64,000 bases of DNA from Escherichia phage EJP2. Numbering within the stretch: position 1 is the first letter of the stretch; every line of letters starts with the position of its first letter. The position numbers and the translations under genes were made by a program. This document shows, in pieces, positions 1-64,000 of this stretch. The notes below the pieces were generated by a model that saw only the letters and a list, made by a program, of their open reading frames with translations, was not told the origin of the DNA and did no database searches. The stretch is taken from sequence record OQ411014.1; one strand, written 5' to 3'.

Positions 1-47
1 ATCGTCGAAATAAATATGAATCCTATATTTAAAACAGGAGTATAATA

Positions 48-605
48 ATGCTACAAGAAATCCAAACACTAATTACACAAATTGAAAACTTCCTACAAGA
101 AAAAGAAGGTTTCAGTGCAGAAGTCCACACTGCTGGTGCAGTACTGAAAGTTCATGAACCATCTGGTAATGAAGTACAGTACGATGGGTATGAACTACTC
201 CTTTACACTCTAGCTTCACGTAAACTCGGTCATGAGATCAAACTAAGCGTAGTGAAAGATGAAAAAGGTAATGATACGTTCCGTATCAATTCAGGTGCTA
301 ATTATGACCTTGATAAATATATTGCAGAAGTAAACAGTACAGTACTGTCTAAAGTGAAAGCTAAAGATGTACACGCAGTAGTAATGAGCCGTCAAACTGG
401 TTCAGTAGAATTCCCGTACTGTATCAATACATTCTTTGAAGGTGGTTCTTGGTTGCGTTATGACGTAACTATGCCTGAAATGCTATATGCAGCTATTCAT
501 GAACTACCAGTAGAAGAACAGTCTGACAAGTCATTCGCGTTTACTAAACTACGTAACATCACTGAAACTCTACGCGTAGAGATTGAAGAATTTCTCAAAA
601 AATAA
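48..605 (+). CDS. hypothetical protein (185 aa)
   Basis: ORF track; AGGAG RBS 5 nt upstream of ATG. Confidence 0.6.
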   Translation: MLQEIQTLITQIENFLQEKEGFSAEVHTAGAVLKVHEPSGNEVQYDGYELLLYTLASRKLGHEIKLSVVKDEKGNDTFRINSGANYDLDKYIAEVNSTVLSKVKAKDVHAVVMSRQTGSVEFPYCINTFFEGGSWLRYDVTMPEMLYAAIHELPVEEQSDKSFAFTKLRNITETLRVEIEEFLKK

Positions 606-614
606 ATAAATTTT

Positions 615-643
615 TGAACATTTCAGAAAAAATGTGATATAAT
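615..643 (+). promoter_or_regulatory. sigma70-type promoter with extended -10 (TTGAAC N17 TGTGATATAAT), upstream of tRNA
   Basis: Conserved TGTGATATAATATAA block, one of 5 near-identical copies in window; followed by hairpin and tRNA. Confidence 0.5.
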
Positions 644-681
644 ATAAGTACAGGAGATGAGAGTTCTCCTGTAACAAATTA

Positions 682-754
682 GCTTGAATAGCTCAGTAGG
701 TAGAGCAGCGTACTTGTAATACGAAGGTCGTGGGTTCAATTCCTGCTTCAAGCA
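682..754 (+). tRNA. tRNA-Thr (anticodon UGU)
   Basis: Acceptor GCTTGAA/TTCAAGC, D-arm GCTC-AGTAGGTA-GAGC, anticodon loop CTTGTAA, T-loop GGTTCAATTCC; CCA not encoded. Confidence 0.75.
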
Positions 755-803
755 TTTATTCATACGATGATAATAAAAAATAAATATAGTCCTTGACAAT
801 CTT

Positions 804-833
804 ACCCAGAATTTGTATTCTGGGTTTTCTTTT
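804..833 (+). terminator. rho-independent terminator
   Basis: Inverted repeat ACCCAGAAT/ATTCTGGGT followed by T-run, immediately after tRNA. Confidence 0.5.
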
Positions 834-855
834 AACTAATCAAAAGGTAAATCCT

Positions 856-1362
856 ATGCAAATGACTTACGAAGATACAATGACTCATCTCAGTACTATT
901 GATATTGAAAAGTTCACTCTAGAAGTCACTACTGGCGACCGCAACAAGAAGATGTGGTACAGTGAATATGAAAATCAAGATGACCTGTATGTTGTGGTTT
1001 CTGATAACAGTTCTTGGGGATTGGTATCAATCACAGTATTCACACCAAATGCTGACAGGACAGTTTTGCATCGCTTCAACCGTTCTATCCATCCTAAGCA
1101 CGAACTGGACGTGATGAAGATTGAATCAATTATGTTCGACTTTGGTGGAAATCGAGATGATAAAGCGGACATTCCAGCAGTGTGCATTCAAAACCTAAGT
1201 ACACTGAAGTCCGAGTCTGATTTCTTCAGTTATATCCTAATGAACAACATCAATGATATCACACATCAGAATATCGTTGACTTCATTGAATTCACTGATA
1301 AACTGTACAGTAAATGGGTAGAACAGTTCGGTGAACCATCTCTAGGAGACGAAGATGAGTGA
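856..1362 (+). CDS. hypothetical protein (168 aa)
   Basis: ORF track 793..1362 trimmed to first ATG with AAAAGG RBS; track start overlaps terminator hairpin; C-terminal ESDFFSYIL resembles FFQ-family motif. Confidence 0.5.
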   Translation: MQMTYEDTMTHLSTIDIEKFTLEVTTGDRNKKMWYSEYENQDDLYVVVSDNSSWGLVSITVFTPNADRTVLHRFNRSIHPKHELDVMKIESIMFDFGGNRDDKADIPAVCIQNLSTLKSESDFFSYILMNNINDITHQNIVDFIEFTDKLYSKWVEQFGEPSLGDEDE

Positions 1363-1753
1363 AATTCAATCCAGATGTTATATAGTACTGAACAAAGAAC
1401 TCCAGATGCCTGTCGGTAAAGCTGCTGTACAGGTTGGTCATGCGATGGATCAGGTTTGGGGAGCTTTCTGTAATATGACTTCACAACCTACCATGTCTTT
1501 GTTGGGTAACCTGAAGTACATGGAAGACTTTTCCAAATGGAAAGATGAAGGCCGTAAGAAAGTAACACTAGGTGCTAAGAACGACGCTGAAGTTCAGAAA
1601 TATAAAGACAAACTCCTTGATGCGGGTTATACTGTGTTTGATATCGTTGACTACGGAATCAATTTCTTTGATGGTGTAACCAGGACTGGTATTGTAGTCT
1701 TTCCAGTACTGAATGCTATCCCTGAACTAAAACGTTTACAGGTATTCAAATGA
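1355..1753 (+). CDS. PTH2-like peptidyl-tRNA hydrolase domain protein (132 aa)
   Basis: Motif YIVLNKELQMPVGKAAVQVGHA resembles PTH2 core (hydrophobic strand, GK, AAQ..HA); ATGA start/stop overlap with upstream gene. Confidence 0.45.
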   Translation: MSEIQSRCYIVLNKELQMPVGKAAVQVGHAMDQVWGAFCNMTSQPTMSLLGNLKYMEDFSKWKDEGRKKVTLGAKNDAEVQKYKDKLLDAGYTVFDIVDYGINFFDGVTRTGIVVFPVLNAIPELKRLQVFK

Positions 1754-2172
1754 AAGAATTCAACCGTGCAGAAGCTATAGCAGAGGCTTATGAGAAAATA
1801 AAAAACAATGAACTACGTCTAAAGGATGTATCTCAATCGAATAAGCATCGTGAAACTGACGAATACGTATTGTATTTCAACCCATATGCTGGTATGTTCA
1901 TCTTACGAATGAACTTGGAATGTATCCTAGATACAAACCAGAATCGGACGTTATTATTTTATTCGACCGATGAACCAGATGAAGCATTAGTACCAGTACA
2001 GAACGGTATTGGTAGTATAATTGTACACCCTTATAAATCTGAAGCTGAACAGTTCCAGCGTACTTTGGTCGAAGAAGATTATCCTGACGTTGAAACTATG
2101 AAACAGATTCAATATATTGTTGAGTATATCAAAAGTACACATTTCGGAGGCGTTGATGCAGTACAAGAATAG
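1750..2172 (+). CDS. hypothetical protein (140 aa)
   Basis: ORF track; ATGA overlap coupling; C-terminal SEAEQFQRTL motif. Confidence 0.55.
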   Translation: MKEFNRAEAIAEAYEKIKNNELRLKDVSQSNKHRETDEYVLYFNPYAGMFILRMNLECILDTNQNRTLLFYSTDEPDEALVPVQNGIGSIIVHPYKSEAEQFQRTLVEEDYPDVETMKQIQYIVEYIKSTHFGGVDAVQE

Positions 2173-2521
2173 TTATGCAGTCCAACTCGGTACTATGCTG
2201 GCTTTTACTTTCCTGAACGGTTTGTTTGCGTTCTTTTCTCCTAGTACTCCAGAAGTACCAGCACAGGGTCAAGAGAAAGTACTCAAGATTGAAACCATCC
2301 GTCAGGACGTAACTTCATACACTCAAGTACTGAAAAAAGCCGATACGTGTGAAAAGGTAACTGATAAAGAAGAAAATGATTTCTATAGTTGTCCTGACAG
2401 TACTACTATTTCTATGGTACACTGGACTCGTAGCCCAGACCGTAAAGGTGTGGTAACAAAATACTATGACAAGGATAAGAACCTGTTGATGATCTATGGT
2501 CATCCAGATGATGTTTACTAA
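2156..2521 (+). CDS. hypothetical protein (121 aa)
   Basis: ORF track 2117..2521 trimmed to ATG preceded by GGAGG RBS. Confidence 0.5.
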   Translation: MQYKNSYAVQLGTMLAFTFLNGLFAFFSPSTPEVPAQGQEKVLKIETIRQDVTSYTQVLKKADTCEKVTDKEENDFYSCPDSTTISMVHWTRSPDRKGVVTKYYDKDKNLLMIYGHPDDVY

Positions 2522-2530
2522 GGATATATA

Positions 2531-2968
2531 ATGCAATCGTACTTCTCCATAATTACCGATGTACTCGCAGAATATACCAAACCAGAACAGTGGACACCAA
2601 TCAAATCAGACGTAGGAGAACGCTACCGTTCAGTACTGGATGGTAGTGTCCTGTCCGTATCTAAAGCATTGATTGGTTTCATTTACAATGGAGACAAAGC
2701 ACCAGTCCAGGAATTGACTGTGAACATTTTTGCTAACTCGAAGTATTTTGTATTTGTAGACCGAAATACCAACAAGGTAAGAATAAAGACCAGTGTAGGC
2801 AGTACTGGTATTATGACGAGTAAGGTACTTTCTACTTTAGTTCCAGAAGATGAGTATTTTCATTTGATGTTATCATCTGATGAGTATCAGATATCCTATG
2901 AAGAGCAGAAAATATTGCTCAAGTTCATAGAACTCGCAAAGTGGGTACACAGGAAAAATAATCGTTGA
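2531..2968 (+). CDS. hypothetical protein (145 aa)
   Basis: ORF track; TAAGGA RBS. Confidence 0.55.
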   Translation: MQSYFSIITDVLAEYTKPEQWTPIKSDVGERYRSVLDGSVLSVSKALIGFIYNGDKAPVQELTVNIFANSKYFVFVDRNTNKVRIKTSVGSTGIMTSKVLSTLVPEDEYFHLMLSSDEYQISYEEQKILLKFIELAKWVHRKNNR

Positions 2969-2993
2969 CAGTACTGCTAGGTGTGCGTATAAT
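2965..2993 (+). promoter_or_regulatory. sigma70-type promoter TTGACA N17 TATAAT
   Basis: Canonical hexamers; CAGTACTG abuts the -35 box. Confidence 0.55.
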
Positions 2994-3033
2994 CACTTCA
3001 TAACGAAATGACTTAAACACTAAGGATAACAAA

Positions 3034-3291
3034 ATGGCTAACGTAATTCGCTCTCGAAAAATGATTTCTGGTAATGACCTTCGCTATCTGAACAACTATC
3101 GTCATCTTTTCCAACAGTTGGGTAAAGGTGTAAAAATGACAGTTATTACTGATACCATTCAGGAACCAGAAGACATTTTTGGTGTATACCATAGCGTTTT
3201 CAATCTATACATCAAACGTGGTCTGTTGGACGTAAAAACCATTACTGAAATTGATGACGATGAAGAGATGGAGAATTTCCTGTTCCTATGA
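3034..3291 (+). CDS. hypothetical protein (85 aa)
   Basis: ORF track; AAGGA RBS. Confidence 0.55.
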   Translation: MANVIRSRKMISGNDLRYLNNYRHLFQQLGKGVKMTVITDTIQEPEDIFGVYHSVFNLYIKRGLLDVKTITEIDDDEEMENFLFL

Positions 3292-3434
3292 ATAATGAAT
3301 ACTACAATGCTTGGTCGTACGCGATTGAGTTTTGTCGAAAGTACGACATATGCACGAGTACTAAAAAATGGAAACCGTGGGAGAAGAAATTCTTCTTCTA
3401 CATTTATAACCTAAAATTAGGACGTGAGGTGTAA
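3288..3434 (+). CDS. small hypothetical protein (48 aa)
   Basis: Uninterrupted frame ATG..TAA found by hand; ATGA overlap with upstream stop; below ORF-track size cutoff. Confidence 0.35.
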   Translation: MNNEYYNAWSYAIEFCRKYDICTSTKKWKPWEKKFFFYIYNLKLGREV

Positions 3435-3457
3435 CATGCCAGAACCATTAGATCGTG

Positions 3458-3973
3458 ATGATGATTTCATGGATGAACGCTATGGTGATAAGGATGAGTA
3501 GATTCCTTACACTAGCTGATGTAATCAAGGAGGCTAATGATTATCTTGACAGTAAACCAGTGTTCAATGATAATGCAAAGGATACAAGAACATCTTTCGT
3601 CCCGAATTTGATTAACACTGCGTACGCTAATATTATTGACGTATTCGTGTGTCCACGCTATGCTATTTTCAAATTCCGTGATGTTGAGAATCTCGTGGAG
3701 TATCAACTATCAGTTCTTCCGTGGCGTAGTGGATTTTCGTTTATGTCATGGGATGATAGTTATATTGATGACGGTGAAGACATGCGGCATCTTTCAATGG
3801 GGTTTATTACATCAGAAGAACAGTTCTTCCAAGAATCGTTGAAACGTGATTTGTCATGGGTAGAATTGGTTGACGTTATCAATGCCAAGAAACTTCATGA
3901 CCGCATCTTTGAGTACTATGGTATTACACCATGTGATGATGAGCAGGACCAACTAGGTGACGTATACAAATGA
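3458..3973 (+). CDS. FFQ-motif family protein (start uncertain)
   Basis: ORF track 3455..3973; first ATG used; C-terminal TSEEQFFQESL motif. Confidence 0.5.
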   Translation: MMISWMNAMVIRMSRFLTLADVIKEANDYLDSKPVFNDNAKDTRTSFVPNLINTAYANIIDVFVCPRYAIFKFRDVENLVEYQLSVLPWRSGFSFMSWDDSYIDDGEDMRHLSMGFITSEEQFFQESLKRDLSWVELVDVINAKKLHDRIFEYYGITPCDDEQDQLGDVYK

Positions 3974-4488
3974 AAGTAGAACCGTTCAGTACTGAATTTA
4001 TGCTGGTGGACGTATCACTCTCCAATTTCAAGCGTACTATGCGAAATTCTGGAGTGCACTATTATCGTTTTAAGAATAAACGATTAGTGCATGATACGAT
4101 TCATAACACTGTAAAACTTGTATGTGAATATCAGATTGATGAAGATACTCACACAAACCAAGTTCTGCACTTCAATTACAAAACTAACGAGTTGACTGCA
4201 CTCTTTACTGTAGTTCACAATAAAGTCAAGGAAAAATTCGTAGGTAAATATAAGTTCACGCTAGACGAATGTGAGTACTTCTTACTAAGTTTATCTGCGG
4301 AGAAATATTTTCCTAGTCTACAAGATTTAGTTCAAATCAATTCAGTAGTTCAAGAATTGAAAGAAGATGTGAAGTCTTGGGATGAAGAGATGACCGCTGC
4401 CGCATATAAGCGTCGTGTTGAGAGTTTTCATAAATGGGAAATGAAAACAGGTCGGAAGTTATTTCATTATAATAGTAAGGCAAAATAA
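3970..4488 (+). CDS. hypothetical protein (172 aa)
   Basis: ORF track; ATGA overlap coupling. Confidence 0.55.
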   Translation: MKVEPFSTEFMLVDVSLSNFKRTMRNSGVHYYRFKNKRLVHDTIHNTVKLVCEYQIDEDTHTNQVLHFNYKTNELTALFTVVHNKVKEKFVGKYKFTLDECEYFLLSLSAEKYFPSLQDLVQINSVVQELKEDVKSWDEEMTAAAYKRRVESFHKWEMKTGRKLFHYNSKAK

Positions 4489-4742
4489 TGAGTGAATATT
4501 CAAACGTATTGAAAGCAATCATTGCTGATTTGGGCGAAGATTGTGCTAATGTTTCCGAAGAAGAATACCAGTTGTGGAAGATGAACTATGAAAGTCTCCC
4601 AGAGCATGATAAAGTATTCAATCTTCTAGGTGCAATGTCACAGTACTTGACTTGTGCATCTAAAGCTAGTGCAAGTATCTTAGCTACTGCGGTAGTTTGC
4701 ACAGAACGTTGGTGTAACGAAAAAGATTTGGAGAATTTCTAA
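4488..4742 (+). CDS. hypothetical protein (84 aa)
   Basis: ORF track; start overlaps upstream stop. Confidence 0.5.
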   Translation: MSEYSNVLKAIIADLGEDCANVSEEEYQLWKMNYESLPEHDKVFNLLGAMSQYLTCASKASASILATAVVCTERWCNEKDLENF

Positions 4743-4760
4743 TATATAAAAGGATTTTAT

Positions 4761-5618
4761 ATGCAACCAATAACAGTACTTAGTCTGTTCAATGGAATGT
4801 CAGGCGGGATGCTTGCTTTAAACGAAGCACAAATACCCGTACATAAGTACTATTCATCTGAGATAGATAAGTTCGCAAACGCTGAGTCCCAAGCGAATTT
4901 CCCTGATATAGTCCAGTTGGGTGATGTTACCAAGTGGAAGGAATGGGATATTGAATGGGACAAAATAGATCTACTCATGGGTGGATTTCCATGCCAGGCA
5001 TGGTCTGTGGCTGGTAAACAGGGTGGAACGAACGATCCACGTGGAATGCTATTCCATACTATGGTTGATATCTATCATCATATTAAGGCGTTGAATCCGA
5101 ACTTGAAAGTACTGTTCGAGAACGTCAAGATGAAAGAAGACTTCAAGCAATACATTGATGGTATCTTAGGAATGACACCTAAGATGATCAACTCTCAAAA
5201 CTACACTGCTCACTATCGCCAGCGATATTACTGGTACTCATCTGATAAGTACTTTATCCCGCCTCCTATCATGTCTTCCCCTTCACTGCAATCAATTCTT
5301 GATAGTGATTACACTGATAGAGAGAAATCGTACTGTATAGATGCGAACTATTGGAAGGGTGGAGATCCTAACCAGTACTTCAACAAGTCCAGGCGGCAGA
5401 TGGTGTTCATGGACCCTGATATTGATAGAGAGTACCTTATTGAAAAGGGTATAAACAAGATTGACTATCGTAAGCTAAGTGTAGTAGAATGTTGTCGTTG
5501 TCAGGGAGTGCCGGATGATTACTTTAAAGTGTCCAGCAATACCCAAGCGTACAAGATGTTAGGTAACGGGTGGACTATCCCAGTCATCGCTCACTTATTA
5601 CGTGATATATTCTTTTGA
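4761..5618 (+). CDS. DNA (cytosine-5)-methyltransferase
   Basis: C5-MTase motifs in order: I LFNGMSGG, IV GFPCQAWS, VI ENV, C-terminal GNGWTIPV; RBS AAAGGA. Confidence 0.8.
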   Translation: MQPITVLSLFNGMSGGMLALNEAQIPVHKYYSSEIDKFANAESQANFPDIVQLGDVTKWKEWDIEWDKIDLLMGGFPCQAWSVAGKQGGTNDPRGMLFHTMVDIYHHIKALNPNLKVLFENVKMKEDFKQYIDGILGMTPKMINSQNYTAHYRQRYYWYSSDKYFIPPPIMSSPSLQSILDSDYTDREKSYCIDANYWKGGDPNQYFNKSRRQMVFMDPDIDREYLIEKGINKIDYRKLSVVECCRCQGVPDDYFKVSSNTQAYKMLGNGWTIPVIAHLLRDIFF

Positions 5619-5648
5619 TATAATACTATGACTTACAAAGGAGAGCAT

Positions 5649-6218
5649 ATGAACTTTATCAAGTTCAATACATCTGAGTCAGAAGCATACTTTGATACAA
5701 ATAATAAATTCAATATTATTCTAAAAGACGGAACAGTTATTATCGGAGTATCATTACTATCATTTGATGGTGAAAACCGCAAAACTGTTTATAAATTCAC
5801 CAATCTTGATGGTGATTACTGGGATACATCAGATGTATCTAAAATTTGCACACATTATGTATTTGAATCAATTGAAGTTGGTGATGGATGGGCGTTGACT
5901 TGTAATGGTAATAAAGTATTTTCTGGTAACATATTTGGGGTAATCACCGAAAAGGAAATAGTAGACCATCATCTTCATGTCCTCAATGATACTGCTAACA
6001 CTTATACACCTGATAATATCAACCTTCGCGATATTGTAACATATACTGATTGTAATGGTTTCAGTCATAAAGCAATCGTAACTGAAGTCAAAAAACCAAG
6101 AAATTATTTCGACCACGGTGTAATTGAAGTATATATGGTAGATGTTGATAAACAATACTTTGAACATTTCACTTATACTGGTTGGGATAAATTCCTAACC
6201 GTTATTGAAGAATATTAG
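5649..6218 (+). CDS. hypothetical protein (189 aa)
   Basis: ORF track 5628..6218 trimmed to ATG with AAGGAG RBS. Confidence 0.55.
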   Translation: MNFIKFNTSESEAYFDTNNKFNIILKDGTVIIGVSLLSFDGENRKTVYKFTNLDGDYWDTSDVSKICTHYVFESIEVGDGWALTCNGNKVFSGNIFGVITEKEIVDHHLHVLNDTANTYTPDNINLRDIVTYTDCNGFSHKAIVTEVKKPRNYFDHGVIEVYMVDVDKQYFEHFTYTGWDKFLTVIEEY

Positions 6219-6272
6219 GATTACTCGTGTTCTTGATACATTTTTTACTAATTCAATGAGGTTTTTTATAGT

Positions 6273-6791
6273 ATGCCAAATACAAACAATTACAATATTC
6301 CGTCACTTGCTACTGCCAAATCAGACCGCATTAGTGAACAAAAAGAATATGTGAAACGCCGTACGGATGGTGGTTTTTGTCCAGAAAAGGGTGACCGCGT
6401 ATTCTTCCAAACAACCGACCGTGATGGTAATATTGGTCGCAGTGGTTATGGTAAAGTTAGTGGTAAACATCAGTACAGTTCAAAACACTACATGTACTTT
6501 ATAGACTGTGATGATGCTACAATAGAGAATGTTGTTGTTGGACATCCTAGTGGTTTCTATCCAAAGGACTTTATCCAGTTGGAATCAATGTATAATAAAG
6601 ATAAAGAACTCAAACCTGAAGTTGTACCAAAAGAATACTTTGGTCTATATGACTTCAGAACTCAACGAGTTGAACTTGGAAGTCTATTCACATACCGTTC
6701 TGATACGTTTGAGTATGCAACATCGAAGTACGGAAACCCATTACCACATAATTTAACGATTCGTGCATTCATCATACACGAAAAGTTATAA
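6273..6791 (+). CDS. hypothetical protein (172 aa)
   Basis: ORF track; followed by terminator. Confidence 0.55.
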   Translation: MPNTNNYNIPSLATAKSDRISEQKEYVKRRTDGGFCPEKGDRVFFQTTDRDGNIGRSGYGKVSGKHQYSSKHYMYFIDCDDATIENVVVGHPSGFYPKDFIQLESMYNKDKELKPEVVPKEYFGLYDFRTQRVELGSLFTYRSDTFEYATSKYGNPLPHNLTIRAFIIHEKL

Positions 6792-6798
6792 ATCATAC

Positions 6799-6823
6799 GG
6801 AGTCTTTTTTTAGACTCCTTTTA
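6799..6823 (+). terminator. rho-independent terminator
   Basis: GGAGTCT/AGACTCC hairpin with T-rich loop and tail. Confidence 0.55.
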
Positions 6824-6850
6824 AATTGAATATCCACACTAGGAGTTGTA

Positions 6851-7231
6851 ATGAATCAATTAGATTGGCTAGACAAAGCTCTTGAAAAGATGCGAGCCGA
6901 AGATCCTGAAGTCCTGCACAGAAAGTTATTCGGATTTAGTGCCGCCGAATTTGAACAGTACTGCAACGATTTGACATTCTTTGATGAAGCCAAAACTGTT
7001 CTTGACTTTATGAAGAGCAAAGACTACACGATCATTAACATCTATGATACTGATGATTTTGAGTTACCTTCTCGGATGTTCTTACATTATTTCGAATCTT
7101 ACTGTACTGAAGGATACGATGAATCCTTTTGGAGTGGGTATGGTGCACATACATTGACACATGATGAATTGCAGTTACAATATCTTTTCGTTAATGGTCA
7201 GGGGACTGAACATTTCTTTCGGATTATCTAA
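6851..7231 (+). CDS. hypothetical protein (126 aa)
   Basis: ORF track; TAGGAG RBS. Confidence 0.55.
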   Translation: MNQLDWLDKALEKMRAEDPEVLHRKLFGFSAAEFEQYCNDLTFFDEAKTVLDFMKSKDYTIINIYDTDDFELPSRMFLHYFESYCTEGYDESFWSGYGAHTLTHDELQLQYLFVNGQGTEHFFRII

Positions 7232-7233
7232 CT

Positions 7234-7602
7234 ATGTATGAAGATTACAAAGTAGTACTGGAACCTAAACATCTTGTAAAAATAAAACAAATTTATAAAA
7301 GAGCACATGAGTCCAATGAACCACATTCTTACATTGTAAATAACACAATGTTTTATCTGTGTAAGGGTTTTGCAACAATGACTCGTTCTGGTGGTAATTT
7401 TTATGTAATTTCACAAATGCATAATGACCACATAGAAATCTTCAAAATGAGTTCAATGGGAAAAATTACACATAGCCATACACTCAAATATTGTAATGAT
7501 GAAGACTATTTGTTTCAACTTTCCCTTGTGTGTGATTTTGATTTGACATTAGACGATATGAATCTTATGATTGGTATCCGAGACAATATAGTAAAGGAAT
7601 AA
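7234..7602 (+). CDS. hypothetical protein (122 aa)
   Basis: ORF track. Confidence 0.5.
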   Translation: MYEDYKVVLEPKHLVKIKQIYKRAHESNEPHSYIVNNTMFYLCKGFATMTRSGGNFYVISQMHNDHIEIFKMSSMGKITHSHTLKYCNDEDYLFQLSLVCDFDLTLDDMNLMIGIRDNIVKE

Positions 7603-7603
7603 A

Positions 7604-7816
7604 ATGAAATACCTAATAAAAGAAGTGTTTGCATTTCTGTATGTGTTGCTGTTGAGTATAGGCTCAATTACGTTAGCTCTTACTCCTTCAATTGTGTACC
7701 AATTCATTTGTGTATCAAATGATTATAACTTCGATGAAACGATCCATTTCACATTACGTGTTTTTGGCTTCATTGTGTGGTTATGTGCATTTAGTTATTT
7801 TATGAACAGGAAATAA
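7604..7816 (+). CDS. small membrane protein (70 aa)
   Basis: ORF track; hydrophobic segments. Confidence 0.5.
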   Translation: MKYLIKEVFAFLYVLLLSIGSITLALTPSIVYQFICVSNDYNFDETIHFTLRVFGFIVWLCAFSYFMNRK

Positions 7817-7817
7817 T

Positions 7818-8117
7818 ATGAACAAGCACGAAGTAATTATCTTTGACCGGAAAGTATTCGTACCAACCGAGAACAGTACTGAATCGTACTATCTCATCAA
7901 TGAGATCATGTCCGCAACTAGTACTAGCTGTGAGCAGAAACCAGGTGAGTACATCTTCAGTCAGACCATTGGGTATTATCGTTACAAAGAAAAAGAACAT
8001 TTTGACATTGATTCTGAAAAAATCATTGCAGTACTGAAAGAATGTGGCTATAATGAATGTATTGAAAACGACACTACCTTACCAGTTGTCGTGTTTACAC
8101 TAAACCCAACCATCTAG
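7818..8117 (+). CDS. hypothetical protein (99 aa)
   Basis: ORF track. Confidence 0.5.
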   Translation: MNKHEVIIFDRKVFVPTENSTESYYLINEIMSATSTSCEQKPGEYIFSQTIGYYRYKEKEHFDIDSEKIIAVLKECGYNECIENDTTLPVVVFTLNPTI

Positions 8118-8126
8118 GATAACATT

Positions 8127-8405
8127 ATGCATTTCGAAAAATTCAACGCAAACCGTAACACACGTATTGAAATGTTGTTTGAAACTCAAGATACTATCAG
8201 TATTTGTACTAAGAGTGGTGATGTTTACCATGAATGTACTATTGAGTGGGAACAAGGCCGAACACGTTCTGTTGAGTTTGACAACTACCATTTCAAACAA
8301 GGCGACCGCAAGATCTGGCCTGAACTGGTAGAAAGCATTGCATATGAAGATGAAGATAAAGAATCTTTTATCAAAGAAAATCCAGAAAATGATGAAGATT
8401 TTTGA
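8127..8405 (+). CDS. hypothetical protein (92 aa)
   Basis: ORF track; TAGGA RBS. Confidence 0.5.
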   Translation: MHFEKFNANRNTRIEMLFETQDTISICTKSGDVYHECTIEWEQGRTRSVEFDNYHFKQGDRKIWPELVESIAYEDEDKESFIKENPENDEDF

Positions 8406-8431
8406 GCATTTTGAAGAAAATGTGATATAAT
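8402..8431 (+). promoter_or_regulatory. extended -10 promoter (TTGAGC N18 TGTGATATAAT) upstream of tRNA pair
   Basis: Second copy of TGTGATATAATATAA block. Confidence 0.5.
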
Positions 8432-8485
8432 ATAATTAAGAAAGGGACAACATGATGTTCTTTTCTTGTTAATAAATAGAATACA

Positions 8486-8576
<91 letters not shown>

Positions 8577-8689
8577 GTTTTCAAAAGGTAGCCGAAAGGC
8601 AAGTTTATAGGATTTACGGATAGTTATAAATCTGAATTGACAGCAACTCCTAACAGAGTTACTATCCGCTCCTATCTTTTCTTAATCCA

Positions 8690-8764
8690 CGGGGTATAGC
8701 TTAATGGATAAAGCAGTAACCTTCTAAGTTATTGATCTAAGTTCGATTCTTAGTATCCCGACCA
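8690..8764 (+). tRNA. tRNA-Arg (anticodon UCU)
   Basis: Acceptor CGGGGTA/TATCCCG, anticodon stem GTAAC/GTTAT loop CTTCTAA, T-loop GTTCGATTC, encoded CCA. Confidence 0.75.
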
Positions 8765-8779
8765 AATAAGAGACACAAC

Positions 8780-9286
8780 ATGAACTCCAGAATCTATAAA
8801 GAACTAACTAATATAATGTATGAATTTATGGATTTTGAAGTCCAGCTTGGTGTCATATGGGGTCACACCCAACCCCGTGCCACAGATTTGTTTGAAAACT
8901 GTGGCTATTTTGTTTCTGATTGGTCATGGTATGATGGTCACATTGTATCATTACTTTCTAAACAGTACCCAAATATTGAAATTGACTACGCTGCTTGTGC
9001 TGATTCTTATACATTTAGCAGTACTGAATTTCCTGGTTTGGCAATATGTATAGAAGAAGTTCCTAAGATAAGGACAGAGCCATCAGATCATATCTTTAAT
9101 AGAGTTCCAATTTATAAGGTACTTGAAAATAGGTCAGAAGAAGTACGTATTACTAATCCAACTCCAGAGTTCAGTGAGTTCGTACAAGAATTATGTCAGT
9201 GGGTGATGACATTTGACAAGTCAGAAGAACTTGATTATACTGTCAGTATATATGTACAAGAAAACATTGAGGTCACTGAACTATGA
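8780..9286 (+). CDS. hypothetical protein (168 aa)
   Basis: ORF track. Confidence 0.5.
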   Translation: MNSRIYKELTNIMYEFMDFEVQLGVIWGHTQPRATDLFENCGYFVSDWSWYDGHIVSLLSKQYPNIEIDYAACADSYTFSSTEFPGLAICIEEVPKIRTEPSDHIFNRVPIYKVLENRSEEVRITNPTPEFSEFVQELCQWVMTFDKSEELDYTVSIYVQENIEVTEL

Positions 9287-9720
9287 TCAATTATGAAGCA
9301 GTACTGAAATCATTTATACACTGGTTGAACGACGATATCGTATACAAAACCATTGTGCGTACTAGAAATGATGAATACATTCCTATTCAGTATTTGGATA
9401 AGAATGAAGATATCTTCTTAGATAATGAAAACCTACATTACAGTTATCAACACTGGGAATTGAACACAACTACCCAAGCTGAAAGCCTGACTTCGTACTT
9501 TGGTATTGATATAAATCGTGATGGTTCTATTGTTATATTATATAATCCATCAGGAAGTGTACGTGATAAAACTCCACCTGCACGATTTAATATTAGTACT
9601 ACAGAAGAGGAATTATTCCAACTTAGTACTATCCAAGAGGATTATGACGTAACGATGGAAGTACTGAAAGAGTTTGCTAAACTGCACGAGAAATATTTTG
9701 GGAACCTAGACGATGTGTAA
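9283..9720 (+). CDS. FFQ-motif family protein
   Basis: ORF track; C-terminal TTEEELFQLST. Confidence 0.55.
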   Translation: MINYEAVLKSFIHWLNDDIVYKTIVRTRNDEYIPIQYLDKNEDIFLDNENLHYSYQHWELNTTTQAESLTSYFGIDINRDGSIVILYNPSGSVRDKTPPARFNISTTEEELFQLSTIQEDYDVTMEVLKEFAKLHEKYFGNLDDV

Positions 9721-10159
9721 TAGATATAACATAAAGATGATCCAACGTGGATTTGATGTGTTTAAAAATATCATTGCAGCTTATAGGTTCTTGATGGAAG
9801 TTGATAATCTTTCTGAACTTGACTTATGTAATGATTTCTGTATAATTGATGATGCTGGTAATCGCAATACTGCATCAGCCACTATAGACGATGATAGAAT
9901 AATTTTCTCATTTGACGCTGCTGGTGTTATAGTTGATAACAATGAACTGATTTACACGGAATGTCTATATGATGATTCTGGACATAAAATCAAGTTCATC
10001 GTGAAGAATCCGAAATTCATTGTAAATGAAGAAACATTCTTCCAAGCGAGTATGTTGTATGATTTGTCTGATGTGAAAAGTTACGAATGGTTTGTAACTA
10101 TTATGCAAACATATGATTTCGTTATGGATTTCATGAAAATGGATTTTGAACAATACTAG
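9713..10159 (+). CDS. FFQ-motif family protein (tandem paralog)
   Basis: ORF track; C-terminal VNEETFFQASMLYDLSDV nearly identical to next gene. Confidence 0.55.
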   Translation: MCNRYNIKMIQRGFDVFKNIIAAYRFLMEVDNLSELDLCNDFCIIDDAGNRNTASATIDDDRIIFSFDAAGVIVDNNELIYTECLYDDSGHKIKFIVKNPKFIVNEETFFQASMLYDLSDVKSYEWFVTIMQTYDFVMDFMKMDFEQY

Positions 10160-10167
10160 GACTTAAA

Positions 10168-10572
10168 ATGATTGATCTTCAGAAACTGCTAATGGTTCAG
10201 TATGGTTTTGATGTGTTGTCGAGTAGTGATTTATCGAACGTGAATTTGAAAGATTTTGAATTCATTATCAGAGATGCAAACAATAACAGTACTGATGCTT
10301 ATGCGTCAATTCATAACGAAAGCGTTGATTTCACATTCAATGATTGTTCTGTGTATGTTGATGCTACAGAAATCGAAATCGTTTACCGTGTATATAGTGA
10401 AAACTACGCGGACGATATCGAATATATCCTTTGTATTGAAAATCCAACTTATATAGTGAATGAAGAAACTTTCTTCCAGGCTAGTACACTTCAAGATTTA
10501 TCAGAAGTTCCTGGGTATGAGTGGATTGTTTCTATTATGCAAATGTACAAAAATATTATTACTAAGGTATAA
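10168..10572 (+). CDS. FFQ-motif family protein (tandem paralog)
   Basis: ORF track; C-terminal VNEETFFQASTLQDLSEV; TAGGA RBS. Confidence 0.55.
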   Translation: MIDLQKLLMVQYGFDVLSSSDLSNVNLKDFEFIIRDANNNSTDAYASIHNESVDFTFNDCSVYVDATEIEIVYRVYSENYADDIEYILCIENPTYIVNEETFFQASTLQDLSEVPGYEWIVSIMQMYKNIITKV

Positions 10573-10573
10573 T

Positions 10574-11092
10574 ATGAAAGAGCTTATTGAACGTGTAGAT
10601 TTCTTTGAACTGATTGCATTGGAATTTGATCCAGAATGTACTGATATTCTTTCAGATGTACCAATCTTCCCTATTGAAAACGATGATGGTACTTCATCGT
10701 ACTTAGAAGATTACGAAGATTATTTGCGTAGCTTCTGTCCAACATCAAACGATAAAGTGCATCTCTTTACTGAAATTATTCATGTACAATACAATACAAA
10801 TAATAAAGAAATTGTATTATGTGCAATGGATACATTCAACAGTACTGAAGCTGGTATTGCACGTGAGTATGCTAAACTATATCTCATTGATACAGGTGAG
10901 TATTGTAAACTTACCATCAAGGAAAATTCATTTATATTCAATAACAAAGAATATAAGCTAGGTACTACTGAAGAAGAGAACTTCCAGATTTCATGTACTG
11001 ACATGGGTTACTTCAATAATGTAGTAAATGAAGTAAAGAAATTTATTCTTCAAGATATTGACAAGAATGGATTACCTGAGTATAATAAATAA
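10574..11092 (+). CDS. FFQ-motif family protein
   Basis: ORF track 10460..11092 trimmed to ATG after TAAGGT RBS (track start overlaps upstream gene by >100 nt); motif TTEEENFQISC. Confidence 0.5.
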   Translation: MKELIERVDFFELIALEFDPECTDILSDVPIFPIENDDGTSSYLEDYEDYLRSFCPTSNDKVHLFTEIIHVQYNTNNKEIVLCAMDTFNSTEAGIAREYAKLYLIDTGEYCKLTIKENSFIFNNKEYKLGTTEEENFQISCTDMGYFNNVVNEVKKFILQDIDKNGLPEYNK

Positions 11093-11101
11093 CAGAATTA
11101 C

Positions 11102-11191
11102 AGAAGGTTGGCAGAGCGGCTAAATGCACTCGCCTACTAAGCGAGCACTCGCTCCGGCGAGTCGAGGGTTCGAATCCCCCACCTTCTGCCA
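11102..11191 (+). tRNA. type II tRNA with unusual anticodon loop (apparent anticodon ACU; identity uncertain)
   Basis: Acceptor AGAAGGT/ACCTTCT, T-loop GGTTCGAATCC, long variable arm, encoded CCA; anticodon stem CTCGC/GCGAG with loop CTACTAA. Confidence 0.6.
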
Positions 11192-11204
11192 TATTAGGAT
11201 TTCA

Positions 11205-11594
11205 ATGATGACAATGCATGTGTACGATGAGTATGAAGAACGTATAAAACATGAAATCCAAAGTTATTTGGATGGTGTCAATAAAAAATTGAAATACAGT
11301 TCGGGTAAACGTTTTCAATCATTCACCCTAGAATACATGGATTGTGATGATTATAAACAACGCAGAATAACTATAAAAATTGCAGTTGATCCGAAGTTTA
11401 GTTGTGTGCATTCATCTTTACAGATAGATTCCACTTTTGGTGAAGATGAAGATCAATACTGGAGTGGTTTTTCCTATATACCAGAAAGTGAAGAAAAGCA
11501 CTTTCAAGAAACGTTACTCAATAAACAGATTTTAAGCTGGGATTTATTGCAGTACTTGATTGTTTTCTTCACTAAAATGCAAAATAAAGATTGA
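11205..11594 (+). CDS. FFQ-motif family protein
   Basis: ORF track 11124..11594 trimmed because track start lies inside the tRNA; ATG after AGGAT RBS; motif SEEKHFQETL. Confidence 0.5.
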   Translation: MMTMHVYDEYEERIKHEIQSYLDGVNKKLKYSSGKRFQSFTLEYMDCDDYKQRRITIKIAVDPKFSCVHSSLQIDSTFGEDEDQYWSGFSYIPESEEKHFQETLLNKQILSWDLLQYLIVFFTKMQNKD

Positions 11595-11641
11595 CTGTAC
11601 TGTAATGAACTAGTATTATATTACTTAGAGGATATAAAAAC

Positions 11642-12001
11642 ATGGCAGTTCAGGATTTTTCAAAATATGAAAAGTTTCTTAGAACATTTTTGAATTCCAA
11701 ATTAACATCTTACGATGCAGCACATAGTGAAGATAAACCAGCACGTCGCATTGTAAATGAAAATCAAGATTCATTTATTATTACTAATGATGAAATTATT
11801 TTTGAATCATTTGAAGATATAAAAAGACCTGCAAAACCAACTTTACAAGATATCGTAAATAGCTTAAATGCTAGATACATTACCTTTCAGTTGTGTAATG
11901 ATGAAGAAGATGAATTTCAGAAAAGTACAGTATATGAGAATATCTTTCCACATGAATTAAATTCTGTTATACTTGATATACTGAATAGTACTGAACAGTA
12001 G
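11642..12001 (+). CDS. FFQ-motif family protein
   Basis: ORF track; RBS AGAGGA; promoter TTGACT N17 TATTAT upstream; motif EEDEFQKST. Confidence 0.55.
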   Translation: MAVQDFSKYEKFLRTFLNSKLTSYDAAHSEDKPARRIVNENQDSFIITNDEIIFESFEDIKRPAKPTLQDIVNSLNARYITFQLCNDEEDEFQKSTVYENIFPHELNSVILDILNSTEQ

Positions 12002-12028
12002 ATATCAGTACTGATAAAAGGGTAACAC

Positions 12029-12238
12029 ATGAAAGCACGAGAACTTGCTAAAATTCTGATGGATAATCCCGAAGCTGAAGTTGTTTTGAATGATAATGAA
12101 TCAAATTATCAATTTTCACATATTGCCTGTACTGAAACTTTTTATAAAGATTCGTATGCTGAATCTTGGCAAAACGATGATAACAAAACTATTTCAGAAA
12201 ATGAAAAATTCAAAGTTGATGTAATAGTTTTGTACTGA
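12029..12238 (+). CDS. small protein, MKxxELxxIL N-terminal family
   Basis: ORF track; N-terminus MKARELAKILMDNPEAEVV shared with 13494, 14536 and 16293 genes. Confidence 0.5.
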   Translation: MKARELAKILMDNPEAEVVLNDNESNYQFSHIACTETFYKDSYAESWQNDDNKTISENEKFKVDVIVLY

Positions 12239-12445
12239 TATAATGAATTCCACAATCAGACGTATATGGTGTAAGTTACGTCGATGTAATCCAGAACAAG
12301 ATCTCTGGTACTCTAGGAAGTGGTGAATGTTAACCTAGACGGGTTTGATAATTGGACGATAGGCAATTATTACTTGACTAGCAGGTTTAAACTAGAGGTG
12401 ACAGTCCTTCACCAAACTGGAAAACCGGATGGACTTTTTAATTTA

Positions 12446-12540
<95 letters not shown>

Positions 12541-12607
12541 TATTGTTCCGAAAAGAATCGAGTTCTAAGATTTGTGATAACTTGTCTTAGTATAAGATTT
12601 TGTGTAA

Positions 12608-12686
<79 letters not shown>

Positions 12687-12695
12687 TCCAAATTC

Positions 12696-12769
12696 GGCCC
12701 TTTAGCTCAGTTGGTTAGAGCAGAGAACTCATAATTCTTTGGTCACTGGTTCGAGTCCAGTAGGGGCCA
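12696..12769 (+). tRNA. tRNA-Met (anticodon CAU; could equally be a lysidine-modified tRNA-Ile)
   Basis: Acceptor GGCCCTT/AGGGGCC, D-arm AGCTCAGTTGGTTAGAGC, anticodon loop CTCATAA, T-loop GGTTCGAGTCC; CCA not encoded. Confidence 0.8.
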
Positions 12770-12785
12770 TTAACAAGGAAACAAA

Positions 12786-12971
12786 ATGCAACTTTTCATT
12801 CTTTCTGTATTGTATATTATGATAATGATTCCATTATCAATACGTCTAATTGCAGTAGAGGGATTTTTATCGAAACATGGACATAGATCTATGATCTTAG
12901 TTCCTATTGGTTTGATACTGTTTGGTATTGTTGCATTTATCATGGGAATTAAAGCTGCATTCTTTTCATAG
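12786..12971 (+). CDS. small membrane protein (61 aa)
   Basis: ORF track; AAGGAA RBS; two hydrophobic helices. Confidence 0.5.
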   Translation: MQLFILSVLYIMIMIPLSIRLIAVEGFLSKHGHRSMILVPIGLILFGIVAFIMGIKAAFFS

Positions 12972-12980
12972 GAAACAACA

Positions 12981-13238
12981 ATGACATATTTCTTGATTCA
13001 AAGCGATGCGGATGATGAAGTAATCGCAAAAACTAAAATCGATATTGATAACTACCGTACAGTACTGGAAGCTATTCACTACTATGATGTGCGTTTACCA
13101 AGCAATGTCAACGAAATCAAAAACTGGATTGAACTGGGTGAATACAAAATTGAATCTTTATCCATTTCAGGTGATGAGTTAGAAGAAGATGGTTTCCTTA
13201 CAGAAACTATGTACTTGACTATTGAAAACGAGTTCTAA
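12981..13238 (+). CDS. hypothetical protein (85 aa)
   Basis: ORF track. Confidence 0.5.
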   Translation: MTYFLIQSDADDEVIAKTKIDIDNYRTVLEAIHYYDVRLPSNVNEIKNWIELGEYKIESLSISGDELEEDGFLTETMYLTIENEF

Positions 13239-13255
13239 CTCACGGGGAATAACGA

Positions 13256-13507
13256 ATGTTATCAGTATATGTTGTAATATCAATGTCGATTGTCATTTCA
13301 CTTATTCTCATGGTTATCATTTACGATACACTGGTAACACTTAACATCGTTGATGGTACACGTATCAGTACTGGACTATTCGGTTGGCATGTGTTAGCAT
13401 TCATGCTTTCATTTCTACCATTTATCAATCTAGTATGGTTGATGGTTATTATCGTCCATATCCGAAACATGCGTAAAGACACTGGGAAATCAAATGAAAA
13501 AGAATGA
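13256..13507 (+). CDS. small membrane protein (83 aa)
   Basis: ORF track; hydrophobic. Confidence 0.5.
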   Translation: MLSVYVVISMSIVISLILMVIIYDTLVTLNIVDGTRISTGLFGWHVLAFMLSFLPFINLVWLMVIIVHIRNMRKDTGKSNEKE

Positions 13508-13895
13508 CTTGATCAAAATGCTCCAAGAGATTGACGGCAATCCAGAGATTGTTATTTGGAATGGCTATGTCGATGATTATATGAACATCGAAAAAGGCTT
13601 GACTAAAATCACTCTAGTCAAAGAAACTGAACAGTTCCTTCTGAACGCATTAGAACACGAATGGTGCGAACGTAACAAGACATTCGACATACCAGAAGAC
13701 CAACGAACTAAGATTGCTGAACGGGCAAAAGAACTTCATAAGAAACGTGAATACGATTTCCAGAACCCATATGTTACTGAAGAAGAATTCAATCACTGGT
13801 ACGGAAAGAAAAAGTTGACAAAGTATGTCCTTTCACCTAAACTACGTGGTAAGACTTCACTTGGTGTATTCAACGCTTCTGACTTGGACTACTAA
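13494..13895 (+). CDS. MKxxDLxxML N-terminal family protein (133 aa)
   Basis: ORF track; N-terminus MKKNDLIKMLQEIDGNPEIVIW. Confidence 0.5.
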   Translation: MKKNDLIKMLQEIDGNPEIVIWNGYVDDYMNIEKGLTKITLVKETEQFLLNALEHEWCERNKTFDIPEDQRTKIAERAKELHKKREYDFQNPYVTEEEFNHWYGKKKLTKYVLSPKLRGKTSLGVFNASDLDY

Positions 13896-13906
13896 GGAAA
13901 AATAAA

Positions 13907-14227
13907 ATGATGTGGTATTCTAACGTACCGTGTGAACCTAAATATATTCAGATTTCACATAATGCACTGAAAGCGTTCTGTGATAATTGCAGTACTAAAG
14001 ATTATCACTTCGAAGACTTCAGAACGTTGATTTATGACCATCACTGTCAGCCAGCAACCAAAGATGGTATGTTTGTAATTGAACAATTCTTTCATGGTAA
14101 AGTATTGCAAATTGTTGCTGATTATCTGAAAGCAATGGGATATATTATCAAAGATGATTATCTTGATTTGGAAGGTGAATGCATTGTTGATGGTTATGAT
14201 GGTGTACTGATGAATTGGACATGGTGA
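13907..14227 (+). CDS. hypothetical protein (106 aa)
   Basis: ORF track; TAAGGAA RBS. Confidence 0.5.
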   Translation: MMWYSNVPCEPKYIQISHNALKAFCDNCSTKDYHFEDFRTLIYDHHCQPATKDGMFVIEQFFHGKVLQIVADYLKAMGYIIKDDYLDLEGECIVDGYDGVLMNWTW

Positions 14228-14231
14228 TGAA

Positions 14232-14534
14232 ATGATTGCAACAATGATGATTGTACTTATCCCAATAGTACTAGTAATTCTAGTTACTTCATATGGTGCA
14301 ACCACAACTATTGAAGATCTAAAAACACATTACGCTATCGTCTTTAGTGAAGCACATGAAGACTTTGGTACAGTACTGACCGATAAGACTTATATTGCAA
14401 CTAAATGTAAGTACTACCGATTCTGGGAACGTTCTGACAAATACCACTACAGAGATGAGAAAGGCGTGAATCAGTACTTAGACGTACTGGATGCATTCTT
14501 GAAACCTTACTATACAGTAACCGAGGTAAAATAA
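14232..14534 (+). CDS. hypothetical protein with N-terminal hydrophobic segment (100 aa)
   Basis: ORF track. Confidence 0.5.
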   Translation: MIATMMIVLIPIVLVILVTSYGATTTIEDLKTHYAIVFSEAHEDFGTVLTDKTYIATKCKYYRFWERSDKYHYRDEKGVNQYLDVLDAFLKPYYTVTEVK

Positions 14535-14535
14535 C

Positions 14536-14751
14536 GTGAAAGCTAAAGATTTGATTTCAATTTTACAGAAAAACCCAGAAGCAGATATTCTTATTCATGC
14601 TTCGCCTTATGATGACTATGCGATTGGTAGTTGCGAAACTGCTCATTCATATCAAGCAGGGGACACCGCTGTTGAAGAGTCTGGTGAAGATTTTTCGGAT
14701 TCATTTGATGAAGATGGAAAACTCTTAGTACCAGTCATCATCCTCTCATAA
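14536..14751 (+). CDS. MKxxDLxxIL N-terminal family protein (71 aa)
   Basis: ORF track (GTG start, GAGGT RBS); N-terminus MKAKDLISILQKNPEADIL. Confidence 0.5.
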   Translation: MKAKDLISILQKNPEADILIHASPYDDYAIGSCETAHSYQAGDTAVEESGEDFSDSFDEDGKLLVPVIILS

Positions 14752-14840
14752 AAGAACGAAATGTAGACGGTCGTATTCAGTACTGAGTCACCAGGGGAGG
14801 TTGTGATTCCCGATTCAGTAGCTTATAAAGCAGTTCCGTG

Positions 14841-14941
<101 letters not shown>

Positions 14942-14960
14942 AGAGGTACTTCGAGTATGC

Positions 14961-15087
<127 letters not shown>

Positions 15088-15088
15088 A

Positions 15089-15135
<47 letters not shown>

Positions 15136-15232
15136 GTTAGATAAAGGTAAGAGTAAAAAATAATACAGTAAGATAACCTCCCCTCAATGCGAAAGAGTAT
15201 GGAGACTTGTTGGTTATCTTACTTCCTAAATA

Positions 15233-15294
15233 GCCGTTTAGCTCAGTTGGTAGAGCAAACACCTAGGTCGTCTGTTCGAGTCAGATAAACTGCA
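15233..15294 (+). pseudogene. tRNA-like element lacking an anticodon arm (degenerate tRNA or tRNA-derived RNA)
   Basis: Canonical D-arm TAGCTCAGTTGGTAGAGC and T-arm GTCTG-TTCGAGT-CAGAT with a 6/7 paired acceptor, but only 13 nt (containing palindrome ACCTAGGT) where the anticodon arm should be. Confidence 0.45.
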
Positions 15295-15311
15295 CAAAAT
15301 AAAGGTACAAT

Positions 15312-15728
15312 ATGGAATACAACATTGTTAAAATGGTGAACTACGTATTAAAAAACAACACATGGTCACTCTATGATGTACAAATAGAAGATATTGGTGA
15401 AGTTAGAGTATTTTGTTATGATCCAGATTTGTATGAAACCACAGATTTGAGTAAATGTTTTAATATTTTTCTTGGTTATGAAATCAATAATCATTTTTAT
15501 TCATTTGATGTGTATTTTGAACGAGTTATAATCAGAATTACTAATGTAGATAATGATTATTTTGACACTGAAATTATATTGAATTTTAACGATATTGATA
15601 CAGAAGAAAAATTCTTCCAGTACTCTTTAGTTAACGACACAATGGGATTGTCATTTGAGGACATTGAAGCTATACTTAAAGTTCAAAGTTCAATTTCAGA
15701 AGAGGTTCTAAATCCGTTAAATGTCTAG
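15312..15728 (+). CDS. FFQ-motif family protein
   Basis: ORF track; motif DTEEKFFQYSL. Confidence 0.55.
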   Translation: MEYNIVKMVNYVLKNNTWSLYDVQIEDIGEVRVFCYDPDLYETTDLSKCFNIFLGYEINNHFYSFDVYFERVIIRITNVDNDYFDTEIILNFNDIDTEEKFFQYSLVNDTMGLSFEDIEAILKVQSSISEEVLNPLNV

Positions 15729-15933
15729 AACAGTTTACAAGCACAATGGTGTAGTTTACATTACTGACAATGCTGGAACGTGGATTGTTAATAAAGGTAA
15801 TGCACCAAACCCGTACTCAATTGGTAGTGAGTTTTTATTGAAAAGGACATGGATTGCCACAGACAATATGTGCAAGTGCGGTGAGTACAGTACATATGAA
15901 GAAGCAATGAACCGTGTTCGTTCTATTATGTAA
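15721..15933 (+). CDS. hypothetical protein (70 aa)
   Basis: ORF track. Confidence 0.5.
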   Translation: MSRTVYKHNGVVYITDNAGTWIVNKGNAPNPYSIGSEFLLKRTWIATDNMCKCGEYSTYEEAMNRVRSIM

Positions 15934-15944
15934 TAGGAGATTTT

Positions 15945-16136
15945 ATGATTTGGAATTTAGCATGTTTATTTGGTCGTACATTCGTACTGGCAATTATCCA
16001 CACTCCTGGTATTCGTAATTTCGTTTCGTATGAATTCAAAGAAGCATACCATAACAACACTGAGCCTCGTCTTATTCGTATGAGTAAAGACTTTAACGTT
16101 CCTGTACAAAAATTCAAAAAGTACAGCGACGAATAA
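15945..16136 (+). CDS. hypothetical protein (63 aa)
   Basis: ORF track; TAGGAG RBS. Confidence 0.5.
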   Translation: MIWNLACLFGRTFVLAIIHTPGIRNFVSYEFKEAYHNNTEPRLIRMSKDFNVPVQKFKKYSDE

Positions 16137-16292
16137 TATAACAAATTTGAACAATTCAATCCGAACTAGTACTGATAGAACAAGCACTTACGGCTGTAAA
16201 CTGGGGTTCAGTACAAACCCCTTCAGGTACAGAGTGCAACAGATTGATGACAAAAGGTATCCTTCGTCACGTTCAACCCATAAGGACAACCC

Positions 16293-16658
16293 ATGAATGT
16301 AAAAGACCTCATGGCGATTTTAACTCGCCTTGACCCTGAAACTGAAGTAGTTATTGACGTTCAGGTTCCATATGACTCAATCGGTCCTACACCTAGTGTA
16401 GCTATCAAACACGCAGTAAAAGGATTTGATTGGGATAATGGTACAGTACGTTTATGTACTGAGCAGAAGTTAGTACTGTTCAATGAAGAGCAATATAAAC
16501 ATTTCTGTGTAATGAAGACTGAAGCTCGTAAAGAACGTTCAGATGCATGGAATAAACTAAACATCAGGAGTATGTCCTATGAAGAGTCCATTGAAGTTTC
16601 TAAGGACATTGATAAAAATGTACACCCTCTATTCAAAGGTTCTTACAATGAAAGATAA
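16293..16658 (+). CDS. MxxKDLxxIL N-terminal family protein (121 aa)
   Basis: ORF track; TAAGGA RBS; N-terminus MNVKDLMAILTRLDPETEVVI. Confidence 0.55.
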   Translation: MNVKDLMAILTRLDPETEVVIDVQVPYDSIGPTPSVAIKHAVKGFDWDNGTVRLCTEQKLVLFNEEQYKHFCVMKTEARKERSDAWNKLNIRSMSYEESIEVSKDIDKNVHPLFKGSYNER

Positions 16659-16877
16659 GAAATTCAATACAAAACGGTTTATCAGTCCAGAAGTAAAAGC
16701 TCGTCTAATCGAGATGTTGAAAAAGAAATAATCAATAATACCTATCATCTAATATCAGTACTACCAGGCGAGGTTCTACGTTTGCAGTACTGACAGGATA
16801 CCTCGTTCGCCAGTGGTGGGTTCGGGGGATGTACGTAAAGTCGTACTGGGTATGCCAAATGTGATATGGAGAGAAAC

Positions 16878-17357
16878 ATGGAATTAAGTTTAAAGCACCA
16901 GAATGCTCTGAAACGAGTAATGGACCATATCAAAACGAACAAGTCACTTTCTATGAGTACGTATGATTCCTTCCACAAAACAACACAAGTGTGGGCGAGT
17001 GATTCATTCGATAACTCGAAAGATAAAAGTAATTCTTGTATAGAAGATACTGATGGTGTAATATATGTAAATCTAAAGTACTCAAATTTTGAAGAAATGT
17101 ATATGTATATCGACATCAGAGATATGGTGGTTAACATTTCATATGCATATGATGAAGACATTGCTGCATTGAAACATGAATCGGAGATAACAAATGATTA
17201 TTGGTATGCTGATTTCACTGTTCCGATATTTGAAAAAGAAGAAGAATATTTCCAGTACTTAACTACTGAAGAGAATCCTTTGTCTATAGAAGAAAACAAA
17301 ATGTTTATTGATTTTGTTGTTGAATTTTATAAAAGAAAAGAAAAACATATTCGTTGA
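16878..17357 (+). CDS. FFQ-motif family protein
   Basis: ORF track 16866..17357, second in-frame ATG preferred (GGAGAG RBS); motif KEEEYFQYL. Confidence 0.55.
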   Translation: MELSLKHQNALKRVMDHIKTNKSLSMSTYDSFHKTTQVWASDSFDNSKDKSNSCIEDTDGVIYVNLKYSNFEEMYMYIDIRDMVVNISYAYDEDIAALKHESEITNDYWYADFTVPIFEKEEEYFQYLTTEENPLSIEENKMFIDFVVEFYKRKEKHIR

Positions 17358-17382
17358 CACATGACCTGTACTTGAGTATAAT
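17354..17382 (+). promoter_or_regulatory. sigma70-type promoter TTGACA N17 TATAAT with hairpin spanning the -10
   Basis: Inverted repeat ACCTGTACT/AGTACAGGT encloses the -10 and is followed by a T-run. Confidence 0.5.
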
Positions 17383-17417
17383 CAGTACAGGTTTTTTTAT
17401 TGTCAAAAGGTGAAGAC

Positions 17418-17885
17418 ATGACAGCCCAAACTATAGCAAAGCACTTTCAACAGGAATGTGAAACGTTCAGGACATTTAAAATTGACAACTGGTTAGGTCC
17501 AGATGGTAAGCCAACTGTAGATTTCAATGCTAGTGGTGAAGGAATTACTAATTACTACGCCCCGAACTATAAACCATCTGTAGGTTTAGCACAGACTATA
17601 TACATCGGCAATTATGCAACATCTATTGGTGTAGTTGGTGGTGATGGAACAGGTGATATTGAACTGGATTTGAGTTATTATTACGAAACCAGTACTCTGA
17701 AGATTCACTACAGTTATACTAACGCCAATGACTACGGTCAGATTGAAACGAAAATTAGCGGTACTGAAGAAGATTACTTTCAACAAAGTACAATTCATGA
17801 GAAGCTATTCTCGCTGGAGTTCGAAAAAGAAATGTACGAATTCTTTCAAGAAGTCAAGAAACATTTCGCATATAAATCTAGGTGA
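17418..17885 (+). CDS. FFQ-motif family protein
   Basis: ORF track 17400..17885 (TTG) trimmed to ATG with GGTGA RBS; motif GTEEDYFQQST. Confidence 0.55.
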   Translation: MTAQTIAKHFQQECETFRTFKIDNWLGPDGKPTVDFNASGEGITNYYAPNYKPSVGLAQTIYIGNYATSIGVVGGDGTGDIELDLSYYYETSTLKIHYSYTNANDYGQIETKISGTEEDYFQQSTIHEKLFSLEFEKEMYEFFQEVKKHFAYKSR

Positions 17886-17888
17886 CAT

Positions 17889-18302
17889 ATGAGTAAGTTA
17901 TTTGAAGAGTTATTAGACATGCTCGTTCAAGGGGCATATGATTTGGGTACGTTCTCTGCTGAAGAACATGCACGGAAATTCCGCTACGGCCTGACTAGTT
18001 CTTCTATGATCGTCGGGACGTACGCAGTGTTTGCACCTGATTCGTCCTTTAGTCTCAAAAGTGAAGCATATACTATTGACAAAGACGTATTGAAACTACC
18101 TAACGGTACTAAGATTCCACACAAAGAGTGCCAAACAGAAGAACAGTACTTCCAATTTAGTTTATTAGAGAATACTCTGGACCTGGAGTACCATGAATAC
18201 GCGTACGTTGTGAAGAAATATAAAACTCTACAATTCACTGCGAATCGCAAGATTTATCATTACAACAATTTATCACATAACAGTTTAGTTGCGAGGTACT
18301 AA
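17889..18302 (+). CDS. FFQ-motif family protein
   Basis: ORF track; motif QTEEQYFQFSL. Confidence 0.55.
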   Translation: MSKLFEELLDMLVQGAYDLGTFSAEEHARKFRYGLTSSSMIVGTYAVFAPDSSFSLKSEAYTIDKDVLKLPNGTKIPHKECQTEEQYFQFSLLENTLDLEYHEYAYVVKKYKTLQFTANRKIYHYNNLSHNSLVARY

Positions 18303-18700
18303 TGATGTGGACTATCAATGTAAAATATCAAACTGGGGATAGCTTTGGTTCTTCTGAATCTGAAGATACTATCCCTGTTGTGTGGGAAAACTTGGCATTA
18401 GCTAAAGAAGCACTACAGGCGATCCGTAATCACAACACAGCGGCGAATGAAATCGATAACGCAAGAAACCGTGAAGCAAAAATTGCATCCATGATGAAAT
18501 ACAATGCTGAGTACTGGTTCCTTCCATCAGAGAACCTGACAGGCCAGCACTGGGACTACAACTTAGCAGTACTGAACGATGATCGAATCCCTACTATTAT
18601 TCATGCTTTCTGGCGTGGATACTTTGAGCGTATTATTTGTGCTAAGATTGTGAAGTACACTGAAGATGATGAAGATGATGGTATGGAAATTTATTTCTAG
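18302..18700 (+). CDS. hypothetical protein (132 aa)
   Basis: ORF track; overlapping start/stop. Confidence 0.55.
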   Translation: MMWTINVKYQTGDSFGSSESEDTIPVVWENLALAKEALQAIRNHNTAANEIDNARNREAKIASMMKYNAEYWFLPSENLTGQHWDYNLAVLNDDRIPTIIHAFWRGYFERIICAKIVKYTEDDEDDGMEIYF

Positions 18701-18728
18701 TTGACAACGCATTCAGTACTGATATAAT
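18701..18728 (+). promoter_or_regulatory. sigma70-type promoter TTGACA N16 TATAAT with TCAGTACTGA in spacer
   Basis: Spacer and -10 context TTCAGTACTGATATAAT is identical to the promoter at 38714. Confidence 0.55.
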
Positions 18729-18759
18729 GTCAGTACTTTAACCAACTAAGGGTAATGAA

Positions 18760-18939
18760 ATGCAAAAGCAACGTATAGTGAACGTTCCAAAGGCGAATGA
18801 ACCTAATAACCGTGTGTTAGGGTTCGTGGTCGATTCTTCTAAAATTCCAGTAATGGGTTTATTCGAAGAAGAGTTCGAAGAAGAGTGCATTAACTATCTT
18901 CGTTCTAAGGGTTATGTTATTCAGTCCATAGGGGAATGA
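18760..18939 (+). CDS. small hypothetical protein (59 aa)
   Basis: Uninterrupted frame found by hand downstream of promoter; AAGGG RBS; below ORF-track cutoff. Confidence 0.45.
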   Translation: MQKQRIVNVPKANEPNNRVLGFVVDSSKIPVMGLFEEEFEEECINYLRSKGYVIQSIGE

Positions 18940-18940
18940 T

Positions 18941-19456
18941 ATGTTTTCAATTATGTACAAAGATGAGAATAATCAGCCACAGTACTTAGAGAGTTCCAGA
19001 TTTTACTCTTGGACTGATGATCTCGACGATGCTGCAAAGTTCGCACAAGAGAAGACAGCAGAAAAAGAAGTCAAGAAGATGTACAAAAATGGCTTCGATG
19101 AACAACTCTACGTAGTCTCTGTGAAGTGTGTTGCTATGTCTTTGAATACTGTAAAAATGCCCCCTATGAAGAATGGGTATACTTTCTGGTTGTCTGTTAC
19201 TGAAGAGTTCTATCGTGGTCCTAAGAAAAACTTCGGATTCAGTTCTTTCAGTACTGCGGTAAGTGCATGTACTATATTCAAAACAGAAGAAGAAGCTGAA
19301 AAAACAATGCAAGAATATATTCAGTTCTTGCAGGATTGTTATAATATGTATAAAACAACTTCACCTTCGTATAAAGTATATAAAGATACATATGATAAAG
19401 AATCAGTACAGCTTCGTGTTGTGAAAATTGTTGATGGGAAAATGCACAATGCGTAA
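18941..19456 (+). CDS. hypothetical protein (171 aa)
   Basis: ORF track; start overlaps upstream stop. Confidence 0.55.
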   Translation: MFSIMYKDENNQPQYLESSRFYSWTDDLDDAAKFAQEKTAEKEVKKMYKNGFDEQLYVVSVKCVAMSLNTVKMPPMKNGYTFWLSVTEEFYRGPKKNFGFSSFSTAVSACTIFKTEEEAEKTMQEYIQFLQDCYNMYKTTSPSYKVYKDTYDKESVQLRVVKIVDGKMHNA

Positions 19457-19937
19457 AATTCATCACAAGATGAAACCCTTCTGGAAAGAAGTTGATGGGC
19501 TGGTGGAGTACTTAGTGTACTACCATGCATTTGGTTCCGTCTATGAACGACAAGGCTTGAAGGACCGTTCCATCTGTATCAATAAATCCAAATCGTACTT
19601 CATTTCATTTCAGTACGATAACTTATTGTACATGATTCTTTACAGCCTGAAGAACCCGAATGTGTTTTCTATTGAGATTGCAGATACATGGGACAAAACA
19701 TCATATTCTACACTATATGATTTCACTGTACCAGTACTGCTAACTGAAGAAGAACTGTTCAGTAAAGCATTGACGCAAGACATTGCGGAGTATAGTATTG
19801 AATTGCATAAGGAAGTATATAATTACTTCATGTACGTTCACACTATGCTTGGGGTTGGTCAGTTGAAAGATATGGACCCAATCACACCGCACATCCAGTC
19901 AGTACTGGATTCTGTAAAAGATTTGAAGAAGTGTTGA
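19434..19937 (+). CDS. FFQ-like family protein (start uncertain)
   Basis: ORF track 19428..19937 (TTG); first ATG used; motif LTEEELFSKAL. Confidence 0.5.
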   Translation: MGKCTMRKIHHKMKPFWKEVDGLVEYLVYYHAFGSVYERQGLKDRSICINKSKSYFISFQYDNLLYMILYSLKNPNVFSIEIADTWDKTSYSTLYDFTVPVLLTEEELFSKALTQDIAEYSIELHKEVYNYFMYVHTMLGVGQLKDMDPITPHIQSVLDSVKDLKKC

Positions 19938-19962
19938 CATAGGGGGAATCTTCCCCTATAAT
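19934..19962 (+). promoter_or_regulatory. sigma70-type promoter TTGACA N17 TATAAT with hairpin in spacer
   Basis: GGGGGAATCTTCCCC inverted repeat sits in the spacer. Confidence 0.5.
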
Positions 19963-19989
19963 TAATTCATACAAAACGCAGAGGTTAAC

Positions 19990-20691
19990 ATGGACATTAC
20001 TGATTCTTTAATTGTGGTATTACGTAATCACATACAAAAGCACTTCAATAGGACTGAAATTAGAAATTTCAATTATGAACTATCTGAATGCACCAAGCTG
20101 CAATTTGTACACGAAGAACCATTTAAGGTTATTAGTGTAGCATTTGTTTCCGAAGGTGGGTGTACACAGCATCCGTTCTTTGAGTTCGAGGACAAATACT
20201 TAAAGAGTGCATTTAGCTATGAAGATACTATTTCAATTGAAACATCAAGGATTGCACCAATTCATATAGAAACGATTCCGTGGAGTCGATTACTTGATGC
20301 ACCTGCAATTCAATGCGAACCTGACTGGGTGGGACTTAGTATTGAAGTAATATCGTACATTCAATATCCTACGTCAGACGATTATGGATTTGCTCTTGAT
20401 GCGTACCTATTACAATGTACTGATTTGAAGATGAAAACAGTACTGAAGACTTCCAGAAAGCGAACTGACCTGATATACTATAAGGATGAGATTATAGCTA
20501 TCATGTCCGGTACTGGATCATATGGGATGCGTTATACAGTACTCAGTACTGATAGAGATAAGTTCACTGAAATGATACATACAATCATTACAGAATCCAA
20601 AGCTGAAGATTACAAAATTCCAATTGAACATACGAAAGTGATTGACTTCACCCAAGACCCTGATGTATACTTTCATGTACCAGGTTTATAA
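19990..20691 (+). CDS. hypothetical protein (233 aa)
   Basis: ORF track; GAGG RBS. Confidence 0.55.
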   Translation: MDITDSLIVVLRNHIQKHFNRTEIRNFNYELSECTKLQFVHEEPFKVISVAFVSEGGCTQHPFFEFEDKYLKSAFSYEDTISIETSRIAPIHIETIPWSRLLDAPAIQCEPDWVGLSIEVISYIQYPTSDDYGFALDAYLLQCTDLKMKTVLKTSRKRTDLIYYKDEIIAIMSGTGSYGMRYTVLSTDRDKFTEMIHTIITESKAEDYKIPIEHTKVIDFTQDPDVYFHVPGL

Positions 20692-20710
20692 ACAAACATA
20701 GGAACAGAAA

Positions 20711-20905
20711 ATGAAATTTTTTGAACGTATCGTCGCATCAATCAAAGCATATCTTGGTAACAACAACACAGGCCCAGGTGAGCTAGAGTGCTGGCGTGAT
20801 TGGGATAAACGTATGGATAGTATTGTTCCAGCGGCACATCCTAAGACGTATGACCGTTACGACCCGAAGTACAATCTTCATGAAAAAATTGAAAAAGATT
20901 CATAA
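20711..20905 (+). CDS. hypothetical protein (64 aa)
   Basis: ORF track; TAGGAA RBS. Confidence 0.5.
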   Translation: MKFFERIVASIKAYLGNNNTGPGELECWRDWDKRMDSIVPAAHPKTYDRYDPKYNLHEKIEKDS

Positions 20906-20910
20906 AAAAA

Positions 20911-20939
20911 TGAGACAAACTGGAAAATTGTGATATAAT
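20911..20939 (+). promoter_or_regulatory. extended -10 promoter (TGAGAC N~17 TGTGATATAAT)
   Basis: Third copy of TGTGATATAATATAA block; followed by ~95 nt leader with hairpin. Confidence 0.45.
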
Positions 20940-21036
20940 ATAATTATCCAAACATCGTCGGATGTAAAACGAAAAACTCACAGCGTTCAATCATTTGAAC
21001 GCAATTCTATAGAAAAGTAATAAAAGGATTTATAAA

Positions 21037-21258
21037 ATGGCTAACGAACTAAACCAAACCGCAGTAATCGCTGACATTTCCGATGTAGAACGTACCATGA
21101 ACTACATTCAATTCCAACTAAGTCAAGCAGATGCTGAATTGGCTACCTTTGCTGGTACAGATGCTAAGAAAATCTGTTATGTTCACCTACTTGCTTGGAA
21201 GCAAGAGCTACAAACTGAACTACATGAACTACGCAAAGCTCTAAAGCGTAAAGCATAA
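21037..21258 (+). CDS. hypothetical protein (73 aa)
   Basis: ORF track; AAAGGA RBS; host-like codon usage. Confidence 0.5.
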   Translation: MANELNQTAVIADISDVERTMNYIQFQLSQADAELATFAGTDAKKICYVHLLAWKQELQTELHELRKALKRKA

Positions 21259-21261
21259 GTT

Positions 21262-21296
21262 CATAATGAATGCCATCCACATGGGTGGCATTTTTA
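21262..21296 (+). terminator. rho-independent terminator
   Basis: ATGCCATCC/GGGTGGCAT hairpin followed by TTTTT. Confidence 0.5.
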
Positions 21297-21319
21297 AACT
21301 TACCTATTTGGAGATTATA

Positions 21320-21568
21320 ATGAAACAAGGCGATTTGGAGCAACAAGTCAAACATCTACACAAACGTATTGAGCAGATGAAAGCCCAACGTACAGAAGCG
21401 TGGAGTAAATGGCAAGAACTACAAAACGTACAAGCAACTCGTGAAATTCAAAAAGAAATTTCTTCTCTTTCTGGATTGATTTGTTCTCTGAACTATAGTA
21501 TTATGGGTACTCAGAAGACGTACAAAGAAGCGTGTTCCGAATTGATTTCATTCATCACTAAAGGGTAA
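21320..21568 (+). CDS. coiled-coil protein (82 aa)
   Basis: ORF track 21266..21568 trimmed to ATG after GGAG RBS (track start lies in terminator). Confidence 0.5.
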   Translation: MKQGDLEQQVKHLHKRIEQMKAQRTEAWSKWQELQNVQATREIQKEISSLSGLICSLNYSIMGTQKTYKEACSELISFITKG

Positions 21569-21573
21569 TAACA

Positions 21574-22101
21574 ATGTCAATTGAAATGATTTTTCTGTTC
21601 TCATGTTTAGCTTTCCTGGGTGCGTTCATTGTACTGCTAACTATCAGTACTGCGGTAATTGGTTCTAACAAAGCACTTCGTTTGCAATACATGATGAGTG
21701 CTCTGAAGAAAGATAAGAACGTTACTGATATCGTTGAGCATATCTTAGCTAAAGAAGAAGTAGGTCTTCTTGAAGTTTCACTATCTGGTAATCGCTTACG
21801 TTTTTATGAAGTAGGTGAAGTTCCAAATGATGGTCTTTCCTGGAGCAACCGTAACTCACATAGTGTTTCTATTTGGATTGGTAATCGTTATTCTAACTAT
21901 GGTTATATCGAGAAGTACTATTCCGAAGATGATTCACAGTTCGACGGTAAGTGTCCAGCATATAAGACTTGGTTGAAACTGATTGCACTTGAACAAAGGA
22001 TTGCAAACAAAGAAACTGGTATCAATACCGACAAGACCAAAGCTAAGAAAGAAACTACTTACAAAGCTGAAAAGAACAAAGTAACAGAAATCGAATTATA
22101 A
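21574..22101 (+). CDS. membrane-anchored protein (175 aa)
   Basis: ORF track; N-terminal transmembrane segment. Confidence 0.55.
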   Translation: MSIEMIFLFSCLAFLGAFIVLLTISTAVIGSNKALRLQYMMSALKKDKNVTDIVEHILAKEEVGLLEVSLSGNRLRFYEVGEVPNDGLSWSNRNSHSVSIWIGNRYSNYGYIEKYYSEDDSQFDGKCPAYKTWLKLIALEQRIANKETGINTDKTKAKKETTYKAEKNKVTEIEL

Positions 22102-22104
22102 TCA

Positions 22105-22127
22105 AAAGGGGTCTTGTGCCCCTTTTT
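22105..22127 (+). terminator. rho-independent terminator
   Basis: AAAAGGGGTC/GTGCCCCTTTTT hairpin. Confidence 0.55.
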
Positions 22128-22144
22128 CGTGTAAGGAAATGAAT

Positions 22145-22444
22145 ATGAGTATTCACCAAACTATTGTTGATAAACTCCAAGAAGTTCTCGATGAAGTTCA
22201 AGAACTTCCTGCTGGATATCAGTACAAGATTCGTGAGTTATGTTCTTGTATTGAAACTGTTGTTAGCATGTATGAAGATGTTCAGAAGGGTATCATCCCT
22301 GAAGTTTTCAAAAAGAATACGGCACAGCATGTAGATGCAGCAGAACATGAAGTTCAGGATGAACCACAGCCTGTTCAAGAAGTAAAAGAAGAAGTAAAGC
22401 CCATAAAGAATGATGTGTTGAATATCCCTAACATCGAGCTATAA
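22145..22444 (+). CDS. hypothetical protein (99 aa)
   Basis: ORF track 22139..22444, ATG with better spacing to AAGGA RBS preferred. Confidence 0.5.
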   Translation: MSIHQTIVDKLQEVLDEVQELPAGYQYKIRELCSCIETVVSMYEDVQKGIIPEVFKKNTAQHVDAAEHEVQDEPQPVQEVKEEVKPIKNDVLNIPNIEL

Positions 22445-22446
22445 TT

Positions 22447-22947
22447 ATGATAAACCCAAAGGTACTCAAAACTATAAAAGACGAATTGACAGTACTGCAA
22501 AGTACTATCCCAATGACTCGTAATAGTGGTGTACACAATTCAACAAAGAAGACTACCGTATTCATACCCATTGATGGTGTTAGTGGTGAAGATATAAATC
22601 TCACAGTGAACACGTATCATAATGGAGAGACATTCTTTGATGGTAAGTGTAGTAACATTCATATACTCGTTGTGGGTAGAAATGATGATGTTGATGCAGC
22701 GGGGAATCGATATTCTTCATTTTTCGAGATTGACATATATCGAGATAGATTGTTCATGCCTGGAATGAATGGTGAAGGATCTATCGATTTCAGTATGTTC
22801 TCTGACGATTATGAAATTAGTGAAAAAGAATTGTTTGAATTTTTCCTAGTTACTGATACAATGGGTTTACCAGATGACCTCATGTTGACTATCATCGAAG
22901 TTACACGAGTATTACAAGATACTGATACGTTTTCACCCATATTCTAA
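22447..22947 (+). CDS. FFQ-like family protein
   Basis: ORF track; C-terminal ISEKELFEFFLVTDTMGLPDD parallels 15312 protein FFQYSLVNDTMGLSFED. Confidence 0.55.
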   Translation: MINPKVLKTIKDELTVLQSTIPMTRNSGVHNSTKKTTVFIPIDGVSGEDINLTVNTYHNGETFFDGKCSNIHILVVGRNDDVDAAGNRYSSFFEIDIYRDRLFMPGMNGEGSIDFSMFSDDYEISEKELFEFFLVTDTMGLPDDLMLTIIEVTRVLQDTDTFSPIF

Positions 22948-22956
22948 GGAACAACA

Positions 22957-23229
22957 ATGCAAAATTTAGATGGCTTCAAACCTTTCTTCACTTTCTATGA
23001 CTTTGGTATTCGCAAAGAAGATGCTAAAGGTTTCTTACAATTTGGTGCTACTGTAGCAGGTTCCCCAAACAGTGGATATCATGTGTTCATTGCAGCACTA
23101 GGGAAACGTTCTAAAGTACTGGCAGACTTGGAACTCTTCCATAAGCTACATGTTGCGTTAGAAGATAATCAAGAGTTTTATGATTTGTGTGTTCAAATTG
23201 TAACAGAAAATCCAGAACGTAATAAATAA
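22957..23229 (+). CDS. hypothetical protein (90 aa)
   Basis: ORF track; TAAGGAA RBS. Confidence 0.5.
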   Translation: MQNLDGFKPFFTFYDFGIRKEDAKGFLQFGATVAGSPNSGYHVFIAALGKRSKVLADLELFHKLHVALEDNQEFYDLCVQIVTENPERNK

Positions 23230-23366
23230 TAATACCAAAAGAAGAATAACATAATTATATCCCTCCCCTACCTATGGGATTTGGTGTACTAGTACTGCAA
23301 TAGTACTGTACATCCCGTTGGTAGACAACTTGTGTATCTCCTGCACATATAAACATCCGCAAACTG

Positions 23367-23396
23367 TCCAGCTTTATGCTGGACTTTTTGTTTTTA
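23367..23396 (+). terminator. rho-independent terminator
   Basis: GTCCAGC-TTTAT-GCTGGAC hairpin followed by T-run. Confidence 0.5.
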
Positions 23397-23438
23397 TGCT
23401 GTTATAATTTAAGTATTAACAACCATAAAGAGATAATC

Positions 23439-23828
23439 ATGAAAGCTGAACTATATGATTTATTGTTACAATCATTGAAGACTGAATTTGTATTTGACTT
23501 CAAGAACCCAACTGGCTCAATTGTATTCACGAACAAGATCGTTTATGCCAAAGCTGAAGGCGGGGCATCTGTAATCTACGTACCGTATGAAGGTCAATCA
23601 TTTTATGTGTGTATCTATCCTGACACAACAGATTACGTTACAGTAATGTACATGTCAGGTGATGATTTTGAAGAAAAAGAGGGCAGTACTGAATCTTTTG
23701 GTACATTCAAAATGATCAGTACTGAAGAAGAGTTCTTCATGAAGAGTACTATCAACGATATGAATCATTCTTTTGAATTGATCAGTACTCTTCATGAACT
23801 CCAGAAAGAACTTGACCAGTATTTGTAA
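23439..23828 (+). CDS. FFQ-like family protein
   Basis: ORF track 23376..23828 trimmed (track start inside terminator); motif STEEEFFMKST. Confidence 0.55.
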   Translation: MKAELYDLLLQSLKTEFVFDFKNPTGSIVFTNKIVYAKAEGGASVIYVPYEGQSFYVCIYPDTTDYVTVMYMSGDDFEEKEGSTESFGTFKMISTEEEFFMKSTINDMNHSFELISTLHELQKELDQYL

Positions 23829-23834
23829 GGACAG

Positions 23835-24170
23835 ATGATGTTAGAACTACTAGAAACAATCCTGTACGCAGCTAGAGCAGAACGATATGATAAACTCGAT
23901 GCACTAGCACCTAAAGTGTTTTATGGTCGAGAAGGTGATGCGATATTGTCCTTTACTATCATGACAGAAGAAAACTTTTCTATCATGATTAGGGCAACAC
24001 ACGTCATTGACTGTCGTTGTAAAAACTGGTCTGACGCAACATTGAAGTACGGTTACAAGGAAGATGAATTCTTCTTAGAATCACTCAAGCGTGAAATACA
24101 TTTTTCCTATGAAGAATATCTACTTGCACAAAAAATTTCAGAAGTTCTAAAAAGACTCGCATATAAATGA
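23835..24170 (+). CDS. FFQ-like family protein
   Basis: ORF track; motif YKEDEFFLESL. Confidence 0.55.
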   Translation: MMLELLETILYAARAERYDKLDALAPKVFYGREGDAILSFTIMTEENFSIMIRATHVIDCRCKNWSDATLKYGYKEDEFFLESLKREIHFSYEEYLLAQKISEVLKRLAYK

Positions 24171-24196
24171 GAAATTTAGGATAAATGTGATATAAT
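24168..24196 (+). promoter_or_regulatory. extended -10 promoter (TGAGAA N17 TGTGATATAAT)
   Basis: Fourth copy of TGTGATATAATATAA block; followed by ~140 nt leader with two hairpins. Confidence 0.45.
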
Positions 24197-24338
24197 ATAA
24201 TTATTAGGGACATTCGTCCCAACCGCCCTCACTGAAGCATGGTCAGACTCAGTGAGCACACTACGGGTGCTCTGACTGGTAAATGGAGGCTACCATAGAT
24301 GTAGCCTCCAATTTATCCTTAAACAAAAGGAGAGCAAA

Positions 24339-24785
24339 ATGAAATTCAACAAAATTCAGTTAGTGTTTGAAAACTGTGAAACTTTAGTTATTAATGCATC
24401 TGATATTGTTACATTGAAGACTTCACCAGCCCAAACTTCTTATCACAAGAACTACGGTAACAGTATCATTGAAGAACATGAAATCAAACACATCTTCCTG
24501 GCAGTGAAGAATGGCACTAAGGCTGATCCTGATTCTGTGTCATGGGACGATGACAGTACTGTGCGATTCCGTAATGACGTTACGAACATTACCTTCATTA
24601 GTGATAATGAAAGTAAAAACTACGTAGTTCGTTGGGAAGAGAGTAATACTAATAATTACTCATCTGCGTATCAGCGTTGCACAACCACTCTAGATGGTCA
24701 TCAAGTCTGGATCAACTCATCTGATGTTATTATGGATTTGCAAATTTCTGACGTTGATGAGTTAGCATCGTTTATGAATATCTAA
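24339..24785 (+). CDS. hypothetical protein (148 aa)
   Basis: ORF track; AAGGAG RBS. Confidence 0.55.
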   Translation: MKFNKIQLVFENCETLVINASDIVTLKTSPAQTSYHKNYGNSIIEEHEIKHIFLAVKNGTKADPDSVSWDDDSTVRFRNDVTNITFISDNESKNYVVRWEESNTNNYSSAYQRCTTTLDGHQVWINSSDVIMDLQISDVDELASFMNI

Positions 24786-24794
24786 GGAAATCAA

Positions 24795-25157
24795 ATGACA
24801 AAGCACCGTACATTACATAATGCAATAAAACATGTTCATACTAATATCAGTACTATCATGTCTAACCAGCCATATATATGCGGTGCTTTGGAATTCACAT
24901 CTCTAGGACACCAAACTGTCCACGCATACGAACTCTTCTGGAACACCCACAGAGCCATTACTATTGATATGTATGAGAATCACATGGCCTTCAAATCATG
25001 GAACGTTGATACGTACCGATGGATGGATGTGTGCAAGATAAGTTATGACATCACCAGGGAAGAGTTCGATCAGTTGTTGTTCGTTCATGACTTACGTACT
25101 TTGGAGTTCAAATCATTCAAGTACCTAAAGCTCATCAAAGAACACATTTTCAGTTGA
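24795..25157 (+). CDS. hypothetical protein (120 aa)
   Basis: ORF track. Confidence 0.5.
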   Translation: MTKHRTLHNAIKHVHTNISTIMSNQPYICGALEFTSLGHQTVHAYELFWNTHRAITIDMYENHMAFKSWNVDTYRWMDVCKISYDITREEFDQLLFVHDLRTLEFKSFKYLKLIKEHIFS

Positions 25158-25210
25158 CAATGATTTGTTATGATGTATAATACTAACAAATAACACAGAG
25201 GATTGAAAAC

Positions 25211-25639
25211 ATGTCATTAGAAGCTAAAGTACATTTCAAAGATACGTGGATTGACTTAACCACCAATACAGTACTGAACAATGAATTCAGTACACAAACT
25301 CTTTCTGCTGATACAGTAGAAGAACTAACCAAAGATGTTAAGCAACTCATCTCATCACGTGTTGGCTCTGACGTATACAACGCTCAACGCCATATTACTG
25401 AATTGTTAGGTGTAGATGGTATTGAATACCAGATGCAGTACAAAATGAGCAAAGAAGAGATGTTTGACTTCATTTTGACTAACAATGTAGAAATCACACG
25501 AGATGGTGCTGTTTGGACTAAAACTGACGGTCGTAAAGTTCGTGTGAAATATTCTGTCAAGATCAATGATTTGAACTTAGCTGGATATGATTTAGAAGAA
25601 GCTATTCAGTACTATCACGATACGAGAGGTTCACGATGA
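25211..25639 (+). CDS. hypothetical protein (142 aa)
   Basis: ORF track; promoter TTGACA N16 TATAAT at ~25154. Confidence 0.55.
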   Translation: MSLEAKVHFKDTWIDLTTNTVLNNEFSTQTLSADTVEELTKDVKQLISSRVGSDVYNAQRHITELLGVDGIEYQMQYKMSKEEMFDFILTNNVEITRDGAVWTKTDGRKVRVKYSVKINDLNLAGYDLEEAIQYYHDTRGSR

Positions 25640-26028
25640 TTGTAGTTGCAGTATTACTTGGATTTGCTATAATGGCTATAACGTTACGTCTTAACGGTTA
25701 CTACAGAGACGAACGATTTCGCATTGAGCGAGAGAAAGAACGTGACTTGCACAAAGAAATATATAAAGCACATGAGCCAGTAAAATCACCATATGAAGTT
25801 CGATTGTCTTTGAGTAAGGACAAGAAGTTGGGTTATGCAGTGTATGACCACAGTGTGGGGCATTTTGCGAACTCAAATGGTGTTTTTATGTGGTTTCCTG
25901 ATTCGAAAAGTGCTATGATATTTCAAACAACACTGGAAGTGATTGGTTCATATCCACTAACGTACAAAGAATATCTAGATGTAATTCTTCCTGAAGTACT
26001 AAACCAAGAGAAAACTGAGGAAAAATAA
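25636..26028 (+). CDS. membrane-anchored protein (130 aa)
   Basis: ORF track; N-terminal TM; related to next gene (shared RWGYAIWD / KLGYAVYD segment). Confidence 0.5.
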   Translation: MIVVAVLLGFAIMAITLRLNGYYRDERFRIEREKERDLHKEIYKAHEPVKSPYEVRLSLSKDKKLGYAVYDHSVGHFANSNGVFMWFPDSKSAMIFQTTLEVIGSYPLTYKEYLDVILPEVLNQEKTEEK

Positions 26029-26379
26029 ATGTTAGCTGCAATCATCTGTACTGTTATCTTTTCTGCAACGTATTATATTTGCCAGAAGAAACGTACTGAA
26101 GCGTTTGAAACAGCACAAGCTAATCAACTAGAACTTGAGCGTTCTATGTTGATACAGGAGTCCAATGAGGGTAAAGAAGATTCCCCATTCCTCATTAAAC
26201 GTGTAGAATGTAATGGTCGCTGGGGTTATGCAATTTGGGATAAACGTATTTCTGATTATGCTAACATCTCTGACCAAAAGATTGAATTCTTCAGGACATT
26301 GGCTGCGGTTTATTGTATTATGAACGAAATAGAAACTTTTGAGAACTTTAAAGTTACTAAACCTATGCATACATTATAA
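26029..26379 (+). CDS. membrane-anchored protein (116 aa), paralog of previous
   Basis: ORF track; N-terminal TM. Confidence 0.5.
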   Translation: MLAAIICTVIFSATYYICQKKRTEAFETAQANQLELERSMLIQESNEGKEDSPFLIKRVECNGRWGYAIWDKRISDYANISDQKIEFFRTLAAVYCIMNEIETFENFKVTKPMHTL

Positions 26380-26390
26380 GGAGATATAAG

Positions 26391-26537
26391 ATGATTACTG
26401 TACAACTAAATGGTGTAGAACTAGAACTATCTGTCAAGGATGCAGAGAAACTAGTAGAAGAACTGAACTTCAAAATCAACGAGTACTATTACAGTACTAC
26501 TAACGTTCCTGACTCGGAAATCCTATACCGCGAGTAA
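26391..26537 (+). CDS. small hypothetical protein (48 aa)
   Basis: Uninterrupted frame found by hand; strong AAGGAG RBS; below ORF-track cutoff. Confidence 0.45.
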   Translation: MITVQLNGVELELSVKDAEKLVEELNFKINEYYYSTTNVPDSEILYRE

Positions 26538-26540
26538 ATC

Positions 26541-26942
26541 ATGCAAGAAGAAGATATTGTCGATATACTGAAGGGTGTAGTCAAAGAAATCAGAGATAAT
26601 GGTGAATGCAAACAATGTAGGTTCACCATCAATGATGGTAATGGTTCTGATGGCTCATTTCTTATGCAGTTTGAGAATATGACACTTACCATTTACCCGA
26701 CTTCAGTTATAACAAATCAGTTCGAAACAAATTCAGTGAATTACTTTCGGCGGCATCCAAACGATACAGAAGAACAGTACTTCGCTAGAATGCTAACAGG
26801 CACTGAGAGTATAATTTCTCCCAGTACTGAATTAGTACTACAAAGATTCTTTTTCGTTGTCATTACATTCATTCGTGATGGTCTATCCATGTTTCACGAT
26901 ACAGTCTGGACTGGCAATGCATACTACGATGACCAATTATAA
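26541..26942 (+). CDS. FFQ-like family protein
   Basis: ORF track; motif DTEEQYFARML. Confidence 0.55.
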   Translation: MQEEDIVDILKGVVKEIRDNGECKQCRFTINDGNGSDGSFLMQFENMTLTIYPTSVITNQFETNSVNYFRRHPNDTEEQYFARMLTGTESIISPSTELVLQRFFFVVITFIRDGLSMFHDTVWTGNAYYDDQL

Positions 26943-26956
26943 GTTAGGAGATATAT

Positions 26957-27754
26957 ATGATTTTTGATAAAGTTAGTTTTCCTGCACATGCCTTCACTCA
27001 TGCGATTGTAGAAGACACAACTCTGTACGTGTACCTTAGTACTGGTAAGTGTATTGATATTGAATACGATAGCAATGACGCAGCAGAATACGCACTACTA
27101 CGCATTGATGCAGCCGTTTCACAATCCAATCCAGCACAAGAAGTTGTGTACGATGTGAAAGGTAAGATCACTGACATTGTGGGTTCTCTGAAAGAAAAAG
27201 TACTAGACGTTGCTAAAGATAAGGTCAAGAAAACTGCTCAAGAGAAAATCCAAGACACCATTGAAGAACGTGCACAGAAAATGTACGATGACCTACAGAA
27301 TGCACTAACTAACACCAAAGGTGTAGTTCAGAAGGTAGATGATATTTTCAGTACTATCTTTAGTGTTGGTGCACCCACTGAAGAAGAAAAACCTAAAGCA
27401 AAACCAGAAGTGAAACCTTCCCAACCTAAGAAGAAAACATACAAGCATTTTGGTGAAGATTTTTACAGTACTGTAAAAGTAACTGACCAACCGCGTGATC
27501 TAGACGGTCATCAACTACTCAATACTAAAGTATCTGATTTGACCCTGGATGAACTACGTACTGCTGTTGGTTTTGGTATTGATGATGCAATTTCTAACAA
27601 TCCAAATGTTAGTGAAAGTATCAAGATGATTGTGAAAACATTTGGTGCACAAGAAACTGAAGAAGCAATGACTTATCTAAAAGACCTGATTGTGGATTAT
27701 GCACAATCACAACCGAACGCAACCGTTCGACAAGCAATCGCTAAATTCTTGTAA
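26957..27754 (+). CDS. hypothetical protein with K/P/E-rich linker (265 aa)
   Basis: ORF track; TAGGAG RBS. Confidence 0.6.
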   Translation: MIFDKVSFPAHAFTHAIVEDTTLYVYLSTGKCIDIEYDSNDAAEYALLRIDAAVSQSNPAQEVVYDVKGKITDIVGSLKEKVLDVAKDKVKKTAQEKIQDTIEERAQKMYDDLQNALTNTKGVVQKVDDIFSTIFSVGAPTEEEKPKAKPEVKPSQPKKKTYKHFGEDFYSTVKVTDQPRDLDGHQLLNTKVSDLTLDELRTAVGFGIDDAISNNPNVSESIKMIVKTFGAQETEEAMTYLKDLIVDYAQSQPNATVRQAIAKFL

Positions 27755-27759
27755 TAAAA

Positions 27760-27785
27760 AAGGCTCCTATAAAGGAGCCTTTTGT
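27760..27785. terminator. bidirectional rho-independent terminator
   Basis: AAAAAGGCTCC/GGAGCCTTTT hairpin between convergent genes. Confidence 0.6.
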
Positions 27786-27786
27786 T

Positions 27787-28929
27787 TTAATCTTTTCCAG
27801 CAATTACGATAGAACCAGCAAACCCATCGAGGGCTGTTAGTACTATATCATCTGCGTCATTAACCTGAACCTGAACAGTACAAACTGATGTACCATCATA
27901 TACAGTATATGACATATTGGATTTACCATGTTGTGCTTTGGTAATAGAAGCACTTGAGGAACCATCACCATTTGGTGTCCATGATAGAGCAGAACGGAAT
28001 GGAACACTTTGAGATGTTTTACCAATAATAACAACAACAGCGGCAGACGCAGCACTTTGTGTAACAGTAATGTTACCACTTGCATCTACGTCTACAGTAC
28101 TGAATTGTACTGCGTCATCTTGAGGTTCATGTAACTGAACAACCAGGTCCGCACCACGTCCGTGAATGATAGCAGGAACAGTAGCTTTGTACTGACCATC
28201 TGATTGTATTGCAAAATCAGCAGGAGCAATGTTGATTGAAGTTACATAGTCAGAATCAGCACCATCTGCATATACAGGGAATTGTACTTGAATTTCATTG
28301 TAATTCGGTGAAGTAATTGTTATAGTAGCTGTACCAGTTTGGGAGATAACCACTGGAGAAATACTGAATGTTCCATCTGGATTAACAGTACCTTCATATT
28401 CAGAACCATCTGGTAGAACAATTTTAACAACCATATCAGTAACGTCTAGAGCACCCGAACTAGAGGTGATAGCACCACTAATTTCAGTATCATTAACGTG
28501 AACTGGATTGATTACGATGTTGTCAATATCTGGTAGAGGGATAGTACATGTAGGTGTGTACATATCATAAAGCGTTTTACCAGTACTGAGAATTATTTTG
28601 TTCAATAGGAAACGAATGACGAAACCTTCCTTGGTCTTTTGATCATTGTAACCCCTTACAAAGAAGGTATTGCGTGGAATCTTAGCCAAGATTTGATCGT
28701 TATTTTCTAGATAATCCAGAACTCTACCCTCGGTGTCATAACCAGTGAGTAGTACTTTTTGATAAATTGTGTTTGTCGCAGGATCAATAAGGTCGAACAT
28801 TACATCAGAACGTTGTTTGTATATACGTAACATCTTTTTCTTTGTAAAGTCTCGCAGATATGCCCCATCAACTACAAATCCACAAACCCCATAAGGATAA
28901 TCCCCAACCCCAGCTATCGGTTTAGCCAT
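27787..28929 (-). CDS. Ig-like domain protein (possible virion decoration or adhesin)
   Basis: ORF track 27787..29025 trimmed to ATG (MAKPIAG) preceded by AAGGAG RBS; S/T/V/G-rich beta-sandwich-like repeats. Confidence 0.55.
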   Translation of the reverse strand: MAKPIAGVGDYPYGVCGFVVDGAYLRDFTKKKMLRIYKQRSDVMFDLIDPATNTIYQKVLLTGYDTEGRVLDYLENNDQILAKIPRNTFFVRGYNDQKTKEGFVIRFLLNKIILSTGKTLYDMYTPTCTIPLPDIDNIVINPVHVNDTEISGAITSSSGALDVTDMVVKIVLPDGSEYEGTVNPDGTFSISPVVISQTGTATITITSPNYNEIQVQFPVYADGADSDYVTSINIAPADFAIQSDGQYKATVPAIIHGRGADLVVQLHEPQDDAVQFSTVDVDASGNITVTQSAASAAVVVIIGKTSQSVPFRSALSWTPNGDGSSSASITKAQHGKSNMSYTVYDGTSVCTVQVQVNDADDIVLTALDGFAGSIVIAGKD

Positions 28930-29049
28930 AGATAAACTCCTTTTTTTGTTTTTCATTATGAACGTATTTACCCCTTGACATGTGATTATGCTTGTATTAT
29001 GATACATGCATTGATTGACGCACATGTAATAAAGAACATTAAATGTGTG

Positions 29050-29078
29050 TTGACAGTACTGAATGACTGCTCTATAAT
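29050..29078 (+). promoter_or_regulatory. sigma70-type promoter TTGACA N17 TATAAT
   Basis: Canonical hexamers; CAGTACTG abuts -35. Confidence 0.55.
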
Positions 29079-29123
29079 ACTTACATCAACTACGAACTTA
29101 AAGAAACCATAAGGAATACTAAA

Positions 29124-29702
29124 ATGACTACTCGCTTAAAAATCGTTGACAACAAAATGTCCATCAGCCTGTTCAAAGACGAAGCTGATTCTTACATGGC
29201 TAAAGCAATGGCTAAATCACAGCGTTATAACAACATGCTGAATGGTCGTAAAGCTCCTTACGGTCAGAACCACCCACACAGCCACTACGTTGGTATGGTT
29301 GCTGAACACGCTACTTTAGTACTGATGGAAGAAATCGAACAGCTTCTGAACATTGATATGAAAATCGATGCAGTGTTCCTGGACGACAAGCGTGACAAAG
29401 AATGTGATATCGTTGTGAATGGTCTGCGTATTGAAGTAAAATGCATCAAGTACGGTTCATGGGTAAAATTCGGCCCTTGCATTACTGCCGCTCAACGTAA
29501 GAACATTGAACGCAAAGCTGATGTAGTACTGTGGGCTGTATACAACGAACGTAAACAATCCTTTACGTTTGAAGGTTTCAACCGTGTAGAAGACATTGCT
29601 AACATCCCAACTGAAATGACTGGTGTCCAAGGTCGTGAGAAGATCGAAAACCATCCAGTAATGAGTATCATCAAACCTTTACAGGAGATGCAATTTTGCT
29701 AA
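29124..29702 (+). CDS. hypothetical protein (192 aa), host-optimal codon usage
   Basis: ORF track; TAAGGAA RBS; CTG/CGT/GGT/AAC-rich codon usage unlike neighbours. Confidence 0.6.
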   Translation: MTTRLKIVDNKMSISLFKDEADSYMAKAMAKSQRYNNMLNGRKAPYGQNHPHSHYVGMVAEHATLVLMEEIEQLLNIDMKIDAVFLDDKRDKECDIVVNGLRIEVKCIKYGSWVKFGPCITAAQRKNIERKADVVLWAVYNERKQSFTFEGFNRVEDIANIPTEMTGVQGREKIENHPVMSIIKPLQEMQFC

Positions 29703-29905
29703 AATATTTCTTACACTTCGAAGATGATGATGAGTTTATTGTGGTACGTGAATTTACATTACCACATAAACCACAGAAAGGTGATTTCATTACAATTGGA
29801 ACTGAATACCATTCAGTACAATATGTAGTTCAAGAAGTCGATACGTTCCTTGATATTGAAAGTGCAGCGTATAGTGTGAATGTTCATTTGGAAAAACGAA
29901 AATAA
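29696..29905 (+). CDS. hypothetical protein (69 aa)
   Basis: ORF track. Confidence 0.45.
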   Translation: MLKYFLHFEDDDEFIVVREFTLPHKPQKGDFITIGTEYHSVQYVVQEVDTFLDIESAAYSVNVHLEKRK

Positions 29906-30252
29906 TGAAAATTGTATCAGTACTGGCTGGGTTGATTTTATGTAGTACTCAAGTATTGGCTAGTACAGTCGATACTGATGTGAATTATAAGAAAGAGTAC
30001 AAGACTGGTATTGCATCTGACCCATCATATTGTATTGGTTATGCGGATGCAAAGATGTTCCAGACAGGGAATCAGCAGTACTACGAATGGATGAAACAAT
30101 GGTACGAGGATCAAACTAGTAATACTGATTTGGTCATGAAGCCATTCAATCATCGTTCGTACGTTAACGGTACTGAAATGAATAATAACGATTTGACCGT
30201 TGAATGTGTAATGGAATTTGATTTCATTATCACTGACGAGGTACAACAGTGA
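29905..30252 (+). CDS. secreted protein (signal peptide)
   Basis: ORF track; N-terminus MKIVSVLAGLILCSTQVLAS. Confidence 0.5.
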   Translation: MKIVSVLAGLILCSTQVLASTVDTDVNYKKEYKTGIASDPSYCIGYADAKMFQTGNQQYYEWMKQWYEDQTSNTDLVMKPFNHRSYVNGTEMNNNDLTVECVMEFDFIITDEVQQ

Positions 30253-30258
30253 GGCTCT

Positions 30259-30723
30259 ATGAGTGTATTTGATTTGGTATCTAGTATTTCGTGGATTGAA
30301 GTAATAATCTTTATTGTACTTAGTGCAGTACTGTTCATGTTCATGTTCAACGATGATTACACGTACTGTAAAAAGATTCATAAAGCATGTGCAGAACCAG
30401 TATGGAAATCATTTTGGTATATGCAGTTCATCCCGAATAAGTTCATACGACCGTTTGAAAGCTGGTGTGATGTTTCAACCAGAACAGTCCCCACGATTGA
30501 AACGATTTTATCTCTCTATGAAGATAATCGAGATTCGTTGATTATCAAACTTATACCTACATTAGATGATGATACAATCGAATTCATATGCAAGAGATTA
30601 CCATCCGTATCAATTAGGGTTAGTAACAAAATGGTTGTGAACTACAGGACTGAGCATGTGATTCCACCACGAGTTCTTGTGGGTTTGTTGAATATGTACG
30701 AAATAGAACGAAAGAAAATCTAG
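30259..30723 (+). CDS. membrane protein (154 aa)
   Basis: ORF track; N-terminal TM. Confidence 0.5.
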   Translation: MSVFDLVSSISWIEVIIFIVLSAVLFMFMFNDDYTYCKKIHKACAEPVWKSFWYMQFIPNKFIRPFESWCDVSTRTVPTIETILSLYEDNRDSLIIKLIPTLDDDTIEFICKRLPSVSIRVSNKMVVNYRTEHVIPPRVLVGLLNMYEIERKKI

Positions 30724-30780
30724 ACATATACTTTGAGTGTGTTATAATACAGTCATCAAATAACAAGAAGAGAGGTTTAT

Positions 30781-31230
30781 ATGAACGTACTAGGAACGAA
30801 GTTCAGTACTGCAATGGGTGCACGTAATGGTTGGTTTACTATCAATGAAGTACTGGACGATACTTTCAAACATTACACGTTCAATCAGTGCCTAAAACTC
30901 AAAGTAACTCCAGAAACTAAAGATGACATGAACTTCATCGAGTGGGTTATGTATTGGGAAGGTTCACCCGTTGCAGTGCATTTACACGTTCTAACTACAG
31001 TATTGAGTACTGGTTATGTGAAAGCAACTGTCATCTCTAAGCGTCATGTATTCACTGATGAAATTGGTGAATTCCCAGGTAAACAAGCAATCATTGATGG
31101 TTACATGATTGATGGGAAATTCATGGATAAGAAGGGTGCAGAGGCATATCATACTCGTAAGCTAATGAACGGGAACTTCCGTCCAGCAGCTAAGATCCCT
31201 GATGCAGTCATTCAACCTAAACGTAAGTAA
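30781..31230 (+). CDS. hypothetical protein (149 aa)
   Basis: ORF track. Confidence 0.55.
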   Translation: MNVLGTKFSTAMGARNGWFTINEVLDDTFKHYTFNQCLKLKVTPETKDDMNFIEWVMYWEGSPVAVHLHVLTTVLSTGYVKATVISKRHVFTDEIGEFPGKQAIIDGYMIDGKFMDKKGAEAYHTRKLMNGNFRPAAKIPDAVIQPKRK

Positions 31231-31279
31231 TGTAGTCCCTCCTTAACTGGGGGGATTTAAACACATAAGGACAAAATAA

Positions 31280-31705
31280 ATGTTCAAATATTGTTTCCGT
31301 ACGTATGTAGTACTGTTCTTAGTACCAGCACTGTACTTGATTACTGCACAACTTAGTAAAATCTTCGAAAGTCTTAGCTTTTTGAATTTTACTGCACCAG
31401 AACAGTACAAAATTCTATTGACAATAATGTACGTTTTTTCTTTCATATTGTCAGTACTGATCATTTTCAATTCAGGATGTGACTACCGAGAGTTTCATAT
31501 TTTCAGAAACTTCAAGAACGTAACGTACTCAAAGTTCTGGAGTTATATACTCGCAGTCCCTGTTGTATTGAATTTCCATATTGAGGGCTTCTCGTTCACA
31601 ACTTTTATGCTCTTCATTGAACCAATTGCAATCTATATGTACATCCATCAACATAACCGATTCGTATTGAGTCATAATCTAGTCCACGTAGAGGAACAAC
31701 CATGA
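31280..31705 (+). CDS. multi-pass membrane protein (141 aa)
   Basis: ORF track; several hydrophobic helices. Confidence 0.5.
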   Translation: MFKYCFRTYVVLFLVPALYLITAQLSKIFESLSFLNFTAPEQYKILLTIMYVFSFILSVLIIFNSGCDYREFHIFRNFKNVTYSKFWSYILAVPVVLNFHIEGFSFTTFMLFIEPIAIYMYIHQHNRFVLSHNLVHVEEQP

Positions 31706-32199
31706 ATACGTATATCAGTGGGTTTTACAAGTACTACCTATCGTTCATAACTATATTTGCTATTCTGTTATTGAATGAAACAGAACAATTTGGATCAAAA
31801 TTCCTATCAGAAGGACTAGGAATCTTCCTTCAGGTTATCTTTGCACTGATGGCTGCTATATCAATGCCAGTACTGATCTATGGTATTCATCTTGTTGCGA
31901 GCGATGACCAGGATAGTAAGGACTCGTGTATCCGTGAGTACTGCCAAGCAGCAAAATACAGTACTATAAGTTCTATGATACCGTTTAGTCTAATTATTGT
32001 GTCCATCGCTATGTTCCAATGGAATCTGTGGTTCTTGGGTACGTTTGGATTTATTATGGGTTGTAGTATGTACGTGTATACTAAAGTACTATACAGAGGT
32101 GAGAAACTATTCACTGAAATGGAAGCCCGTAAAGGAACCAAAGCACCAGTTCAACGAGAAGAGCGAGATTATTTCGCACCAGACGATGAGTTACCTTGA
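31702..32199 (+). CDS. multi-pass membrane protein (165 aa)
   Basis: ORF track. Confidence 0.5.
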   Translation: MNTYISGFYKYYLSFITIFAILLLNETEQFGSKFLSEGLGIFLQVIFALMAAISMPVLIYGIHLVASDDQDSKDSCIREYCQAAKYSTISSMIPFSLIIVSIAMFQWNLWFLGTFGFIMGCSMYVYTKVLYRGEKLFTEMEARKGTKAPVQREERDYFAPDDELP

Positions 32200-32224
32200 C
32201 ACGTACCTGAAGAGTAGCTATAAT
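32196..32224 (+). promoter_or_regulatory. sigma70-type promoter TTGACA N17 TATAAT
   Basis: Canonical hexamers upstream of 32260 gene. Confidence 0.55.
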
Positions 32225-32259
32225 ACTTTCATTGAAGCGAAACTAACAAAGGAAACATA

Positions 32260-32514
32260 ATGGATACCGTACAGATTGAATCTTTGACTTCACTTGTTCT
32301 TGATAATGTAAAAGCTGAAGAAGAAATTTCAGTACAAATCAAAGCAGAGTATCAGTGCATTACTGAAAAGCTCCAAGATGCGAAGTACACTGTAACGAAA
32401 GAAATTGAAGAGCATTATAAGAACATTGAACGTCTGTTCCGTGTCAAGCAAGAACACATTGTTCGTCAGAATAACGCTAAGACTGCAATCAATAAACTTC
32501 TGGGAATCGCATAA
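32260..32514 (+). CDS. hypothetical protein (84 aa)
   Basis: ORF track. Confidence 0.5.
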   Translation: MDTVQIESLTSLVLDNVKAEEEISVQIKAEYQCITEKLQDAKYTVTKEIEEHYKNIERLFRVKQEHIVRQNNAKTAINKLLGIA

Positions 32515-32993
32515 TGAAAAACGTACAACAATACATTCAGAACTTCACCGCATATCCAGTATCAGTAATGTTCGGACATATCGATACACCTACTCCTAAG
32601 CAGAAGAAAGCGGAGAAACGTGTAGCAGAAATCTGTGAAGAACTGTATCGTTTTGATTGTACAGTACTATCAGATGTGCGAGCAGCATTCCGCGAGTTAG
32701 ATGTTCTTATCTCCTTGAGTGATGATAAGTTCCGCATCAAGCAAGTGCGTCTAACTCGTATGACTGGTCGTTTGGCATATTTTGTTGACAAAGCGGTTGT
32801 AATGCTCGATAATATGCACAAGAAAGACCAGCAACTTCAGCAGTACTGGCAACCGCTGTCAATGAAAGCTAAAGTACTGAAGGATGAAATCAAATCATTC
32901 CTTATCCAGTACGATACTTCAGTTGATAAGATTGTATTACTGTCTGAATTTGACAATGCATACAAAGAAGCCCAAGAGGAAGATAAGAAATGA
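32514..32993 (+). CDS. hypothetical protein (159 aa)
   Basis: ORF track. Confidence 0.55.
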   Translation: MKNVQQYIQNFTAYPVSVMFGHIDTPTPKQKKAEKRVAEICEELYRFDCTVLSDVRAAFRELDVLISLSDDKFRIKQVRLTRMTGRLAYFVDKAVVMLDNMHKKDQQLQQYWQPLSMKAKVLKDEIKSFLIQYDTSVDKIVLLSEFDNAYKEAQEEDKK

Positions 32994-33490
32994 CAACTGT
33001 TTTCGTGAGTAAAGAATTAGGAATTGCTATTACTGACTCACGAGCCACGTTTCAAGAGTCCAGGAAGTTTCTTGGGCTTTTTAACTTGACTCCATTACCA
33101 TCGTATAAAGTTGTGAATCAAAAGGCTTTGTATGTTCATGACCGTTTATTCTTAGCATGTGGAAGTGTAGATACTATTGATAAAGTATTGCAATATTTCA
33201 TCGACGGTACTAAGTTCAAGATAAACAAGAAAACTCCAAGCTGTGAGTGTCTTCTTCTTGGTAAAGAATACGGTGTACACTTGTACGTGTGGAATGGTAA
33301 GATTCATAAGAAGACTATCTTCTTGGCGTATAATTTTGTACACTTCATGGGGTCTGGTAGTTCTGCCCTACTCAGAAAGTACTACAAGACTTTAGAACGT
33401 AATACACCAGATGAAGTTATTGATATTTTCAAGACTGTACATTTGGATGATAGCTTCACTGACGATAACGTAAATTTATACAGAATCTAG
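32990..33490 (+). CDS. hypothetical protein (166 aa)
   Basis: ORF track. Confidence 0.55.
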   Translation: MTTVFVSKELGIAITDSRATFQESRKFLGLFNLTPLPSYKVVNQKALYVHDRLFLACGSVDTIDKVLQYFIDGTKFKINKKTPSCECLLLGKEYGVHLYVWNGKIHKKTIFLAYNFVHFMGSGSSALLRKYYKTLERNTPDEVIDIFKTVHLDDSFTDDNVNLYRI

Positions 33491-33519
33491 TTGACAGTCT
33501 AAAAGAGATATCATATAAT
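33491..33519 (+). promoter_or_regulatory. sigma70-type promoter TTGACA N17 TATAAT
   Basis: Canonical hexamers upstream of small ORF and sigma gene. Confidence 0.55.
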
Positions 33520-33549
33520 CATTGCATACCACAACGAGAGAGAAACAAA

Positions 33550-33696
33550 ATGAGTACATTCATCGTAGAATATGTTCTGACTGGTCAAAGCATCTGGCAG
33601 GTACAAATGGTAAAAGCATGTAATAAAGAGCAAGCCCAGAGCACGCTCAAGAAAATGATTTCTGGTGTAGTAACCACCAAAGCATACCCAGCATAA
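33550..33696 (+). CDS. small hypothetical protein (48 aa) upstream of sigma factor
   Basis: Uninterrupted frame found by hand; followed by terminator hairpin AATCCGC-TCTGT-GCGGATT plus T-run. Confidence 0.4.
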   Translation: MSTFIVEYVLTGQSIWQVQMVKACNKEQAQSTLKKMISGVVTTKAYPA

Positions 33697-33758
33697 TTTA
33701 GAGCTATAATGAATCCGCTCTGTGCGGATTCTTTTTTTTAATATCAAAGGAGAAAGTA

Positions 33759-34751
33759 ATGACTGTAAAACAACTCAATCTAGAATCTATTCAAGACGAT
33801 ATCATGGATGAATGTTTTGTAAATGAAAACAATACGTTCGAGCGTATTAGTGAACAGTCACATGACAGTACTGAAGAAGTAGAAGAAAGTACTGATGACG
33901 TAGGTTCTTTCAAGACTTACAACACATCTAGCGTTTTACCAGAAGGTGAGACGAATGAATCTATTATTCGTTTAATCCGTGACGGTATCAATGTGAAGCG
34001 TAACATTGACCTTATCGTACGTAACAACGTAGGCTTAGTATATAGCCAAGCACGTCAGTGTACTTGTAATATCCCATTCCAAGATAAAGCACAGTACGCT
34101 TTTGAAGGTCTAATGCGTGCAATCCATCGTTATGATGTGAATCAGAATATTCTTTTCAGTACTTACGCTACTGTGTCTATTCGCCAAACACTCTATAACT
34201 TTGGTAATGATGAAGTTCGTCTAATCAGTATTCCACGTCACTTGTCAGTGGATAACATCAAGATTCAGAACTACATTGAGAAGCATCGTTCTAAGTTCGG
34301 TCGTACCCCAAGTGAAGATGAAATCAGTACTGCTACTGGCATCAAGTTATCCGCAGTGAAACGTGTAGTGCAGTACATGAACAGTAAGCCAATGAGTTTC
34401 GATACTCCAATGGGTTCTGACAGTACTGAAAACGATATGAGCTTAGTGGATGTAATCCCAGGAACTTCCAATGATTACACACTAAGTGCAGATACAGTTC
34501 AGAAAGCACCACTAGATGTAATTGCATTGGTCATGTCTGAACTACCAGAAGAAGAGCAGTTGCTGATCAATAAGATTCACGGCTTGAATGGACATGAAGA
34601 AAGTACTTTTATTGCTCTAGAGACTGCTGGATTGGTAGATGCGAAGGGTAAGAAGCTAACTAACCGTTGCACTATTCATCGTCGTTACAATGCAATACTG
34701 GATAAGATTCGTAATATTCTAAAAGCACGTGACATTTCATTCGATGACTGA
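33759..34751 (+). CDS. RNA polymerase sigma factor, sigma70 family
   Basis: Region 2 match VGLVYSQARQ..FEGLMRAIHRYD..FSTYATVSIRQT and C-terminal region-4-like helix-turn-helix; AAGGAG RBS. Confidence 0.7.
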   Translation: MTVKQLNLESIQDDIMDECFVNENNTFERISEQSHDSTEEVEESTDDVGSFKTYNTSSVLPEGETNESIIRLIRDGINVKRNIDLIVRNNVGLVYSQARQCTCNIPFQDKAQYAFEGLMRAIHRYDVNQNILFSTYATVSIRQTLYNFGNDEVRLISIPRHLSVDNIKIQNYIEKHRSKFGRTPSEDEISTATGIKLSAVKRVVQYMNSKPMSFDTPMGSDSTENDMSLVDVIPGTSNDYTLSADTVQKAPLDVIALVMSELPEEEQLLINKIHGLNGHEESTFIALETAGLVDAKGKKLTNRCTIHRRYNAILDKIRNILKARDISFDD

Positions 34752-34911
34752 TATGATTCGTTACAAGGCAAACAAAGTACAAGGAACTGCTGTTGTAGTT
34801 TTCTTGTACTGGACTGAGAATCCGGTCTATGTTCTGGCAGAGAACAGTACTGTATCGCTGTCGGAGTTCATTGATATAGCAATTGAAGAATTCAAATCAT
34901 TAGAGGAATAA
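34744..34911 (+). CDS. small hypothetical protein (start uncertain)
   Basis: ORF track 34729..34911 (GTG); internal ATG chosen; weak RBS. Confidence 0.35.
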   Translation: MTDMIRYKANKVQGTAVVVFLYWTENPVYVLAENSTVSLSEFIDIAIEEFKSLEE

Positions 34912-34915
34912 TACT

Positions 34916-35287
34916 ATGTTGCACAAAGTTGAAGGTTCAAAGCACAATTGGATTGACGAATACGATATCTATGTTGGGTATGATACTTCCCCGTGTTGTT
35001 GTGAATATGCGGATTACTTCTTGAGTTATGAGATTGAGAGGAATGGAGTACCAGACGAAGAACTAATTGATAAAAGTACTTTCAAATGGGAAGAATACGA
35101 CTTCTATCCATTCGCATCTGCACTGATCGAAAACGTCCCAGGACTTGATGAAGGTGCTATTGCGATGTTCCCAATGATCCACAAAACGACTTCCCGTATG
35201 GTGTACTTGCACTTGTTTAACGCTCACAATGGTTATTACAGCCACGGGTTCGAAAGCAATACATTCATTGGTAACGGTTCTTTATAA
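34916..35287 (+). CDS. hypothetical protein (123 aa)
   Basis: ORF track; AGAGGA RBS. Confidence 0.55.
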   Translation: MLHKVEGSKHNWIDEYDIYVGYDTSPCCCEYADYFLSYEIERNGVPDEELIDKSTFKWEEYDFYPFASALIENVPGLDEGAIAMFPMIHKTTSRMVYLHLFNAHNGYYSHGFESNTFIGNGSL

Positions 35288-35296
35288 GGAATTTTT

Positions 35297-35470
35297 GTGA
35301 AAACTAAAAACTCAAAATCTTTAGGTACATATGTGAATGGTAATCGCTATGCGAAAATCAGTACATGTATTGATTGCAGTACTGGAAATACTTTATACTA
35401 TTACTGTATTCCTGGTGAGCGGGTGTATATCAGTTCAGAAGAATTCAAGAATGAATGGGTAAAAAACTAA
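35297..35470 (+). CDS. small Cys-containing protein (57 aa, GTG start)
   Basis: Uninterrupted frame found by hand; TAAGGAA RBS. Confidence 0.35.
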   Translation: MKTKNSKSLGTYVNGNRYAKISTCIDCSTGNTLYYYCIPGERVYISSEEFKNEWVKN

Positions 35471-35476
35471 AACAAA

Positions 35477-35512
35477 ATGCTTGACTTCGGTCGAGCATTC
35501 TTTTAATATAAT
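35477..35512 (+). promoter_or_regulatory. terminator-promoter module (hairpin containing -35 TTGACT, T-run, -10)
   Basis: ATGCTTGAC-TTCG-GTCGAGCAT hairpin then TTTT then TAATAT. Confidence 0.5.
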
Positions 35513-35549
35513 TGCATCAACTACACTACTACACTTGAGGATAACAATC

Positions 35550-35990
35550 ATGGCTTGGATTCACAGCAATCATTCTGAACTGAACAATTTCGATATCTTT
35601 GCATTCGTGAACATGCAAGAGAAGATCTTCATCAAAGGACGTCTCTGCACGCTCTCTGACGGCTCACGGGCCATCTGTAACATGAACAACAAGGGTGAAG
35701 TACTGGATATCGTTGCTCTTCCTGCGTGGGCTACTGTGCAGCCTGAAGAGGCACTTATGCGTCTACTCTTTGAAGAGATTGGTAAACTTCCAGGTACTGA
35801 TGTGGAGAACAAACTCTTCAACATCAAACACTCCAAGTACAGTGCTGACCAATTATCTGGTTTAACTGATACAGTACTGAAAGAAGTTGTAAGTAATCAA
35901 TGTAACGTAATTCTTAAGTACGTTCCTGAACTGGAACTGACTGAAGAAATGCTAGTGGAATTTGACATCAACGCTAAGGGTTCTCTATGA
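35550..35990 (+). CDS. hypothetical protein (146 aa)
   Basis: ORF track 35481..35990 trimmed (track start is the TTG of the promoter -35); ATG after GAGGA RBS. Confidence 0.55.
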   Translation: MAWIHSNHSELNNFDIFAFVNMQEKIFIKGRLCTLSDGSRAICNMNNKGEVLDIVALPAWATVQPEEALMRLLFEEIGKLPGTDVENKLFNIKHSKYSADQLSGLTDTVLKEVVSNQCNVILKYVPELELTEEMLVEFDINAKGSL

Positions 35991-36349
35991 GACTAATCCT
36001 GTTACTGATTTTGTTAGTAACTGCACAGACGATACCATCTGATTCATATATCGATATAAATCCAGCACGTGAGTTCATTATTTGTACAGACAGAGTAGAC
36101 AGTACTAAAAAGATTGAAGTCCTCTTCGATTCAAGTACTCCAGAATATGTAGTGACGAACAAAGTACAGTACAAATTCATTTCTCACGAAGTTATTGGGG
36201 ATGTAGATGTACTTCAATATAAGTTCGGTTCAAAGACTATGAATTTTGAATTTATTATGCAAGGTGATAAAGTATCTTCTATTCGATTGGAAGTACTTGG
36301 TGCTATCCCTGGTATGGAATTCATGGATGGGGAGTGTAAACTGCTATGA
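35987..36349 (+). CDS. secreted protein (signal peptide)
   Basis: ORF track; N-terminus MRLILLLILLVTAQT. Confidence 0.5.
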   Translation: MRLILLLILLVTAQTIPSDSYIDINPAREFIICTDRVDSTKKIEVLFDSSTPEYVVTNKVQYKFISHEVIGDVDVLQYKFGSKTMNFEFIMQGDKVSSIRLEVLGAIPGMEFMDGECKLL

Positions 36350-36690
36350 TTTCAGTACTGAATAGTATTAGTATTGTTGTTATGATTTTAGCCTGTACCT
36401 ACGCTATCCTAGCTGGGGTGCTCATCTTCTACAAGAAGACTAAGTTCTTGGGGTGGTTACAGATAAGTAAAACTGGCTATTGTTTTGTGTACGGAATAAG
36501 TGCCTTTTGTATATACAGGGATTTATTTTTAGGAGTACTTCCTCCTGATTTCAATGGGTACAACTTTAGTGCAGTGTTCTTATTGTTTTATATTGTACTT
36601 ATTGTGCTTGGTCTTTGTATACCGTATGTACTTATAGTTGGTGTTTCAAAGGTACTTGAGTACCGTAAACGTATTCCTGATGAGGATTGA
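36346..36690 (+). CDS. multi-pass membrane protein (114 aa)
   Basis: ORF track. Confidence 0.5.
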   Translation: MISVLNSISIVVMILACTYAILAGVLIFYKKTKFLGWLQISKTGYCFVYGISAFCIYRDLFLGVLPPDFNGYNFSAVFLLFYIVLIVLGLCIPYVLIVGVSKVLEYRKRIPDED

Positions 36691-36693
36691 TAA

Positions 36694-37023
36694 ATGAAGA
36701 TGGAAGACTTAGTAGAACTATTACAGCCGTACGCTACAGTACTATTTTTGATTGCTTCAATGTATACTGTTGTAACTCTAGTACTTGGATTCTTCAAGTA
36801 TCGAACACTAGCTAAACGCTTAGACGAGAACTTATGGCTCTCTGTTCCTAGTATCTTTAGTGTAGCTATTAGTATTGCAAACTATTTTATTGAAGATCGT
36901 ATGTTCGCTGCTATTATGTTATTATTTGTTTTGGTTGGGGTAACATTTGTAGGTACTATCTATGCAATGTGTAAAGGATTTGTGTACGTTCGTTCCAAGA
37001 TACCAGATCCAGAACAAGAATAA
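36694..37023 (+). CDS. multi-pass membrane protein (109 aa)
   Basis: ORF track; ends KIPDPEQE like previous gene (RIPDED). Confidence 0.5.
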   Translation: MKMEDLVELLQPYATVLFLIASMYTVVTLVLGFFKYRTLAKRLDENLWLSVPSIFSVAISIANYFIEDRMFAAIMLLFVLVGVTFVGTIYAMCKGFVYVRSKIPDPEQE

Positions 37024-37029
37024 TTCTAA

Positions 37030-37058
37030 TTAATGCTCACTTCGGTGAGCATTTTTTT
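37030..37058 (+). terminator. rho-independent terminator
   Basis: GCTCAC-TTCG-GTGAGC hairpin followed by TTTTTTTT. Confidence 0.6.
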
Positions 37059-37074
37059 TATTTTGTGATATAAT
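37045..37074 (+). promoter_or_regulatory. extended -10 promoter (GTGAGC N~16 TGTGATATAAT)
   Basis: Fifth copy of the TGTGATATAAT block; drives a ~580 nt ORF-free region. Confidence 0.45.
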
Positions 37075-37654
37075 TAAGCTATAATCTCGATTAACCATTA
37101 TGGTATAAAGAAACCTAATCCACTCGAAAATGTAGAGGGTAGATGAGTTGAGTAATCGCAACGAAGTGCAAATGAAACCCGTTAGGTGAAGGCATAGTTA
37201 GTACCTCCCACGGCGACGCGGCACTATAAATGAGCATGGTAAGATGATATTGCTCACTCGATAGACGTATAGGATGAACACCTACCAAATATCTAAGGGA
37301 GTTCATCAAAAAGGCTGGCTATAGATCCGTCCAGAATTTGATGAACACAGTACTGAATTGACTGTATAGTTCAGTACTGAAGTGTAGTAAGACTACGACC
37401 GTTGCAGAACAGAGATAGGGAGAAACAGGGCAACCCGCTTCCGTATCGTAAGATAATTCTCTATACAGTACTCCGATGCTATCAGCGTCAGATTGTCGTC
37501 CCTCCCTTGTGGGGGGATGAAATTTCCTCAACAAATCTCGTCAGGATTGATTCAGTACTATTGATATTAAATGAATATTCAGTTATGATACGAAGTATCT
37601 AACGAATACCAGACTTCTCATAAGAGAAGGATGTGATGACCCAAAGGAGATATA
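37075..37654 (+). ncRNA. putative structured non-coding RNA region (identity unknown)
   Basis: No + strand ORF of 60 aa or more across ~580 nt downstream of a promoter; multiple strong inverted repeats. Confidence 0.3.
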
Positions 37655-37903
37655 ATGAAGATTTTCAAATTTATTGCTGCTTCAGTACTAGCACTTTCCC
37701 TAAGTGCGTGTGATCGCGTAACAGAAGAACGTTCGCATGAGTTCGCACTTCCTTCTGAGTTAGTTCAAGCAGGATGTAAGATTTATCGTATGCGAGCTGA
37801 AAGTGGTGTAACTCTATATGCTTTGTATTGTCCTAATTCCACAACCACAACAAGCTACACCAGTGGTAAACAAACTCATCATGTCACTACGTACAGTAAC
37901 TAA
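37655..37903 (+). CDS. lipoprotein (82 aa)
   Basis: ORF track; AAGGAG RBS; signal MKIFKFIAASVLALSLSAC with lipobox LSAC. Confidence 0.55.
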   Translation: MKIFKFIAASVLALSLSACDRVTEERSHEFALPSELVQAGCKIYRMRAESGVTLYALYCPNSTTTTSYTSGKQTHHVTTYSN

Positions 37904-37905
37904 CT

Positions 37906-38676
37906 ATGTTCAAAATATCATACTACTCACCTAAGTGTATAACTGAGCTTACACAGTCAGAGATTGATGGTATTGACTGGACTGAAATAGATCCACCAAC
38001 AATGGATTCTATCCCAGAGGATTATCTACATCACGTCAAGAATCTTCCGATTCTCTTTGAAAAGAGAACACCTGGTACGGTCAGTGATGCGTGTCTTCGT
38101 AAGTTACTTCTCAAAAGCATGAAAGGACGTAGTACGTACTATCGTGATAGTATTTGTGAAAGTCTCTGTGACTGGGCTGGGCCAGAATTTAGTGCTAGAA
38201 ATGTGACAATGTTTGCACGTTTCATGCGAACTGGACCAATGTGGAGAACTAAACTCTACCTTATGAAACATAACATCATTAGCCTAAATGTTTACAGAAG
38301 TACCAAATCATTGAGTTCTGCAAACATGGAAGAAGTGCTGAGTTCTGTACATGTCCCAGTGCAGGAAAAGTTTGAGTACTTACTGCATTCGAATTACATT
38401 TTCGACAAGTACAATATCATTGACGAATCGTGCTTATTCGTTCATAATAAGTATCTCATAGATTTGGGCCTACCACCAATAGTGGTTAACCCTAACTCCA
38501 TGAACGAATATGAAGTACAAGAATGGAGTAATCTCGGATGTCTACAATGGGATGTTCTCCTTGATGCGTACCTTCGTGGAGAAATCGCTCCAGAATATCT
38601 GTATGACATTCATATGATGTTCTTTGATGAAAATAGCATGAAAGATAGAACCTTCTATTTTCGTGATAATGAATAG
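37906..38676 (+). CDS. hypothetical protein (256 aa)
   Basis: ORF track. Confidence 0.6.
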   Translation: MFKISYYSPKCITELTQSEIDGIDWTEIDPPTMDSIPEDYLHHVKNLPILFEKRTPGTVSDACLRKLLLKSMKGRSTYYRDSICESLCDWAGPEFSARNVTMFARFMRTGPMWRTKLYLMKHNIISLNVYRSTKSLSSANMEEVLSSVHVPVQEKFEYLLHSNYIFDKYNIIDESCLFVHNKYLIDLGLPPIVVNPNSMNEYEVQEWSNLGCLQWDVLLDAYLRGEIAPEYLYDIHMMFFDENSMKDRTFYFRDNE

Positions 38677-38682
38677 AATAAT

Positions 38683-38712
38683 ACAGTACAGAAACTTTTC
38701 TGTACTTTTTAA
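38683..38712 (+). terminator. rho-independent terminator
   Basis: CAGTACAGAAA/TTTCTGTACT hairpin followed by TTTTT. Confidence 0.55.
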
Positions 38713-38713
38713 G

Positions 38714-38740
38714 AAAAAAGAGTTGACACAGATTTCAGTA
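38714..38740 (+). promoter_or_regulatory. sigma70-type promoter TTGACA N15 TATAAT with TCAGTACTGA in spacer
   Basis: Spacer and -10 identical to promoter at 18701. Confidence 0.5.
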
Positions 38741-38801
38741 CTGATATAATTACTACATCAAGAACGAACTAACTAAAACACTCAAACATAGGATTAAAAA
38801 T

Positions 38802-38960
38802 ATGCCATATCTTCTGATTATTATCATTTCTTTCGGTGCAGGTATCTACAGTGGTAAAGTGATGTTTGAAAAAGAAATCACTGCTGGTGCTTGTTTGGAC
38901 AACAGTACTAAGTCCATCGGAGAGAAGTATGATGATATTATGAAAATCATCAAAGAATAA
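38802..38960 (+). CDS. small membrane protein (52 aa)
   Basis: Uninterrupted frame found by hand; AGGA RBS; preferred over antisense track ORF 38769..38975. Confidence 0.4.
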   Translation: MPYLLIIIISFGAGIYSGKVMFEKEITAGACLDNSTKSIGEKYDDIMKIIKE

Positions 38961-38987
38961 TTCTACACTATACAAAAGGAAACAACT

Positions 38988-39311
38988 ATGAAAGCTCTAC
39001 GTAACATTATCGCTTATGCAGTAATCTCTATGGGTATGACCTTTGCAGCACATGCAAACAGTTCTATCCTATGTGAATCGGAAAATGGCAAACAGCACGT
39101 TATGAAACATAACAGTACTGTTATGACTGTTCACGGTGAAAACTTCAACTTTGAACAAACTGGCACTCTCAAGAGCGGTGCGGATGTATTTGTTTACTGG
39201 AACCAAGAGCGTACTAAACTATTGGCGGTAACTTCTGCTGATAAGCAAACTATTGTTTATCAAATCATGGATAAGCGTCAACGTGTACTTGACATGGGTA
39301 CTTGTAACTAA
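38988..39311 (+). CDS. secreted protein (signal peptide)
   Basis: ORF track; AAGGAA RBS; N-terminus ends AAHA. Confidence 0.55.
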   Translation: MKALRNIIAYAVISMGMTFAAHANSSILCESENGKQHVMKHNSTVMTVHGENFNFEQTGTLKSGADVFVYWNQERTKLLAVTSADKQTIVYQIMDKRQRVLDMGTCN

Positions 39312-39371
39312 TATACTTTATGGGTGCATTAATATTGATGCACCTAAAACAACTAGCTCTGGAGTTTAGAT

Positions 39372-39677
39372 ATGATTGGTGTAAATTGGAATATCATTGT
39401 ATTATGTGTACCGTTGTTATTCATGACTATTGCAATGCTTGTCCGAATGTGGAAGCCCAGCATCACTGAAAAGGATATCGGATTCAATCCGCTGATTCAG
39501 CTACTCGACAATGTTTTATGTATGTGGGTAGTACTGGCATTCGTTTGGCTCTATGTATTCAATGAAGATTATCTAAACGCCAGAGCAGCACTGTATTCAA
39601 TGATTGCACTTGGGTGGTTGTGGTTGACGTGCTTCACTATTCAAACTACAGTAAAGTTCTTTCAAAATAAGGGTTGA
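39372..39677 (+). CDS. membrane protein (101 aa)
   Basis: ORF track. Confidence 0.5.
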   Translation: MIGVNWNIIVLCVPLLFMTIAMLVRMWKPSITEKDIGFNPLIQLLDNVLCMWVVLAFVWLYVFNEDYLNARAALYSMIALGWLWLTCFTIQTTVKFFQNKG

Positions 39678-39700
39678 CTTCGGTCAACCTTTTTTGAGCC
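39671..39700 (+). terminator. rho-independent terminator (hairpin-with-TTGACT family)
   Basis: GGTTGAC-TTCG-GTCAACC then TTTTTT. Confidence 0.55.
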
Positions 39701-39742
39701 TAATTTTGGGAACTTGATCTAGATCAATGTACAGGAGTAGTA

Positions 39743-40069
39743 ATGAAAAAGATATTTTTCAGCACTTTAGTAGTACTGAGTTTGTTGTCTTTCAATGTTA
39801 GTGCTTTAGAGTGCATAGATGATGCCGATAATCATTACATCATTGAGCCAGGAGAAGAAGATTCAGTACTGATCAATAACACAGAGTTTTATAAACTCAA
39901 TACGGAGGAATTCAAAGATACAGAGACAACCATTCATGATACTTGGTTACAGGATGAATCTGGAACCATTGCATTACTATCAGTAATAACAACAAAGAAA
40001 TCAAAAGAAGTTCAAACTAAACTGCACTTCGTCCAGGGAGATGAAATGTATAAGGGGATTTGTAAGTGA
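39743..40069 (+). CDS. secreted protein (signal peptide)
   Basis: ORF track; AGGAG RBS; N-terminus MKKIFFSTLVVLSLLSFNVSA. Confidence 0.55.
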   Translation: MKKIFFSTLVVLSLLSFNVSALECIDDADNHYIIEPGEEDSVLINNTEFYKLNTEEFKDTETTIHDTWLQDESGTIALLSVITTKKSKEVQTKLHFVQGDEMYKGICK

Positions 40070-40371
40070 ATACAACACGCGTCATAAACTATGTCATGGC
40101 AGACATGAAACAAGCGTACGAAGATGCATACGTACGTTACTTAGGGAAAGAGGAAGTTATTGCGACGCGAGTATACCTTGCATATGAGATGAGTTGTTCT
40201 ACACACCCTTCACTGAATAGCAAAGAAAACGCTAAGTTATTTCGTAAAGTAATTATTGACCACTACCGTAAAAACGGGTATCATATCCCTAGTGTTATGA
40301 AACTCTTCATGAATGTGATTCCTTCTAAGTATTCAGTTCATGGGGACTACGAGCCATTAACCTTAGAGTGA
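40066..40371 (+). CDS. hypothetical protein (101 aa)
   Basis: ORF track. Confidence 0.5.
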   Translation: MNTTRVINYVMADMKQAYEDAYVRYLGKEEVIATRVYLAYEMSCSTHPSLNSKENAKLFRKVIIDHYRKNGYHIPSVMKLFMNVIPSKYSVHGDYEPLTLE

Positions 40372-40377
40372 TAAACC

Positions 40378-40710
40378 ATGCAACTAAGAGAAGTACCATT
40401 AGTCCTGCCAGTACTGGCAAATTGTGTAGTACTGTTGATATTTGTATACGCATTCTTTGAATGTTTGTGTCACTTATATGTAACAGGAAGATACAGAAAC
40501 AAGTTCTTTGAGTACTCAAGAGTAGACGTAATTGCTTCAACATATTGTACGTTACTGTCGAGTACTTTGGTATGTGCTTTCTGTGTTTATATATTACCGG
40601 ACACATATTTCGCATTGACTATGTGGGCTATGATATCTAATGGTGCTGCTTTGATGTACCTGATATACATCGTGGACTACTGGAATCTAAAAAGAACTAA
40701 ACGTATATGA
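40378..40710 (+). CDS. membrane protein (110 aa)
   Basis: ORF track. Confidence 0.5.
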   Translation: MQLREVPLVLPVLANCVVLLIFVYAFFECLCHLYVTGRYRNKFFEYSRVDVIASTYCTLLSSTLVCAFCVYILPDTYFALTMWAMISNGAALMYLIYIVDYWNLKRTKRI

Positions 40711-40832
40711 TTTTATTCTTTATTTTATGTAGTACTGTAGTGTATACTCTCTTCGCTCCAAAGAAATCTACTATACAGATCTTGAGCGAAGAGATTAATA
40801 AATCCAAATCTAAATCCAATAAGGAGAAGTAA

Positions 40833-41084
40833 ATGTCACTACTTGCTTTTGTAGTACAAATGCTCATTGCAGTTTTAGTCGTACTTCCAGTACTGATCGC
40901 GTTATTCCGTGCTAAACAGGGTGTGTTCTTCGCAACAATGGGCTTGACATTTGTTATCCCAGTTGGACACCAAATCATCTTTGGTTCTTACGCAAACATG
41001 AGCAATACTGTACTAATTGTATATGGTGTATGTTATGTTACAGCACTAGCCCTCGCAATCTTCACTGAAGCAGATAAAGGATAA
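40833..41084 (+). CDS. membrane protein (83 aa)
   Basis: ORF track; AAGGAG RBS. Confidence 0.5.
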   Translation: MSLLAFVVQMLIAVLVVLPVLIALFRAKQGVFFATMGLTFVIPVGHQIIFGSYANMSNTVLIVYGVCYVTALALAIFTEADKG

Positions 41085-41088
41085 GAAC

Positions 41089-41592
41089 ATGCAACTAGAA
41101 AATTGGTTAGGATGGACTATCGTAGTAATATGTGTAGTACTGATGTATGCCCCACTAGTGCTGGTATTCGTCAAAACTAAAACAATCTCAATGCTGCTTC
41201 TGTCAATGGCAATCATTGCTGGTGCAGTAGGTGCACTCTTCGGTCAAGCATCTCCTAAAATCAGTGCAGTATTGATGGTAATGATTTGGGTAGTGATGTT
41301 GTTCGTTTCTCTCAAACTCATTTGGGCTGAGAAGGCTCCAATGTTTGAAGCTGATGAAAAGGGTAAGCGATGGTTCCTGTACTGCTTGAGTCATGATTTA
41401 CGTGTACGCATTACTGACGGAAAGATTGAGTACTATCTAGGTGAAGTAGTAACGCTTGACGAAATTCTAAAAGTGTATAAACTATCAGAACAGAATCATA
41501 ATGCATTACTTGACCAGATTGAAGCTGAAGAGTTCGCAGAACATCGTGAACAAATCAAGAAGGACTTAGCTGATTTGCGTTGTGCAAACTAA
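41089..41592 (+). CDS. membrane-anchored protein (167 aa)
   Basis: ORF track; terminator GGGAACC/GGTTCCC follows. Confidence 0.55.
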   Translation: MQLENWLGWTIVVICVVLMYAPLVLVFVKTKTISMLLLSMAIIAGAVGALFGQASPKISAVLMVMIWVVMLFVSLKLIWAEKAPMFEADEKGKRWFLYCLSHDLRVRITDGKIEYYLGEVVTLDEILKVYKLSEQNHNALLDQIEAEEFAEHREQIKKDLADLRCAN

Positions 41593-41646
41593 ACACTAGG
41601 GAACCGATGGGTTCCCTTTATTAATCCAACACACATAGAGAACAAA

Positions 41647-41946
41647 ATGAATTACATCTTATCTGTCATCTTCTTCAGTACTCTAATTGCGTATTCAGTC
41701 AATTCTTATAAAGAGAACATTGCACCAGATATGTATGAGTGTACAATAAATGTACAGTACGATACAGTACTGAAGACTAAGAAAGATACGTTCACATCCA
41801 CACGTCTGAACGAGATTGTAGACCACGGTGGTGCAATGCTGGGTGTTCATGTAGAAGATATGAAAGAAGATTCAGATTCATATAAAGGTGTAGTACTGAA
41901 ATATGAAGACGTAGTTGGTGGTAGTGTAGTGTGTAACAGAATATAA
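41647..41946 (+). CDS. hypothetical protein with N-terminal hydrophobic segment (99 aa)
   Basis: ORF track. Confidence 0.5.
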   Translation: MNYILSVIFFSTLIAYSVNSYKENIAPDMYECTINVQYDTVLKTKKDTFTSTRLNEIVDHGGAMLGVHVEDMKEDSDSYKGVVLKYEDVVGGSVVCNRI

Positions 41947-41961
41947 AAAGAGGTACGAGTG

Positions 41962-42135
41962 ATGAAAAAATGTACACTTTATGTATTGGCTTTTAGTATC
42001 TTTGCTGTACTGACATATTTTTCATTTTCTATCAAAGAAAGTTCTTCCCTTTGGGTATTCGTTGTGTTAGAATTCTTTTCGTTGGCAGTGACAATGTTGT
42101 TCATCGAACTATATTGTCGTTACATTAAAACTTAA
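41962..42135 (+). CDS. small membrane protein (57 aa)
   Basis: Uninterrupted frame found by hand; AGAGG RBS; below ORF-track cutoff. Confidence 0.4.
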   Translation: MKKCTLYVLAFSIFAVLTYFSFSIKESSSLWVFVVLEFFSLAVTMLFIELYCRYIKT

Positions 42136-42149
42136 ATGAGATACTAACC

Positions 42150-42785
42150 ATGACTAAACAAGATATTTTCAAAACTGTAATCAATGCTCTTCGGTCTGAA
42201 GAAGTTCGTTGTATGATGGAATACAACATCAATAAAGCCACTGACGCTATCGTTCCTGTTATTGAAGCTGCTGGCCTGGTGTTCGTTGGTATTGGTATGT
42301 ATTCTGTCGTTGTGGAGCATCCTAAGTACCCTGGACGTGTGTTTAAGGTTAGTACTTCACGTTGGGATGGTTTCCGTGAGTACGCTAAGTACTGCAAAGA
42401 TAACAGCAACAAACCATTTGTACCTGCTATCTATAGTGCTGAAGTTAAAGGTAACTTCGCATGGTATGAGATGGACAAATACTTCTCAATCATGAAGGCT
42501 GATGAATCTGATTTCGTAAGCAACAAAGCAGATGAAATGTATTCCTTTGCTAATGCTGGTCAGTACGGTTCATCTCTTCGTGAAGAGATGGATGTACAAC
42601 AGGATCGTATGGATATCTACAACTTCGCTAAGGAGTTAGAAAGTGCATACGGTTCGCGTTTCACGCTGGACATTCACACTGGCAATATCATGATGGATGT
42701 ATTCGGTAACTTCTTTATCACTGACCCACTTGCTGGTGATTTACGCCGCGAGATTCCAGTACTGGAAGAAGATCCAGTATTCTAA
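42150..42785 (+). CDS. protein kinase-like fold protein (211 aa)
   Basis: ORF track; glycine-rich GIGMYSVV, lysine in VFKV, catalytic-loop-like DIHTGNIMMD, DFG-like ITDP. Confidence 0.5.
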   Translation: MTKQDIFKTVINALRSEEVRCMMEYNINKATDAIVPVIEAAGLVFVGIGMYSVVVEHPKYPGRVFKVSTSRWDGFREYAKYCKDNSNKPFVPAIYSAEVKGNFAWYEMDKYFSIMKADESDFVSNKADEMYSFANAGQYGSSLREEMDVQQDRMDIYNFAKELESAYGSRFTLDIHTGNIMMDVFGNFFITDPLAGDLRREIPVLEEDPVF

Positions 42786-42794
42786 GGAGATATA

Positions 42795-43088
42795 ATGAAA
42801 GGTGCATTATTAGTAATTTTTGGAATGATTTTGATTTATTTTAGTGTTGACAAGTACACACAAAAGTCTGTACAATCAGTACCAGAAGCCCAAGAGACTT
42901 CACCAGTTCAGGAGCCACCAGCACCGGAACCTAAGTCCCAAGAGCAAGTACAAAACGAATACTACGCACATCACGTGTATCGTTTTAAAGATGACAAGTA
43001 CAAAGTTATTTGCTGGCGTATCATGAATATGAACCATGCAGGTTTATCTTGTCTCCCTGAACATTTGGTAAACGAAAGGACCGAATAA
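42795..43088 (+). CDS. membrane-anchored Pro/Gln-rich protein (97 aa)
   Basis: ORF track; AAGGAG RBS. Confidence 0.5.
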   Translation: MKGALLVIFGMILIYFSVDKYTQKSVQSVPEAQETSPVQEPPAPEPKSQEQVQNEYYAHHVYRFKDDKYKVICWRIMNMNHAGLSCLPEHLVNERTE

Positions 43089-43420
43089 TGAATATCATTT
43101 ATCCTAACACAAGCACCAATTTTGATGACGTTGTAAGTGTTCTGAACAATAACAGTACTGTAACAATTCAGTTTCAGTTATCACCAAGTACTGGTCTTCT
43201 TGTGAAGAAAGAAGTATCCAAATACGTTGGCTATGAAAACCAAACTGTAATTGAAGTTTCGTTCTATGAAGATGATGCATCTGTGTTCGGTCGCATGTCA
43301 TCTGGTACTGAAATTCATGCAGCAGATGAAGCACTATTAGTAGTGCGTGCACTAAAGGAACGCTTGGCTTCAACGTCACCAAGCGATGTCAGTTCTATCT
43401 CTCTAGCTCGCGTGTGGTAA
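43088..43420 (+). CDS. hypothetical protein (110 aa)
   Basis: ORF track. Confidence 0.5.
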   Translation: MNIIYPNTSTNFDDVVSVLNNNSTVTIQFQLSPSTGLLVKKEVSKYVGYENQTVIEVSFYEDDASVFGRMSSGTEIHAADEALLVVRALKERLASTSPSDVSSISLARVW

Positions 43421-43425
43421 ACGAA

Positions 43426-43728
43426 ATGAAACAGGTTATTATTGCAACGTTTGTATTTTTACTATTCACTCCAGTAACTTATGCTGGTATCAATCTGGAT
43501 TGTGTACTCACTAATTCATCTGGTGCAAAGATGCAGATCAATACCAGACAGACCTTTGGTGAATCTTATATTGAGTCAGATGCTTATATCAACTTCAAAG
43601 CAGTGGACTTTGTTGAAGGCTCGTTCATCAACTCCAACATGGTACTGGATAAGATTACTCTCAAGGGAGTGTTCAGTACTCAAAAGGATAACGGTAAAAC
43701 CCATCACGCAATGGTAGATTGTAACTAA
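43426..43728 (+). CDS. secreted protein (signal peptide)
   Basis: ORF track 43414..43728 (GTG) trimmed to ATG; N-terminus MKQVIIATFVFLLFTPVTYAG. Confidence 0.5.
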   Translation: MKQVIIATFVFLLFTPVTYAGINLDCVLTNSSGAKMQINTRQTFGESYIESDAYINFKAVDFVEGSFINSNMVLDKITLKGVFSTQKDNGKTHHAMVDCN

Positions 43729-43743
43729 GAGGAAAGCTAAGTT

Positions 43744-43827
43744 ATGACGTACTTATCTATTGCAGTTGTTGTATTTTTAGTTTTAGTCGTTTGTGCATTT
43801 GGGTATCTCATGACTAAAGGTGATTGA
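43744..43827 (+). CDS. membrane micro-protein (27 aa)
   Basis: GAGGAAAG RBS then ATG; single hydrophobic helix; speculative. Confidence 0.3.
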   Translation: MTYLSIAVVVFLVLVVCAFGYLMTKGD

Positions 43828-44018
43828 ATGTGAAATACATATTAGTCCTACTAGTATTATTCACTACATGCACAAATGCTAGTGCATTGAAGGAGCAGAA
43901 ATTCTTTGTATCCTTCTTTGCACCAGTACAAACGAAGCACATTAAATGGACGTATAATTCAAATCTACTAGAGTTGAATGAGCACAGGATTGGATTCGTT
44001 ATCAATTACGTGTGGTGA
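43824..44018 (+). CDS. secreted small protein (64 aa)
   Basis: ORF track (TTG start overlapping upstream stop); signal-peptide-like N-terminus. Confidence 0.4.
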   Translation: MNVKYILVLLVLFTTCTNASALKEQKFFVSFFAPVQTKHIKWTYNSNLLELNEHRIGFVINYVW

Positions 44019-44040
44019 ATAACAATTCAGTACTGAAGAA

Positions 44041-44073
44041 TGGGTTGACTTAGGTCAGCCCTTTTGTTATAAA
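44041..44073 (+). promoter_or_regulatory. terminator-promoter module (GGGTTGACTTAGGTCAGCCC hairpin, T-run, TATAAA)
   Basis: -35 TTGACT inside hairpin stem, 17 nt spacer, -10 TATAAA. Confidence 0.55.
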
Positions 44074-44120
44074 TAACGGTATAGAAAAACACTATATGAA
44101 ATCTATGGAGAGAAATCAAA

Positions 44121-45641
44121 ATGCCAAATGATATGAAACACAAGAATGGTGCATTAGTACAACACTCTGACAAATGGAGTGAAGCTAATCGTCGTAAGAA
44201 TTCACACAACGCAGGCCAAGGATCTCGTGGCTCTCGCAATCAGGGGACTGGTGAAGCTGGTAAAGCTAATACAGTTGCTTCTGGTGGTATGGACACTTCC
44301 AATATGTCTCAACATGAGAAACTAAAGTACTTCAACAGTTTAGGACTCCTAAACCCTACACAGAAGAAGCAATTACAAGACATGGACGCTGCTGCATCTG
44401 CACCAAAAGAACAGCCACAGCAAGCTCCTAAAGCTGCTCCTGCTGGTAATCCTGTCAAAGAGCTATCTGATAACTTAGGTCGTATCTTTGCACAGAAGCC
44501 TAATCTAATTCAAGGTATTGTAAAAGAACTACAAGCAGTACCGAAGGAAGAGCTAAAGAGTAAAGCACAAGCTGTACTTGATGCTATGAAAGGCAATCGC
44601 AGTACTGAACCAACCGAAGTATTCAGTACTATCATGCGTGCACTTCAAGCTAAACCACAAGCTGCTCCAGCACAGAAAGCACCTAAGATGGACAGTGCAC
44701 AGGACATGTCAGATTTGTTTGGTAAAGTTGGTGCTGAAGGTAAGAACAACGCACAACAAGTCAAGAACGTCCAAGCTAAGATTATTGATCGTTTAGGTGA
44801 TAATCAAGACAAGACTAAGCGGGCATTTGACGCATTGAACAAAGCACTTGAATCTTATGTTCCTGGTGAGAAAGACAAGTTCCAGACCATCATGAACGCA
44901 GTCTTTGGTGAAATGAAGAAGTACGAAGCAGAGCACGGTGAGAAGGTATCATCTGATGGCTATATGATTCGTAAAGACGAAGAAGGTGCAGTAGACCAGA
45001 AAGATGCTCCTAAAGAGCAAGAAGACCTACCTGATACAGTTGATATGGATGGTTACATTTCTCGTCCAGATGAATATGACTTCGGTTCAGACAAAGAAGG
45101 TTATGAGTATGCTATGGACATTTATCGTTTCCTAGCTAAGAACTATGATTATGCTAACAAGTACGTAGATCAGTTTGTCAGTGCTTGGGATAATTACAAA
45201 GATAAAGGTTATGACTTCCCTGCGGAAGCTGCATTCTTTGAGTTAGGTAAACTACTCCAGAAAGATGGTGTAGAGATTGGCTCGAAAGAAGATACTTCTA
45301 GTCTAGATGCAGAATTGGCAAAAGACCGTCAAATGACACCAGGTTCTAAAGCTGAATTGAATAAGCTCCTATCATGGATTGTTGACATTGGTAAAAATGC
45401 TGGTAAAGATAACAAGAGTATCAACCGCAGTATTTCTTGGATCAATAATAAAATTGATAACAACGGGCGTAAGCTACAGAAAGCATGGAGTGATTTAGTC
45501 AATGGTGCAGATGAGATCGATATTGATTCTCCTGAAGCATATGAGTATGCGATGACGACTCTAGACAATTCCTTCCAGGACTATGAAAATGGTAATCTAA
45601 CTGCTAGTGAACAAGACATCATGCGTTCACACGGAAAATAA
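44121..45641 (+). CDS. large A/K/Q/P-rich protein (506 aa)
   Basis: ORF track; GGAGAG RBS; low-complexity N-terminal half; host-like codon usage. Confidence 0.65.
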   Translation: MPNDMKHKNGALVQHSDKWSEANRRKNSHNAGQGSRGSRNQGTGEAGKANTVASGGMDTSNMSQHEKLKYFNSLGLLNPTQKKQLQDMDAAASAPKEQPQQAPKAAPAGNPVKELSDNLGRIFAQKPNLIQGIVKELQAVPKEELKSKAQAVLDAMKGNRSTEPTEVFSTIMRALQAKPQAAPAQKAPKMDSAQDMSDLFGKVGAEGKNNAQQVKNVQAKIIDRLGDNQDKTKRAFDALNKALESYVPGEKDKFQTIMNAVFGEMKKYEAEHGEKVSSDGYMIRKDEEGAVDQKDAPKEQEDLPDTVDMDGYISRPDEYDFGSDKEGYEYAMDIYRFLAKNYDYANKYVDQFVSAWDNYKDKGYDFPAEAAFFELGKLLQKDGVEIGSKEDTSSLDAELAKDRQMTPGSKAELNKLLSWIVDIGKNAGKDNKSINRSISWINNKIDNNGRKLQKAWSDLVNGADEIDIDSPEAYEYAMTTLDNSFQDYENGNLTASEQDIMRSHGK

Positions 45642-45654
45642 GTAAAAATAAGGG

Positions 45655-45683
45655 TTGACATATGTCATCCCTTTTTGTATCCT
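45655..45683 (+). promoter_or_regulatory. terminator-promoter module variant (GGGTTGACATATGTCATCCC)
   Basis: Hairpin with TTGACA in stem followed by TTTTT and weak -10. Confidence 0.45.
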
Positions 45684-45720
45684 ATCAGTACTGAATTAAT
45701 CCCAACTAAGGTGACAAAAC

Positions 45721-46041
45721 ATGGAACTCAAACAATACGACGCAGCAATCGAATTTATGGGTTATACTGAAGAGTACCCAAATGACTTCATCTATAAGCA
45801 CGATGTAGGGCGTGATCATTCAATTTATTTCATTCAGCATAAACAAACTGGTGTACGCATTGGTGTGAATGATACATATTCTGTAGCGAAGAACTTTTCT
45901 TCCTTCAATCATGTAAATTCAACTGTAGCAAAGAATGTTGTTGACACAGTACGCAAATTCATAGAGAATGAACGTCATCAGGAATCAGTTTCCTCCGACA
46001 ACGCAAGCCTTATGAAAGTGTTTGCTCACTATAAACTCTAA
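45721..46041 (+). CDS. hypothetical protein (106 aa)
   Basis: ORF track; AAGGTGA RBS. Confidence 0.55.
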   Translation: MELKQYDAAIEFMGYTEEYPNDFIYKHDVGRDHSIYFIQHKQTGVRIGVNDTYSVAKNFSSFNHVNSTVAKNVVDTVRKFIENERHQESVSSDNASLMKVFAHYKL

Positions 46042-46355
46042 TGCTGAGACTAATCATGACTAATCCACAATCTGATTTTGATATTGAAGTGTATGTAGGT
46101 TCTAATGTGTACCCTGAAATCTTGTCAGATGTACAGGAACTGAAAGGTACAAGTTCAGTACTGCACTTTGAAGAACTTTGCGTGAAGTACGGTTCTATGG
46201 GTGATAAAGAGTTTATTGCATTCTACATGGAAGCGAGAAACTTGAAGTTTTTAGATGGTTCATATTTCAAAGTACAAGAAACAGTCGCAGCAGACTATTC
46301 AAAGAAATATGAAAGTTCAATCATTGACTTGTATAAAAAGTACGGAATCTTATAA
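46041..46355 (+). CDS. hypothetical protein (104 aa)
   Basis: ORF track. Confidence 0.55.
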   Translation: MLRLIMTNPQSDFDIEVYVGSNVYPEILSDVQELKGTSSVLHFEELCVKYGSMGDKEFIAFYMEARNLKFLDGSYFKVQETVAADYSKKYESSIIDLYKKYGIL

Positions 46356-46364
46356 GGAACTCCA

Positions 46365-46742
46365 ATGCGTGTATCATATAAAGTAACTGAATTCAACAAA
46401 GATTTGTTAGTACGTTCTATGTTTGAAGATGCGAAATCATTCAAGTACTTCAAAATTGGATTAGATGCGTGTATTGAGATTCAGAAGTTGATAGATGCTG
46501 GATATATCATCATGGATAATGGTGAACCTATTCCACGGCATTATGAGTTCAAGATTGCATTTGACTCATTCGATTCAGTGCTTAGTATGCCGCGACTGGG
46601 ACCAGATGGGGTTATGTGGTTAGGTTCAACTATGGGTAACATTGAAGATACTGTGTTTGTGTATAAGAAAGAACTCAACGAAGCATTTGGTAAACTTTCT
46701 TACATCAAGCCAGAAGACCAATGTAAACTGAAATTTATTTGA
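46365..46742 (+). CDS. hypothetical protein (125 aa)
   Basis: ORF track; TAAGGAA RBS. Confidence 0.55.
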   Translation: MRVSYKVTEFNKDLLVRSMFEDAKSFKYFKIGLDACIEIQKLIDAGYIIMDNGEPIPRHYEFKIAFDSFDSVLSMPRLGPDGVMWLGSTMGNIEDTVFVYKKELNEAFGKLSYIKPEDQCKLKFI

Positions 46743-46749
46743 GGTATGT

Positions 46750-47082
46750 ATGTTAGTATATAATTACTTCAGTTTTATAATCTTCATGATGTTTTCGCTT
46801 TATATCATCATGGGTAACGTTGCGTGTTTCTTGAAGCATTATAAACTCGCAAACAGATGGTTTATGATGACAAATCCTTGCTTCCCGAATTTCTGTGCAT
46901 TTATATCTGGGATTTTAGTACTGGTAGATTTGTTCTTGGGTATCTCATCGGAACAACCATGCTTCTCTGCGGTAGCGATGACATTTTTGCTCGTTGCAAC
47001 AGTCCTGGGTATTGTGTTTATCATCTGTACAGTACTGATAGAGTTGATTAGTGATTGGCGACGAAAGTGGCCTGAACAATAA
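46750..47082 (+). CDS. multi-pass membrane protein (110 aa)
   Basis: ORF track. Confidence 0.5.
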   Translation: MLVYNYFSFIIFMMFSLYIIMGNVACFLKHYKLANRWFMMTNPCFPNFCAFISGILVLVDLFLGISSEQPCFSAVAMTFLLVATVLGIVFIICTVLIELISDWRRKWPEQ

Positions 47083-47095
47083 CATCATAAAAGGG

Positions 47096-47124
47096 TTGAC
47101 TTCGGTCAGCCCTTTCTGTATTAT
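47096..47124 (+). promoter_or_regulatory. terminator-promoter module (GGGTTGACTTCGGTCAGCCC, TATTAT)
   Basis: -35 TTGACT in hairpin stem, 17 nt spacer, -10 TATTAT. Confidence 0.55.
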
Positions 47125-47151
47125 ACATACATCAACTGAGAGGATAATTAA

Positions 47152-47580
47152 ATGCGTGTATTTCGTTTTGAATTAAAATATTCTATTCTTGAAGGTAAGT
47201 ACAACTCTATCATTACTGGTATGGGACCATTCACATGGTACTACAAAGATTACAGTACTGAAGCTGGCTACCGTGCACTTGAAATGAAAACGCTTGAAGA
47301 GTGTCAACCAGAGCCAGAGGATGATGGTATTCATGCTATTAAGAACGGATGGGCTTTTGGGTGTGACTCACTGGAATCGCTGTATGAGTTCTTTAATGCT
47401 GATATCCAGGCTTTGAGTGCTGCTGGGTTTGCAGTGTCTGAATATGAAGTTCCTTATCAGCACGTAGACATTGGTCTACATCAAGTACAGTACTACAAAA
47501 AGAGTGCACAATTGCTAGCTATCCATGATGTGAATGAAATATTCAAATCAGTACTTGACAATTGTACTGTTCAGTACTAA
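47152..47580 (+). CDS. hypothetical protein (142 aa)
   Basis: ORF track; GAGAGGA RBS. Confidence 0.55.
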   Translation: MRVFRFELKYSILEGKYNSIITGMGPFTWYYKDYSTEAGYRALEMKTLEECQPEPEDDGIHAIKNGWAFGCDSLESLYEFFNADIQALSAAGFAVSEYEVPYQHVDIGLHQVQYYKKSAQLLAIHDVNEIFKSVLDNCTVQY

Positions 47581-47612
47581 ACTATATCTAACTTAACAGA
47601 GGAATCAAACAA

Positions 47613-48224
47613 ATGACTAAATGTGCTTACGGTCTGGACTATTCCATCAATGGTAAATTCACATCTCTCGGCACTTCTAACGATTGGCGTGCCATTTTTG
47701 AGACATTCATTAATGATGTTATTAGCACATCAGTTGAAAGTGTTGAATATGCAATCCTCACGTTCAACGATGAACCGATTGTAAATTCAGTACTGGACGT
47801 TATTCTTTTTGGGATGGTAGAACACAAATATCGTGTAGTTCTTTTGAATAAAGAACGTGACACTATTATTTCATGTGCTTCTTACAACGAAACATATAAC
47901 ATGCGTGAATGTAATTTATGCTCTGGTATTATTGAAGTAAAAGCAGTAAATCAAAACAACTTATGTTTTTCATTGGGTAAGGACTTTTCATTTAGTAGTG
48001 CTGATTTTGAAGTGTTCATGAATGATTGGAATACTATGCATCTCAAGACTAAAACTAAAATTTCTAGCTTACAACGCCCTACTGAAGTTGCAAAAAACGA
48101 GAATACTATTCAGTACCATGTCAGTACTGAATTAGAGAAAGCAATCAAAGTAATTGATTCTAATCCAGAAGAAGCAAAGCGTATTCTTAACGTAATGCAA
48201 TATATGTTCACTAACAAAGGATAA
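47613..48224 (+). CDS. hypothetical protein (203 aa)
   Basis: ORF track; AGAGGAA RBS. Confidence 0.6.
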   Translation: MTKCAYGLDYSINGKFTSLGTSNDWRAIFETFINDVISTSVESVEYAILTFNDEPIVNSVLDVILFGMVEHKYRVVLLNKERDTIISCASYNETYNMRECNLCSGIIEVKAVNQNNLCFSLGKDFSFSSADFEVFMNDWNTMHLKTKTKISSLQRPTEVAKNENTIQYHVSTELEKAIKVIDSNPEEAKRILNVMQYMFTNKG

Positions 48225-48229
48225 TTGAA

Positions 48230-48826
48230 ATGCTATTCAATAAAAGTAATTATTTTTCAGTACCGAAGGTTTCTGGCAAACCGCTCCAAATGACTTTTGA
48301 TATGAATATCAGTACTATATTCTATAATTTGCTTCGCATTCAAAATAATGATAAAGAGTTCGTCTTGGGTAAAGCAGCAATTTACAATTCAGATGATATT
48401 CCTTTGATTTGTGATTTTGATAAAATTCTTGAAGCAGCACGTTCAGCCACCAGTAGAGTATATAAATTCACTGTTTGTGATTTGTCACAGAAGGTACTTG
48501 ATTATAGTTTCTATATGGATGAAGAAAGTTTGAAGGTAAGTATCACAAATATCATCAATGCAGACATTACCCTTGATAAGAAACCGCACCTTTCGATCAC
48601 AGATAATGAGACTGGGGAAACTCGAAGTGGTACTGTGAATGAAATTTATGATCATTACTTCCATGCACAGATTGCACCTAAAAATGATTCTACTATGTCT
48701 GTAGTACTGGACATGGAAGAAGTACTGAATGAAATGCGTCCTATTATTCAGAATGGTACTGACGTAGAAAAGTCCAACGCAAAAGCAATCCTGGCGTATG
48801 TTGCAGCTAAATTGGCTAAACAATAA
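48230..48826 (+). CDS. hypothetical protein (198 aa), paralog of 53302 gene
   Basis: ORF track; C-terminus LNEMRPIIQNGTDVEKSNAKAILAYVAAKLAKQ matches VNDMREQIKSGTDKEKIEAKAVLSYIATKIALKQ. Confidence 0.6.
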   Translation: MLFNKSNYFSVPKVSGKPLQMTFDMNISTIFYNLLRIQNNDKEFVLGKAAIYNSDDIPLICDFDKILEAARSATSRVYKFTVCDLSQKVLDYSFYMDEESLKVSITNIINADITLDKKPHLSITDNETGETRSGTVNEIYDHYFHAQIAPKNDSTMSVVLDMEEVLNEMRPIIQNGTDVEKSNAKAILAYVAAKLAKQ

Positions 48827-48832
48827 AAGAAA

Positions 48833-48856
48833 AAAGGAGACTTTGTAGTCTCCTTT
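48833..48856. terminator. bidirectional rho-independent terminator
   Basis: AAAGGAGAC-TTTGT-AGTCTCCTTT between convergent genes. Confidence 0.6.
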
Positions 48857-48860
48857 CTTT

Positions 48861-50039
48861 TTATGGTAAATCAAATTCCGTATATGAATATTTGTATACA
48901 CCATCTGGTCCACGACCTGAGTATCGTAATTTACCAGAAGTAGTTATATATGCTGAAGTAATATTACTAGTACTGAATATGTTAAACACTGACTTCATAT
49001 CATTCACTGTACCGTTACCGAATGGTATCAGGTTAAGTTCATTGCCGTTGACACCAGTACTCAATCTTCCTGAAGAATTTGCTCCACAACCATATGCATT
49101 TGATGGGCTAAGAGCAACGTAACCAGTATTACTAGTATAATAACTTAGTAAACCAATAAAATTCTCTGTAGTGGCTATTTCAGTAAAGACTCTAATATTG
49201 ACAGAACTATTCACTCCATTACCTAAGTTTCCAGCATTCTGGCTTCCCGCAGCATATAGATGTGTTTTACCAGTACCGTCACTGTACAATATTGTGAATG
49301 CTGATTCAGTTAGACCAATATCAAAAACACTAAGACCTGGGTCTGGTAGTGGTACTTGTGTTAGCACATTTATTCTTGTATCTGGATGACCAATACCGAG
49401 TTGACCAAATGAGTTTGAACCTGAAACCCAAACACTTAAATCATTTTTTAATATCAGTACTGATGAATTAACAAATTCAACTTTTTGAACATCTGATGTA
49501 AGTTTTGAGAAAGTAGTTAGTGCAAGATAATTACCAGTTGCTAGTTGGCCTTGGTTATTAAAACCGCTTCTATAAAGATCACCATTGTTCATTAATATAT
49601 ATAATGCATATACACCAGCATGAACAGATGTTATTTGATTAAGATTCCCTGTACCTATACCAGCTTCAATAAATGGGGTACAATCAGTATATGATGTCAC
49701 AACTTCAGTAGATGATGTATTGCCAGTTTGAAAGCTACGGCGACCAGTATATAATAATTTTCCATCCATAGTTTTAATGATAACAAAACTTGTGTTTGTA
49801 CACCAAACATCTTGAACATCATCTCTGATTAAAGTCCACTCTAGCTTTTGTTCTGTTGGCTTTCCATCCCCATAGATATAATTATCAACTGTTCCTCCAC
49901 CGATACCATACAATCTGTTATCATCATATAATACCATAAATGCCGGACGAGACGATGCATAAGGTACTAATATTTTTGTAATTTCAGGTAATGAAGGTGC
50001 TTTATTACCATAATTAAGCATTCGTACAAAAGGTAACAT
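48861..50039 (-). CDS. RCC1-like repeat (beta-propeller) protein (392 aa)
   Basis: ORF track; GGAGA RBS on minus strand; repeated G-x-N-x-x-G-Q/N-L-G motifs (GFNNQGQLATG, GSNSFGQLGIG, GSQNAGNLGNG). Confidence 0.65.
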   Translation of the reverse strand: MLPFVRMLNYGNKAPSLPEITKILVPYASSRPAFMVLYDDNRLYGIGGGTVDNYIYGDGKPTEQKLEWTLIRDDVQDVWCTNTSFVIIKTMDGKLLYTGRRSFQTGNTSSTEVVTSYTDCTPFIEAGIGTGNLNQITSVHAGVYALYILMNNGDLYRSGFNNQGQLATGNYLALTTFSKLTSDVQKVEFVNSSVLILKNDLSVWVSGSNSFGQLGIGHPDTRINVLTQVPLPDPGLSVFDIGLTESAFTILYSDGTGKTHLYAAGSQNAGNLGNGVNSSVNIRVFTEIATTENFIGLLSYYTSNTGYVALSPSNAYGCGANSSGRLSTGVNGNELNLIPFGNGTVNDMKSVFNIFSTSNITSAYITTSGKLRYSGRGPDGVYKYSYTEFDLP

Positions 50040-50148
50040 AATTAAATCTCCGTCTAATAATTATAATGTATTTACCAAAAAGGACTTGACAGTACTGAAC
50101 AGTACTAGTAGAATTGTATCCAAGATAACTCACTAAGGAATATCCAAA

Positions 50149-50439
50149 ATGACAACTGTTACTTATTATCAAACACGCCGCCTTTTTGACATGACTGAAG
50201 GGCGTGGCCCAATGATCAATGATTTGGCATTCACTGAGTACCGCCATGCTGAAGCATACATCAACTCCCAACCTGGTGTTATGGGTCGTCGCTGTAACTG
50301 GACACAAGAGCGTCATGCGTCTGACTGGGACATTCAAACAGTACACGCCAGGACTGAAGCCTATGATCCACAAGAAGAAGCACGTCAGCGTGCATTAGCT
50401 AAACTAACCAAAGAAGAACGTAAACTACTAGGACTCTAA
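50149..50439 (+). CDS. hypothetical protein (96 aa)
   Basis: ORF track; TAAGGAA RBS; promoter TTGACA at ~50082 with two CAGTACT copies in spacer. Confidence 0.55.
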   Translation: MTTVTYYQTRRLFDMTEGRGPMINDLAFTEYRHAEAYINSQPGVMGRRCNWTQERHASDWDIQTVHARTEAYDPQEEARQRALAKLTKEERKLLGL

Positions 50440-50440
50440 T

Positions 50441-50653
50441 ATGACAGTACAACTAAAAACTTATAAAGAAGATGATAAAACATATGTAGCTACTGGTTTT
50501 ATCAAAGACAATGGCTTCCATCGTGCACACGATCAACGTCAATACACAGCAGAACGTGCTGGCGGTGAAGTACTCAACACTGACAGCTATGATGATGCAT
50601 TAGCTTTCATTGCTGCCGGACTAGGTAAACCAGAGCGGTTATATACGTTATGA
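50441..50653 (+). CDS. hypothetical protein (70 aa)
   Basis: ORF track. Confidence 0.5.
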   Translation: MTVQLKTYKEDDKTYVATGFIKDNGFHRAHDQRQYTAERAGGEVLNTDSYDDALAFIAAGLGKPERLYTL

Positions 50654-50916
50654 AATACATTCTAGTACTTCTAAGTATCTTCTTTCTTACGGCATGTGAA
50701 CCGGAAGAAGAACGTGAAGAACGTATTGATGCGAAGTATCTGGTGGCGAATGATTGTAAGTACACTGGCGAATCCTTTATAAACGAAGAAACCATTATGG
50801 TGGGTCCAGCCCGTTTCTCTAGGCCAGAGGTCGTTGAGAAGCGTTATTACGTGTATAAATGCAGTCAAGAGCGGAAGGTTCTCGCTACAGTTCGATTTGA
50901 AATTGAAAAAGAATAG
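50650..50916 (+). CDS. lipoprotein (88 aa)
   Basis: ORF track; signal MKYILVLLSIFFLTAC with lipobox LTAC. Confidence 0.55.
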   Translation: MKYILVLLSIFFLTACEPEEEREERIDAKYLVANDCKYTGESFINEETIMVGPARFSRPEVVEKRYYVYKCSQERKVLATVRFEIEKE

Positions 50917-50944
50917 TTGACACACAATGGGAGTACTGTATAAT
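50917..50944 (+). promoter_or_regulatory. sigma70-type promoter TTGACA N16 TATAAT with hairpin across -10
   Basis: GGGAGTACTGTATAATACTCCC inverted repeat encloses -10. Confidence 0.5.
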
Positions 50945-50976
50945 ACTCCCATCTTAACGACAAAAGAGGAATTGAA

Positions 50977-51126
50977 ATGGAACGTGTATACTTGAACGTA
51001 ATCACTGGTGCTAAACGTAAGTTCATCGGCAAAGAAGGATATTTCTGGATGAACAATAAGCAGTGGGTTCCTAATGGTACATCAGAAGAACTCATCAAAG
51101 CATTACCATATTACAAAGTACTCTAA
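50977..51126 (+). CDS. small hypothetical protein (49 aa)
   Basis: Uninterrupted frame found by hand; AAGAGGA RBS. Confidence 0.4.
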   Translation: MERVYLNVITGAKRKFIGKEGYFWMNNKQWVPNGTSEELIKALPYYKVL

Positions 51127-51143
51127 CTATAGGAATCAATCCC

Positions 51144-51791
51144 ATGCTCAAAGATATATCAATTGATGTAGATGCACTGAATGAAGAGTACAAAGATAAA
51201 GGGATTGATTTTTTTGAAACCGTAAGGGAAAACCCAATTAATGGTTCAAAACTACAAGTTACAATGGGAGTTGTTAATCCATTACATCCAGCAATACAGG
51301 CAAAGAAACTACCTATTAGTACTAAACCAATACGCCTTATGCTCGCGGCACATTGTAGTACTGGTATCTATATGGGATTCCCATTACATGAAACTATTCG
51401 CAAGTACAGCAAAAGCGAAGTTGTTTCTCGTATGGTTGAGTTTGATTTGAGTACTGGAATGTGGTATGATTCTCATGAAGTGGCACAGTCCTTCAATGAG
51501 AAGGAATTACCTTCTGGAAAGGCTCCTGCCGATATTACTCGCTTGAGTAGTTCTTATGGTTTAGCTGATAACATCAAGCAAATCATCAAGCACTACAGAA
51601 AAGTAATTAACAGGAGTGACTTCAATGTAGTGCTGCATATTACGTACAACAATGAAAAGCAACTGGCTGGATTGCGTTGGCATAAATGCGGGAAGTACTT
51701 GGGTAAGCATAAACAGAAGCACGAATACTTAGAAGAAGATAATATAAAGAGTATTCTACAATTCCACCTTTATGTACTGAAGGAGGACTAA
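51144..51791 (+). CDS. hypothetical protein (215 aa)
   Basis: ORF track; TAGGAA RBS. Confidence 0.6.
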   Translation: MLKDISIDVDALNEEYKDKGIDFFETVRENPINGSKLQVTMGVVNPLHPAIQAKKLPISTKPIRLMLAAHCSTGIYMGFPLHETIRKYSKSEVVSRMVEFDLSTGMWYDSHEVAQSFNEKELPSGKAPADITRLSSSYGLADNIKQIIKHYRKVINRSDFNVVLHITYNNEKQLAGLRWHKCGKYLGKHKQKHEYLEEDNIKSILQFHLYVLKED

Positions 51792-51950
51792 ATGAATCAT
51801 GATAAGATTCAAGAAATTGAAGAGAAGCGTAATCACTTAAACGCACTCACGTATGAAATGACACAGACTGCTGATGTGGTGATGGGAGTATTATCAACAT
51901 CCGCAGTTCTTTCAGTACTGATAGCGATTTATATATTTTTCTTGTCATGA
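51792..51950 (+). CDS. small tail-anchored membrane protein (52 aa)
   Basis: Uninterrupted frame found by hand; strong AGGAGG RBS; C-terminal hydrophobic helix. Confidence 0.45.
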   Translation: MNHDKIQEIEEKRNHLNALTYEMTQTADVVMGVLSTSAVLSVLIAIYIFFLS

Positions 51951-52016
51951 AGTGTTTGACAATCTTAGTATCATCTAGTATGATGTTTGTACTATAATGA
52001 TATAAGGAAATACAAA

Positions 52017-52262
52017 ATGAAATTTATTAGTGCAATTATTCTTTCGATGACTTTATTGGTTGGATGTTCAACTGATTTCATGAAAGAAGCATACGTTGGT
52101 GAAGTGAATGGACGTACAATCGTCTTCTTCAAAGATATCCAACGTAACGGTATGCAGTACTACACTCCGCAGTTTGCATCTGTATGCCGTGATATGTTCG
52201 GGGTAAGTTCACCATGTAGGATAAAAGAAACTGCAATCAAAAACATTCGTCCATACAAATAA
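52017..52262 (+). CDS. lipoprotein (81 aa)
   Basis: ORF track 51987..52262 (TTG) trimmed to ATG after TAAGGAAA RBS; signal MKFISAIILSMTLLVGCS with lipobox LVGC. Confidence 0.55.
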   Translation: MKFISAIILSMTLLVGCSTDFMKEAYVGEVNGRTIVFFKDIQRNGMQYYTPQFASVCRDMFGVSSPCRIKETAIKNIRPYK

Positions 52263-52273
52263 GGAAACACAAT

Positions 52274-52597
52274 ATGTTTATTCTTTCTTTCCCACTGTTC
52301 GTTCTGCTTATCTGTTATATTGCAGTAGTAGCAGTAGGTTCTAAGTACAAAGATCTCCCTGAATATCTGAACATTGGTGACGGTCAAACAAATTCGCTAC
52401 GCTTTGTTCTGGGTGCAACGTTTGTATCATTAGGGTTCCAAATTCTTGGTCTGTTCTTTGCGTTTGCAATTAGTCTAGGACTGTTGTTTTCAACTATTGC
52501 TTCAGTCCTTGCGTGGTGGTGGTTGTTTGAAACATTCCAGTCTGGTAAGATCAAGATCTGGTACAAAGATGCTAAAGCATATTTCGATCAGGACTAA
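52274..52597 (+). CDS. multi-pass membrane protein (107 aa)
   Basis: ORF track; TAAGGAAA RBS. Confidence 0.5.
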   Translation: MFILSFPLFVLLICYIAVVAVGSKYKDLPEYLNIGDGQTNSLRFVLGATFVSLGFQILGLFFAFAISLGLLFSTIASVLAWWWLFETFQSGKIKIWYKDAKAYFDQD

Positions 52598-52615
52598 TTG
52601 ATTCATTGTTTCATC

Positions 52616-52645
52616 GGGGTTAACATGTGTTAGCCCTTTTTTGTA
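52616..52645 (+). terminator. rho-independent terminator (variant of hairpin family)
   Basis: GGGGTTAACA-TGTG-TTAGCCC hairpin followed by TTTTTT. Confidence 0.5.
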
Positions 52646-52652
52646 GGTAATA

Positions 52653-53036
52653 ATGCGAGCGATGATTAGTATAGATAAGAAAGGTGCAACTCGGATTGTA
52701 TTCTTGACGAAGAGATACGCAATCAAGATACCATCTTTCTATTCGTGGAAAATGTTCTTACATGGATTGATTGCTAATCTAAATGAAAGAGCATTCAAAG
52801 AGTACTCATGTTCTCCTGGTTCTGGATTATGCCCTACTGTATATGCGTCAGGAACGGGTCTAATAAGCATTCAGAAGAGATGTTTACCAGTACAGCACAG
52901 AGGTATGTTCTGGGTGGAATTGGCTCACCTAGCGTGCAGTACTGTACTACATGAGGACTTCTTTTATTCGGATGCGAAGCCTGAGAACTTCGGGTATATA
53001 GATGGGAAGTTAGTAAAATTGGATTACGGAGATTGA
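52653..53036 (+). CDS. protein kinase-like protein, N-lobe plus catalytic loop only (127 aa; possibly truncated or split)
   Basis: ORF track; YAIKIP (VAIK-like lysine), HEDFFYSDAKPENFGY (HRD-LKPEN-like catalytic loop), KLDYG (DFG-like); frame ends right after DYG. Confidence 0.5.
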   Translation: MRAMISIDKKGATRIVFLTKRYAIKIPSFYSWKMFLHGLIANLNERAFKEYSCSPGSGLCPTVYASGTGLISIQKRCLPVQHRGMFWVELAHLACSTVLHEDFFYSDAKPENFGYIDGKLVKLDYGD

Positions 53037-53037
53037 T

Positions 53038-53226
53038 ATGCTAATTTACAATAACAATGGTATTAGAGTACTTCAGCATGAATACTTACAAGTGTTTCAT
53101 GTACAGAAGTTCATGGAGGGTGATAATCCTCGGAGCTATGGTCGTACGATGGATTACTTCACTGTAAAGGAATGCTATAGTATTCAAGAAGTTCGTGAAG
53201 TTGTATCTGAATTACTTGAAGAATAA
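53038..53226 (+). CDS. hypothetical protein (62 aa), possibly C-terminal part of split kinase-like gene
   Basis: ORF track; begins 2 nt after previous stop in another frame. Confidence 0.4.
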   Translation: MLIYNNNGIRVLQHEYLQVFHVQKFMEGDNPRSYGRTMDYFTVKECYSIQEVREVVSELLEE

Positions 53227-53239
53227 TATTAGAAAGGGG

Positions 53240-53269
53240 TTGACTTCGGTCGGCCCTTTTTGTTATAAT
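53240..53269 (+). promoter_or_regulatory. terminator-promoter module (GGGGTTGACTTCGGTCGGCCC, TATAAT)
   Basis: -35 TTGACT in hairpin, T-run, -10 TATAAT. Confidence 0.55.
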
Positions 53270-53301
53270 CATTACATCGACAACCAATAGGAAATCTAAA
53301 A

Positions 53302-53964
53302 ATGCCAATTCCATTGTTTCATGAAAGTAATACATTCACTATCTACAAAAATAATGGCGAACTGAAGACTATTCACTTCACTGGTCACAAAGTAGGTTTG
53401 TATTACAAGTTGTATTCAATCCTACGTAAGAGTCACAACTTCAATATGCCTTCAGTAACTGTACGTGATATTACAGGGCGGGTATTATCCAATGGAAACT
53501 TCTTGGATATCTATTTTGAGTTGATTGATGTATTGAAAGCAGAACACAAGTACTCAATCATGACGACCAATAGTGTTGGTGAAGATCTATATCACTTCCG
53601 TGATGAACCTGAAGGTGTACTGCAACAACTGAAGCATCTGAGAGATACATATACTAAAAATGGTGATCCGCGTCGTTTTGAATATCACACAGTAGTACGA
53701 AGAGATGACTCATCGTTTATTCGTAACAAGTTGGATTATTTGATTATAGAATACCAGAAAATTGCTGATGCAGAGAACTCAGAGAAAGCTGGCGAAACCG
53801 ACTGCATTGGTGAAACTGGCGAAATGGGGTTAGGTGTGTACCTGGAGTTCGATGAAGTAGTGAACGATATGCGTGAGCAAATCAAATCAGGTACTGACAA
53901 AGAGAAGATTGAAGCTAAAGCAGTACTGTCATATATCGCTACTAAAATAGCACTGAAACAGTAA
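53302..53964 (+). CDS. hypothetical protein (220 aa), paralog of 48230 gene
   Basis: ORF track; TAGGAAA RBS; shared C-terminal block. Confidence 0.6.
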   Translation: MPIPLFHESNTFTIYKNNGELKTIHFTGHKVGLYYKLYSILRKSHNFNMPSVTVRDITGRVLSNGNFLDIYFELIDVLKAEHKYSIMTTNSVGEDLYHFRDEPEGVLQQLKHLRDTYTKNGDPRRFEYHTVVRRDDSSFIRNKLDYLIIEYQKIADAENSEKAGETDCIGETGEMGLGVYLEFDEVVNDMREQIKSGTDKEKIEAKAVLSYIATKIALKQ

Positions 53965-53974
53965 AATAAAAGGG

Positions 53975-54004
53975 TTGACTTCGGTCGGCCCTTTTTGCTA
54001 TAAT
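53975..54004 (+). promoter_or_regulatory. terminator-promoter module (GGGTTGACTTCGGTCGGCCC, TATAAT)
   Basis: Same architecture as 53240 copy. Confidence 0.55.
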
Positions 54005-54034
54005 CATTTCAACTTCTGATGAAAGGAAAATTAT

Positions 54035-54283
54035 ATGTTCGCACTACGCCACAAAGAAACAAAGAACTTCATGTGTATTGATACACAGTGGGATTGCTTT
54101 GGTAGTACTGAAGTATTGGAAGAACACGCTGAGAACGTCTTTGTTGTTAGTGAACGTTCATTGTTGGAAGCACTAATTGAGGACTTCAATGCTGGTACTA
54201 ATGCATTCTCTCTGAACTTTCCGGTTGTTGCAGATCCAGAAGCATTTGTTATGTACGAAATTGTAGAACTTACTGTGAAATAG
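54035..54283 (+). CDS. hypothetical protein (82 aa)
   Basis: ORF track; AAAGGAAA RBS. Confidence 0.5.
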   Translation: MFALRHKETKNFMCIDTQWDCFGSTEVLEEHAENVFVVSERSLLEALIEDFNAGTNAFSLNFPVVADPEAFVMYEIVELTVK

Positions 54284-54300
54284 TATCATTGGAGATAACC

Positions 54301-54597
54301 ATGAAAGCACTGACCGCCGTAGAAATCAAAGAGCAATACAAAGATTTATTCGAGTTTAAACACAACGGTGAAGAATTCAAACGTAGTAGTACTGTACGTG
54401 ACTTCTTGAACAAACTCTTCTGTACTAAGTTCAAAGCTGCGTACATTACTATGCCTGAGCGTACTTCAAGTGCAGAAGATATCAAGAAGTTCGGTTTAGG
54501 TTGGGATGCACAATCAATCATCCTGGTGAATGCAGATGAAGAGCTAGTGTACTTGACTAACTCCGAGTGGGCTTCTTTCATGTATCTTCGTAAATAA
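54301..54597 (+). CDS. hypothetical protein (98 aa)
   Basis: ORF track 54289..54597 (TTG) trimmed to ATG after GGAGA RBS. Confidence 0.5.
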   Translation: MKALTAVEIKEQYKDLFEFKHNGEEFKRSSTVRDFLNKLFCTKFKAAYITMPERTSSAEDIKKFGLGWDAQSIILVNADEELVYLTNSEWASFMYLRK

Positions 54598-54606
54598 GGA
54601 ACTATA

Positions 54607-54789
54607 ATGAAACTGAAACGTTATGACCGCAATCGTATTATGGATGCTTTGTATCGTGAAGAAATTTCACTCAATAAGGTGAAAGTGTACTTTATGTTAG
54701 AAGGACGGCTTCCAGCACGTAAAGCTAAACAGTTAGCTATTGAACTGTTGAACGAAGGTATTGAGTACTGGCATTATGACGGATATTGA
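54607..54789 (+). CDS. hypothetical protein (60 aa)
   Basis: ORF track; TAAGGAA RBS. Confidence 0.45.
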   Translation: MKLKRYDRNRIMDALYREEISLNKVKVYFMLEGRLPARKAKQLAIELLNEGIEYWHYDGY

Positions 54790-54800
54790 TTTGTGAAATA

Positions 54801-54856
54801 AAAGGTTGACTTCGGTCAGCCTTTTTCGTATTATGTACTCATCGAAACGAAGGAGA
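54801..54856 (+). repeat. repeated ~55 bp promoter-leader cassette, copy 1 (hairpin with TTGACT, TATTAT, leader, AAGGAG)
   Basis: Near-identical to copies at 56641 and 56937. Confidence 0.6.
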
Positions 54857-54865
54857 TATAAAAAA

Positions 54866-55102
54866 ATGAAACTATCTTTTATACGATTGGGTCAATTCTT
54901 CGGTACTAATGTTATAACTTTACAACAAATTGCAGATAATACATCTCTAACGATTCAAGAAGTACTTGACTTGGATGACATAAATTACGATACTACATGT
55001 ATCGAGTACAAAGAAGGTCTTATCGAAAAGGATAAGATTCAGGCTAAAATTAATGGTGCTGGAAAAGTTCAGTACTGGAAGGGAGTGTTAAGTAATGTGT
55101 AA
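54866..55102 (+). CDS. hypothetical protein (78 aa)
   Basis: ORF track 54806..55102 trimmed: track start is TTG of the promoter -35 and the first 20 codons translate the cassette; ATG after AAGGAG RBS. Confidence 0.5.
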   Translation: MKLSFIRLGQFFGTNVITLQQIADNTSLTIQEVLDLDDINYDTTCIEYKEGLIEKDKIQAKINGAGKVQYWKGVLSNV

Positions 55103-56192
55103 CTTTGATGTTTTAGATTGTTTTTCTGTAGATGAAATTATTTATGAACCCAAATCACATAATTCAGTATCCCCAGGGCAATATGAAAAGAAAATAACAG
55201 AGTTATTTTCATTAAATGATCATAATGTTGTTTTTATCGGATTCAATATGAAAACCGCCAATGAATGGCAAGCGGGTGATACTAAAGTACATTTTAAACT
55301 CGTCAACAAATATTACGAGGATATTTTTTCTGATGTGACAATAGAAAAGATTATCAAAAAATTTAAGAAAAAAACCTACAAACCTAAACATAAAAAATTA
55401 ACAATGGAAATTATTGAATATCAGGCCAAGGCTGTATCTTACTTAAAAGGCCATCGGATTATATCATTTGGTCCATTTGATGGTGCACTCACTAAAATTG
55501 AGATGGAATGTCTAATGGATTCACATACGTGGTCTACCAGTTACAATTCATATGTGACAAATGACAAAGGTTGTGTTAAATGTGGAATTGTAGTGACCTC
55601 TGAGTTTCACCGGACAAATCACGATGATGTGAACTTGTTCTTAAAAGAAAATGGAGATATTAACAATTATGATTTATATGAAGAATTCATATATTCTAAT
55701 AATTTAACAATAATAAAAAGAATTTGCAAAATATGTAATCATGGTAAATGTGGAGAATGGAAAACGTCTTATGAATGCATTAAGAATCGTGATCATCAGT
55801 GTCCAGTATGTAAGACAACTGAAGCTCGGTGCATCAAACGTGATCTAGATCCGATTTTTAGTGGGTTCGGTGTGGTAGAATGTGAAAAAAAATATGATGA
55901 TTGTAGGATGATTAATCATTTACGCTACGACCGCTTCATCCCGAAACTCAACATGTTATTTGAATATGATGGAGAGCAACATTTCAATAAGAGGAACATT
56001 CGTTGGCATGGTGAAAGTGGTGAAAAACGTGATCAAATAAAAACAGAGTTCGCAATCAACAACGGTTACAACTTCATTAGGATTGCATACTATGAAGACC
56101 ACGTTGCAGTACTGGAATCTTTCCTTAAACTCATAGAAGAGAACCCAGGAAAGCAAATCGTACAGATCTATGGTGATGTGAAAATTATCTAA
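55095..56192 (+). CDS. PD-(D/E)xK nuclease-like protein (Vsr/DUF559-like), possible homing endonuclease
   Basis: ORF track; C-terminal FEYDGEQHF..RDQIKTEFAINNGYNFIRI resembles E-x-DG-x-x-H..RD..GW-x-x-R nuclease core; Cys-rich middle; markedly AT-rich. Confidence 0.5.
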   Translation: MCNFDVLDCFSVDEIIYEPKSHNSVSPGQYEKKITELFSLNDHNVVFIGFNMKTANEWQAGDTKVHFKLVNKYYEDIFSDVTIEKIIKKFKKKTYKPKHKKLTMEIIEYQAKAVSYLKGHRIISFGPFDGALTKIEMECLMDSHTWSTSYNSYVTNDKGCVKCGIVVTSEFHRTNHDDVNLFLKENGDINNYDLYEEFIYSNNLTIIKRICKICNHGKCGEWKTSYECIKNRDHQCPVCKTTEARCIKRDLDPIFSGFGVVECEKKYDDCRMINHLRYDRFIPKLNMLFEYDGEQHFNKRNIRWHGESGEKRDQIKTEFAINNGYNFIRIAYYEDHVAVLESFLKLIEENPGKQIVQIYGDVKII

Positions 56193-56201
56193 AATAAAAG
56201 G

Positions 56202-56230
56202 TTGACTTCGGTCAGCCTTTTTGCTATTAT
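56202..56230 (+). promoter_or_regulatory. terminator-promoter module (GGTTGACTTCGGTCAGCC, TATTAT)
   Basis: -35 in hairpin, 17 nt spacer. Confidence 0.55.
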
Positions 56231-56366
56231 ATCAGTACTATCAATGTGAAAGAGTTCGATAAACATCTGAAGAAGAATGGCTTCGATACGAACAACTTTG
56301 CTATCAGTAGTATTACTGAAATCATGATTCAATACAACATTATTGTAGATACATTACGAGGGTAAA

Positions 56367-56633
56367 ATGAAACCAATCACAACAACACAGAGTACTAACC
56401 TAACGGTTTTACATGATGGTTTAAAAGGTACAGTACGTGATCTTCTGAACTTCATTGATAGTATTCAAGGTGATACCGGATACTGCATTTATACTACTAT
56501 CATTCCTGGTGGTACAGAACTGTACTTCACCAATATGGAAGTATCGGAATCGGGTGAAACTGATGATTCATTCCAAGAAGCCATCCAACAATTTCAGGAA
56601 TCCTTAGAGGATTTAGGTTTTACGGTACAATGA
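56367..56633 (+). CDS. hypothetical protein (88 aa)
   Basis: ORF track; GAGGG RBS. Confidence 0.5.
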   Translation: MKPITTTQSTNLTVLHDGLKGTVRDLLNFIDSIQGDTGYCIYTTIIPGGTELYFTNMEVSESGETDDSFQEAIQQFQESLEDLGFTVQ

Positions 56634-56640
56634 CGAAAAA

Positions 56641-56698
56641 AAGGTTGACTTCGGTCAGCCTTTTTCGTATTATGTACTCATCGAAACGAAGGAGATTA
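56641..56698 (+). repeat. repeated promoter-leader cassette, copy 2
   Basis: AAGGTTGACTTCGGTCAGCCTTTTTCGTATTATGTACTCATCGAAACGAAGGAGAT. Confidence 0.6.
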
Positions 56699-56700
56699 TT

Positions 56701-56832
56701 ATGTATATTTTAATAGTGGAGTACTGCTTCTATACTCTATGGATTTACTTAGGTTGTCGATATGGCTTACCTTTATTTGGTAAGTACTTCTTAGATTCTG
56801 GTTCAGACAAATATGGCGAGAGAAATGACTAA
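56701..56832 (+). CDS. small hydrophobic protein (43 aa)
   Basis: ATG directly downstream of cassette RBS; uninterrupted frame found by hand. Confidence 0.35.
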   Translation: MYILIVEYCFYTLWIYLGCRYGLPLFGKYFLDSGSDKYGERND

Positions 56833-56936
56833 AGGAATGCAGAAGTTAAACTGTTCGTGAAAACTCAAGACTGGCCTGAAGTTGTACAGCAAGTAATATG
56901 TTCATTCACTAAGACTGAACTAATATAAGAAAAAAT

Positions 56937-56990
56937 GGTTGACTTCGGTCAGCCTTTTTCGTATTATGTACTCATCGAAACGAAACGTAC
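56937..56990 (+). repeat. repeated promoter-leader cassette, copy 3
   Basis: Same cassette; explains identical spurious N-terminus MTSVSLFRIMYSSKR of track ORFs 54806 and 56939. Confidence 0.6.
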
Positions 56991-57004
56991 TAAGGATTAA
57001 GAAA

Positions 57005-57775
57005 ATGAACCGCACAGAAAAAGCAATGCAAATCGAAAAGAACTTCAACTCCATGATGGCTGCTCTTGAATGTCTTCTGGATACCCAAGCTAACTCAATC
57101 AACTCTCTGATTGTTTCTGGTAAAGGTGGTGTTGGTAAAACTTATAACGTAGACAAACGTCTGCAACAAGCAGATAACAACTACGAAATCGACTACAAAA
57201 AGATTTCTGGTAAAGTAACTACTATGGGTCTGTACGAAGCACTGTATCACTCTCGCCACGCTGCTTCAGTACTGTTACTCGATGACGTTGATATCTTCGG
57301 TGACGAAACTAATATCGACCTCCTTAAAGCAGTACTGGATACTTCCGATAAGCGTGTTGTTTCTTATGCAACTTCCGGTAAGCACTTGGACGCGATGGGT
57401 ATTCCTAAGCAGTTCGAGTTCCGTGGTAAAGTGATCTTCCTGACGAACAAAAACCTGTCACAGATTGCTAAAGGTAAAAGCAGTTTAGCACCACACATCG
57501 ATGCTCTGATTACTCGTAGTATCTTCGTGGACCTGCAACTGTTCAGCAACGAAGAAGTAATGATTCACATCGAAAACGTTATGTCCAAAACTAACATTCT
57601 GGAAAACCAGTTCGTTAGTCCAGAAGGTGCAGGTCACATTCTGAACTTCATGCTCAAGAATGAAGATCGTCTGCGTAGTCCTTCTCTGCGTATGCCAGTA
57701 CTGATCGCTGGCTTGTATAATAAGTTCCCGTTTGATTGGGAATCAATGGCTGAAAACATGTTCCTGGAGAAATAA
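57005..57775 (+). CDS. P-loop ATPase with deviant Walker A (ParA/MinD-like)
   Basis: ORF track 56939..57775 trimmed to ATG after TAAGGA RBS; Walker A SGKGGVGKT, Walker B-like VLLLDDVD; host-optimal codon usage. Confidence 0.6.
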   Translation: MNRTEKAMQIEKNFNSMMAALECLLDTQANSINSLIVSGKGGVGKTYNVDKRLQQADNNYEIDYKKISGKVTTMGLYEALYHSRHAASVLLLDDVDIFGDETNIDLLKAVLDTSDKRVVSYATSGKHLDAMGIPKQFEFRGKVIFLTNKNLSQIAKGKSSLAPHIDALITRSIFVDLQLFSNEEVMIHIENVMSKTNILENQFVSPEGAGHILNFMLKNEDRLRSPSLRMPVLIAGLYNKFPFDWESMAENMFLEK

Positions 57776-57776
57776 T

Positions 57777-58154
57777 ATGCAAATGTTCTTGACACCTTTT
57801 GGTTCAATCTGTTTAGTACTGGAAACTTTCCTATCTGTTGCAGTACTATGTATGCTGATTGGGAAGTTCTTTAATGCTCGCCCATTCAATAAGTACTATG
57901 ATGCAATTTATGATCAAAGTGAAAGTGAAGGCGTAGCTATCTTTCAATTGCTGGTGGCTATCGTAATCGCTACTATCCTTGCATGGATTGGTATCATCGG
58001 GGAATTCGAACTCCTAACAGAATTTTCAGTTGTAGCAGCTTCTGTGTGTACTGCCTTTACAATTCTGTACTTTACAATCTGTGCAGTGGATGCTATTATT
58101 CCTTATATCAAAAACGTGCACCACAAAATCGTAAAGAAAACCAACGGGGAATAA
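57777..58154 (+). CDS. multi-pass membrane protein, tandem family member 1
   Basis: ORF track 57732..58154 trimmed to ATG after GGAGA RBS; C-terminus HHKIVKK. Confidence 0.5.
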   Translation: MQMFLTPFGSICLVLETFLSVAVLCMLIGKFFNARPFNKYYDAIYDQSESEGVAIFQLLVAIVIATILAWIGIIGEFELLTEFSVVAASVCTAFTILYFTICAVDAIIPYIKNVHHKIVKKTNGE

Positions 58155-58155
58155 A

Positions 58156-58284
58156 ATGAAACCTGAGCAGTGGATTATTGATGACATGCGTTCTATGCGA
58201 GCAATTAAAGAACGCACATACGTACAAGAACAATATCTCGAACTCTTGATGTGGTACGTAAAAGTACTGAACTCTAAGGAATAA
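58156..58284 (+). CDS. small hypothetical protein (42 aa)
   Basis: Uninterrupted frame found by hand; GGGGA RBS. Confidence 0.35.
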   Translation: MKPEQWIIDDMRSMRAIKERTYVQEQYLELLMWYVKVLNSKE

Positions 58285-58286
58285 TT

Positions 58287-58634
58287 ATGTCTGCATATAC
58301 TATGATTACATGTTCTAATCTTGTTAGTATTGCGTACTTTATGTACGTCGCACTTATGGTTGTATGTTGGTACTTTCGCTTGTCAAAGGTTTATTGTGCA
58401 ATTGTCCCAAGTTCTGAATTTGGGATGTTCTTTATAAAATTCATGTTCATTGTTACATCAGTAACGAACTTCCTACAACTTATGGACTCCTTCTTCCCAG
58501 GTACTGGTGAGCCAGTAGCGTTTGCATTCTATATGAACGTTGCAATTGCCGGAGCTTTATTAGGTTGGTTCTTACTGTGTAAAGTAGTGAATTACCTTTT
58601 GTACATCCGAGCAGAACATATTCCACGGAGATAA
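58287..58634 (+). CDS. multi-pass membrane protein, tandem family member 2
   Basis: ORF track; TAAGGAA RBS. Confidence 0.5.
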   Translation: MSAYTMITCSNLVSIAYFMYVALMVVCWYFRLSKVYCAIVPSSEFGMFFIKFMFIVTSVTNFLQLMDSFFPGTGEPVAFAFYMNVAIAGALLGWFLLCKVVNYLLYIRAEHIPRR

Positions 58635-58637
58635 TAA

Positions 58638-58985
58638 ATGAATTCGTTCTTTTCTTCATTAGCAGCATTAGCAACAGAAAACACACTATACACCATCTTC
58701 ATTTGTACTCTATCATTATGTTATGGTGCAATGTGGTTCACTAATCATCGCTGGTTCCATGTTATTGATAAGAAGTTCGGTATAGTAGTATTTGCAATAC
58801 ATTTAGCAACACTAGTAGCAGTACTGACGTGGGTGATTGATACTCTAGCTCCAGGAAAGCCCGTTGGGATGGTTATCAACTTCATGTATTGGGTTGTGAT
58901 GGGTGTATTTGTTGGTGGTGTATTCATCTTTGAATATATGTCAAAGATTCGTAAAAAATATTTTATTGATAAAGGAAACTACTAA
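58638..58985 (+). CDS. multi-pass membrane protein, tandem family member 3
   Basis: ORF track. Confidence 0.5.
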   Translation: MNSFFSSLAALATENTLYTIFICTLSLCYGAMWFTNHRWFHVIDKKFGIVVFAIHLATLVAVLTWVIDTLAPGKPVGMVINFMYWVVMGVFVGGVFIFEYMSKIRKKYFIDKGNY

Positions 58986-59323
58986 TGTTTTATTTCTGTT
59001 CAGCAGTAATGCTATTGTGGATCTTCACATGGGTTAGTTGGATCTTCTGTCTAGATATCGCCAAATGGTTCGACAAACAACTCAAATACACTACATATGA
59101 CTTTGATGGTAAGATCTTTATCATAATCGTTTCGGTTTTTGCTGTCATCGCTGAAGTTCTTGCGTGTCTTGGTATCTTTGTGATGCACGGTAAGGACTCA
59201 ACGGTACTATTGGTAATTGCTACACTAATTACTAGTACTACCTTGATATCTTATGTAGTTTCGTTTATAATCTTTTGTGTCGTCCCCTGGAGGGATAAAC
59301 TAGCACGTAAGAAAGGATATTAG
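58985..59323 (+). CDS. multi-pass membrane protein, tandem family member 4
   Basis: ORF track. Confidence 0.5.
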   Translation: MFYFCSAVMLLWIFTWVSWIFCLDIAKWFDKQLKYTTYDFDGKIFIIIVSVFAVIAEVLACLGIFVMHGKDSTVLLVIATLITSTTLISYVVSFIIFCVVPWRDKLARKKGY

Positions 59324-59324
59324 T

Positions 59325-59681
59325 ATGGAATCATTATCACCGTTCGGGTTAGGTATTTGGTACATGAACGTAGTCATTTCAGTACTGATAGTGTTGTTGT
59401 TCGTACTGAAGTTCTTCCATGTATCACCGTTTTATAAGTTCTATGACTCAATGATAGAAACTGCTGTTATTGTTCCTATTCTGTCTGTGGTATATGTAAT
59501 ATGCACATTGATTCTAGTGCCATCAAATATCAATACGTTCTGGACTATTTTTGGGATGATGATCCCAACGTTGTATGATATTTGTTTAGTAGTTTTCTTA
59601 TTCATTTTAGGACTACTCGGTGCATATCAAGGCTTAGAGAATCTTCACAAGAAAATCGTTGATAAAAAGGTAAATCGATAA
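59325..59681 (+). CDS. multi-pass membrane protein, tandem family member 5
   Basis: ORF track; C-terminus LHKKIVDKK parallels member 1. Confidence 0.5.
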   Translation: MESLSPFGLGIWYMNVVISVLIVLLFVLKFFHVSPFYKFYDSMIETAVIVPILSVVYVICTLILVPSNINTFWTIFGMMIPTLYDICLVVFLFILGLLGAYQGLENLHKKIVDKKVNR

Positions 59682-60019
59682 TGAATATTTCACCTGACTT
59701 CATCGTACTAGTGAACTGCATGAGTATCTTTGTATGTGCATGTTCACTGTTCCTTGCTGTTATCTGGTTCTTTGACACTCCATTATGGAACCATTTTACC
59801 AGTACTGATGGATGTACCTTCATTGTTATTCCAGTGCAATTGTTCCTTACTGTTCTAGTACTTACAGGTCAGTACGCAACAACTGGTGGTAATATGAAGC
59901 CATACGAAATATTATTCCTAGGTATTCTTCTCGGAATGGCAGTAAACATCGGTTCAGTACTAGTAGCTTTAGTAATGTACTGGAGAACAAAGATGCTAGA
60001 ACGTCGTGATAGACGATAA
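59681..60019 (+). CDS. multi-pass membrane protein, tandem family member 6
   Basis: ORF track. Confidence 0.5.
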   Translation: MNISPDFIVLVNCMSIFVCACSLFLAVIWFFDTPLWNHFTSTDGCTFIVIPVQLFLTVLVLTGQYATTGGNMKPYEILFLGILLGMAVNIGSVLVALVMYWRTKMLERRDRR

Positions 60020-60174
60020 AAAATAGTTTCAAATAACCCAGTCCTAATGGCTGGGTTTTGCTCTTGAATGTATTAAATACATTTTTAGACAATATCTTTC
60101 TTGTCTAATGCTTAAAAAAACAAGAGGAAATAAATGATAAATTTTGACTTCTATTTGATTGTTGAGGACTGTAT

Positions 60175-60477
60175 ATGCTAATTTATATATTGACCTCGAT
60201 TGTTGTGTATTATCACGTATGTATACTATTAGGTACTTCGCTGTTGTTGCTAGACTATGCTTTGGATGTAAACTATCTCGAAGGTTATAGATGGATTGCG
60301 GACGAGCCTCTCTTTATAATGTTGTGGTTCGTTGAGATCCCAATGATTATAGGATATGCATTGTCTTTCTACATGAACAGTACTTTAATATTAAGCATCT
60401 TATGGGTTAGTACTTTCATAGTACTAATAACTATCTTATTAACGTTAATTGGATATTATATACATAAAAATGTATAA
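60175..60477 (+). CDS. multi-pass membrane protein (100 aa)
   Basis: ORF track; GAGGA RBS. Confidence 0.5.
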   Translation: MLIYILTSIVVYYHVCILLGTSLLLLDYALDVNYLEGYRWIADEPLFIMLWFVEIPMIIGYALSFYMNSTLILSILWVSTFIVLITILLTLIGYYIHKNV

Positions 60478-60481
60478 CATA

Positions 60482-60508
60482 AAGCCCCTCAATCGAGGGG
60501 CTTTTTTT
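60482..60508 (+). terminator. rho-independent terminator
   Basis: AAAGCCCCTC-AATC-GAGGGGCTTTTTTT hairpin; TTGACA promoter immediately downstream. Confidence 0.6.
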
Positions 60509-60565
60509 ATTGACACAATCCCTTAGACTATGCTATGATGTATCAAATTCATTGGAGACGCAACG

Positions 60566-61243
60566 ATGCATAAGAAGACACAAAAGAAGAAATCCCGTAC
60601 ATTCAAACATTACTTACACAGTTTTAAGTTCTGGCGGTACAGGTCTAAGTTATATGAGAAGATGTATGATGTTGGGCGTGAACCTTGGCAGTACTATTCG
60701 ACTTACTCATTGGCAGTTCGAGAAAACGATTATGGCATTTCTAAGAAAGTACATAAGCTATTAGAAGCCTGTAATGTACGTTTGGACTATGCAGAAGTAC
60801 TACATGACTTTGTGTACATGTACATGGCAAAACCAAATGACCAAATGCACTACACAAGTGGTGAATTTATACACAGCAATACACAGTACGAATTCAATAT
60901 CATGGGGGATAAATCCTTTATGATCCGTGAGTACAATCGTGCTGATCCACAGGTGTATATTTCGTACAAGAAAGGTTCAGTAAAGGTAGAACTAAAGTAC
61001 GCATACAGTGCTAGACCTAAAAATAATGATGAGCTACAAGAAGCTCTCACTAAGCACGTACAATCTGAACTAACCGAAGCGGAGTTATTTCAGTACACAA
61101 TTATGTACGAACAGTTCGAGAGACTCATTTTCATGTTGAATCTGCTTAAACCTTTATGTATATTCAAAGATACTAAAGTAAATGCCTATTCGTTGTACAC
61201 ACTATTCAGTACTCACGAGACTTACAAAGGACAATTACAATGA
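60566..61243 (+). CDS. large FFQ-family paralog (225 aa)
   Basis: ORF track; GGAGA RBS; motif LTEAELFQYTIMYEQ. Confidence 0.6.
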   Translation: MHKKTQKKKSRTFKHYLHSFKFWRYRSKLYEKMYDVGREPWQYYSTYSLAVRENDYGISKKVHKLLEACNVRLDYAEVLHDFVYMYMAKPNDQMHYTSGEFIHSNTQYEFNIMGDKSFMIREYNRADPQVYISYKKGSVKVELKYAYSARPKNNDELQEALTKHVQSELTEAELFQYTIMYEQFERLIFMLNLLKPLCIFKDTKVNAYSLYTLFSTHETYKGQLQ

Positions 61244-61860
61244 AGCTAACAGCCTTACAGAAGCACTATCAACAAACGTTCAATTTCTACCGAACTCGAT
61301 ATCATCGCACACACGGAGCAACAATCTATCGCCCTCGTAGATTGGGACGTGTACGTAAAGGAGGTAAGTTCTTCAAAAAGATCTGTAACGAACTGAACAT
61401 CAAATGTCATGGACTGTACGGTTCTAATTCTAATGGCAAAGTAAACGTAAATGAAAACCTTCGCAGTGGTACACGTATTGATACGGTTGCTGGGAATATC
61501 TACACATCCGAAAGCCGGATGTATTTCCCTAAAGGTAAGTCCGAAGATTCTCGCTATGTATTGTGTTATGATTCTTGTGAGTCACCGCTTAGTATCGAAG
61601 ATATCATGGTACTTGATTATAAGTTCGAATACCAGGATGATTCGGTCACTAGTGAAGAACTAACCGACATCGTTCAGAAGCACCTAAAAGGTACTCTAAC
61701 GGAGGCAGAACTATTTGTAGCCCTACTATACCATGAAGAGGTAATGCAGCTTCTGGCTGGTGCTGAGATGCTTTATAAGCTATTTGGATACGTACACAAA
61801 GAGCAAGTATCACTCATTGACATTTATGTTTCAGTACTGAAGAGTGAGCAATCTAAATGA
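61240..61860 (+). CDS. large FFQ-family paralog (206 aa)
   Basis: ORF track; motif LTEAELFVALLYHEE. Confidence 0.6.
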   Translation: MKLTALQKHYQQTFNFYRTRYHRTHGATIYRPRRLGRVRKGGKFFKKICNELNIKCHGLYGSNSNGKVNVNENLRSGTRIDTVAGNIYTSESRMYFPKGKSEDSRYVLCYDSCESPLSIEDIMVLDYKFEYQDDSVTSEELTDIVQKHLKGTLTEAELFVALLYHEEVMQLLAGAEMLYKLFGYVHKEQVSLIDIYVSVLKSEQSK

Positions 61861-62531
61861 AGATGAACCGTTTTGGGAATCACTACAACAAGTACTTCAA
61901 ACATATGCACTACGTACAAGCAGAATCTACTACTTCTGCGTATGTATATAACCGTAATGCAACCAGACGGACTCATATGCGTAGGTCGTTTTCTGCTGTA
62001 CTGAAGAAGTTCATGCGAGCTAAAGGATTTATGTTCAAAAAAGATACACGGTCTGGATGGTCTTGGGAGAACCATAACACATCACCATCATCTGTGTATA
62101 ATATAGGTCTAACATATTTCAGTTTTATGATTGATGATATTCCTTGTTTGGTTTCGTATTATACATATCCATATACCTACAATGTCACTGTATATGTGAA
62201 TTATATATCAGTCGATGATGATGAAAAATTACTGAAACAAAACGTTATTCAAGTTGGTATATCAAATGAAGTATACGCCGCCCAGGATAAAGAGTTGGAG
62301 GATATTCTTAGGAAAAAGTTACCAAAGTACCATGAAGTACTGACGGATGAAAAGATGTTTCAGTACAGTACAATGATACCGAATGCAGATGTATATTGGA
62401 AAGCTAACAATATATATCATAATATTACACAAATGATAATGAGTAGTTATCATGAGAACATACATCACCCATACAATAAAAAGAATAAAACAATCATTCA
62501 TTTATTGAATTGTATCTTGAAGGAATTATAA
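61857..62531 (+). CDS. large FFQ-family paralog (224 aa)
   Basis: ORF track; motif LTDEKMFQYSTM. Confidence 0.6.
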   Translation: MKMNRFGNHYNKYFKHMHYVQAESTTSAYVYNRNATRRTHMRRSFSAVLKKFMRAKGFMFKKDTRSGWSWENHNTSPSSVYNIGLTYFSFMIDDIPCLVSYYTYPYTYNVTVYVNYISVDDDEKLLKQNVIQVGISNEVYAAQDKELEDILRKKLPKYHEVLTDEKMFQYSTMIPNADVYWKANNIYHNITQMIMSSYHENIHHPYNKKNKTIIHLLNCILKEL

Positions 62532-62537
62532 AAGAAA

Positions 62538-62566
62538 AATGCCAGTACATATTTTAGTACTGGCAT
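62538..62566. terminator. bidirectional rho-independent terminator
   Basis: AATGCCAGTAC-ATATTTTA-GTACTGGCATT hairpin between convergent genes. Confidence 0.55.
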
Positions 62567-62570
62567 TTTG

Positions 62571-63701
62571 TTAAAATGGTAAATCTATTTGTTTGGTAAT
62601 CGTCATACCTAAAGGTATTGAACACATTGACATATTTTTCCCATTTAGATTGGAAGGCGGCTGTCCGTTCATCCATATATTGGTATCGTCATAGAATGTA
62701 CTCCACCACGTAGAACCACCTTCTATGTGAATATTTTGATTAAAATCAGCGAATTGGCATTCTTGAAAAACTTCAAAAAACGGAATAGATGATAAACTAC
62801 TACTAGTAAATGGTGTATATCCTGTTGCCATTAACTTATTCGTATCTGAATTTACTAAAAAGATAACATTACCTGCATTGTATGGTACATATTTGGGATA
62901 TAAATTACTCATATCACCAATAGGGAAGTTAATATTAAATATTTTACTATGCGTACCCGTTCCTGAAAGTGTAGTACCAGTTACGTATATTTTATTATCA
63001 GTTGTACCCATAATAAACCCAATACCAAACCCAGAACAAAATGTAATGTCGTATGAAACATTATCAAATAGTTGAACAAACGTAGTTACATCACCTGCTG
63101 GACTTTGTATTTGTAAACTATTGTTTGCACCTGCTCCCCAAACAGTTCCGTTACTTTTCACTTTGAATAAAGTATCTCCTATATAGTGACCATATATGCT
63201 ATCAACTTCAGTATCAAGTTCTGTCCATTGTGACACAAAGTTTTTATGCCCTAAACCTAAACACCCATTACGATTAAGCCCTCTACCGTACAATGTACCA
63301 TCATTCATCAATACAAATACTGTATATCCACATAACATTTTTTTAATTTGTGTAACGTCGATACCATTAAAATACCCACTCCAATCTGCATAACCTTGTT
63401 GCATTGTCGAAGAATTTGTAAATGCTTGTGTTGGCCCTGAACCATATATTTTACCACCTTTAATAATGACTGAAAACGATCCCAACCACACATCTTGAAC
63501 ATCCTGAGCAATTGTTTTCAATTCACCATATGCAGTTAAGGGAGTACTTTGCCCTGAACTATATGTTGAATCTTCTCCGTGTGCATATAATGTTCCATCT
63601 TGTGTTAGAATCATTTCTAAGTAAACAGCACTTACACTTTTCTTTATTTTATTAACTTCTATTTTATTTCCGTACTTCAACATCCTTGCAAAAGGTAACA
63701 T
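62571..63701 (-). CDS. RCC1-like repeat (beta-propeller) protein (376 aa), paralog of 48861..50039
   Basis: ORF track; shared N-terminus MLPFARMLKYGNK vs MLPFVRMLNYGNK; motif GLNRNGCLGLG; GGAGA RBS on minus strand. Confidence 0.65.
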   Translation of the reverse strand: MLPFARMLKYGNKIEVNKIKKSVSAVYLEMILTQDGTLYAHGEDSTYSSGQSTPLTAYGELKTIAQDVQDVWLGSFSVIIKGGKIYGSGPTQAFTNSSTMQQGYADWSGYFNGIDVTQIKKMLCGYTVFVLMNDGTLYGRGLNRNGCLGLGHKNFVSQWTELDTEVDSIYGHYIGDTLFKVKSNGTVWGAGANNSLQIQSPAGDVTTFVQLFDNVSYDITFCSGFGIGFIMGTTDNKIYVTGTTLSGTGTHSKIFNINFPIGDMSNLYPKYVPYNAGNVIFLVNSDTNKLMATGYTPFTSSSLSSIPFFEVFQECQFADFNQNIHIEGGSTWWSTFYDDTNIWMNGQPPSNLNGKNMSMCSIPLGMTITKQIDLPF

Positions 63702-64000
63702 GATAATCTCCTATCGATCAAATTTAAAATCTGTTATGTGTGTCCAAACATGTGGTAATGGTGTACTCAATGGTGTAAATCCAGCAGGGTCTGACAAAGT
63801 ACTACCACATGCGTACATAAATTGATTACCAGTACAATCCATTATAGCATAAGAACGTGTAGCTGTACCACATTTGAATCCAACTGCACTGCTTGGTGTT
63901 GGTAATACTTCAAATGTTAGTGCATTTGATGAACCACCACCATCCTTTGTACCTGCGATGTATAGTACTCCATTATTATCAATGATTAAGTTGGTCCAAT
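63677..64000 (-). CDS. hypothetical protein, partial (5' end beyond window)
   Basis: Uninterrupted minus-strand frame from window edge to a stop ~25 nt inside the start of the 62571..63701 gene; G/T/S-rich like neighbours. Confidence 0.4.

Follow-up and report, generated by a model that had tools for sequence, protein, structure and literature searches.

The repeats described here lie in the window (the whole 64,000-nt stretch of DNA that was analysed), which belongs to a RaK2/121Q-like (Asteriusvirus) jumbo coliphage of ~350 kb, and they are very probably composite regulatory cassettes of the PeSL ("promoter-early stem-loop") type that drive module shuffling in the early small-gene region of this phage. 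Comparison of related sequences indicates that whole genes were gained, lost or swapped by recombination at the repeats, and the sequence supports reading each cassette as a predicted promoter plus a predicted terminator. The mechanism has already been described in T4-like phages and no new one is revealed, but our analysis extends the little-cited PeSL model from T4-like phages to the RaK2/121Q group. Furthermore, it provides population-level evidence for the shuffling, because several natural genomes differ only by cassette-bounded modules, and it helps to account for the turnover of the large accessory early-gene repertoire in jumbo phages.

The cassette family and its anatomy

A sequence-only reading had claimed three near-identical copies of a promoter-leader cassette within 2.2 kb, starting at 54801, 56641 and 56937, with 80% identity as its threshold for refutation. 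Compared with 54797-54857, identity over 61 nt is 98% for 56636-56696 (60/61) and 89% for 56930-56990, both above this value, and a 48-nt core from GGTTGAC to CGAAACGAA is perfect in all three copies (54804-54851, 56643-56690 and 56937-56984). The trio thus stood and the places were correct, with the mutual register of the starts 0-3 nt out, but the count missed a fourth copy at 56193-56245, which has the hairpin and T-run in common with copy 1 (only the 30-nt AATAAAAGGTTGACTTCGGTCAGCCTTTTT) and then diverges, giving 67% over 61 nt. The common leader and AAGGAG ribosome-binding site are found in copies 1 and 2, whereas copy 3 equals them up to 56984, the end of CGAAACGAA, and continues with its own leader ACGTACTAAGGATTAAGAAA, an SD AAGGA (56992-56996) and then the ATG. 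Likewise, the identical spurious N-terminal extension (MTSVSLFRIMYSSKR..., TTG start) is present on two ORFs, at 54806 and 56939, and not on a third; its TTG is the -35 hexamer itself. The family members in the window are as follows.

53230..53301, + strand: family member of another subtype (GGGGTTGAC..GGCCC, TG-TATAAT -10), hairpin copy 53238, upstream of a 220-aa gene
53965..54034, + strand: family member of the TG-TATAAT subtype, hairpin copy 53973, upstream of an 82-aa gene
54797..54865, + strand: cassette copy 1, between a 60-aa gene (stop 54789) and the 78-aa gene (ATG 54866)
54800-54825, + strand: copy 1 hairpin, core 54804-54821, loop TTCG, T-run 54822-54826
54806-54811 and 54829-54834, + strand: copy 1 predicted promoter, -35 TTGACT (in 5' arm and loop) and -10 TATTAT
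54850-54855, + strand: copy 1 SD AAGGAG; leader GTACTCATCGAAACGAA
56193..56245, + strand: fourth cassette, after the HNH gene stop (56192) and before a 39-aa ORF (GTG 56246); hairpin core 56200-56217, predicted -35 56202-56207, predicted -10 TATTAT 56225-56230 with TG extended -10
56636..56700, + strand: cassette copy 2, between an 88-aa gene (stop 56633) and a 43-aa ORF (ATG 56701); hairpin core 56643-56660, predicted -35 56645-56650, predicted -10 56668-56673, SD AAGGAG 56689-56694
56930..57004, + strand: cassette copy 3, 5' of the AAA-like ATPase gene (ATG 57005); hairpin core 56937-56954, predicted -35 56939-56944, predicted -10 56962-56967
47086..47150, + strand: distal family member with -10 TATTAT, hairpin core 47094-47111
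35471..35540, + strand: distal diverged member GCTTGAC..GTCGAGC with compensatory stem changes and a -10-like TAATAT, hairpin copy 35479
39664..39695, + strand: hairpin-only member, GGGTTGAC-TTCG-GTCAACC and T-run without a -10, hairpin copy 39672; predicted terminator only, a 'half' cassette
44035..44066, + strand: hairpin-only member with loop TTAG, without a properly spaced -10, hairpin copy 44043

The window thus contains 10 occurrences of the 18-nt hairpin core, where chance would give 0.01, all of them on the + strand and six inside 3.8 kb. Across the 24 nt 3' of the -10, the other cassettes of the window share a mean identity of 33%, compared with 48-61 nt of perfect identity in the trio. 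An Rfam scan of the whole window returned six tRNAs only and no family matching the cassette. The over-representation of CAGTACTG is unconnected with the cassettes.

Each cassette follows one order, with a hairpin of A-run, GGTTGAC, UUCG, GUCAGCC and T-run after the upstream stop codon, then the -10, the leader, the SD and the start codon. The hairpin or its A-run begins 3-11 nt past the upstream stop at 54789, 56192 and 56633, while copy 3 follows a 97-nt spacer rather than an immediate stop; an SD with ATG or GTG follows, with starts at 54866, 56246, 56701 and 57005. Reading through GGTTGAC, TTCG and GTCAGCC to TTTTT, CG and TATTAT, the predicted -35 TTGACT is made up of the five bases that close the 5' arm and the first loop base. 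The promoter part of the earlier claim was borne out as a prediction, namely TTGACT-17-TATTAT (10/12 consensus match) at 54806, 56202, 56645 and 56939, and to what had been noted merely as a hairpin we add a predicted terminator; TTGACT-18-TATAAT (11/12) is predicted at 53240 and 53975. The trio may have a weaker promoter, because it lacks the TG extended -10 present in other copies. A second promoter of the TGAAACG type (CBB/GAP32) in the leader was discarded on inspection, its spacing to any TATA being unsuitable. Over the region, sigma-70-like sites number 47 on the + strand and 3 on the - strand.

The hairpins fold at -13.5 to -18 kcal/mol (z-scores -3.4 to -5.8) and have the features of intrinsic terminators, with a stem of 7-13 pairs, at least 4 G-C pairs, a UUCG loop and 4-6 T. 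A terminator scanner called those at 56638 and 56937; the same core is present in the other copies, where the T-run was partly counted as stem. The U-run would end ~14-15 nt before the +1 expected from sequence. In 37 distinct hairpins, 93.7% of cells are paired, and 17 double-change cells were counted against 4.7 in shuffles (0/500), with pair 7-26 varying between GC, AU, UA and GU. Moreover, 31 of the 37 carry a U.G wobble, for which pairing is possible only in the + sense RNA, and the loops are mostly UNCG.

Modules and natural recombinants

The cassettes delimit the modules given below. The three genes downstream of copies 1-3 are unrelated, as the sequence-only reading had stated (78-aa phrog_34150, the 43-aa ORF without a family and the 256-aa AAA-like phrog_1250).

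54866..56192, + strand: module from copy 1 to the 56193 cassette, the 78-aa gene and a 365-aa HNH/homing-endonuclease-like gene
54866-55102, + strand: 78-aa gene, phrog_34150
55095-56192, + strand: 365-aa gene, matching phrog_559 (HNH endonuclease) and phrog_9084 (homing endonuclease)
56246..56633, + strand: module from the 56193 cassette to copy 2, a 39-aa ORF and an 88-aa gene, both without a family
56701..56929, + strand: module between copies 2 and 3, a 43-aa hydrophobic ORF (56701-56832, no family) and the 97-nt spacer
57005..57775, + strand: 256-aa AAA-like gene, phrog_1250, 3' of copy 3

Pfam and PHROG scans of the ten local ORFs (52.6-57.8 kb) found no recombinase or integrase family, and the small module genes had no family. 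We considered whether the 97-nt spacer is what is left of a 62-aa gene paralogue and rejected this, as its open frame has no start codon and the similarity is weak (13/500 shuffles score as high).

For comparison, phage Turkey5 (an isolate genome) and 29 stretches of metagenome contigs were used, in which the shared blocks are 96-100% identical and the module combinations differ; in the metagenome contigs with deletions, the shared blocks are 98-100% identical to the window. Three events leave a chimeric cassette at the junction, and are given here as what is missing relative to the window, the direction of each being presumptive. In event a, 54835-56191 is missing in L018, with a junction of copy 1 and the 56193 cassette (30 nt identity); in event b, 56691-56928 is missing in L018, L020 and L022, with a junction of copies 2 and 3 (48 nt); and in event c, 54858-56635 is missing in L029 and L031, with a junction of copies 1 and 2 (58 nt). 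Copy 1 is hence a crossover partner in a and c, copy 2 in b and c, copy 3 in b and the 56193 cassette in a. The crossover interval covers the hairpin only (a), any place in the core (b) or the stretch through to the SD (c), and in events a, b, c and d both ends lie in cassettes and the junctions are clean parental chimeras. Additionally, L018 carries a 464-aa gene with a duplicated cassette on its flanks; in relatives, the 53965..54034 cassette is the site of this insertion, flanked by the duplicated cassette, and of a denV-module indel.

Module by module, 54866..56192 is absent from L018, L029 and L031, together with 56246..56633 in the latter two, and is replaced as a whole by a DUF4379 gene in Turkey5, while in L019 and L024-L028 the endonuclease gene alone is swapped for other endonuclease-like genes. 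The repeat-delimited unit between copies 2 and 3 measures 294 bp; its 43-aa module is present in the window and six relatives (L019, L021, L028, L029, L030 and L031, the last at 96% identity) and absent from Turkey5, L018, L020 and L022. The 256-aa AAA-like gene is a conserved anchor with a cassette upstream in every relative examined. The sole other homologue of the 43-aa protein was found in Erwinia phage Hallingskeid (60% aa identity), in a different gene context and not cassette-flanked on both sides, and one distant homologue is too little to claim inter-genus transfer of the module.

Window and Turkey5 are ~68% identical or unalignable apart from islands of 97%, 98.8% and 90%, and five of the six island ends fall within 2 nt of a cassette. 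Where the window has copies 2 and 3, Turkey5 has a single cassette with its left flank from copy 2 and its right flank from copy 3. The proposed cassette exchange is therefore corroborated, since Turkey5 and many contigs lack or replace exactly the inter-cassette DNA and the junctions are chimeric of the flanking copies. Its description as recent needs one qualification: the CGTATTATGTACTCATCGAAACGAA subtype is also present in Turkey5, at two equivalent positions, while the same slots of other Asteriusvirus genomes have a different subtype, so the spread of this subtype took place within the sub-lineage and not in this genome alone.

Cassette footprints occupy 2.9% of the 37 kb compared and contain 11 of the 20 breakpoints (P=1.5e-12 under a uniform model, 6.6e-6 when restricted to gene junctions and 0.014 per event). 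Four of the ten events are without cassette involvement, and all those associated with cassettes are confined to a single 3-kb cluster (53.9-57.0 kb), which is also the slot for variable homing-endonuclease-like genes; the five other hairpins of the window showed no events among the sampled relatives. Because of this clustering at the endonuclease slot and the five eventless hairpins, the locus may be hot for another reason.

Proposed mechanism and competing explanations

In the proposed mechanism, the RNA hairpin (A-run, GGUUGAC, cUUCGg tetraloop, GUCAGCC and U-run) should terminate or attenuate incoming early transcription, while in the DNA its 5' arm and first loop base would double as a sigma-70 -35, with the T-run inside the 17-nt spacer and the -10 directly after it. 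A new transcript would then start ~7 nt past the -10 and provide the following gene with a short leader and an SD. With a terminator and a fresh promoter in each cassette, each gene or gene pair would therefore be a transcriptionally insulated module, and since the cassettes are direct repeats of 30-60 nt flanking such modules, a module could be deleted, inserted or swapped without upsetting the expression of its neighbours. Homologous recombination between cassettes would probably rely on T4-type UvsX/UvsY/gp46-47 machinery encoded by the phage itself, and breaks made by resident homing-endonuclease-like genes may stimulate it. Turkey5 encodes a RecA/UvsX-like protein, UvsY, recombination endonuclease subunits and endonuclease VII.

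That homing-endonuclease mobility is itself the driver, its breaks and co-conversion tracts making the mosaic and the cassettes being only the nearest repair homology (e.g., for single-strand annealing) or incidental, we consider unlikely. It would fit the phrog_559 and phrog_9084 matches of the 365-aa ORF, the alternation of HNH, DUF723, DUF4379 and CapR-type endonuclease-like genes at the same slot in relatives, the left ends of the gene swaps at 55097/55098 (a gene boundary without a cassette), and the clustering of cassette-associated events round this slot, which the high-identity islands of Turkey5 flank. However, the 464-aa insertion, like events b and c, ends in cassettes on both sides as perfect parental chimeras, no endonuclease gene takes part in the indel of the 43-aa module, and the islands are common to window and Turkey5 while the endonuclease genes are not. 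Endonuclease mobility is thus compatible with cassette-driven shuffling as its stimulator, not as its replacement.

A more elaborate possibility, which we regard as improbable, is that the cassettes do more than offer passive homology and that a structure-specific phage factor (e.g., endonuclease-VII-like or homing-endonuclease-like) recognises the near-invariant cUUCGg hairpin, leading to a nick or break, to mini-circles of a cassette plus an ORF that can be packaged, and to their reinsertion at any cassette of a co-infecting jumbo phage. If true, an integron-like exchange network of self-expressed cassettes would connect RaK2-like phages of Escherichia, Klebsiella, Yersinia, Erwinia and Cronobacter. 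The three contigs carrying the 43-aa ORF included no small circular one. Very improbable, in turn, is an attC-like target role of the hairpin in a dedicated site- or structure-specific recombination system with putative circular intermediates. The extreme conservation of the hairpin across genera and the endonuclease VII of Turkey5 speak for it, as do the stem-loop-binding recombination factor on which Arbiol et al. speculated and the mini-circles detected in RB49/phi1. Against it, the crossover intervals are the longest identical stretches and involve different cassette parts in each event, as general homologous recombination predicts, no integrase-like family is found among the ten local ORFs, and the dual promoter/terminator role would account for the conservation.

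The view that the similarity comes only from functional constraint, or from convergence towards the best terminator-promoter-leader, with no duplication, exchange or recombination role, can hardly be maintained. In its favour, 173 phage records from widely differing lineages contain the 18-mer hairpin and even a 37-nt composite, among them Vibrio, Aeromonas and Cronobacter phages and Brochothrix phage A9 (Gram-positive host), which argues that function fixes a large part of the sequence; the leader motif CATCGAAACGA also recurs in other subtypes and other phages. Since the 18-mer recurs in this way, the hairpin alone is no evidence of recency, and horizontal spread was dropped as an explanation of its identity across phages, being unnecessary for an 18-mer nearly fixed by TTGAC, the UUCG loop and the complement. 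Nevertheless, constraint leaves unexplained the 48-61 nt of perfect trio identity next to the low similarity of other window cassettes after the -10, the different subtype at orthologous slots of other Asteriusvirus genomes, and the chimeric junctions in natural variants, which largely refute it. Lastly, although most variants are metagenomic, some at low coverage (cov 3-4), and repeats longer than k can mis-join, many public contigs ending inside copy 1 rather than passing through, it is extremely improbable that the module variants are assembly artefacts (mis-joins or collapse at 50-60 nt repeats), because the copy 2/copy 3 fusion stands in the isolate genome Turkey5, the copy 1/copy 2 fusion in a MEGAHIT k119 contig (k > repeat) and an independent Logan contig of a different sample, identical junctions turn up again across independent samples, and breaking at a repeat is conservative assembler behaviour rather than mis-joining.

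Relation to known systems and distribution among phages

PeSLs were described in the T4-type phages RB49/phi1, PST/T4 and nt-1/KVP40 (Arbiol, Comeau and Krisch 2010, PMC2839356; Comeau, Arbiol and Krisch 2014, PMC4122927). They consist of an A/T-rich lead-in, a G/C-clamped stem-loop (A3-4G3-loop-C3T3-4 in the nt-1 type), a sigma-70-like early promoter and an SD, and fall into five subclasses by stem-loop position, one of them overlapping the -35; their crossovers lie between -10 and SD or in the stem-loop, with a single chimeric cassette where a module is missing, and promoter and terminator activity (lacZ fusions) as well as mini-circles (inverse PCR) were demonstrated for RB49/phi1 (PMC2839356; PMC4122927). 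The cassettes of the window resemble them in the predicted early promoter, the -35-overlapping stem-loop, the span from stop codon to SD, the many copies in hyperplastic small-ORFan regions, and the cassette-bounded indels and replacements between close relatives that leave a chimeric cassette at the junction. They differ in residing in a ~350-kb Asteriusvirus genome, outside the T4-like groups studied, and in that the -35 within the hairpin and the UNCG tetraloop are the rule here but one of five subclasses there. Moreover, in contrast to RB49/phi1, activity is predicted from the bases and exchange is seen as metagenome population variants rather than in one phage pair. RaK2-like phages are linked to T4-like viruses in gene-sharing networks and encode T4-type recombination proteins. 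In the literature searched on RaK2, 121Q, PBECO4, CBB, PA5oct and Asteriusvirus we found separate lists of RpoD-like promoters and terminators only and no description of PeSLs, and the RaK2 paper makes no mention of promoters.

In bacteria, promoter-coupled terminators, in which stem-loop DNA serves as the -35, have been shown experimentally, the mapped termination site preceding the mapped start site by no more than 35 nt, with a mode of 8-11 nt (Fletcher, Forrest, Cooper, Adams, Kapanidis and Grainger, bioRxiv 2026, doi 10.64898/2026.08.19.745784). The cassettes share with these the stem-loop DNA as predicted -35, the T-tract in the spacer, the -10 directly 3' and the site between tandem genes. 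Whereas those elements are chromosomal and non-repeated, with mapped RNA ends and no recombination role, ours form a repeated, recombining phage family. The gene cassettes of integrons mostly lack a promoter and depend for their movement on a dedicated tyrosine recombinase that acts on folded attC. As with these, we see small single-gene modules, imperfect-palindrome repeats and presence/absence in close relatives, and circular intermediates have been proposed, but each module here has a predicted promoter and terminator, no integrase was found among the local ORFs (52.6-57.8 kb), and the crossovers fit general homologous recombination. According to Arbiol et al. 2010, in a passage citing Repoila et al. 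1994, PeSL-like elements at the T-even internal-protein (IP) loci likewise flank small, variable, non-essential genes and were proposed to confine shuffling; with T4-type early promoters and weaker AT-rich stems, they appear to be analogues, not homologues. The intergenic repeats of Halovirus HF2 (PMC8707807) are also short promoter-containing repeat families, but of an archaeal virus with archaeal promoter motifs.

Within the phage group (relatives classified as Caudoviricetes; Asteriusvirus), the cassette region is poorly conserved. Such elements occur in the Turkey5 genome at 9-19 kb and 304-325 kb only, both early small-gene regions, and are absent from its 20-304 kb core. For assembly, repeats of 50-60 nt break contigs or can mis-join them, and for annotation, the TTG of the -35 yields false N-terminal extensions, while the cassettes mark likely transcription-unit boundaries in unannotated early regions. 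As a terminator and promoter within ~40 nt, the cassette is furthermore a compact, naturally optimised predicted insulator part of possible use in phage engineering.

Structure of the cassettes

Reading of the interval 54500-57300 together with a repeat search bore out, with corrections, the near-identical repeats that the sequence-only reading had claimed. Compared with reference copy 1, copy 2 is 98% and copy 3 89% identical over 61 nt, and a 48-nt core, GGTTGACTTCGGTCAGCCTTTTTCGTATTATGTACTCATCGAAACGAA, is identical in all three. On the 3' side of the core, copies 1 and 2 carry GGAGAT, giving the Shine-Dalgarno (SD) sequence AAGGAG, whereas copy 3 carries its own ACGTACTAAGGATTAAGAAA and then ATG; the leader and AAGGAG ribosome-binding site, said to be shared by all, are thus common to copies 1 and 2, with copy 3 departing beyond the core. 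A fourth copy, 67% identical to 54797-54857, keeps hairpin and T-run and then diverges. The 18-nt hairpin core occurs ten times in the window, always on the + strand, against a chance expectation of 0.01.

54797-54857, + strand: copy 1 (core 54804-54851), between the 60-aa and 78-aa genes
55095-56192: endonuclease slot, 3' of the conserved 78-aa gene
56193-56253, + strand: fourth copy (the 56193 cassette)
56636-56696, + strand: copy 2 (core 56643-56690)
56691-56928: module with the 43-aa ORF
56930-56990, + strand: copy 3 (core 56937-56984), before the AAA-like gene
35479, 39672, 44043, 47094, 53238, 53973, 54804, 56200, 56643, 56937, + strand: 18-nt hairpin cores
39672, 44043, + strand: half cassettes, hairpin and T-run present, -10 absent

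Each cassette starts shortly 3' of the preceding gene's stop codon and comprises, in order, an A-run, GGTTGAC, a TTCG loop and GTCAGCC, a T-run, two bases, TATTAT, a leader, the SD and the start codon. The -35 TTGACT is formed by the final five bases of the 5' arm together with the first loop base, and 17 nt separate it from the -10 downstream. By sequence match, a consensus scanner predicted a promoter at all four local copies (10/12 match) and terminators at 56638 and 56937. Spurious N-terminal extensions attributed to the repeats were recovered for two ORFs, 54806 and 56939, but not for a third; both start TTG-MTSVSLFRIMYSSKR, with the initiating TTG being part of the -35 hexamer.

RNA folding of the hairpins gave -13.5 to -18 kcal/mol (z -3.4 to -5.8 versus shuffles). 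For covariation, 37 distinct hairpins, selected for seven contiguous pairs, were collected from the window, the related isolate Turkey5, 121Q, CRJP21, JNE01, vB_Ec-M-J, Hallingskeid, RaK2, fHe-Yen9-04 and one metagenomic jumbo contig. Standard pairs fill 93.7% of the pair cells, and double-sided changes occupy 17 cells versus 4.7 in shuffles, with none of 500 shuffles as high; pair 7-26, which lies outside the selection criterion, is GC in 21, AU in 9, UA in 2 and GU in 3 hairpins. At pair 10-23, 31 of the 37 have a U.G wobble, a combination that pairs in the + sense RNA only, and the loops are nearly all of UNCG type (TTCG, TACG, TCCG). Wobble and loops both argue that selection acts on the hairpin as RNA, i.e., as a putative terminator or attenuator, rather than on a DNA palindrome.

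Exchange of gene modules at the cassettes

Compared with Turkey5 (1-350,000), the window is ~68% identical or unalignable outside three islands, 54023-54851 (97%), 56191-56690 (98.8%) and 56929-57777 (90%), and at five of the six island ends a cassette footprint is no more than 2 nt away. Turkey5 lacks 56691-56928, and the sole cassette at this site joins the left flank of copy 2 to the right flank of copy 3. In the interval from copy 1 to the 56193 cassette, an unrelated DUF4379 gene replaces the 78-aa and HNH genes, which are absent from the whole Turkey5 genome. Metagenome contig stretches found in many samples by exact-protein look-ups match the window at 96-100% identity in the blocks common to both but differ in their module sets.

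Module sets of metagenome contig stretches relative to the window
L018: lacks 54835-56191 and 56691-56928; has an additional 464-aa gene flanked by a duplicate of the 53973 cassette
L020, L022: lack 56691-56928
L029 (MEGAHIT k119 contig), L031: lack 54858-56635, the 60-aa gene being followed directly by the 43-aa ORF
L019, L024-L028: 365-aa gene replaced by other endonuclease-like genes

In clean junction alignments, every recombinant follows its left parent as far as the cassette and its right parent from there on. The crossover interval spans 30 nt for copy 1 with the 56193 cassette, 48 nt for copies 2 and 3, and 58 nt for copies 1 and 2. The sequence-only reading, recent duplication or cassette exchange, is supported; the evidence for recent exchange is the chimeric junctions and the leader common to the copies, not hairpin identity, which by itself is uninformative on recent duplication. 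The element is best viewed as a PeSL-type cassette (promoter-early stem-loop, as in T4-type phages) that has predicted promoter and terminator roles and acts as a recombination substrate; each event is compatible with either insertion or deletion.

A breakpoint census of 23761-60929 against 29 metagenome stretches (events of at least 40 bp) yielded 10 distinct structural events. Cassette footprints cover 2.9% of the span, yet 11 of the 20 breakpoints map inside them or no more than 18 nt away. The enrichment has P = 1.5e-12 under a uniform null, P = 6.6e-6 with breakpoints confined to gene junctions (a hairpin stands at 10 of 80 junctions) and P = 0.014 when counted per event. All cassette-associated events are within the 53.9-57.0 kb cluster, and the remaining five hairpins show no events among the 29 sampled stretches. 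This cluster is also the slot for variable homing-endonuclease-like genes, and swaps of these genes have their left end at 55097/55098, a gene boundary and not a cassette. Since the events cluster at the endonuclease slot and the swap end lies outside the cassette, double-strand breaks by homing-endonuclease-like enzymes may stimulate repeat-mediated recombination here, a likely contribution to exchange at the cassettes rather than an alternative to it. Repeats can cause mis-assembly in metagenome contigs, but three observations speak against this here: an isolate genome is among the variants, one junction was assembled with k exceeding the repeat length and was seen again in an independent sample, and many contigs stop within copy 1 rather than reading through it.

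Regarding contig ends, many independent metagenome contigs (L033-L037; L023-L027) terminate in copy 1, just past the 60-aa gene, or in copy 2, so that the repeats break up assemblies of this phage group in a systematic way. In the slot at 55095-56192, compared in L001, L014-L017, L019 and L023-L028, nearly all relatives differ in the endonuclease-like protein encoded: 365-aa HNH in the window, 376-aa DUF723, 466-aa DUF4379/DUF723, 543 aa, 527-aa DUF4379 in Turkey5, and 371-547 aa in other Asteriusviruses. The slot is a hot spot for homing-endonuclease-like genes. The 464-aa insert of L018 (1600-2994), one slot upstream, carries a CapR domain. Between the 43-aa ORF and copy 3, the 97 nt at 56833-56929 form an open frame that has no start codon (RNAEVKLFVKTQDWPEVVQQVICSFTKTELI*) and stops just 5' of the cassette. 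This frame shows weak similarity to the 62-aa gene (53038-53226) at its 3' end, and may be what is left of the 3' part of a truncated gene that moved with the module.

Relation to known elements and distribution among phages

PeSLs were described first in RB49/phi1 and later in PST/T4 and nt-1/KVP40 (Arbiol 2010, PMC2839356; Comeau 2014, PMC4122927). Like them, the EJP2 cassettes are composites of a stem-loop terminator, a sigma-70 early promoter (both predicted here) and an SD, and are concentrated in hyperplastic ORFan regions; differential ORFs are bordered by the elements, a missing ORF leaves one chimeric element, crossovers fall in the stem-loop or between -10 and SD/ATG, and the favoured mechanism is general recombination needing <50 bp of homology. 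The -35 follows the stem-loop in the nt-1/KVP40 consensus. Because one of the five PeSL subclasses of Arbiol et al., defined by stem-loop position, already overlaps the -35 box (PMC2839356), the EJP2 architecture stays within the published definition. In bacteria, promoter-coupled terminators, with stem-loop DNA as -35 and the T-tract in the spacer, have been demonstrated experimentally (Fletcher et al., doi 10.64898/2026.08.19.745784). Our literature search found no paper describing such cassettes in RaK2-like phages, where they are apparently not previously described: the CBB and PA5oct papers give promoters and terminators as separate lists, the RaK2 paper mentions neither, and at least one GenBank record (H72) labels the element just "terminator". 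The EJP2 cassettes offer unusually direct population-level evidence of exchange.

Four Asteriusvirus relatives carry cassettes at the same three slots, upstream of the denV-like, 78-aa and AAA-like genes, but of a different subtype, GGGTTGAC...GCCCTTTTTGCTATAAT.ATTTCATCAAC. Only the window, Turkey5 and near-identical metagenome genomes carry the CGTATTATGTACTCATCGAAACGAA subtype, which therefore spread among slots within this sub-lineage. Turkey5 has a second sub-family in its early region at 9-19 kb (L006: 9578, 13321, 16626, 18888), namely GGATTGAC-TC[AC]G-GTCAGTCC with -10 TATTAT and then ATAT.CAT, so that different genome regions each carry their own homogenised subtype, a pattern consistent with local concerted evolution.

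The exact 23-mer GGTTGACTTCGGTCAGCCTTTTT was found in only four IMG/VR contigs (345-358 kb). The 18-mer with R at two positions was found in 47 stretches of ~30 contigs, being multi-copy in RaK2-like genomes of 345-378 kb, whereas contigs of 108-250 kb have it in 1-2 copies. Among isolate phages, 173 records match the 37-nt composite, with hosts including Vibrio (48, including KVP40-like phages of ~245-255 kb), Escherichia (34), Aeromonas (19), Klebsiella (12), Pectobacterium (10) and Cronobacter (10), and also Brochothrix phage A9. We infer that this sequence is nearly the only one able to combine TTGAC with a cUUCGg tetraloop hairpin and a U-run, and its recurrence, possibly by convergence, would therefore reflect function. 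The same terminator-promoter composite, at 35-37 nt, was seen in unrelated large phages (L084, L073/L078 in IMG/VR; Brochothrix A9 and BtpYZU04, H116 and H117, with a Gram-positive host). Cronobacter CR3/CR9-like phages (H111-H125) carry it too, and the CR3-like copies have the leader motif CATCGAAACGAAAC in common with copies 1-3. These occurrences point to convergence on an optimal design or to conservation of the initial transcribed sequence.

Genome context and a frequent octamer

Judged by its matches, the window is RaK2/121Q-like jumbo coliphage DNA. The best matches are ~350-kb Escherichia, Klebsiella, Yersinia and Erwinia phages, those classified being Asteriusvirus, and megablast aligned only small parts of the queried stretches, in each case to Turkey5 (35% for 54000-58000, 11% for 33000-57999). 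The region is a + strand small-gene array with 47 sigma-70-like sites on the + strand versus 3 on the - strand, six tRNAs and a phage sigma-factor gene. A scan of Turkey5 (1-350,000 of 351,311) located -35-in-hairpin elements solely in two early small-gene regions, 9-19 kb and 304-325 kb, which flank the record origin; the replication and structural core at 20-304 kb has none.

The sigma-70-family protein (33759-34751, early region; 330 aa, Sigma70_r2/r3 domains) is 100% conserved in at least 23 public contigs, and its homologue was proposed in the CBB paper to aid takeover of host transcription. The tRNA cluster at 682-12769 encodes Thr, three Ser, Arg and Met, and ARAGORN assigns tRNA-Ser at 11102-11191 the anticodon ACT, with an unusual unmodified A34. 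A lone - strand gene amid the + array (48861-50039) encodes 392 aa with RCC1/WD40-like repeats, and Turkey5 has a long minus-strand run of RCC1/HERC1-like genes at 330-346 kb.

The window (64 kb) contains 84 copies of the palindromic octamer CAGTACTG versus 1.1 expected (0/100 shuffles as high), for example at 139, 2969, 18714, 29054, 38736, 50090, 53921, 55070, 56107 and 57696, and CAGTACTG is the most frequent octamer in the scanned Turkey5 sequence (L006-L012; 208 per 350 kb, with AGTACT at 989). A literature search on its over-representation found no explanation. It is evenly distributed over genome and genes, with 68 of 84 occurrences coding, no positional bias, codon frame 0 in 3 of the 68, and a weak flank preference (T-rich 5', AA 3'), and it may be a DNA-level signal, such as a modification, binding or recombination site.

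Follow-up and report, generated by a model that had tools for sequence, protein, structure and literature searches.

The gene EJP02_481 of Escherichia phage EJP2 lies at positions 55095 to 56192 on the plus strand of the 64,000-nucleotide stretch of DNA analyzed here (the window). It starts with ATG and encodes an intact protein of 365 amino acids, a putative free-standing homing endonuclease. EJP2 belongs to the RaK2/121Q-like jumbo phages, and endonucleases go unmentioned in its genome paper (PMC10213699). The ORF product is 100% identical to the "hypothetical protein" EJP02_481 of EJP2; the exact protein is known from one 349-kb contig only, and its nearest relative is 45% identical. No second copy (paralog) of the gene was found within the window.

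Upstream of the nuclease gene is a conserved ORF of 78 amino acids (54866 to 55102, plus strand; phrog_34150), the final codons of which supply the nuclease gene with its ribosome-binding site and ATG, and the overlap of that ATG with the stop reads ATGTGTAA. The 78-aa ORF is preceded in turn by a PeSL-like promoter-terminator cassette (cassette 1; 54796 to 54865, plus strand). Cassette 1 contains a hairpin with a UUCG loop (54800 to 54825; -14.2 kcal/mol; z, -5.6) followed by a U run, a -35 element TTGACT within the stem (54806 to 54811), a -10 element TATTAT (54829 to 54834), and a Shine-Dalgarno sequence AGGAG (54851 to 54855). Cassette 2 (56193 to 56245, plus strand) starts 1 nt past the nuclease stop codon, and its hairpin starts 4 nt past that codon (56196 to 56221), with -35 and -10 elements at 56202 to 56207 and 56225 to 56230. 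Farther downstream, all on the plus strand, are a cassette-bounded module of two small ORFs (56246 to 56633), one of 39 amino acids that starts with GTG (56246 to 56365) and one of 88 amino acids (56367 to 56633); cassette 3 with a module found only in EJP2 (56636 to 56928; 43-aa ORF at 56701 to 56832); and cassette 4 with a conserved P-loop ATPase gene (56930 to 57775; phrog_1250; ATPase at 57005 to 57775).

The cassette core, GGTTGACTTCGGTCAGCCTTTTT, is present in nine copies when up to three mismatches are allowed, all on the plus strand, versus zero expected, and the copies at 54804, 56200, 56643, and 56937 are perfect. Each copy has an A-rich run, an 11- to 12-bp hairpin (-14 to -17 kcal/mol; z, about -5) capped by a UUCG loop, and a T run. 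The -35 element TTGACT falls inside the stem, a -10 element TATTAT or TATAAT follows 17 to 18 nt downstream, and the arrangement TTGACT-17-TATTAT scores 10 to 11 of 12 matches as a sigma-70-like promoter. Promoter and terminator scans, together with hairpin energy, suggest that the cassette functions both as a promoter and as a terminator.

An earlier note on this DNA placed the nuclease gene between copies of the cassette, and copies are indeed present on both sides. The left copy, however, precedes the 78-aa ORF and not the nuclease gene, and because the nuclease ATG overlaps the stop of that ORF, the unit between the cassettes is two genes, with the nuclease gene lacking a promoter cassette of its own. 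The description of the gene as free-standing holds: no Rfam family, introns included, matched positions 52000 to 59000 at an E value of ≤0.1, and the flanking genes are separate, with starts and stops of their own.

The same note called the gene conspicuously AT rich. Its GC content is 32.8%, compared to 36.9% for the window (standard deviation of 2.0 across equal-size windows; 4th percentile) and 38 to 42% for the neighboring genes. The claim is overstated, however, as the gene ranks only 13th lowest in GC among 128 ORFs (27th lowest in GC3). Moreover, arrays of non-nuclease ORFs at 9.3 to 12 kb are even lower in GC, for which reason we rejected AT richness as a strong sign of foreign origin. 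The deficit resides in the 5' 850 nt, the DNA-binding half (31.8%), while the nuclease-coding 3' end is 36.4% GC. We conclude that the AT richness of the gene is modest, not gene specific, and weak evidence.

Domain organization and predicted nuclease fold

The C-terminal 125 amino acids of the protein are well conserved in an alignment with 29 relatives, and the N-terminal part is variable with CxxC pairs. A full-length AF2 model (pLDDT, 80) predicts three beta-rich modules of about 60 amino acids ahead of the nuclease domain, tandem modules of the CapR/DUF723/DUF4379 kind, of which two have Cys ligands. The first is an alpha/beta module without zinc ligands, followed by a linker helix (residues 1 to 117; 55095 to 55445, plus strand); it belongs to the hypervariable, low-GC DNA-binding region and is covered by few relatives. 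The second is a CapR-like zinc ribbon (residues 118 to 165; 55446 to 55589, plus strand) with C139, C160, and C163, defined by the alignment, in which C139 is almost invariant, and by a Pfam CapR match with an E value of 0.0015, under the curated cutoff. The third, supported by the alignment and the model, is another zinc ribbon (residues 176 to 240; 55620 to 55814, plus strand) with the pattern C211-x2-C214 ... C236-x2-C239. Among the 29 relatives, Pfam reported DUF4379 in 19, CapR in 11, and DUF723 in 10.

The remainder of the protein (residues 241 to 365; 55815 to 56189, plus strand) appears to be a Vsr-like PD-(D/E)xK nuclease domain, as judged by a model of the C terminus and the alignment. 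The block in which the earlier note saw a Vsr/DUF559-type core, LFEYDGEQHF...RDQIKTEFAINNGYNFIRI, corresponds to residues 288 to 331. Residues D279, E290, D292, G293, H296, D313, K316, and R329 are invariant across the 29 relatives and present in EJP02_481; their plus-strand codons include those for D279 (55929 to 55931), E290 (55962 to 55964), D292 (55968 to 55970), H296 (55980 to 55982), D313 (56031 to 56033), and K316 (56040 to 56042).

Support for the Vsr-like core is found at the level of fold but not in sequence models. When the C-terminal domain was modeled alone (pLDDT, 93.4), the top Foldseek match was Escherichia coli Vsr with a probability of 0.91. Foldseek with the full-length three-domain model was uninformative, giving weak double-stranded-RNA-binding-domain-like matches with low TM scores. 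The HMM search that the note had put forward as a check gave no confirmation, as EJP02_481 itself has no Pfam match to DUF559 or Vsr, and DUF559 matched just 3 of the 29 relatives weakly (best E value, 0.008). A PDB sequence search with the protein and two profile searches returned DUF4379-type zinc ribbons or noise and no Vsr. Comparison of the C-terminal profile to E. coli Vsr by hhalign was nonsignificant (probability, 0.13), and the sole stretch aligned in that nonsignificant comparison sets D279 opposite D51 of Vsr and D292 opposite H64. The models indicate that the nuclease domain has a Vsr fold in which the family-invariant acidic and histidine residues are all intact.

The PHROG matches of the protein are phrog_559, annotated as "HNH endonuclease" (7.6e-26), and phrog_9084, annotated as "homing endonuclease" (7.6e-13). 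No HNH Pfam match was found in EJP02_481 or among the 25 Pfam families that the 29 relatives hit most frequently. Given the lack of an HNH motif and the predicted Vsr fold, the "HNH endonuclease" label that PHROG 559 uses, and that RefSeq gives to relatives, appears to be a misannotation.

Relationship to known homing endonucleases

Relatives of the protein are numerous. They were found by tblastn in 298 phage records, mainly from phages of Firmicutes and 121Q-like jumbo phages, and an exhaustive search returned 5,251 clusters at an E value of ≤1e-3 and 416 at ≤1e-10, mostly matching residues 117 to 345. The tblastn matches include AR9 g079 (E value, 1e-9), PBS1 gene 271, and genes of Enterococcus phage iF6 and Bacillus phage Mawwa, with E values for the AR9 and PBS1 genes ranging from 1e-9 to 2e-11. 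Distant members are found within interrupted genes. AR9 g079 sits in the three-exon coding sequence g078 and is annotated as "group I intron VSR." Two "VSR endonuclease" genes of iF6, and one family gene of Mawwa, are flanked by pieces of the gene for the large terminase subunit, and Rfam intron RNAs were not recovered at the iF6 and Mawwa loci.

A "large unrecognized outgroup" of homing endonucleases, in which three to five CapR/DUF4379/DUF723-like domains are followed by an EDxHD/Vsr-like domain, was recently described by Merk et al. in 2025 (PMC12350094). That group includes the proteins of Bacillus phages AR9 and PBS1, and the EJP2 protein resembles it in having modules of about 60 amino acids of the CapR/DUF4379/DUF723 kind and, at the C terminus, a Vsr-like domain of about 100 amino acids. 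Whereas the AR9 and PBS1 members are intron borne, the EJP2 gene is free-standing, is translationally coupled to a small upstream ORF, and, unlike them, resides in a jumbo phage of a gram-negative host (Asteriusvirus); its protein shares only some 30% identity with the intron-borne members. We conclude that the EJP2 gene is a fairly ordinary new member of the recently described CapR-like plus EDxHD/Vsr-like family.

The EDxHD prototype is I-Bth0305I (PDB 3R3P), and free-standing EDxHD members include Hef of T4-like phages (PMC3239194). I-Bth0305I shares with the EJP2 protein the conserved Asp, His, and Asp residues and the order of N-terminal DNA-binding modules and C-terminal nuclease, but it carries NUMOD/helix-turn-helix modules and resides in a recA intron, whereas the EJP2 protein has zinc-ribbon CapR-like modules. 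The two are 16% identical in a fold alignment, and I-Bth0305I was absent from the matches of the PDB sequence and profile searches. E. coli Vsr (PDB 1CW0; 10% identity) is a single-domain repair nickase for T:G mismatches with a zinc site of its own, unlike the EJP2 protein with its long DNA-binding arrays, and the EJP2 protein may have an Asp where Vsr has His64. Finally, CapR/DUF723 arrays serve as beads-on-a-string DNA-binding repeats in T5orf172 homing endonucleases of phages such as ICP1 (Barth et al., 2023; PMC10448857). Those enzymes are similar in their arrays of zinc-finger repeats, in swapping domains between genes, and in being located at genetic-exchange boundaries adjoining conserved genes, but their nuclease is T5orf172/GIY-YIG rather than Vsr-like.

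A variable slot between two conserved genes

The nuclease gene occupies a slot whose borders are conserved and whose content is not. Of 28 Asteriusvirus records that match the 78-aa ORF, 25 do so at 80 to 86% identity and the other three at 60 to 80%, and the ORF is kept in all related phage genomes checked except that of Turkey5. The ATPase gene, kept in all, is always downstream and forms the right border. Nucleotide similarity with relatives ends at about 55093 to 55112 and returns at 56931, and the gap between the 78-aa ORF and the ATPase gene ranges from 69 to 2,529 nt and is filled by differing nuclease-like genes. Vsr-like occupants are present in EJP2, vB_Ec-M-J, CRJP21, and metagenome contig L016 and, as assigned by coordinates, in Sharanji, G17, JP4, TH47, SHEFM2K, and BAU.Micro_ELP-22. 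Occupants of a phrog_681 type with a different C-terminal domain are present in 121Q (gp221), PBECO4 (gp306), phAPEC6, and Turkey5; that domain had no Pfam match, and by eye it looks T5orf172/GIY-YIG-like. Turkey3 has two genes without a PHROG or Pfam match, the first weakly similar to the PBECO4 occupant (26%; E value, 0.001). All 11 slot occupants examined are AT richer than their own locus. We note that denV, which relatives carry near this site, is absent from the EJP2 window and that other nearby genes have been swapped too.

In most relatives, the left edge of the slot is a start codon. The same ATG starts different genes in EJP2, MJ, PBECO4, phAPEC6, Turkey3, and L016, and the conserved sequence at the shared junction is ...GGAGTTTTAAGTAATG. 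Moreover, the slot is empty in Salmonella phages SD-15_S21 and SD-6_S16, in which ...AAGTAA|AAAAAGGGTTGAC leads straight into the ATPase cassette, and the junction represents a precise absence of the nuclease ORF. The empty allele comes from one lineage and two records, with assemblies of 310 to 326 kb and fragmented genes, and may be a secondary deletion or a product of low-quality assembly. Naive targets may also be rare, as the slot is filled in every relative outside the SD lineage, of which two records were checked. The distribution of the gene is nonetheless sporadic, with alternative or empty alleles in place of uniform presence, and the comparison with relatives thus supports mobility of the nuclease gene.

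Together with the cassette that follows, the 3'-terminal 240 nt of the EJP2 gene are 85 to 87% identical in nucleotide sequence to the MJ and L016 genes and are backbone-like, whereas the 5' part is unalignable. This pattern points to the swapping of DNA-binding arrays between slot nucleases.

The ATPase gene is a candidate target, or a candidate co-converted marker. Within the genus, there are two ATPase alleles, with 87 to 91% and about 54.5% amino acid identity to that of EJP2. In Erwinia phage Hallingskeid, a 338-aa Vsr-like gene is directly upstream of an ATPase gene whose product is 86.7% identical to that of EJP2 (81% in nucleotide sequence), compared to only 27 to 49% for the surrounding Hallingskeid genes. 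By analogy, the Hallingskeid pattern resembles the co-conversion of markers beside homing endonuclease genes that has been reviewed for T4 (PMC2988022).

Probable recombination at the cassettes

The closest sequenced relative, Turkey5, differs from EJP2 in another way. Turkey5 matches positions 54023 to 54851 at 97.3% and positions 56191 to 56690 at 98.8%, and in between it lacks the 78-aa ORF and has an unrelated gene of 527 amino acids with a weak phrog_681 "endonuclease" match. We rejected the 527-aa protein as a diverged ortholog, and the Turkey5 occupant is therefore a replacement, because BLASTP showed no homology. The breakpoints, 54851/54852 on the left and 56190/56191 on the right, are both in cassettes. 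The two-small-ORF module (56246 to 56633) is common to both phages (98.8% nucleotide identity), and the next 238-bp stretch (56691 to 56928) is present in EJP2 only and flanked by two perfect cassette copies. Thus, within 2.2 kb there are two events, and four of four ends are in cassettes.

The cassettes resemble the PeSL elements of T4-like phages, for which exchange has been documented (Arbiol et al., 2010, PMC2839356; Comeau et al., 2014, PMC4122927). Like PeSL, they join an A-rich stretch to a putative stem-loop terminator and a putative strong sigma-70-like promoter, repeated in one orientation between small genes, and they are found exactly at the boundaries of insertions, deletions, and replacements between close relatives; the stem, A3-4 G3 ... 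C3 T3-4, resembles the nt-1 type of PeSL. Unlike the T4-like elements, those of EJP2 reside in a RaK2/121Q-like jumbo phage, and have the -35 element inside the stem and a UUCG loop. The earlier note had the gene invading an intergenic site, but recombination at the cassettes accounts better for the difference between EJP2 and Turkey5 than a simple intergenic invasion does.

Cassette recombination might even be the whole explanation. The gene would then be passive cargo of PeSL-type shuffling, the nuclease would be irrelevant to its spread, and the protein might cut the DNA of rival phages or of the host or might regulate like domesticated CapR. Consistent with such cargo, both Turkey5 breakpoints and both ends of the 238-bp EJP2-only module lie in cassettes, plain homologous recombination would give the Turkey5 breakpoints without any nuclease, neighboring genes including denV are likewise swapped nearby, PeSL-mediated exchange has precedent among T4-like phages (PMC2839356), and nucleases made of such modules have a domesticated relative in CapR (PMC10448857). 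In most relatives, however, the left junction is the ATG inside the 78-aa ORF and not a cassette, and the empty allele corresponds to the absence of just the nuclease ORF. Moreover, the catalytic residues are intact, the family has intron-borne members, and known defense-system models went unmatched, with no PADLOC match for either the nuclease or the 78-aa ORF. We therefore consider it unlikely that the gene is cargo alone.

A model for the spread of the gene

The EJP2 gene is probably a free-standing homing endonuclease with CapR-like DNA-binding modules and an EDxHD/Vsr-like nuclease. The findings that favor this reading, which was also that of the earlier note, are the predicted Vsr fold, the intact residues, the alternative or empty alleles, and the intron-borne relatives. 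Homing endonuclease genes commonly degenerate once fixed, with I-TevIII reportedly being one that is defunct, and the first N-terminal module has no zinc ligands and the CapR match falls under the Pfam cutoff, but the EJP2 gene is highly improbable as a decaying or inactive remnant that is fixed and no longer cutting, as the ORF is full length and free of frameshifts, no invariant catalytic residue and neither of the two Cys4-type modules has been lost, the structure model is confident, and the signal for translational coupling is conserved.

We propose that the homing endonuclease would be expressed from the early sigma-70-type promoter of cassette 1 (54806 to 54834) as the second cistron after the 78-aa ORF. 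The overlap ATGTGTAA links the two cistrons, and the transcript would end at the hairpin 4 nt past the nuclease stop. The N-terminal modules are predicted to read a long DNA site at which the nuclease domain would cut using Mg2+, probably as a dimer by analogy with I-Bth0305I. In co-infecting relatives that lack this allele, the cut site may lie near the slot, with the downstream ATPase gene and the 3' end of the 78-aa ORF as candidate locations. Repair of the cut by recombination with the EJP2 copy would then carry the gene and flanking markers into the rival genome. Recombination between the repeated cassettes may provide a second, passive route, and it is this route that best explains the differences from Turkey5.

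We speculate further that the 3' end of the 78-aa ORF, with its ribosome-binding site and ATG, and the downstream cassette might form a dedicated landing pad for an ongoing exchange, among Asteriusviruses, of the DNA-binding arrays of a resident nuclease. Cutting specificity would thereby be diversified for competition between phages (marker exclusion), with the two deeply divergent ATPase alleles as targets. The backbone-like 3' end of the nuclease gene (85 to 87% nucleotide identity) next to 850 nt of unalignable 5' sequence would fit such a function, as would the alternation of two different nuclease folds in the slot. We regard this idea as distinctly improbable, but if it is true, the locus is not a simple selfish insertion.

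Current understanding of homing endonucleases is unchanged by the EJP2 gene. For a protein annotated as "hypothetical" in a candidate therapeutic phage, the analysis provides a putative function, and it indicates that this nuclease family is widely mislabeled as "HNH endonuclease." Moreover, the apparent empty allele offers a concrete substrate for cleavage tests. For the jumbo phages, the locus represents a hot spot at which unrelated nuclease genes swap at one start codon, and the PeSL-like cassettes, together with the gene shuffling that appears to result from them, would be extended from T4-like phages to 121Q/RaK2-like jumbo phages.

Discussion

The nuclease gene of EJP2 shares its 3′ end with nuclease genes of other phages. 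Its final ~240 nt, together with the cassette (the repeated PeSL-like promoter-terminator element), were 85 to 87% identical in nucleotide sequence to those genes, and the genes that match EJP2 at the 3′ end were unalignable with it over their remaining length. The shared segment lies at 55950-56230 in the window, at 4001-4203 in the locus of phage MJ (L002), and at 4165-4444 in a metagenome contig (L016). Moreover, the C-terminal tail of the nuclease (...KQIVQIYGxVxI) has two variants, which are distributed as a mosaic across relatives. Unique to EJP2 is a 238-bp module (56691-56928, containing a 43-aa ORF at 56701-56832) that is missing in Turkey5, the closest relative. A perfect copy of the cassette stands at each end of the module, a textbook case of insertion or deletion mediated by the cassette.

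Some phages carry other genes in the slot, the variable site 5′ of the P-loop ATPase gene. Occupants matching phrog_681 “endonuclease” (3784-5247 in L004, 3730-4869 in L005, 3730-5616 in L006, and 4841-6424 in the Turkey5 locus L001) have a C-terminal domain in common, with a pattern like ...YIH..GIT...E..H...DGYTETF. By eye, the domain resembles T5orf172/GIY-YIG; a Pfam search with it gave no match. In SD-15_S21, a Salmonella phage with an empty slot, the small ORF (L008, 2501-2767) has lost its stop and extends across the terminator hairpin to reach 88 aa, in an assembly of uncertain quality, as the SD assemblies are 310 to 326 kb in size with fragmented genes.

Upstream of the slot, denV, encoding a pyrimidine-dimer glycosylase, is found two to three genes 5′ in Turkey5, 121Q, PBECO4, and others. 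No denV was found anywhere in the EJP2 window, and comparison of 53038-53964 with the Turkey5 denV neighborhood (L001, 3553-3987) revealed unrelated ORFs of 62 aa and 220 aa instead.

Uncharacterized paralogous ORFs are arrayed in tandem at 9283-12001 and 60566-62531 of the window and have motifs in common, such as NEETFFQAS and LTEAELFQY. Several of these ORFs are lower in GC than the nuclease gene. Thus, low GC is not a marker of nuclease genes in the EJP2 genome.

Downstream, the ATPase adjoining the slot (57005-57775) occurs in Asteriusvirus as two deeply divergent alleles, with 87 to 91% versus about 54.5% amino acid identity to EJP2. The ATPase of Erwinia phage Hallingskeid (L010, 6001-6771) is of the EJP2 type (86.7% amino acid and 81% nucleotide identity), in contrast to the surrounding genes, which are merely 27 to 49% identical. 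We note that in Hallingskeid, too, a Vsr-like nuclease gene is immediately 5′ of the ATPase. Finally, a 324-kb metagenome contig from a more distant jumbo phage (L014, 3269-6376) encodes the pair of a 78-aa-type ORF and a Vsr-like nuclease. There, the pair is followed not by the ATPase but by a gene homologous to the one at 44121-45641 in EJP2, and thus a different downstream context is possible for the pair.

What the first reader, a model, noticed from the sequence alone, without database searches (positions are those of the whole stretch)
57005..60019. ParA/MinD-like ATPase followed by a tandem array of six paralogous small membrane proteins
The ATPase has the deviant Walker A SGKGGVGKT plus a Walker B-like VLLLDDVD, and host-optimal codons. 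It is immediately followed by six consecutive ~112-125 aa multi-pass membrane proteins with related C-termini (HHKIVKK, LHKKIVDKK, KIRKKYF). A positioning ATPase coupled to a diversified membrane-protein array is an unusual operon, and could be a membrane-localised exclusion or injection-control system.
Basis: partly seen in the sequence, partly recalled or inferred. Interest (0 to 1): 0.6.

Follow-up and report, generated by a model that had tools for sequence, protein, structure and literature searches.

The report
AAA+ ATPase plus membrane-protein gene family
In jumbo coliphage EJP2, an early operon joins a conserved T4 NrdC.10-type AAA+ ATPase (not a ParA/MinD positioning ATPase) to a fast-evolving tandem family of small three-pass inner-membrane proteins; both are real but of unknown function, and they swap between phages independently of each other.

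Summary
The window is Escherichia jumbo phage EJP2. The ATPase motifs exist, and it is the most codon-optimised of 91 ORFs.

The six membrane ORFs each have three predicted transmembrane segments, N-terminus outside, with a basic cytoplasmic tail. Profile-profile comparison shows they are paralogues (M6 most weakly), in at least three subfamilies.
- a conserved 42-aa soluble ORF between the first and second membrane genes;
- a seventh, unrelated three-pass ORF;
- at least three dispersed family copies elsewhere in the window.

The ATPase-then-array order recurs in every RaK2-like phage examined, but not in T4-like or other homologue-bearing phages. The array is hypervariable (22-39% identity where the ATPase is 87-91%), and the two parts recombine independently.

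My best reading is an early accessory cassette. The membrane proteins probably act at the host envelope in phage-phage or phage-host conflict, and the ATPase is probably a separable partner. Function is untested, and interest is modest.

The parts
56937..56967 (+). Composite hairpin/promoter element (GGTTGAC-TTCG-GTCAGCC, T-run, then TATTAT). The -35 TTGACT lies in the stem, the spacer is 17 nt, and AAGGA sits 8 nt before the ATG at 57005. PeSL-like.
   Evidence: (9 copies on the + strand, 0 expected). PeSL concept from PMC4122927 and PMC2839356.
57005..57775 (+). AAA+ ATPase of the T4 NrdC.10 family (256 aa), lacking the T4-type N-terminal domain. Invariant: Walker A G39/G42/G44/K45, Walker B D93/D94, sensor-1 N148, R171, and lid R229.
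57777..58154 (+). M1, three-pass membrane protein, subfamily B (125 aa).
58156..58284 (+). s42: conserved 42-aa soluble ORF (phrog_27942). It is the only stretch of the array conserved at DNA level across genera.
58287..58634 (+). M2, three-pass membrane protein, subfamily A (115 aa).
58638..58985 (+). M3, three-pass membrane protein, subfamily A (115 aa).
58985..59323 (+). M4, three-pass membrane protein, subfamily C (112 aa).
59325..59681 (+). M5, three-pass membrane protein, subfamily B (118 aa).
59681..60019 (+). M6, three-pass membrane protein. A divergent member: it hits the A-type HMM at 3e-7, and hhalign to A gives 80%.
60035..60057 (+). Weak terminator-like hairpin after M6.
60175..60477 (+). 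M7, a seventh three-pass ORF (100 aa). It has an orthologue at the end of the Hallingskeid array but is not detectably related to M1-M6.
60481..60504 (+). Strong intrinsic-terminator-like hairpin (10 pairs plus a T-run) that closes the unit. It is 94% conserved in Hallingskeid and is followed by a new promoter-like site at 60510.
36346..36690 (+). Dispersed subfamily-A paralogue (114 aa).
   Evidence: A HMM 6e-22.
36694..37023 (+). Dispersed subfamily-A paralogue (109 aa).
   Evidence: 95%; 8e-11.
46750..47082 (+). Dispersed subfamily-A paralogue (110 aa).
   Evidence: 3e-20.

Best explanation
This is one early transcription unit of the RaK2-like jumbo phage EJP2. A sigma-70-type promoter sits inside a repeated hairpin element at 56937-56967, and a strong terminator closes the unit at 60481-60504.

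The unit joins two evolutionarily separable modules:
1. A highly conserved, highly codon-optimised AAA+ ATPase of the T4 NrdC.10 family. All catalytic motifs are intact, so it is probably an active oligomeric ATPase. Weak sequence resemblance to DnaC/Hda/Orc-type proteins and the gene context of one distant homologue suggest it most likely acts on DNA or protein complexes in the cytoplasm.
2. A clade-specific multigene family of small inner-membrane proteins with three transmembrane helices, the N-terminus outside, and a basic juxtamembrane cytoplasmic tail ([YW]-[RH]-x-K-h). EJP2 has six detectable paralogues here from subfamilies A, B and C, one unrelated three-pass ORF, and a conserved 42-aa soluble protein.

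Shown: gene anatomy, homology, topology bias, conserved gene order within the clade, hypervariability, and independent recombination of the two modules.

Inferred: the membrane proteins are inserted into the host inner membrane early in infection. There they act as accessory 'conflict' factors, for example in superinfection exclusion or in neutralising membrane-acting host defences, with each subfamily having its own target. Co-transcription with the ATPase would then reflect shared early timing rather than an obligate physical machine.
For: Identity: the ATPase is 100% identical to an Escherichia phage EJP2 protein.

AAA+ / NrdC.10 assignment:
- phrog_1250 at E=2e-95, matching profile positions 78-326 only.
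- tblastn finds 1,309 phage records, including annotated nrdC.10 genes of RB14, phage 25 and nt-1 at 38-41% identity.
- Invariant catalytic columns in 24 homologues.

Membrane family:
- hhalign 90-94% between subfamilies, against at most 1.1% for reversed controls.
- HMM classification.
- K+R counts over 52 members: N-terminus 20, loop 1 156, loop 2 26, C-tail 246.
- No Pfam domain or source name among hits, and only 31 representatives among 1.84 billion proteins.

Operon: promoter, ribosome-binding site, 1-3 nt gene junctions or overlaps, and terminators.

Clade-wide order: ATPase followed by a three-pass array in Turkey5, CRJP21, Hallingskeid, Munch, RaK2, Kae01, a G17-like contig, GAP32, XbC2 and BF. 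The subfamily order A, then C, then B, then D is shared by four of them.

Hypervariability and modularity:
- ATPase 87-91% identical versus membrane proteins 22-39% identical to their best counterpart.
- EJP2-Turkey5 DNA homology stops at 57777.
- CRJP21 versus the G17-like contig: arrays 95-100% identical, ATPase 59%.

Separability of the ATPase:
- No array next to homologues in RB14, L012, L013 or L019.
- One distant homologue lies between an ssDNA-binding protein and DNA polymerase A in a replication module.

Early timing: RpoD-like promoters mark the presumed early region in CBB (PMC5259590).
Against: - No experiment or expression data exist for any gene here, so the conflict-factor role is inferred only from early promoter type, membrane location, copy-number variation and sequence hypervariability.
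- ATPase-array adjacency persists in all ten RaK2-like genomes or contigs examined, at about 50% ATPase identity and with varying upstream neighbours. The junction is often only 1-2 nt. This is more than I would expect for unrelated neighbours and leaves a functional link open.
- The conserved order of subfamilies could equally indicate a hetero-oligomeric complex.
- The AAA+ clade is unresolved. Sequence profiles lean towards DnaC/Hda/Orc-like proteins, while structure leans towards MoxR and sigma-54 activators.
Confidence: 0.45

Rival explanations
1. The ATPase and the three-pass proteins form one machine. A hexameric MoxR-like AAA+ docks on the conserved basic C-terminal tails and assembles or remodels a hetero-oligomeric inner-membrane complex of subfamilies A, B, C and D. 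In the RaK2-like clade the membrane partners would replace the N-terminal domain that T4 NrdC.10 carries.
For: - Adjacency is conserved in all ten RaK2-like genomes or contigs examined despite about 50% ATPase divergence and different upstream genes.
- ATPase-to-first-membrane-gene junctions are 1-2 nt in EJP2, Hallingskeid, GAP32 and BF.
- The N-terminal domain is absent relative to phrog_1250 and RB14 NrdC.10.
- Subfamily order is conserved.
- The nearest structures are NorQ and CbbQ, and NorQ matures a membrane enzyme.
Against: - The two parts assort independently: near-identical arrays with 59%-identical ATPases, and 91%-identical ATPases with 22-29%-identical arrays.
- Family copies lie far from any ATPase gene (36346, 36694, 46750).
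- The ATPase family is present in more than 1,200 phage records outside the RaK2-like group, and the four such loci examined have no array.
- Codon adaptation differs sharply between the ATPase and the membrane genes.
- No VWA partner of the MoxR type is present in the operon.
Confidence: 0.2
2. The three-pass proteins are holin or antiholin-like lysis-timing proteins. They share the class I holin architecture: about 105-125 aa, three transmembrane segments, N-out/C-in, basic C-terminal tail.
For: - Architecture and topology bias fit.
- The word 'holin' appears in neither the CBB nor the EJP2 paper, and CBB's predicted endolysin carries an N-terminal transmembrane domain.
- M6 gives a weak Phage_holin_2 match at E=0.24.
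Against: - There is no significant similarity to any Pfam or PHROG holin family.
- The promoter is sigma-70-type, in a presumed early region.
- There are 4-10 tandem copies plus dispersed ones, with extreme divergence between close relatives.
- No endolysin or spanin was found among the eight flanking ORFs scanned between 54300 and 63700.
Confidence: 0.1
3. The array is hyperplastic-region filler: duplicated ORFs under weak selection that are maintained only as generic membrane peptides, with no specific function.
For: - Very low pairwise identity and variable copy number.
- The region is flanked by PeSL-like shuffling elements.
- The family is very small and clade-restricted.
Against: - All ORFs are intact, with conserved length, topology and tail motif across genera.
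- Subfamily order is conserved in four lineages.
- Arrays are 95-100% identical between some phages, which implies constraint.
Confidence: 0.1
4. One reading: a ParA/MinD-type positioning ATPase coupled to the membrane array.
For: EJP2's P-loop, SGKGGVGKT, is literally identical to the MinD-type motif.
Against: - K40 is not conserved.
- CbiA matches 1 of 24 members at E=0.008.
- No SIMIBI protein appears among the listed structural neighbours.
- The protein has an AAA+ lid domain with a sensor-2 arginine.
Confidence: 0.01

Closest known systems
T4 NrdC.10 (phrog_1250), a conserved AAA-type ORF of T4-like phages with unknown function
   Same: Homologous over the whole AAA+ core and lid: 38-41% identity over about 96% of the EJP2 protein, E about 1e-54, and phrog_1250 at E=2e-95. 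The AAA motif match was already noted in PMC1524935. The RaK2 and GAP32 annotations cite nrdC.10.
   Different: The EJP2/RaK2-clade protein lacks the N-terminal domain of about 70 aa (it matches profile positions 78-326; RB14 NrdC.10 is 322 aa). Only in this clade is it followed by the three-pass array. RB14's downstream genes are a seg-like endonuclease and soluble nrdC.9/.8.
MoxR-class AAA+ chaperones (CbbQ, NorQ)
   Different: Sequence identity is only 14-15%. No VWA-domain partner is encoded in the operon. Sequence profiles lean instead towards DnaC/Hda/Orc-type proteins. The Walker B is DD rather than DE.
ParA/MinD (SIMIBI) ATPases
   Same: The eight-residue P-loop string GKGGVGKT.
   Different: The fold differs (AAA+ core with helical lid), the signature lysine is not conserved, and there is no Pfam CbiA/ParA membership.
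Small early phage inner-membrane proteins for superinfection exclusion (T4 Imm and Sp, from my own knowledge)
   Same: Small size, inner-membrane location, early-type promoter, and accessory, variable character.
   Different: There is no detectable homology, and no PHROG or Pfam match carries that annotation. This family has three transmembrane segments and occurs as multi-subfamily tandem arrays.
Class I holins (lambda S type, from my own knowledge)
   Same: About 105-125 aa, three transmembrane segments, N-out/C-in, basic C-terminal tail.
   Different: No significant sequence match (best E=0.24). Multi-copy, early-type promoter, and not next to an endolysin.
PeSL composite promoter-terminator motifs of T4-like myoviruses (PMC2839356, PMC4122927)
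   Same: A repeated sigma-70-like promoter fused to a stem-loop, on one strand, in a variable early region, lying at homology breakpoints between related phages.
   Different: The stem sequence differs (GGTTGAC-TTCG-GTCAGCC), and the -35 hexamer lies inside the stem. As far as my searches show, PeSLs have not been described for RaK2-like phages.

Membership tests
ParA/MinD (SIMIBI, deviant Walker A) | Deviant Walker A KGGxxGK[ST] with a conserved signature lysine. | tested here: not met
   The motif string is present in EJP2, but K40 is A, P, S, G or R in most of 24 homologues. Only G39, G42, G44 and K45 are invariant.
ParA/MinD (SIMIBI, deviant Walker A) | SIMIBI fold and homology to the CbiA/ParA/MinD families. 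| tested here: not met
AAA+ superfamily | Walker A, Walker B, sensor-1 polar residue, arginine finger and sensor-2 arginine. | tested here: met
   Invariant K45, D93/D94, N148, R171 and R229.
AAA+ superfamily | Alpha-beta-alpha core followed by a C-terminal helical lid, with structural neighbours that are AAA+ proteins. | tested here: met
T4 NrdC.10 family (phrog_1250) | Full-length sequence homology to annotated nrdC.10 genes. | tested here: met
   phrog_1250 at E=2e-95. tblastn to nrdC.10 of RB14, phage 25 and nt-1 gives 38-41% identity.
T4 NrdC.10 family (phrog_1250) | The N-terminal domain of about 70 aa present in the T4-type protein. | tested here: not met
   The match starts at profile position 78. 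The protein is 256 aa against 322 aa in RB14.
MoxR AAA+ subfamily | A partner protein with a VWA domain encoded alongside. | tested here: not met
   No VWA hit in the eight operon ORFs scanned or the eight flanking ORFs scanned.
MoxR AAA+ subfamily | Sequence membership (AAA_3 / AAA_5 type). | tested here: inconclusive
   AAA_5 matches 5 of 24 members at best E=7e-4, below threshold. Structure ranks CbbQ and NorQ first.
Class I holins | Three transmembrane segments, N-out/C-in, charged C-terminus, about 100 aa. | tested here: met
Class I holins | Homology to a known holin family, or adjacency to an endolysin. | tested here: not met
   Best match is Phage_holin_2 at E=0.24. No PHROG lysis category. 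The scanned neighbours carry no lysozyme domain.
Class I holins | Late expression and membrane-permeabilising activity. | not testable with these tools
   Only a sigma-70-type promoter-like site is seen.
T4 Imm/Sp-type superinfection exclusion proteins | Sequence homology to Imm, Sp or another annotated exclusion protein. | tested here: not met
   No such PHROG or Pfam hit. The only PHROG with a function category is phrog_16874 'membrane protein' at E=0.087.
T4 Imm/Sp-type superinfection exclusion proteins | Blocks DNA entry by superinfecting phage. | not testable with these tools
   Needs plating or efficiency-of-plating assays.
PeSL promoter-terminator cassettes | A repeated sigma-70-like promoter fused to a stem-loop, strand-biased, at mosaic junctions. 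| tested here: met
   Nine copies on the + strand against 0 expected. TTGACT-17-TATTAT. Copies sit at homology breakpoints with Turkey5 and Hallingskeid.

The most novel reading that the evidence does not exclude
In RaK2-like jumbo phages, the N-terminally truncated NrdC.10-type AAA+ has been recruited to a set of diversified three-pass membrane proteins via their conserved basic tails. Together they would form an ATP-driven inner-membrane system that controls DNA entry (superinfection exclusion) or counters membrane-acting defences. That would be a phage-encoded AAA+/membrane-adaptor system with no described counterpart.
Probability: 0.15. Interest if true: 0.6.

Novelty: new member of a known kind. 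Interest (0 to 1): 0.3.

Why it matters
- It corrects two annotations. The gene called 'thioredoxin' in EJP2, which that paper invokes as a ribonucleotide-reductase helper, is an AAA+ ATPase. It is also not a ParA/MinD protein.
- It defines an unannotated, clade-restricted family of small three-pass membrane proteins in RaK2-like jumbo phages. These phages are being developed for therapy, and the family shows the hallmarks of conflict genes. If it governs superinfection exclusion or defence evasion, it would bear on cocktail design and host range.
- The NrdC.10 family occurs in more than 1,300 phage records, and this member is the most codon-optimised gene in 64 kb of early region. Yet it has no known function, which makes it a reasonable target for study.

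Tried and rejected
- Single-sequence PDB search with the ATPase found nothing. The profile search gave only weak AAA+ P-loop matches.
- blastp among the seven membrane ORFs linked only M1 and M5. Relatedness of the others needed profiles built from five other phages.
- M7, 39372-39677, 52274-52597 and 31280-31705 could not be tied to the family, and 40378-40710 only marginally (A HMM 5e-3, close to the decoy level).
- PADLOC gave only sub-threshold noise: Avs4 P-loop at 0.007 and KwaA at 0.009.
- The M1 AlphaFold2 model was low confidence (pLDDT 65). I used it only to corroborate helices and did not fold-search it.
- I tested whether s42 could be a non-coding RNA. The ORF is intact in all nine phages compared, and in the seven of equal length variation is highest at third codon positions (23/13/33 variable columns), so it is coding.
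- Literature searches found no functional work on nrdC.10, on paralogous RaK2 membrane proteins, or in the jumbo-phage comparative review.
- I considered a MoxR assignment but did not adopt it, because no VWA partner is present and the sequence evidence conflicts.
Full report
**Source and anatomy.** The ATPase ORF is 100% identical to a protein of Escherichia phage EJP2, a 349-kb jumbo phage, where it is named 'thioredoxin'. The genes lie on the + strand as follows:

| Feature | Coordinates | Size |
|---|---|---|
| ATPase | 57005-57775 | 256 aa |
| M1 | 57777-58154 | 125 aa |
| s42 | 58156-58284 | 42 aa |
| M2 | 58287-58634 | 115 aa |
| M3 | 58638-58985 | 115 aa |
| M4 | 58985-59323 | 112 aa |
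| M5 | 59325-59681 | 118 aa |
| M6 | 59681-60019 | 112 aa |
| M7 | 60175-60477 | 100 aa |

From the ATPase to M6, gene junctions are 1-3 nt or overlap. A promoter-like site, TTGACT-17-TATTAT, lies at 56939-56967, and AAGGA sits 8 nt before the ATG. A weak hairpin follows M6 (60035-60057). A strong terminator-like hairpin with a T-run follows M7 (60481-60504), and a new promoter-like site starts at 60510. The sequence therefore supports one transcription unit from about 56968 to 60504.

**The ATPase is AAA+, not ParA/MinD.** EJP2 does carry SGKGGVGKT and VLLLDDVD. In an alignment of 24 homologues, however, the Walker A is GxxGxGK[ST]. G39, G42, G44 and K45 are invariant, while K40, the 'signature' lysine of a deviant Walker A, is A, P, S, G or R in most members. 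The invariant columns include a full AAA+ catalytic set: D93/D94 (Walker B), N148 (sensor 1), R171 (box VII arginine) and R229 in the lid (sensor 2).

- Pfam scans of all 24 members match AAA_16 in 20, AAA_22 in 14, AAA_14 in 11 and AAA in 9. CbiA/ParA matches one, at E=0.008.
- NCBIfam and PDB profile searches give weak hits to Orc1/Cdc6, Hda, DnaA, DnaC/DnaI-type loaders, TnsC and ClpC.
- The AlphaFold2 model is confident (pLDDT 92.1, pTM 0.86). It shows a five-stranded core, an insertion between helix 3 and strand 4, and a four-helix lid.
- The top 50 Foldseek hits are all AAA+ or closely related ASCE NTPases: NorQ, RuvB, CbbQ, ClpA, dynein, DnaA, ORC.
- No SIMIBI protein appears in either list.

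I leave the exact AAA+ clade open, because sequence and structure point to different neighbours.

**Family of the ATPase.** PHROGs places it in phrog_1250 (E=2e-95), matching only profile positions 78-326. tblastn finds 1,309 phage records. Most are T4-like phages at 38-41% identity over about 96% of the query, and they include genes annotated nrdC.10 in RB14, Aeromonas phage 25 and Vibrio phage nt-1. The RaK2 and GAP32 records cite nrdC.10 themselves.

An AAA match for T4 nrdC.10 was noted in 2006, without a function (PMC1524935). I found no later functional work.

Many records propagate the name 'thioredoxin', evidently from the gene name nrdC.10. The EJP2 paper lists one thioredoxin, EJP02_485, as a ribonucleotide-reductase helper (PMC10213699). 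This is probably the same gene. The RaK2-clade protein lacks the N-terminal domain of about 70 aa found in the T4 type (322 aa in RB14).

With my own list of E. coli optimal codons, the ATPase scores Fop 0.724. That is the highest of 91 + strand ORFs of at least 100 aa in the window (mean 0.497, sd 0.075). The membrane genes score 0.37-0.53.

**The membrane proteins are paralogues.** All seven have three hydrophobic segments. blastp links only M1 and M5 (27.5% over 120 aa, E=5e-8).

I collected small membrane ORFs from syntenic loci of ten related phages. phmmer clustering gave these groups:
- subfamily A: 25 members, including M2, M3 and the dispersed EJP2 copies 36346 and 46750;
- subfamily B: 11 members, including M1 and M5;
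- subfamily C: four members, with which I grouped M4 and its Hallingskeid orthologue (the link, E=1.2e-3, was just above the clustering cut-off);
- subfamily D.

hhalign between subfamily alignments gives A-B 90%, A-C 93%, B-C 92.5%, B-D 94%, A versus M6 80% and A versus 36694 95%, mostly over about 100 columns. The same comparisons against reversed sequences never exceed 1.1%. HMM cross-hits agree: M6 to A at 3e-7 and M1 to A at 2e-5, with the best decoy at 9e-3. M7 has an orthologue in Hallingskeid but no detectable link to the others.

Shared motifs are an aromatic pair at the end of TM1 ([FW][FY]x) and [YW]-[RH]-x-K-h just after TM3. Over 52 members with three predicted segments, K+R counts are 20 (N-terminus), 156 (loop 1), 26 (loop 2) and 246 (C-tail). 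By the positive-inside rule this means N-out/C-in.

An AlphaFold2 model of M1 is all-helical but low confidence (pLDDT 65).

The family has no Pfam domain and no source name among its hits. Only 31 representatives among 1.84 billion proteins match, all 100-128 aa and full length.

**Conserved arrangement within one clade only.** An NrdC.10-type ATPase is followed by 4-10 three-pass ORFs in all of these: Turkey5, CRJP21, Hallingskeid, Munch, RaK2, fENko-Kae01, a G17-like contig, GAP32, XbC2 and BF. Upstream neighbours differ between them. In RaK2 and XbC2 a soluble ORF is interposed between the ATPase and the array, and in GAP32, XbC2 and BF a roughly 260-aa soluble ORF interrupts it. The subfamily order A..A, C, B..B, D is shared by Turkey5, CRJP21, Hallingskeid and RaK2. 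EJP2 reads B, s42, A, A, C, B, A-like, M7.

Outside this clade the ATPase stands without such an array:
- In RB14 it is followed by a seg-like endonuclease and soluble ORFs.
- In contigs L012, L013 and L019 it is followed by soluble ORFs or opposite-strand genes.
- One distant homologue with an N-terminal extension lies between an Enc34-type ssDNA-binding protein and DNA polymerase A, near a PD-(D/E)XK nuclease and a primase-polymerase.

**Two modules that evolve separately.**
- At DNA level, only the ATPase (83-91% identity) matches relatives by megablast.
- With sensitive blastn, the only match inside the array is s42.
- EJP2-Turkey5 homology is 97-99% upstream and 90% across the ATPase, and it stops at 57777. 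No further match appears until a short stretch near 63640.
- At protein level, the ATPase is 91% and 87% identical to Turkey5 and Hallingskeid. M1-M7 are 22-39% identical to their best counterparts, and s42 is 79% identical to Hallingskeid's.
- The reverse also occurs. CRJP21 and a G17-like contig have arrays that are 95-100% identical but ATPases that are only 59% identical.

Adjacency is thus kept while the alleles assort freely. This argues against specific co-adaptation between an ATPase allele and particular membrane paralogues. It does not exclude a generic interaction through the conserved tail.

**Regulatory element.** The promoter lies in a repeated motif, GGTTGACTTCGGTCAGCCTTTTT. It occurs nine times in the window with up to 3 mismatches, all on the + strand, against none expected. 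Copies sit at homology breakpoints with Turkey5 and Hallingskeid. This fits the PeSL composite promoter-terminator cassettes described for T4-like myoviruses, which mediate modular shuffling in hyperplastic regions (PMC2839356, PMC4122927). In phage CBB, RpoD-like promoters are concentrated in the presumed early, host-takeover region (PMC5259590). Early expression here is an inference.

**Interpretation.**
- Shown: an early-type operon containing a catalytically intact NrdC.10-family AAA+ and a clade-specific, hypervariable, tandemly expanded family of N-out/C-in three-pass membrane proteins.
- Inferred (about 0.45): the membrane proteins are accessory conflict factors at the host inner membrane, acting in superinfection exclusion or against membrane-acting defences. 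The ATPase would be a separable, abundant early enzyme, more likely acting on DNA or protein complexes.
- Rival, coupled AAA+/membrane machine (about 0.2): supported by the persistent adjacency, the tight junctions, the loss of the N-domain and the MoxR-like structural neighbours.
- Rival, holin-like lysis proteins (about 0.1): supported by architecture alone.
- Rival, near-neutral filler (about 0.1).
- Rival, the ParA/MinD model: refuted.

None of these has experimental support.

**Verdict.** No evidence yet makes this a 'system'. The ATPase belongs to a known but uncharacterised family, and the membrane family is new to the databases but of an ordinary kind for jumbo-phage accessory regions. 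Interest is modest at 0.3.

Noticed in passing
window 58156-58284: A 42-aa soluble ORF (MKPEQWIIDDMR...WYVKVLNSKE, phrog_27942 at E=5e-26) sits inside the hypervariable array and is the only part of it conserved at DNA level across genera (72-84%). The ORF is intact in all nine phages compared, and variation is highest at third codon positions (23/13/33 variable columns by codon position in the seven of equal length). It is present in 35 phage records, none of them an Escherichia phage. In GAP32, CBB and BF it precedes an array of a different, single-pass membrane family. In XaC1 it stands alone.
   Followed up: partly
window 39672, 44043, 47094, 53238, 53973, 54804, 56200, 56643, 56937 (+ strand): A repeated hairpin/promoter element, GGTTGACTTCGGTCAGCCTTTTT followed by TATTAT, occurs in nine copies against 0 expected. 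The -35 hexamer lies inside the stem. Copies coincide with homology breakpoints against Turkey5 and Hallingskeid. It resembles the PeSL cassettes of T4-like phages.
   Followed up: partly
window 57005-57775: The gene is named 'thioredoxin' in the EJP2 record, and its homologues carry that name in many T4-like records, apparently carried over from the gene name nrdC.10. The EJP2 paper counts a thioredoxin, EJP02_485, as a ribonucleotide-reductase helper. The protein is an AAA+ ATPase with no thioredoxin fold.
   Followed up: yes
window 60566-61243, 61240-61860, 61857-62531: Three tandem soluble ORFs of about 205-225 aa with basic N-termini lie directly downstream of the operon. The first two are detectably related (phmmer E about 6e-6), and all three share a central motif of the type 'LTEAELF'. 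None has a Pfam match. Turkey5, CRJP21 and the G17-like contig carry a single ORF of similar size (213-220 aa) at the same position; homology was not tested.
   Followed up: partly
window 25636-26028 and 26029-26379: Two adjacent proteins with a single N-terminal transmembrane segment. The second clusters (phmmer E<1e-3) with the four-gene arrays that follow s42 in GAP32, CBB and BF. This is a second small membrane-protein family shared across the clade.
   Followed up: partly
window 62571-63701 (-) and 48861-50039 (-): These are minus-strand ORFs of 376 and 392 aa in an otherwise + strand region. They share an MLPF.RML.YGNK start, and the first carries RCC1-like repeats (PF25390 at 1.6e-10, RCC1_2 at 2e-5). 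Related phages have runs of 3-5 such genes next to the array. In CRJP21 the label 'regulator of chromosome condensation' has been wrongly spread onto the ATPase and several membrane ORFs.
   Followed up: partly
L002 (CRJP21) 7067-7840 vs L011 5001-5771: Two Asteriusvirus-type genomes are 93-99% identical in DNA across the flanks and the array but carry ATPase alleles only 59% identical. This looks like an allelic replacement confined to the ATPase gene.
   Followed up: partly
window 682-12769: Six tRNA genes (Thr-TGT, Ser-TGA, Arg-TCT, Ser-ACT, Ser-GCT, Met-CAT), which equals the total reported for EJP2. The Ser tRNA with anticodon ACT (11102-11191) is unusual and may be a miscall or a pseudo-tRNA.
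   Followed up: no
L019 6702-10786: In a metagenomic phage contig, an NrdC.10-type ATPase homologue is followed, after two soluble ORFs, by roughly 15 tandem soluble ORFs of about 70-85 aa, many sharing a motif such as 'G.F.Y'. This is another tandem small-protein expansion, unrelated to the three-pass family.
   Followed up: no
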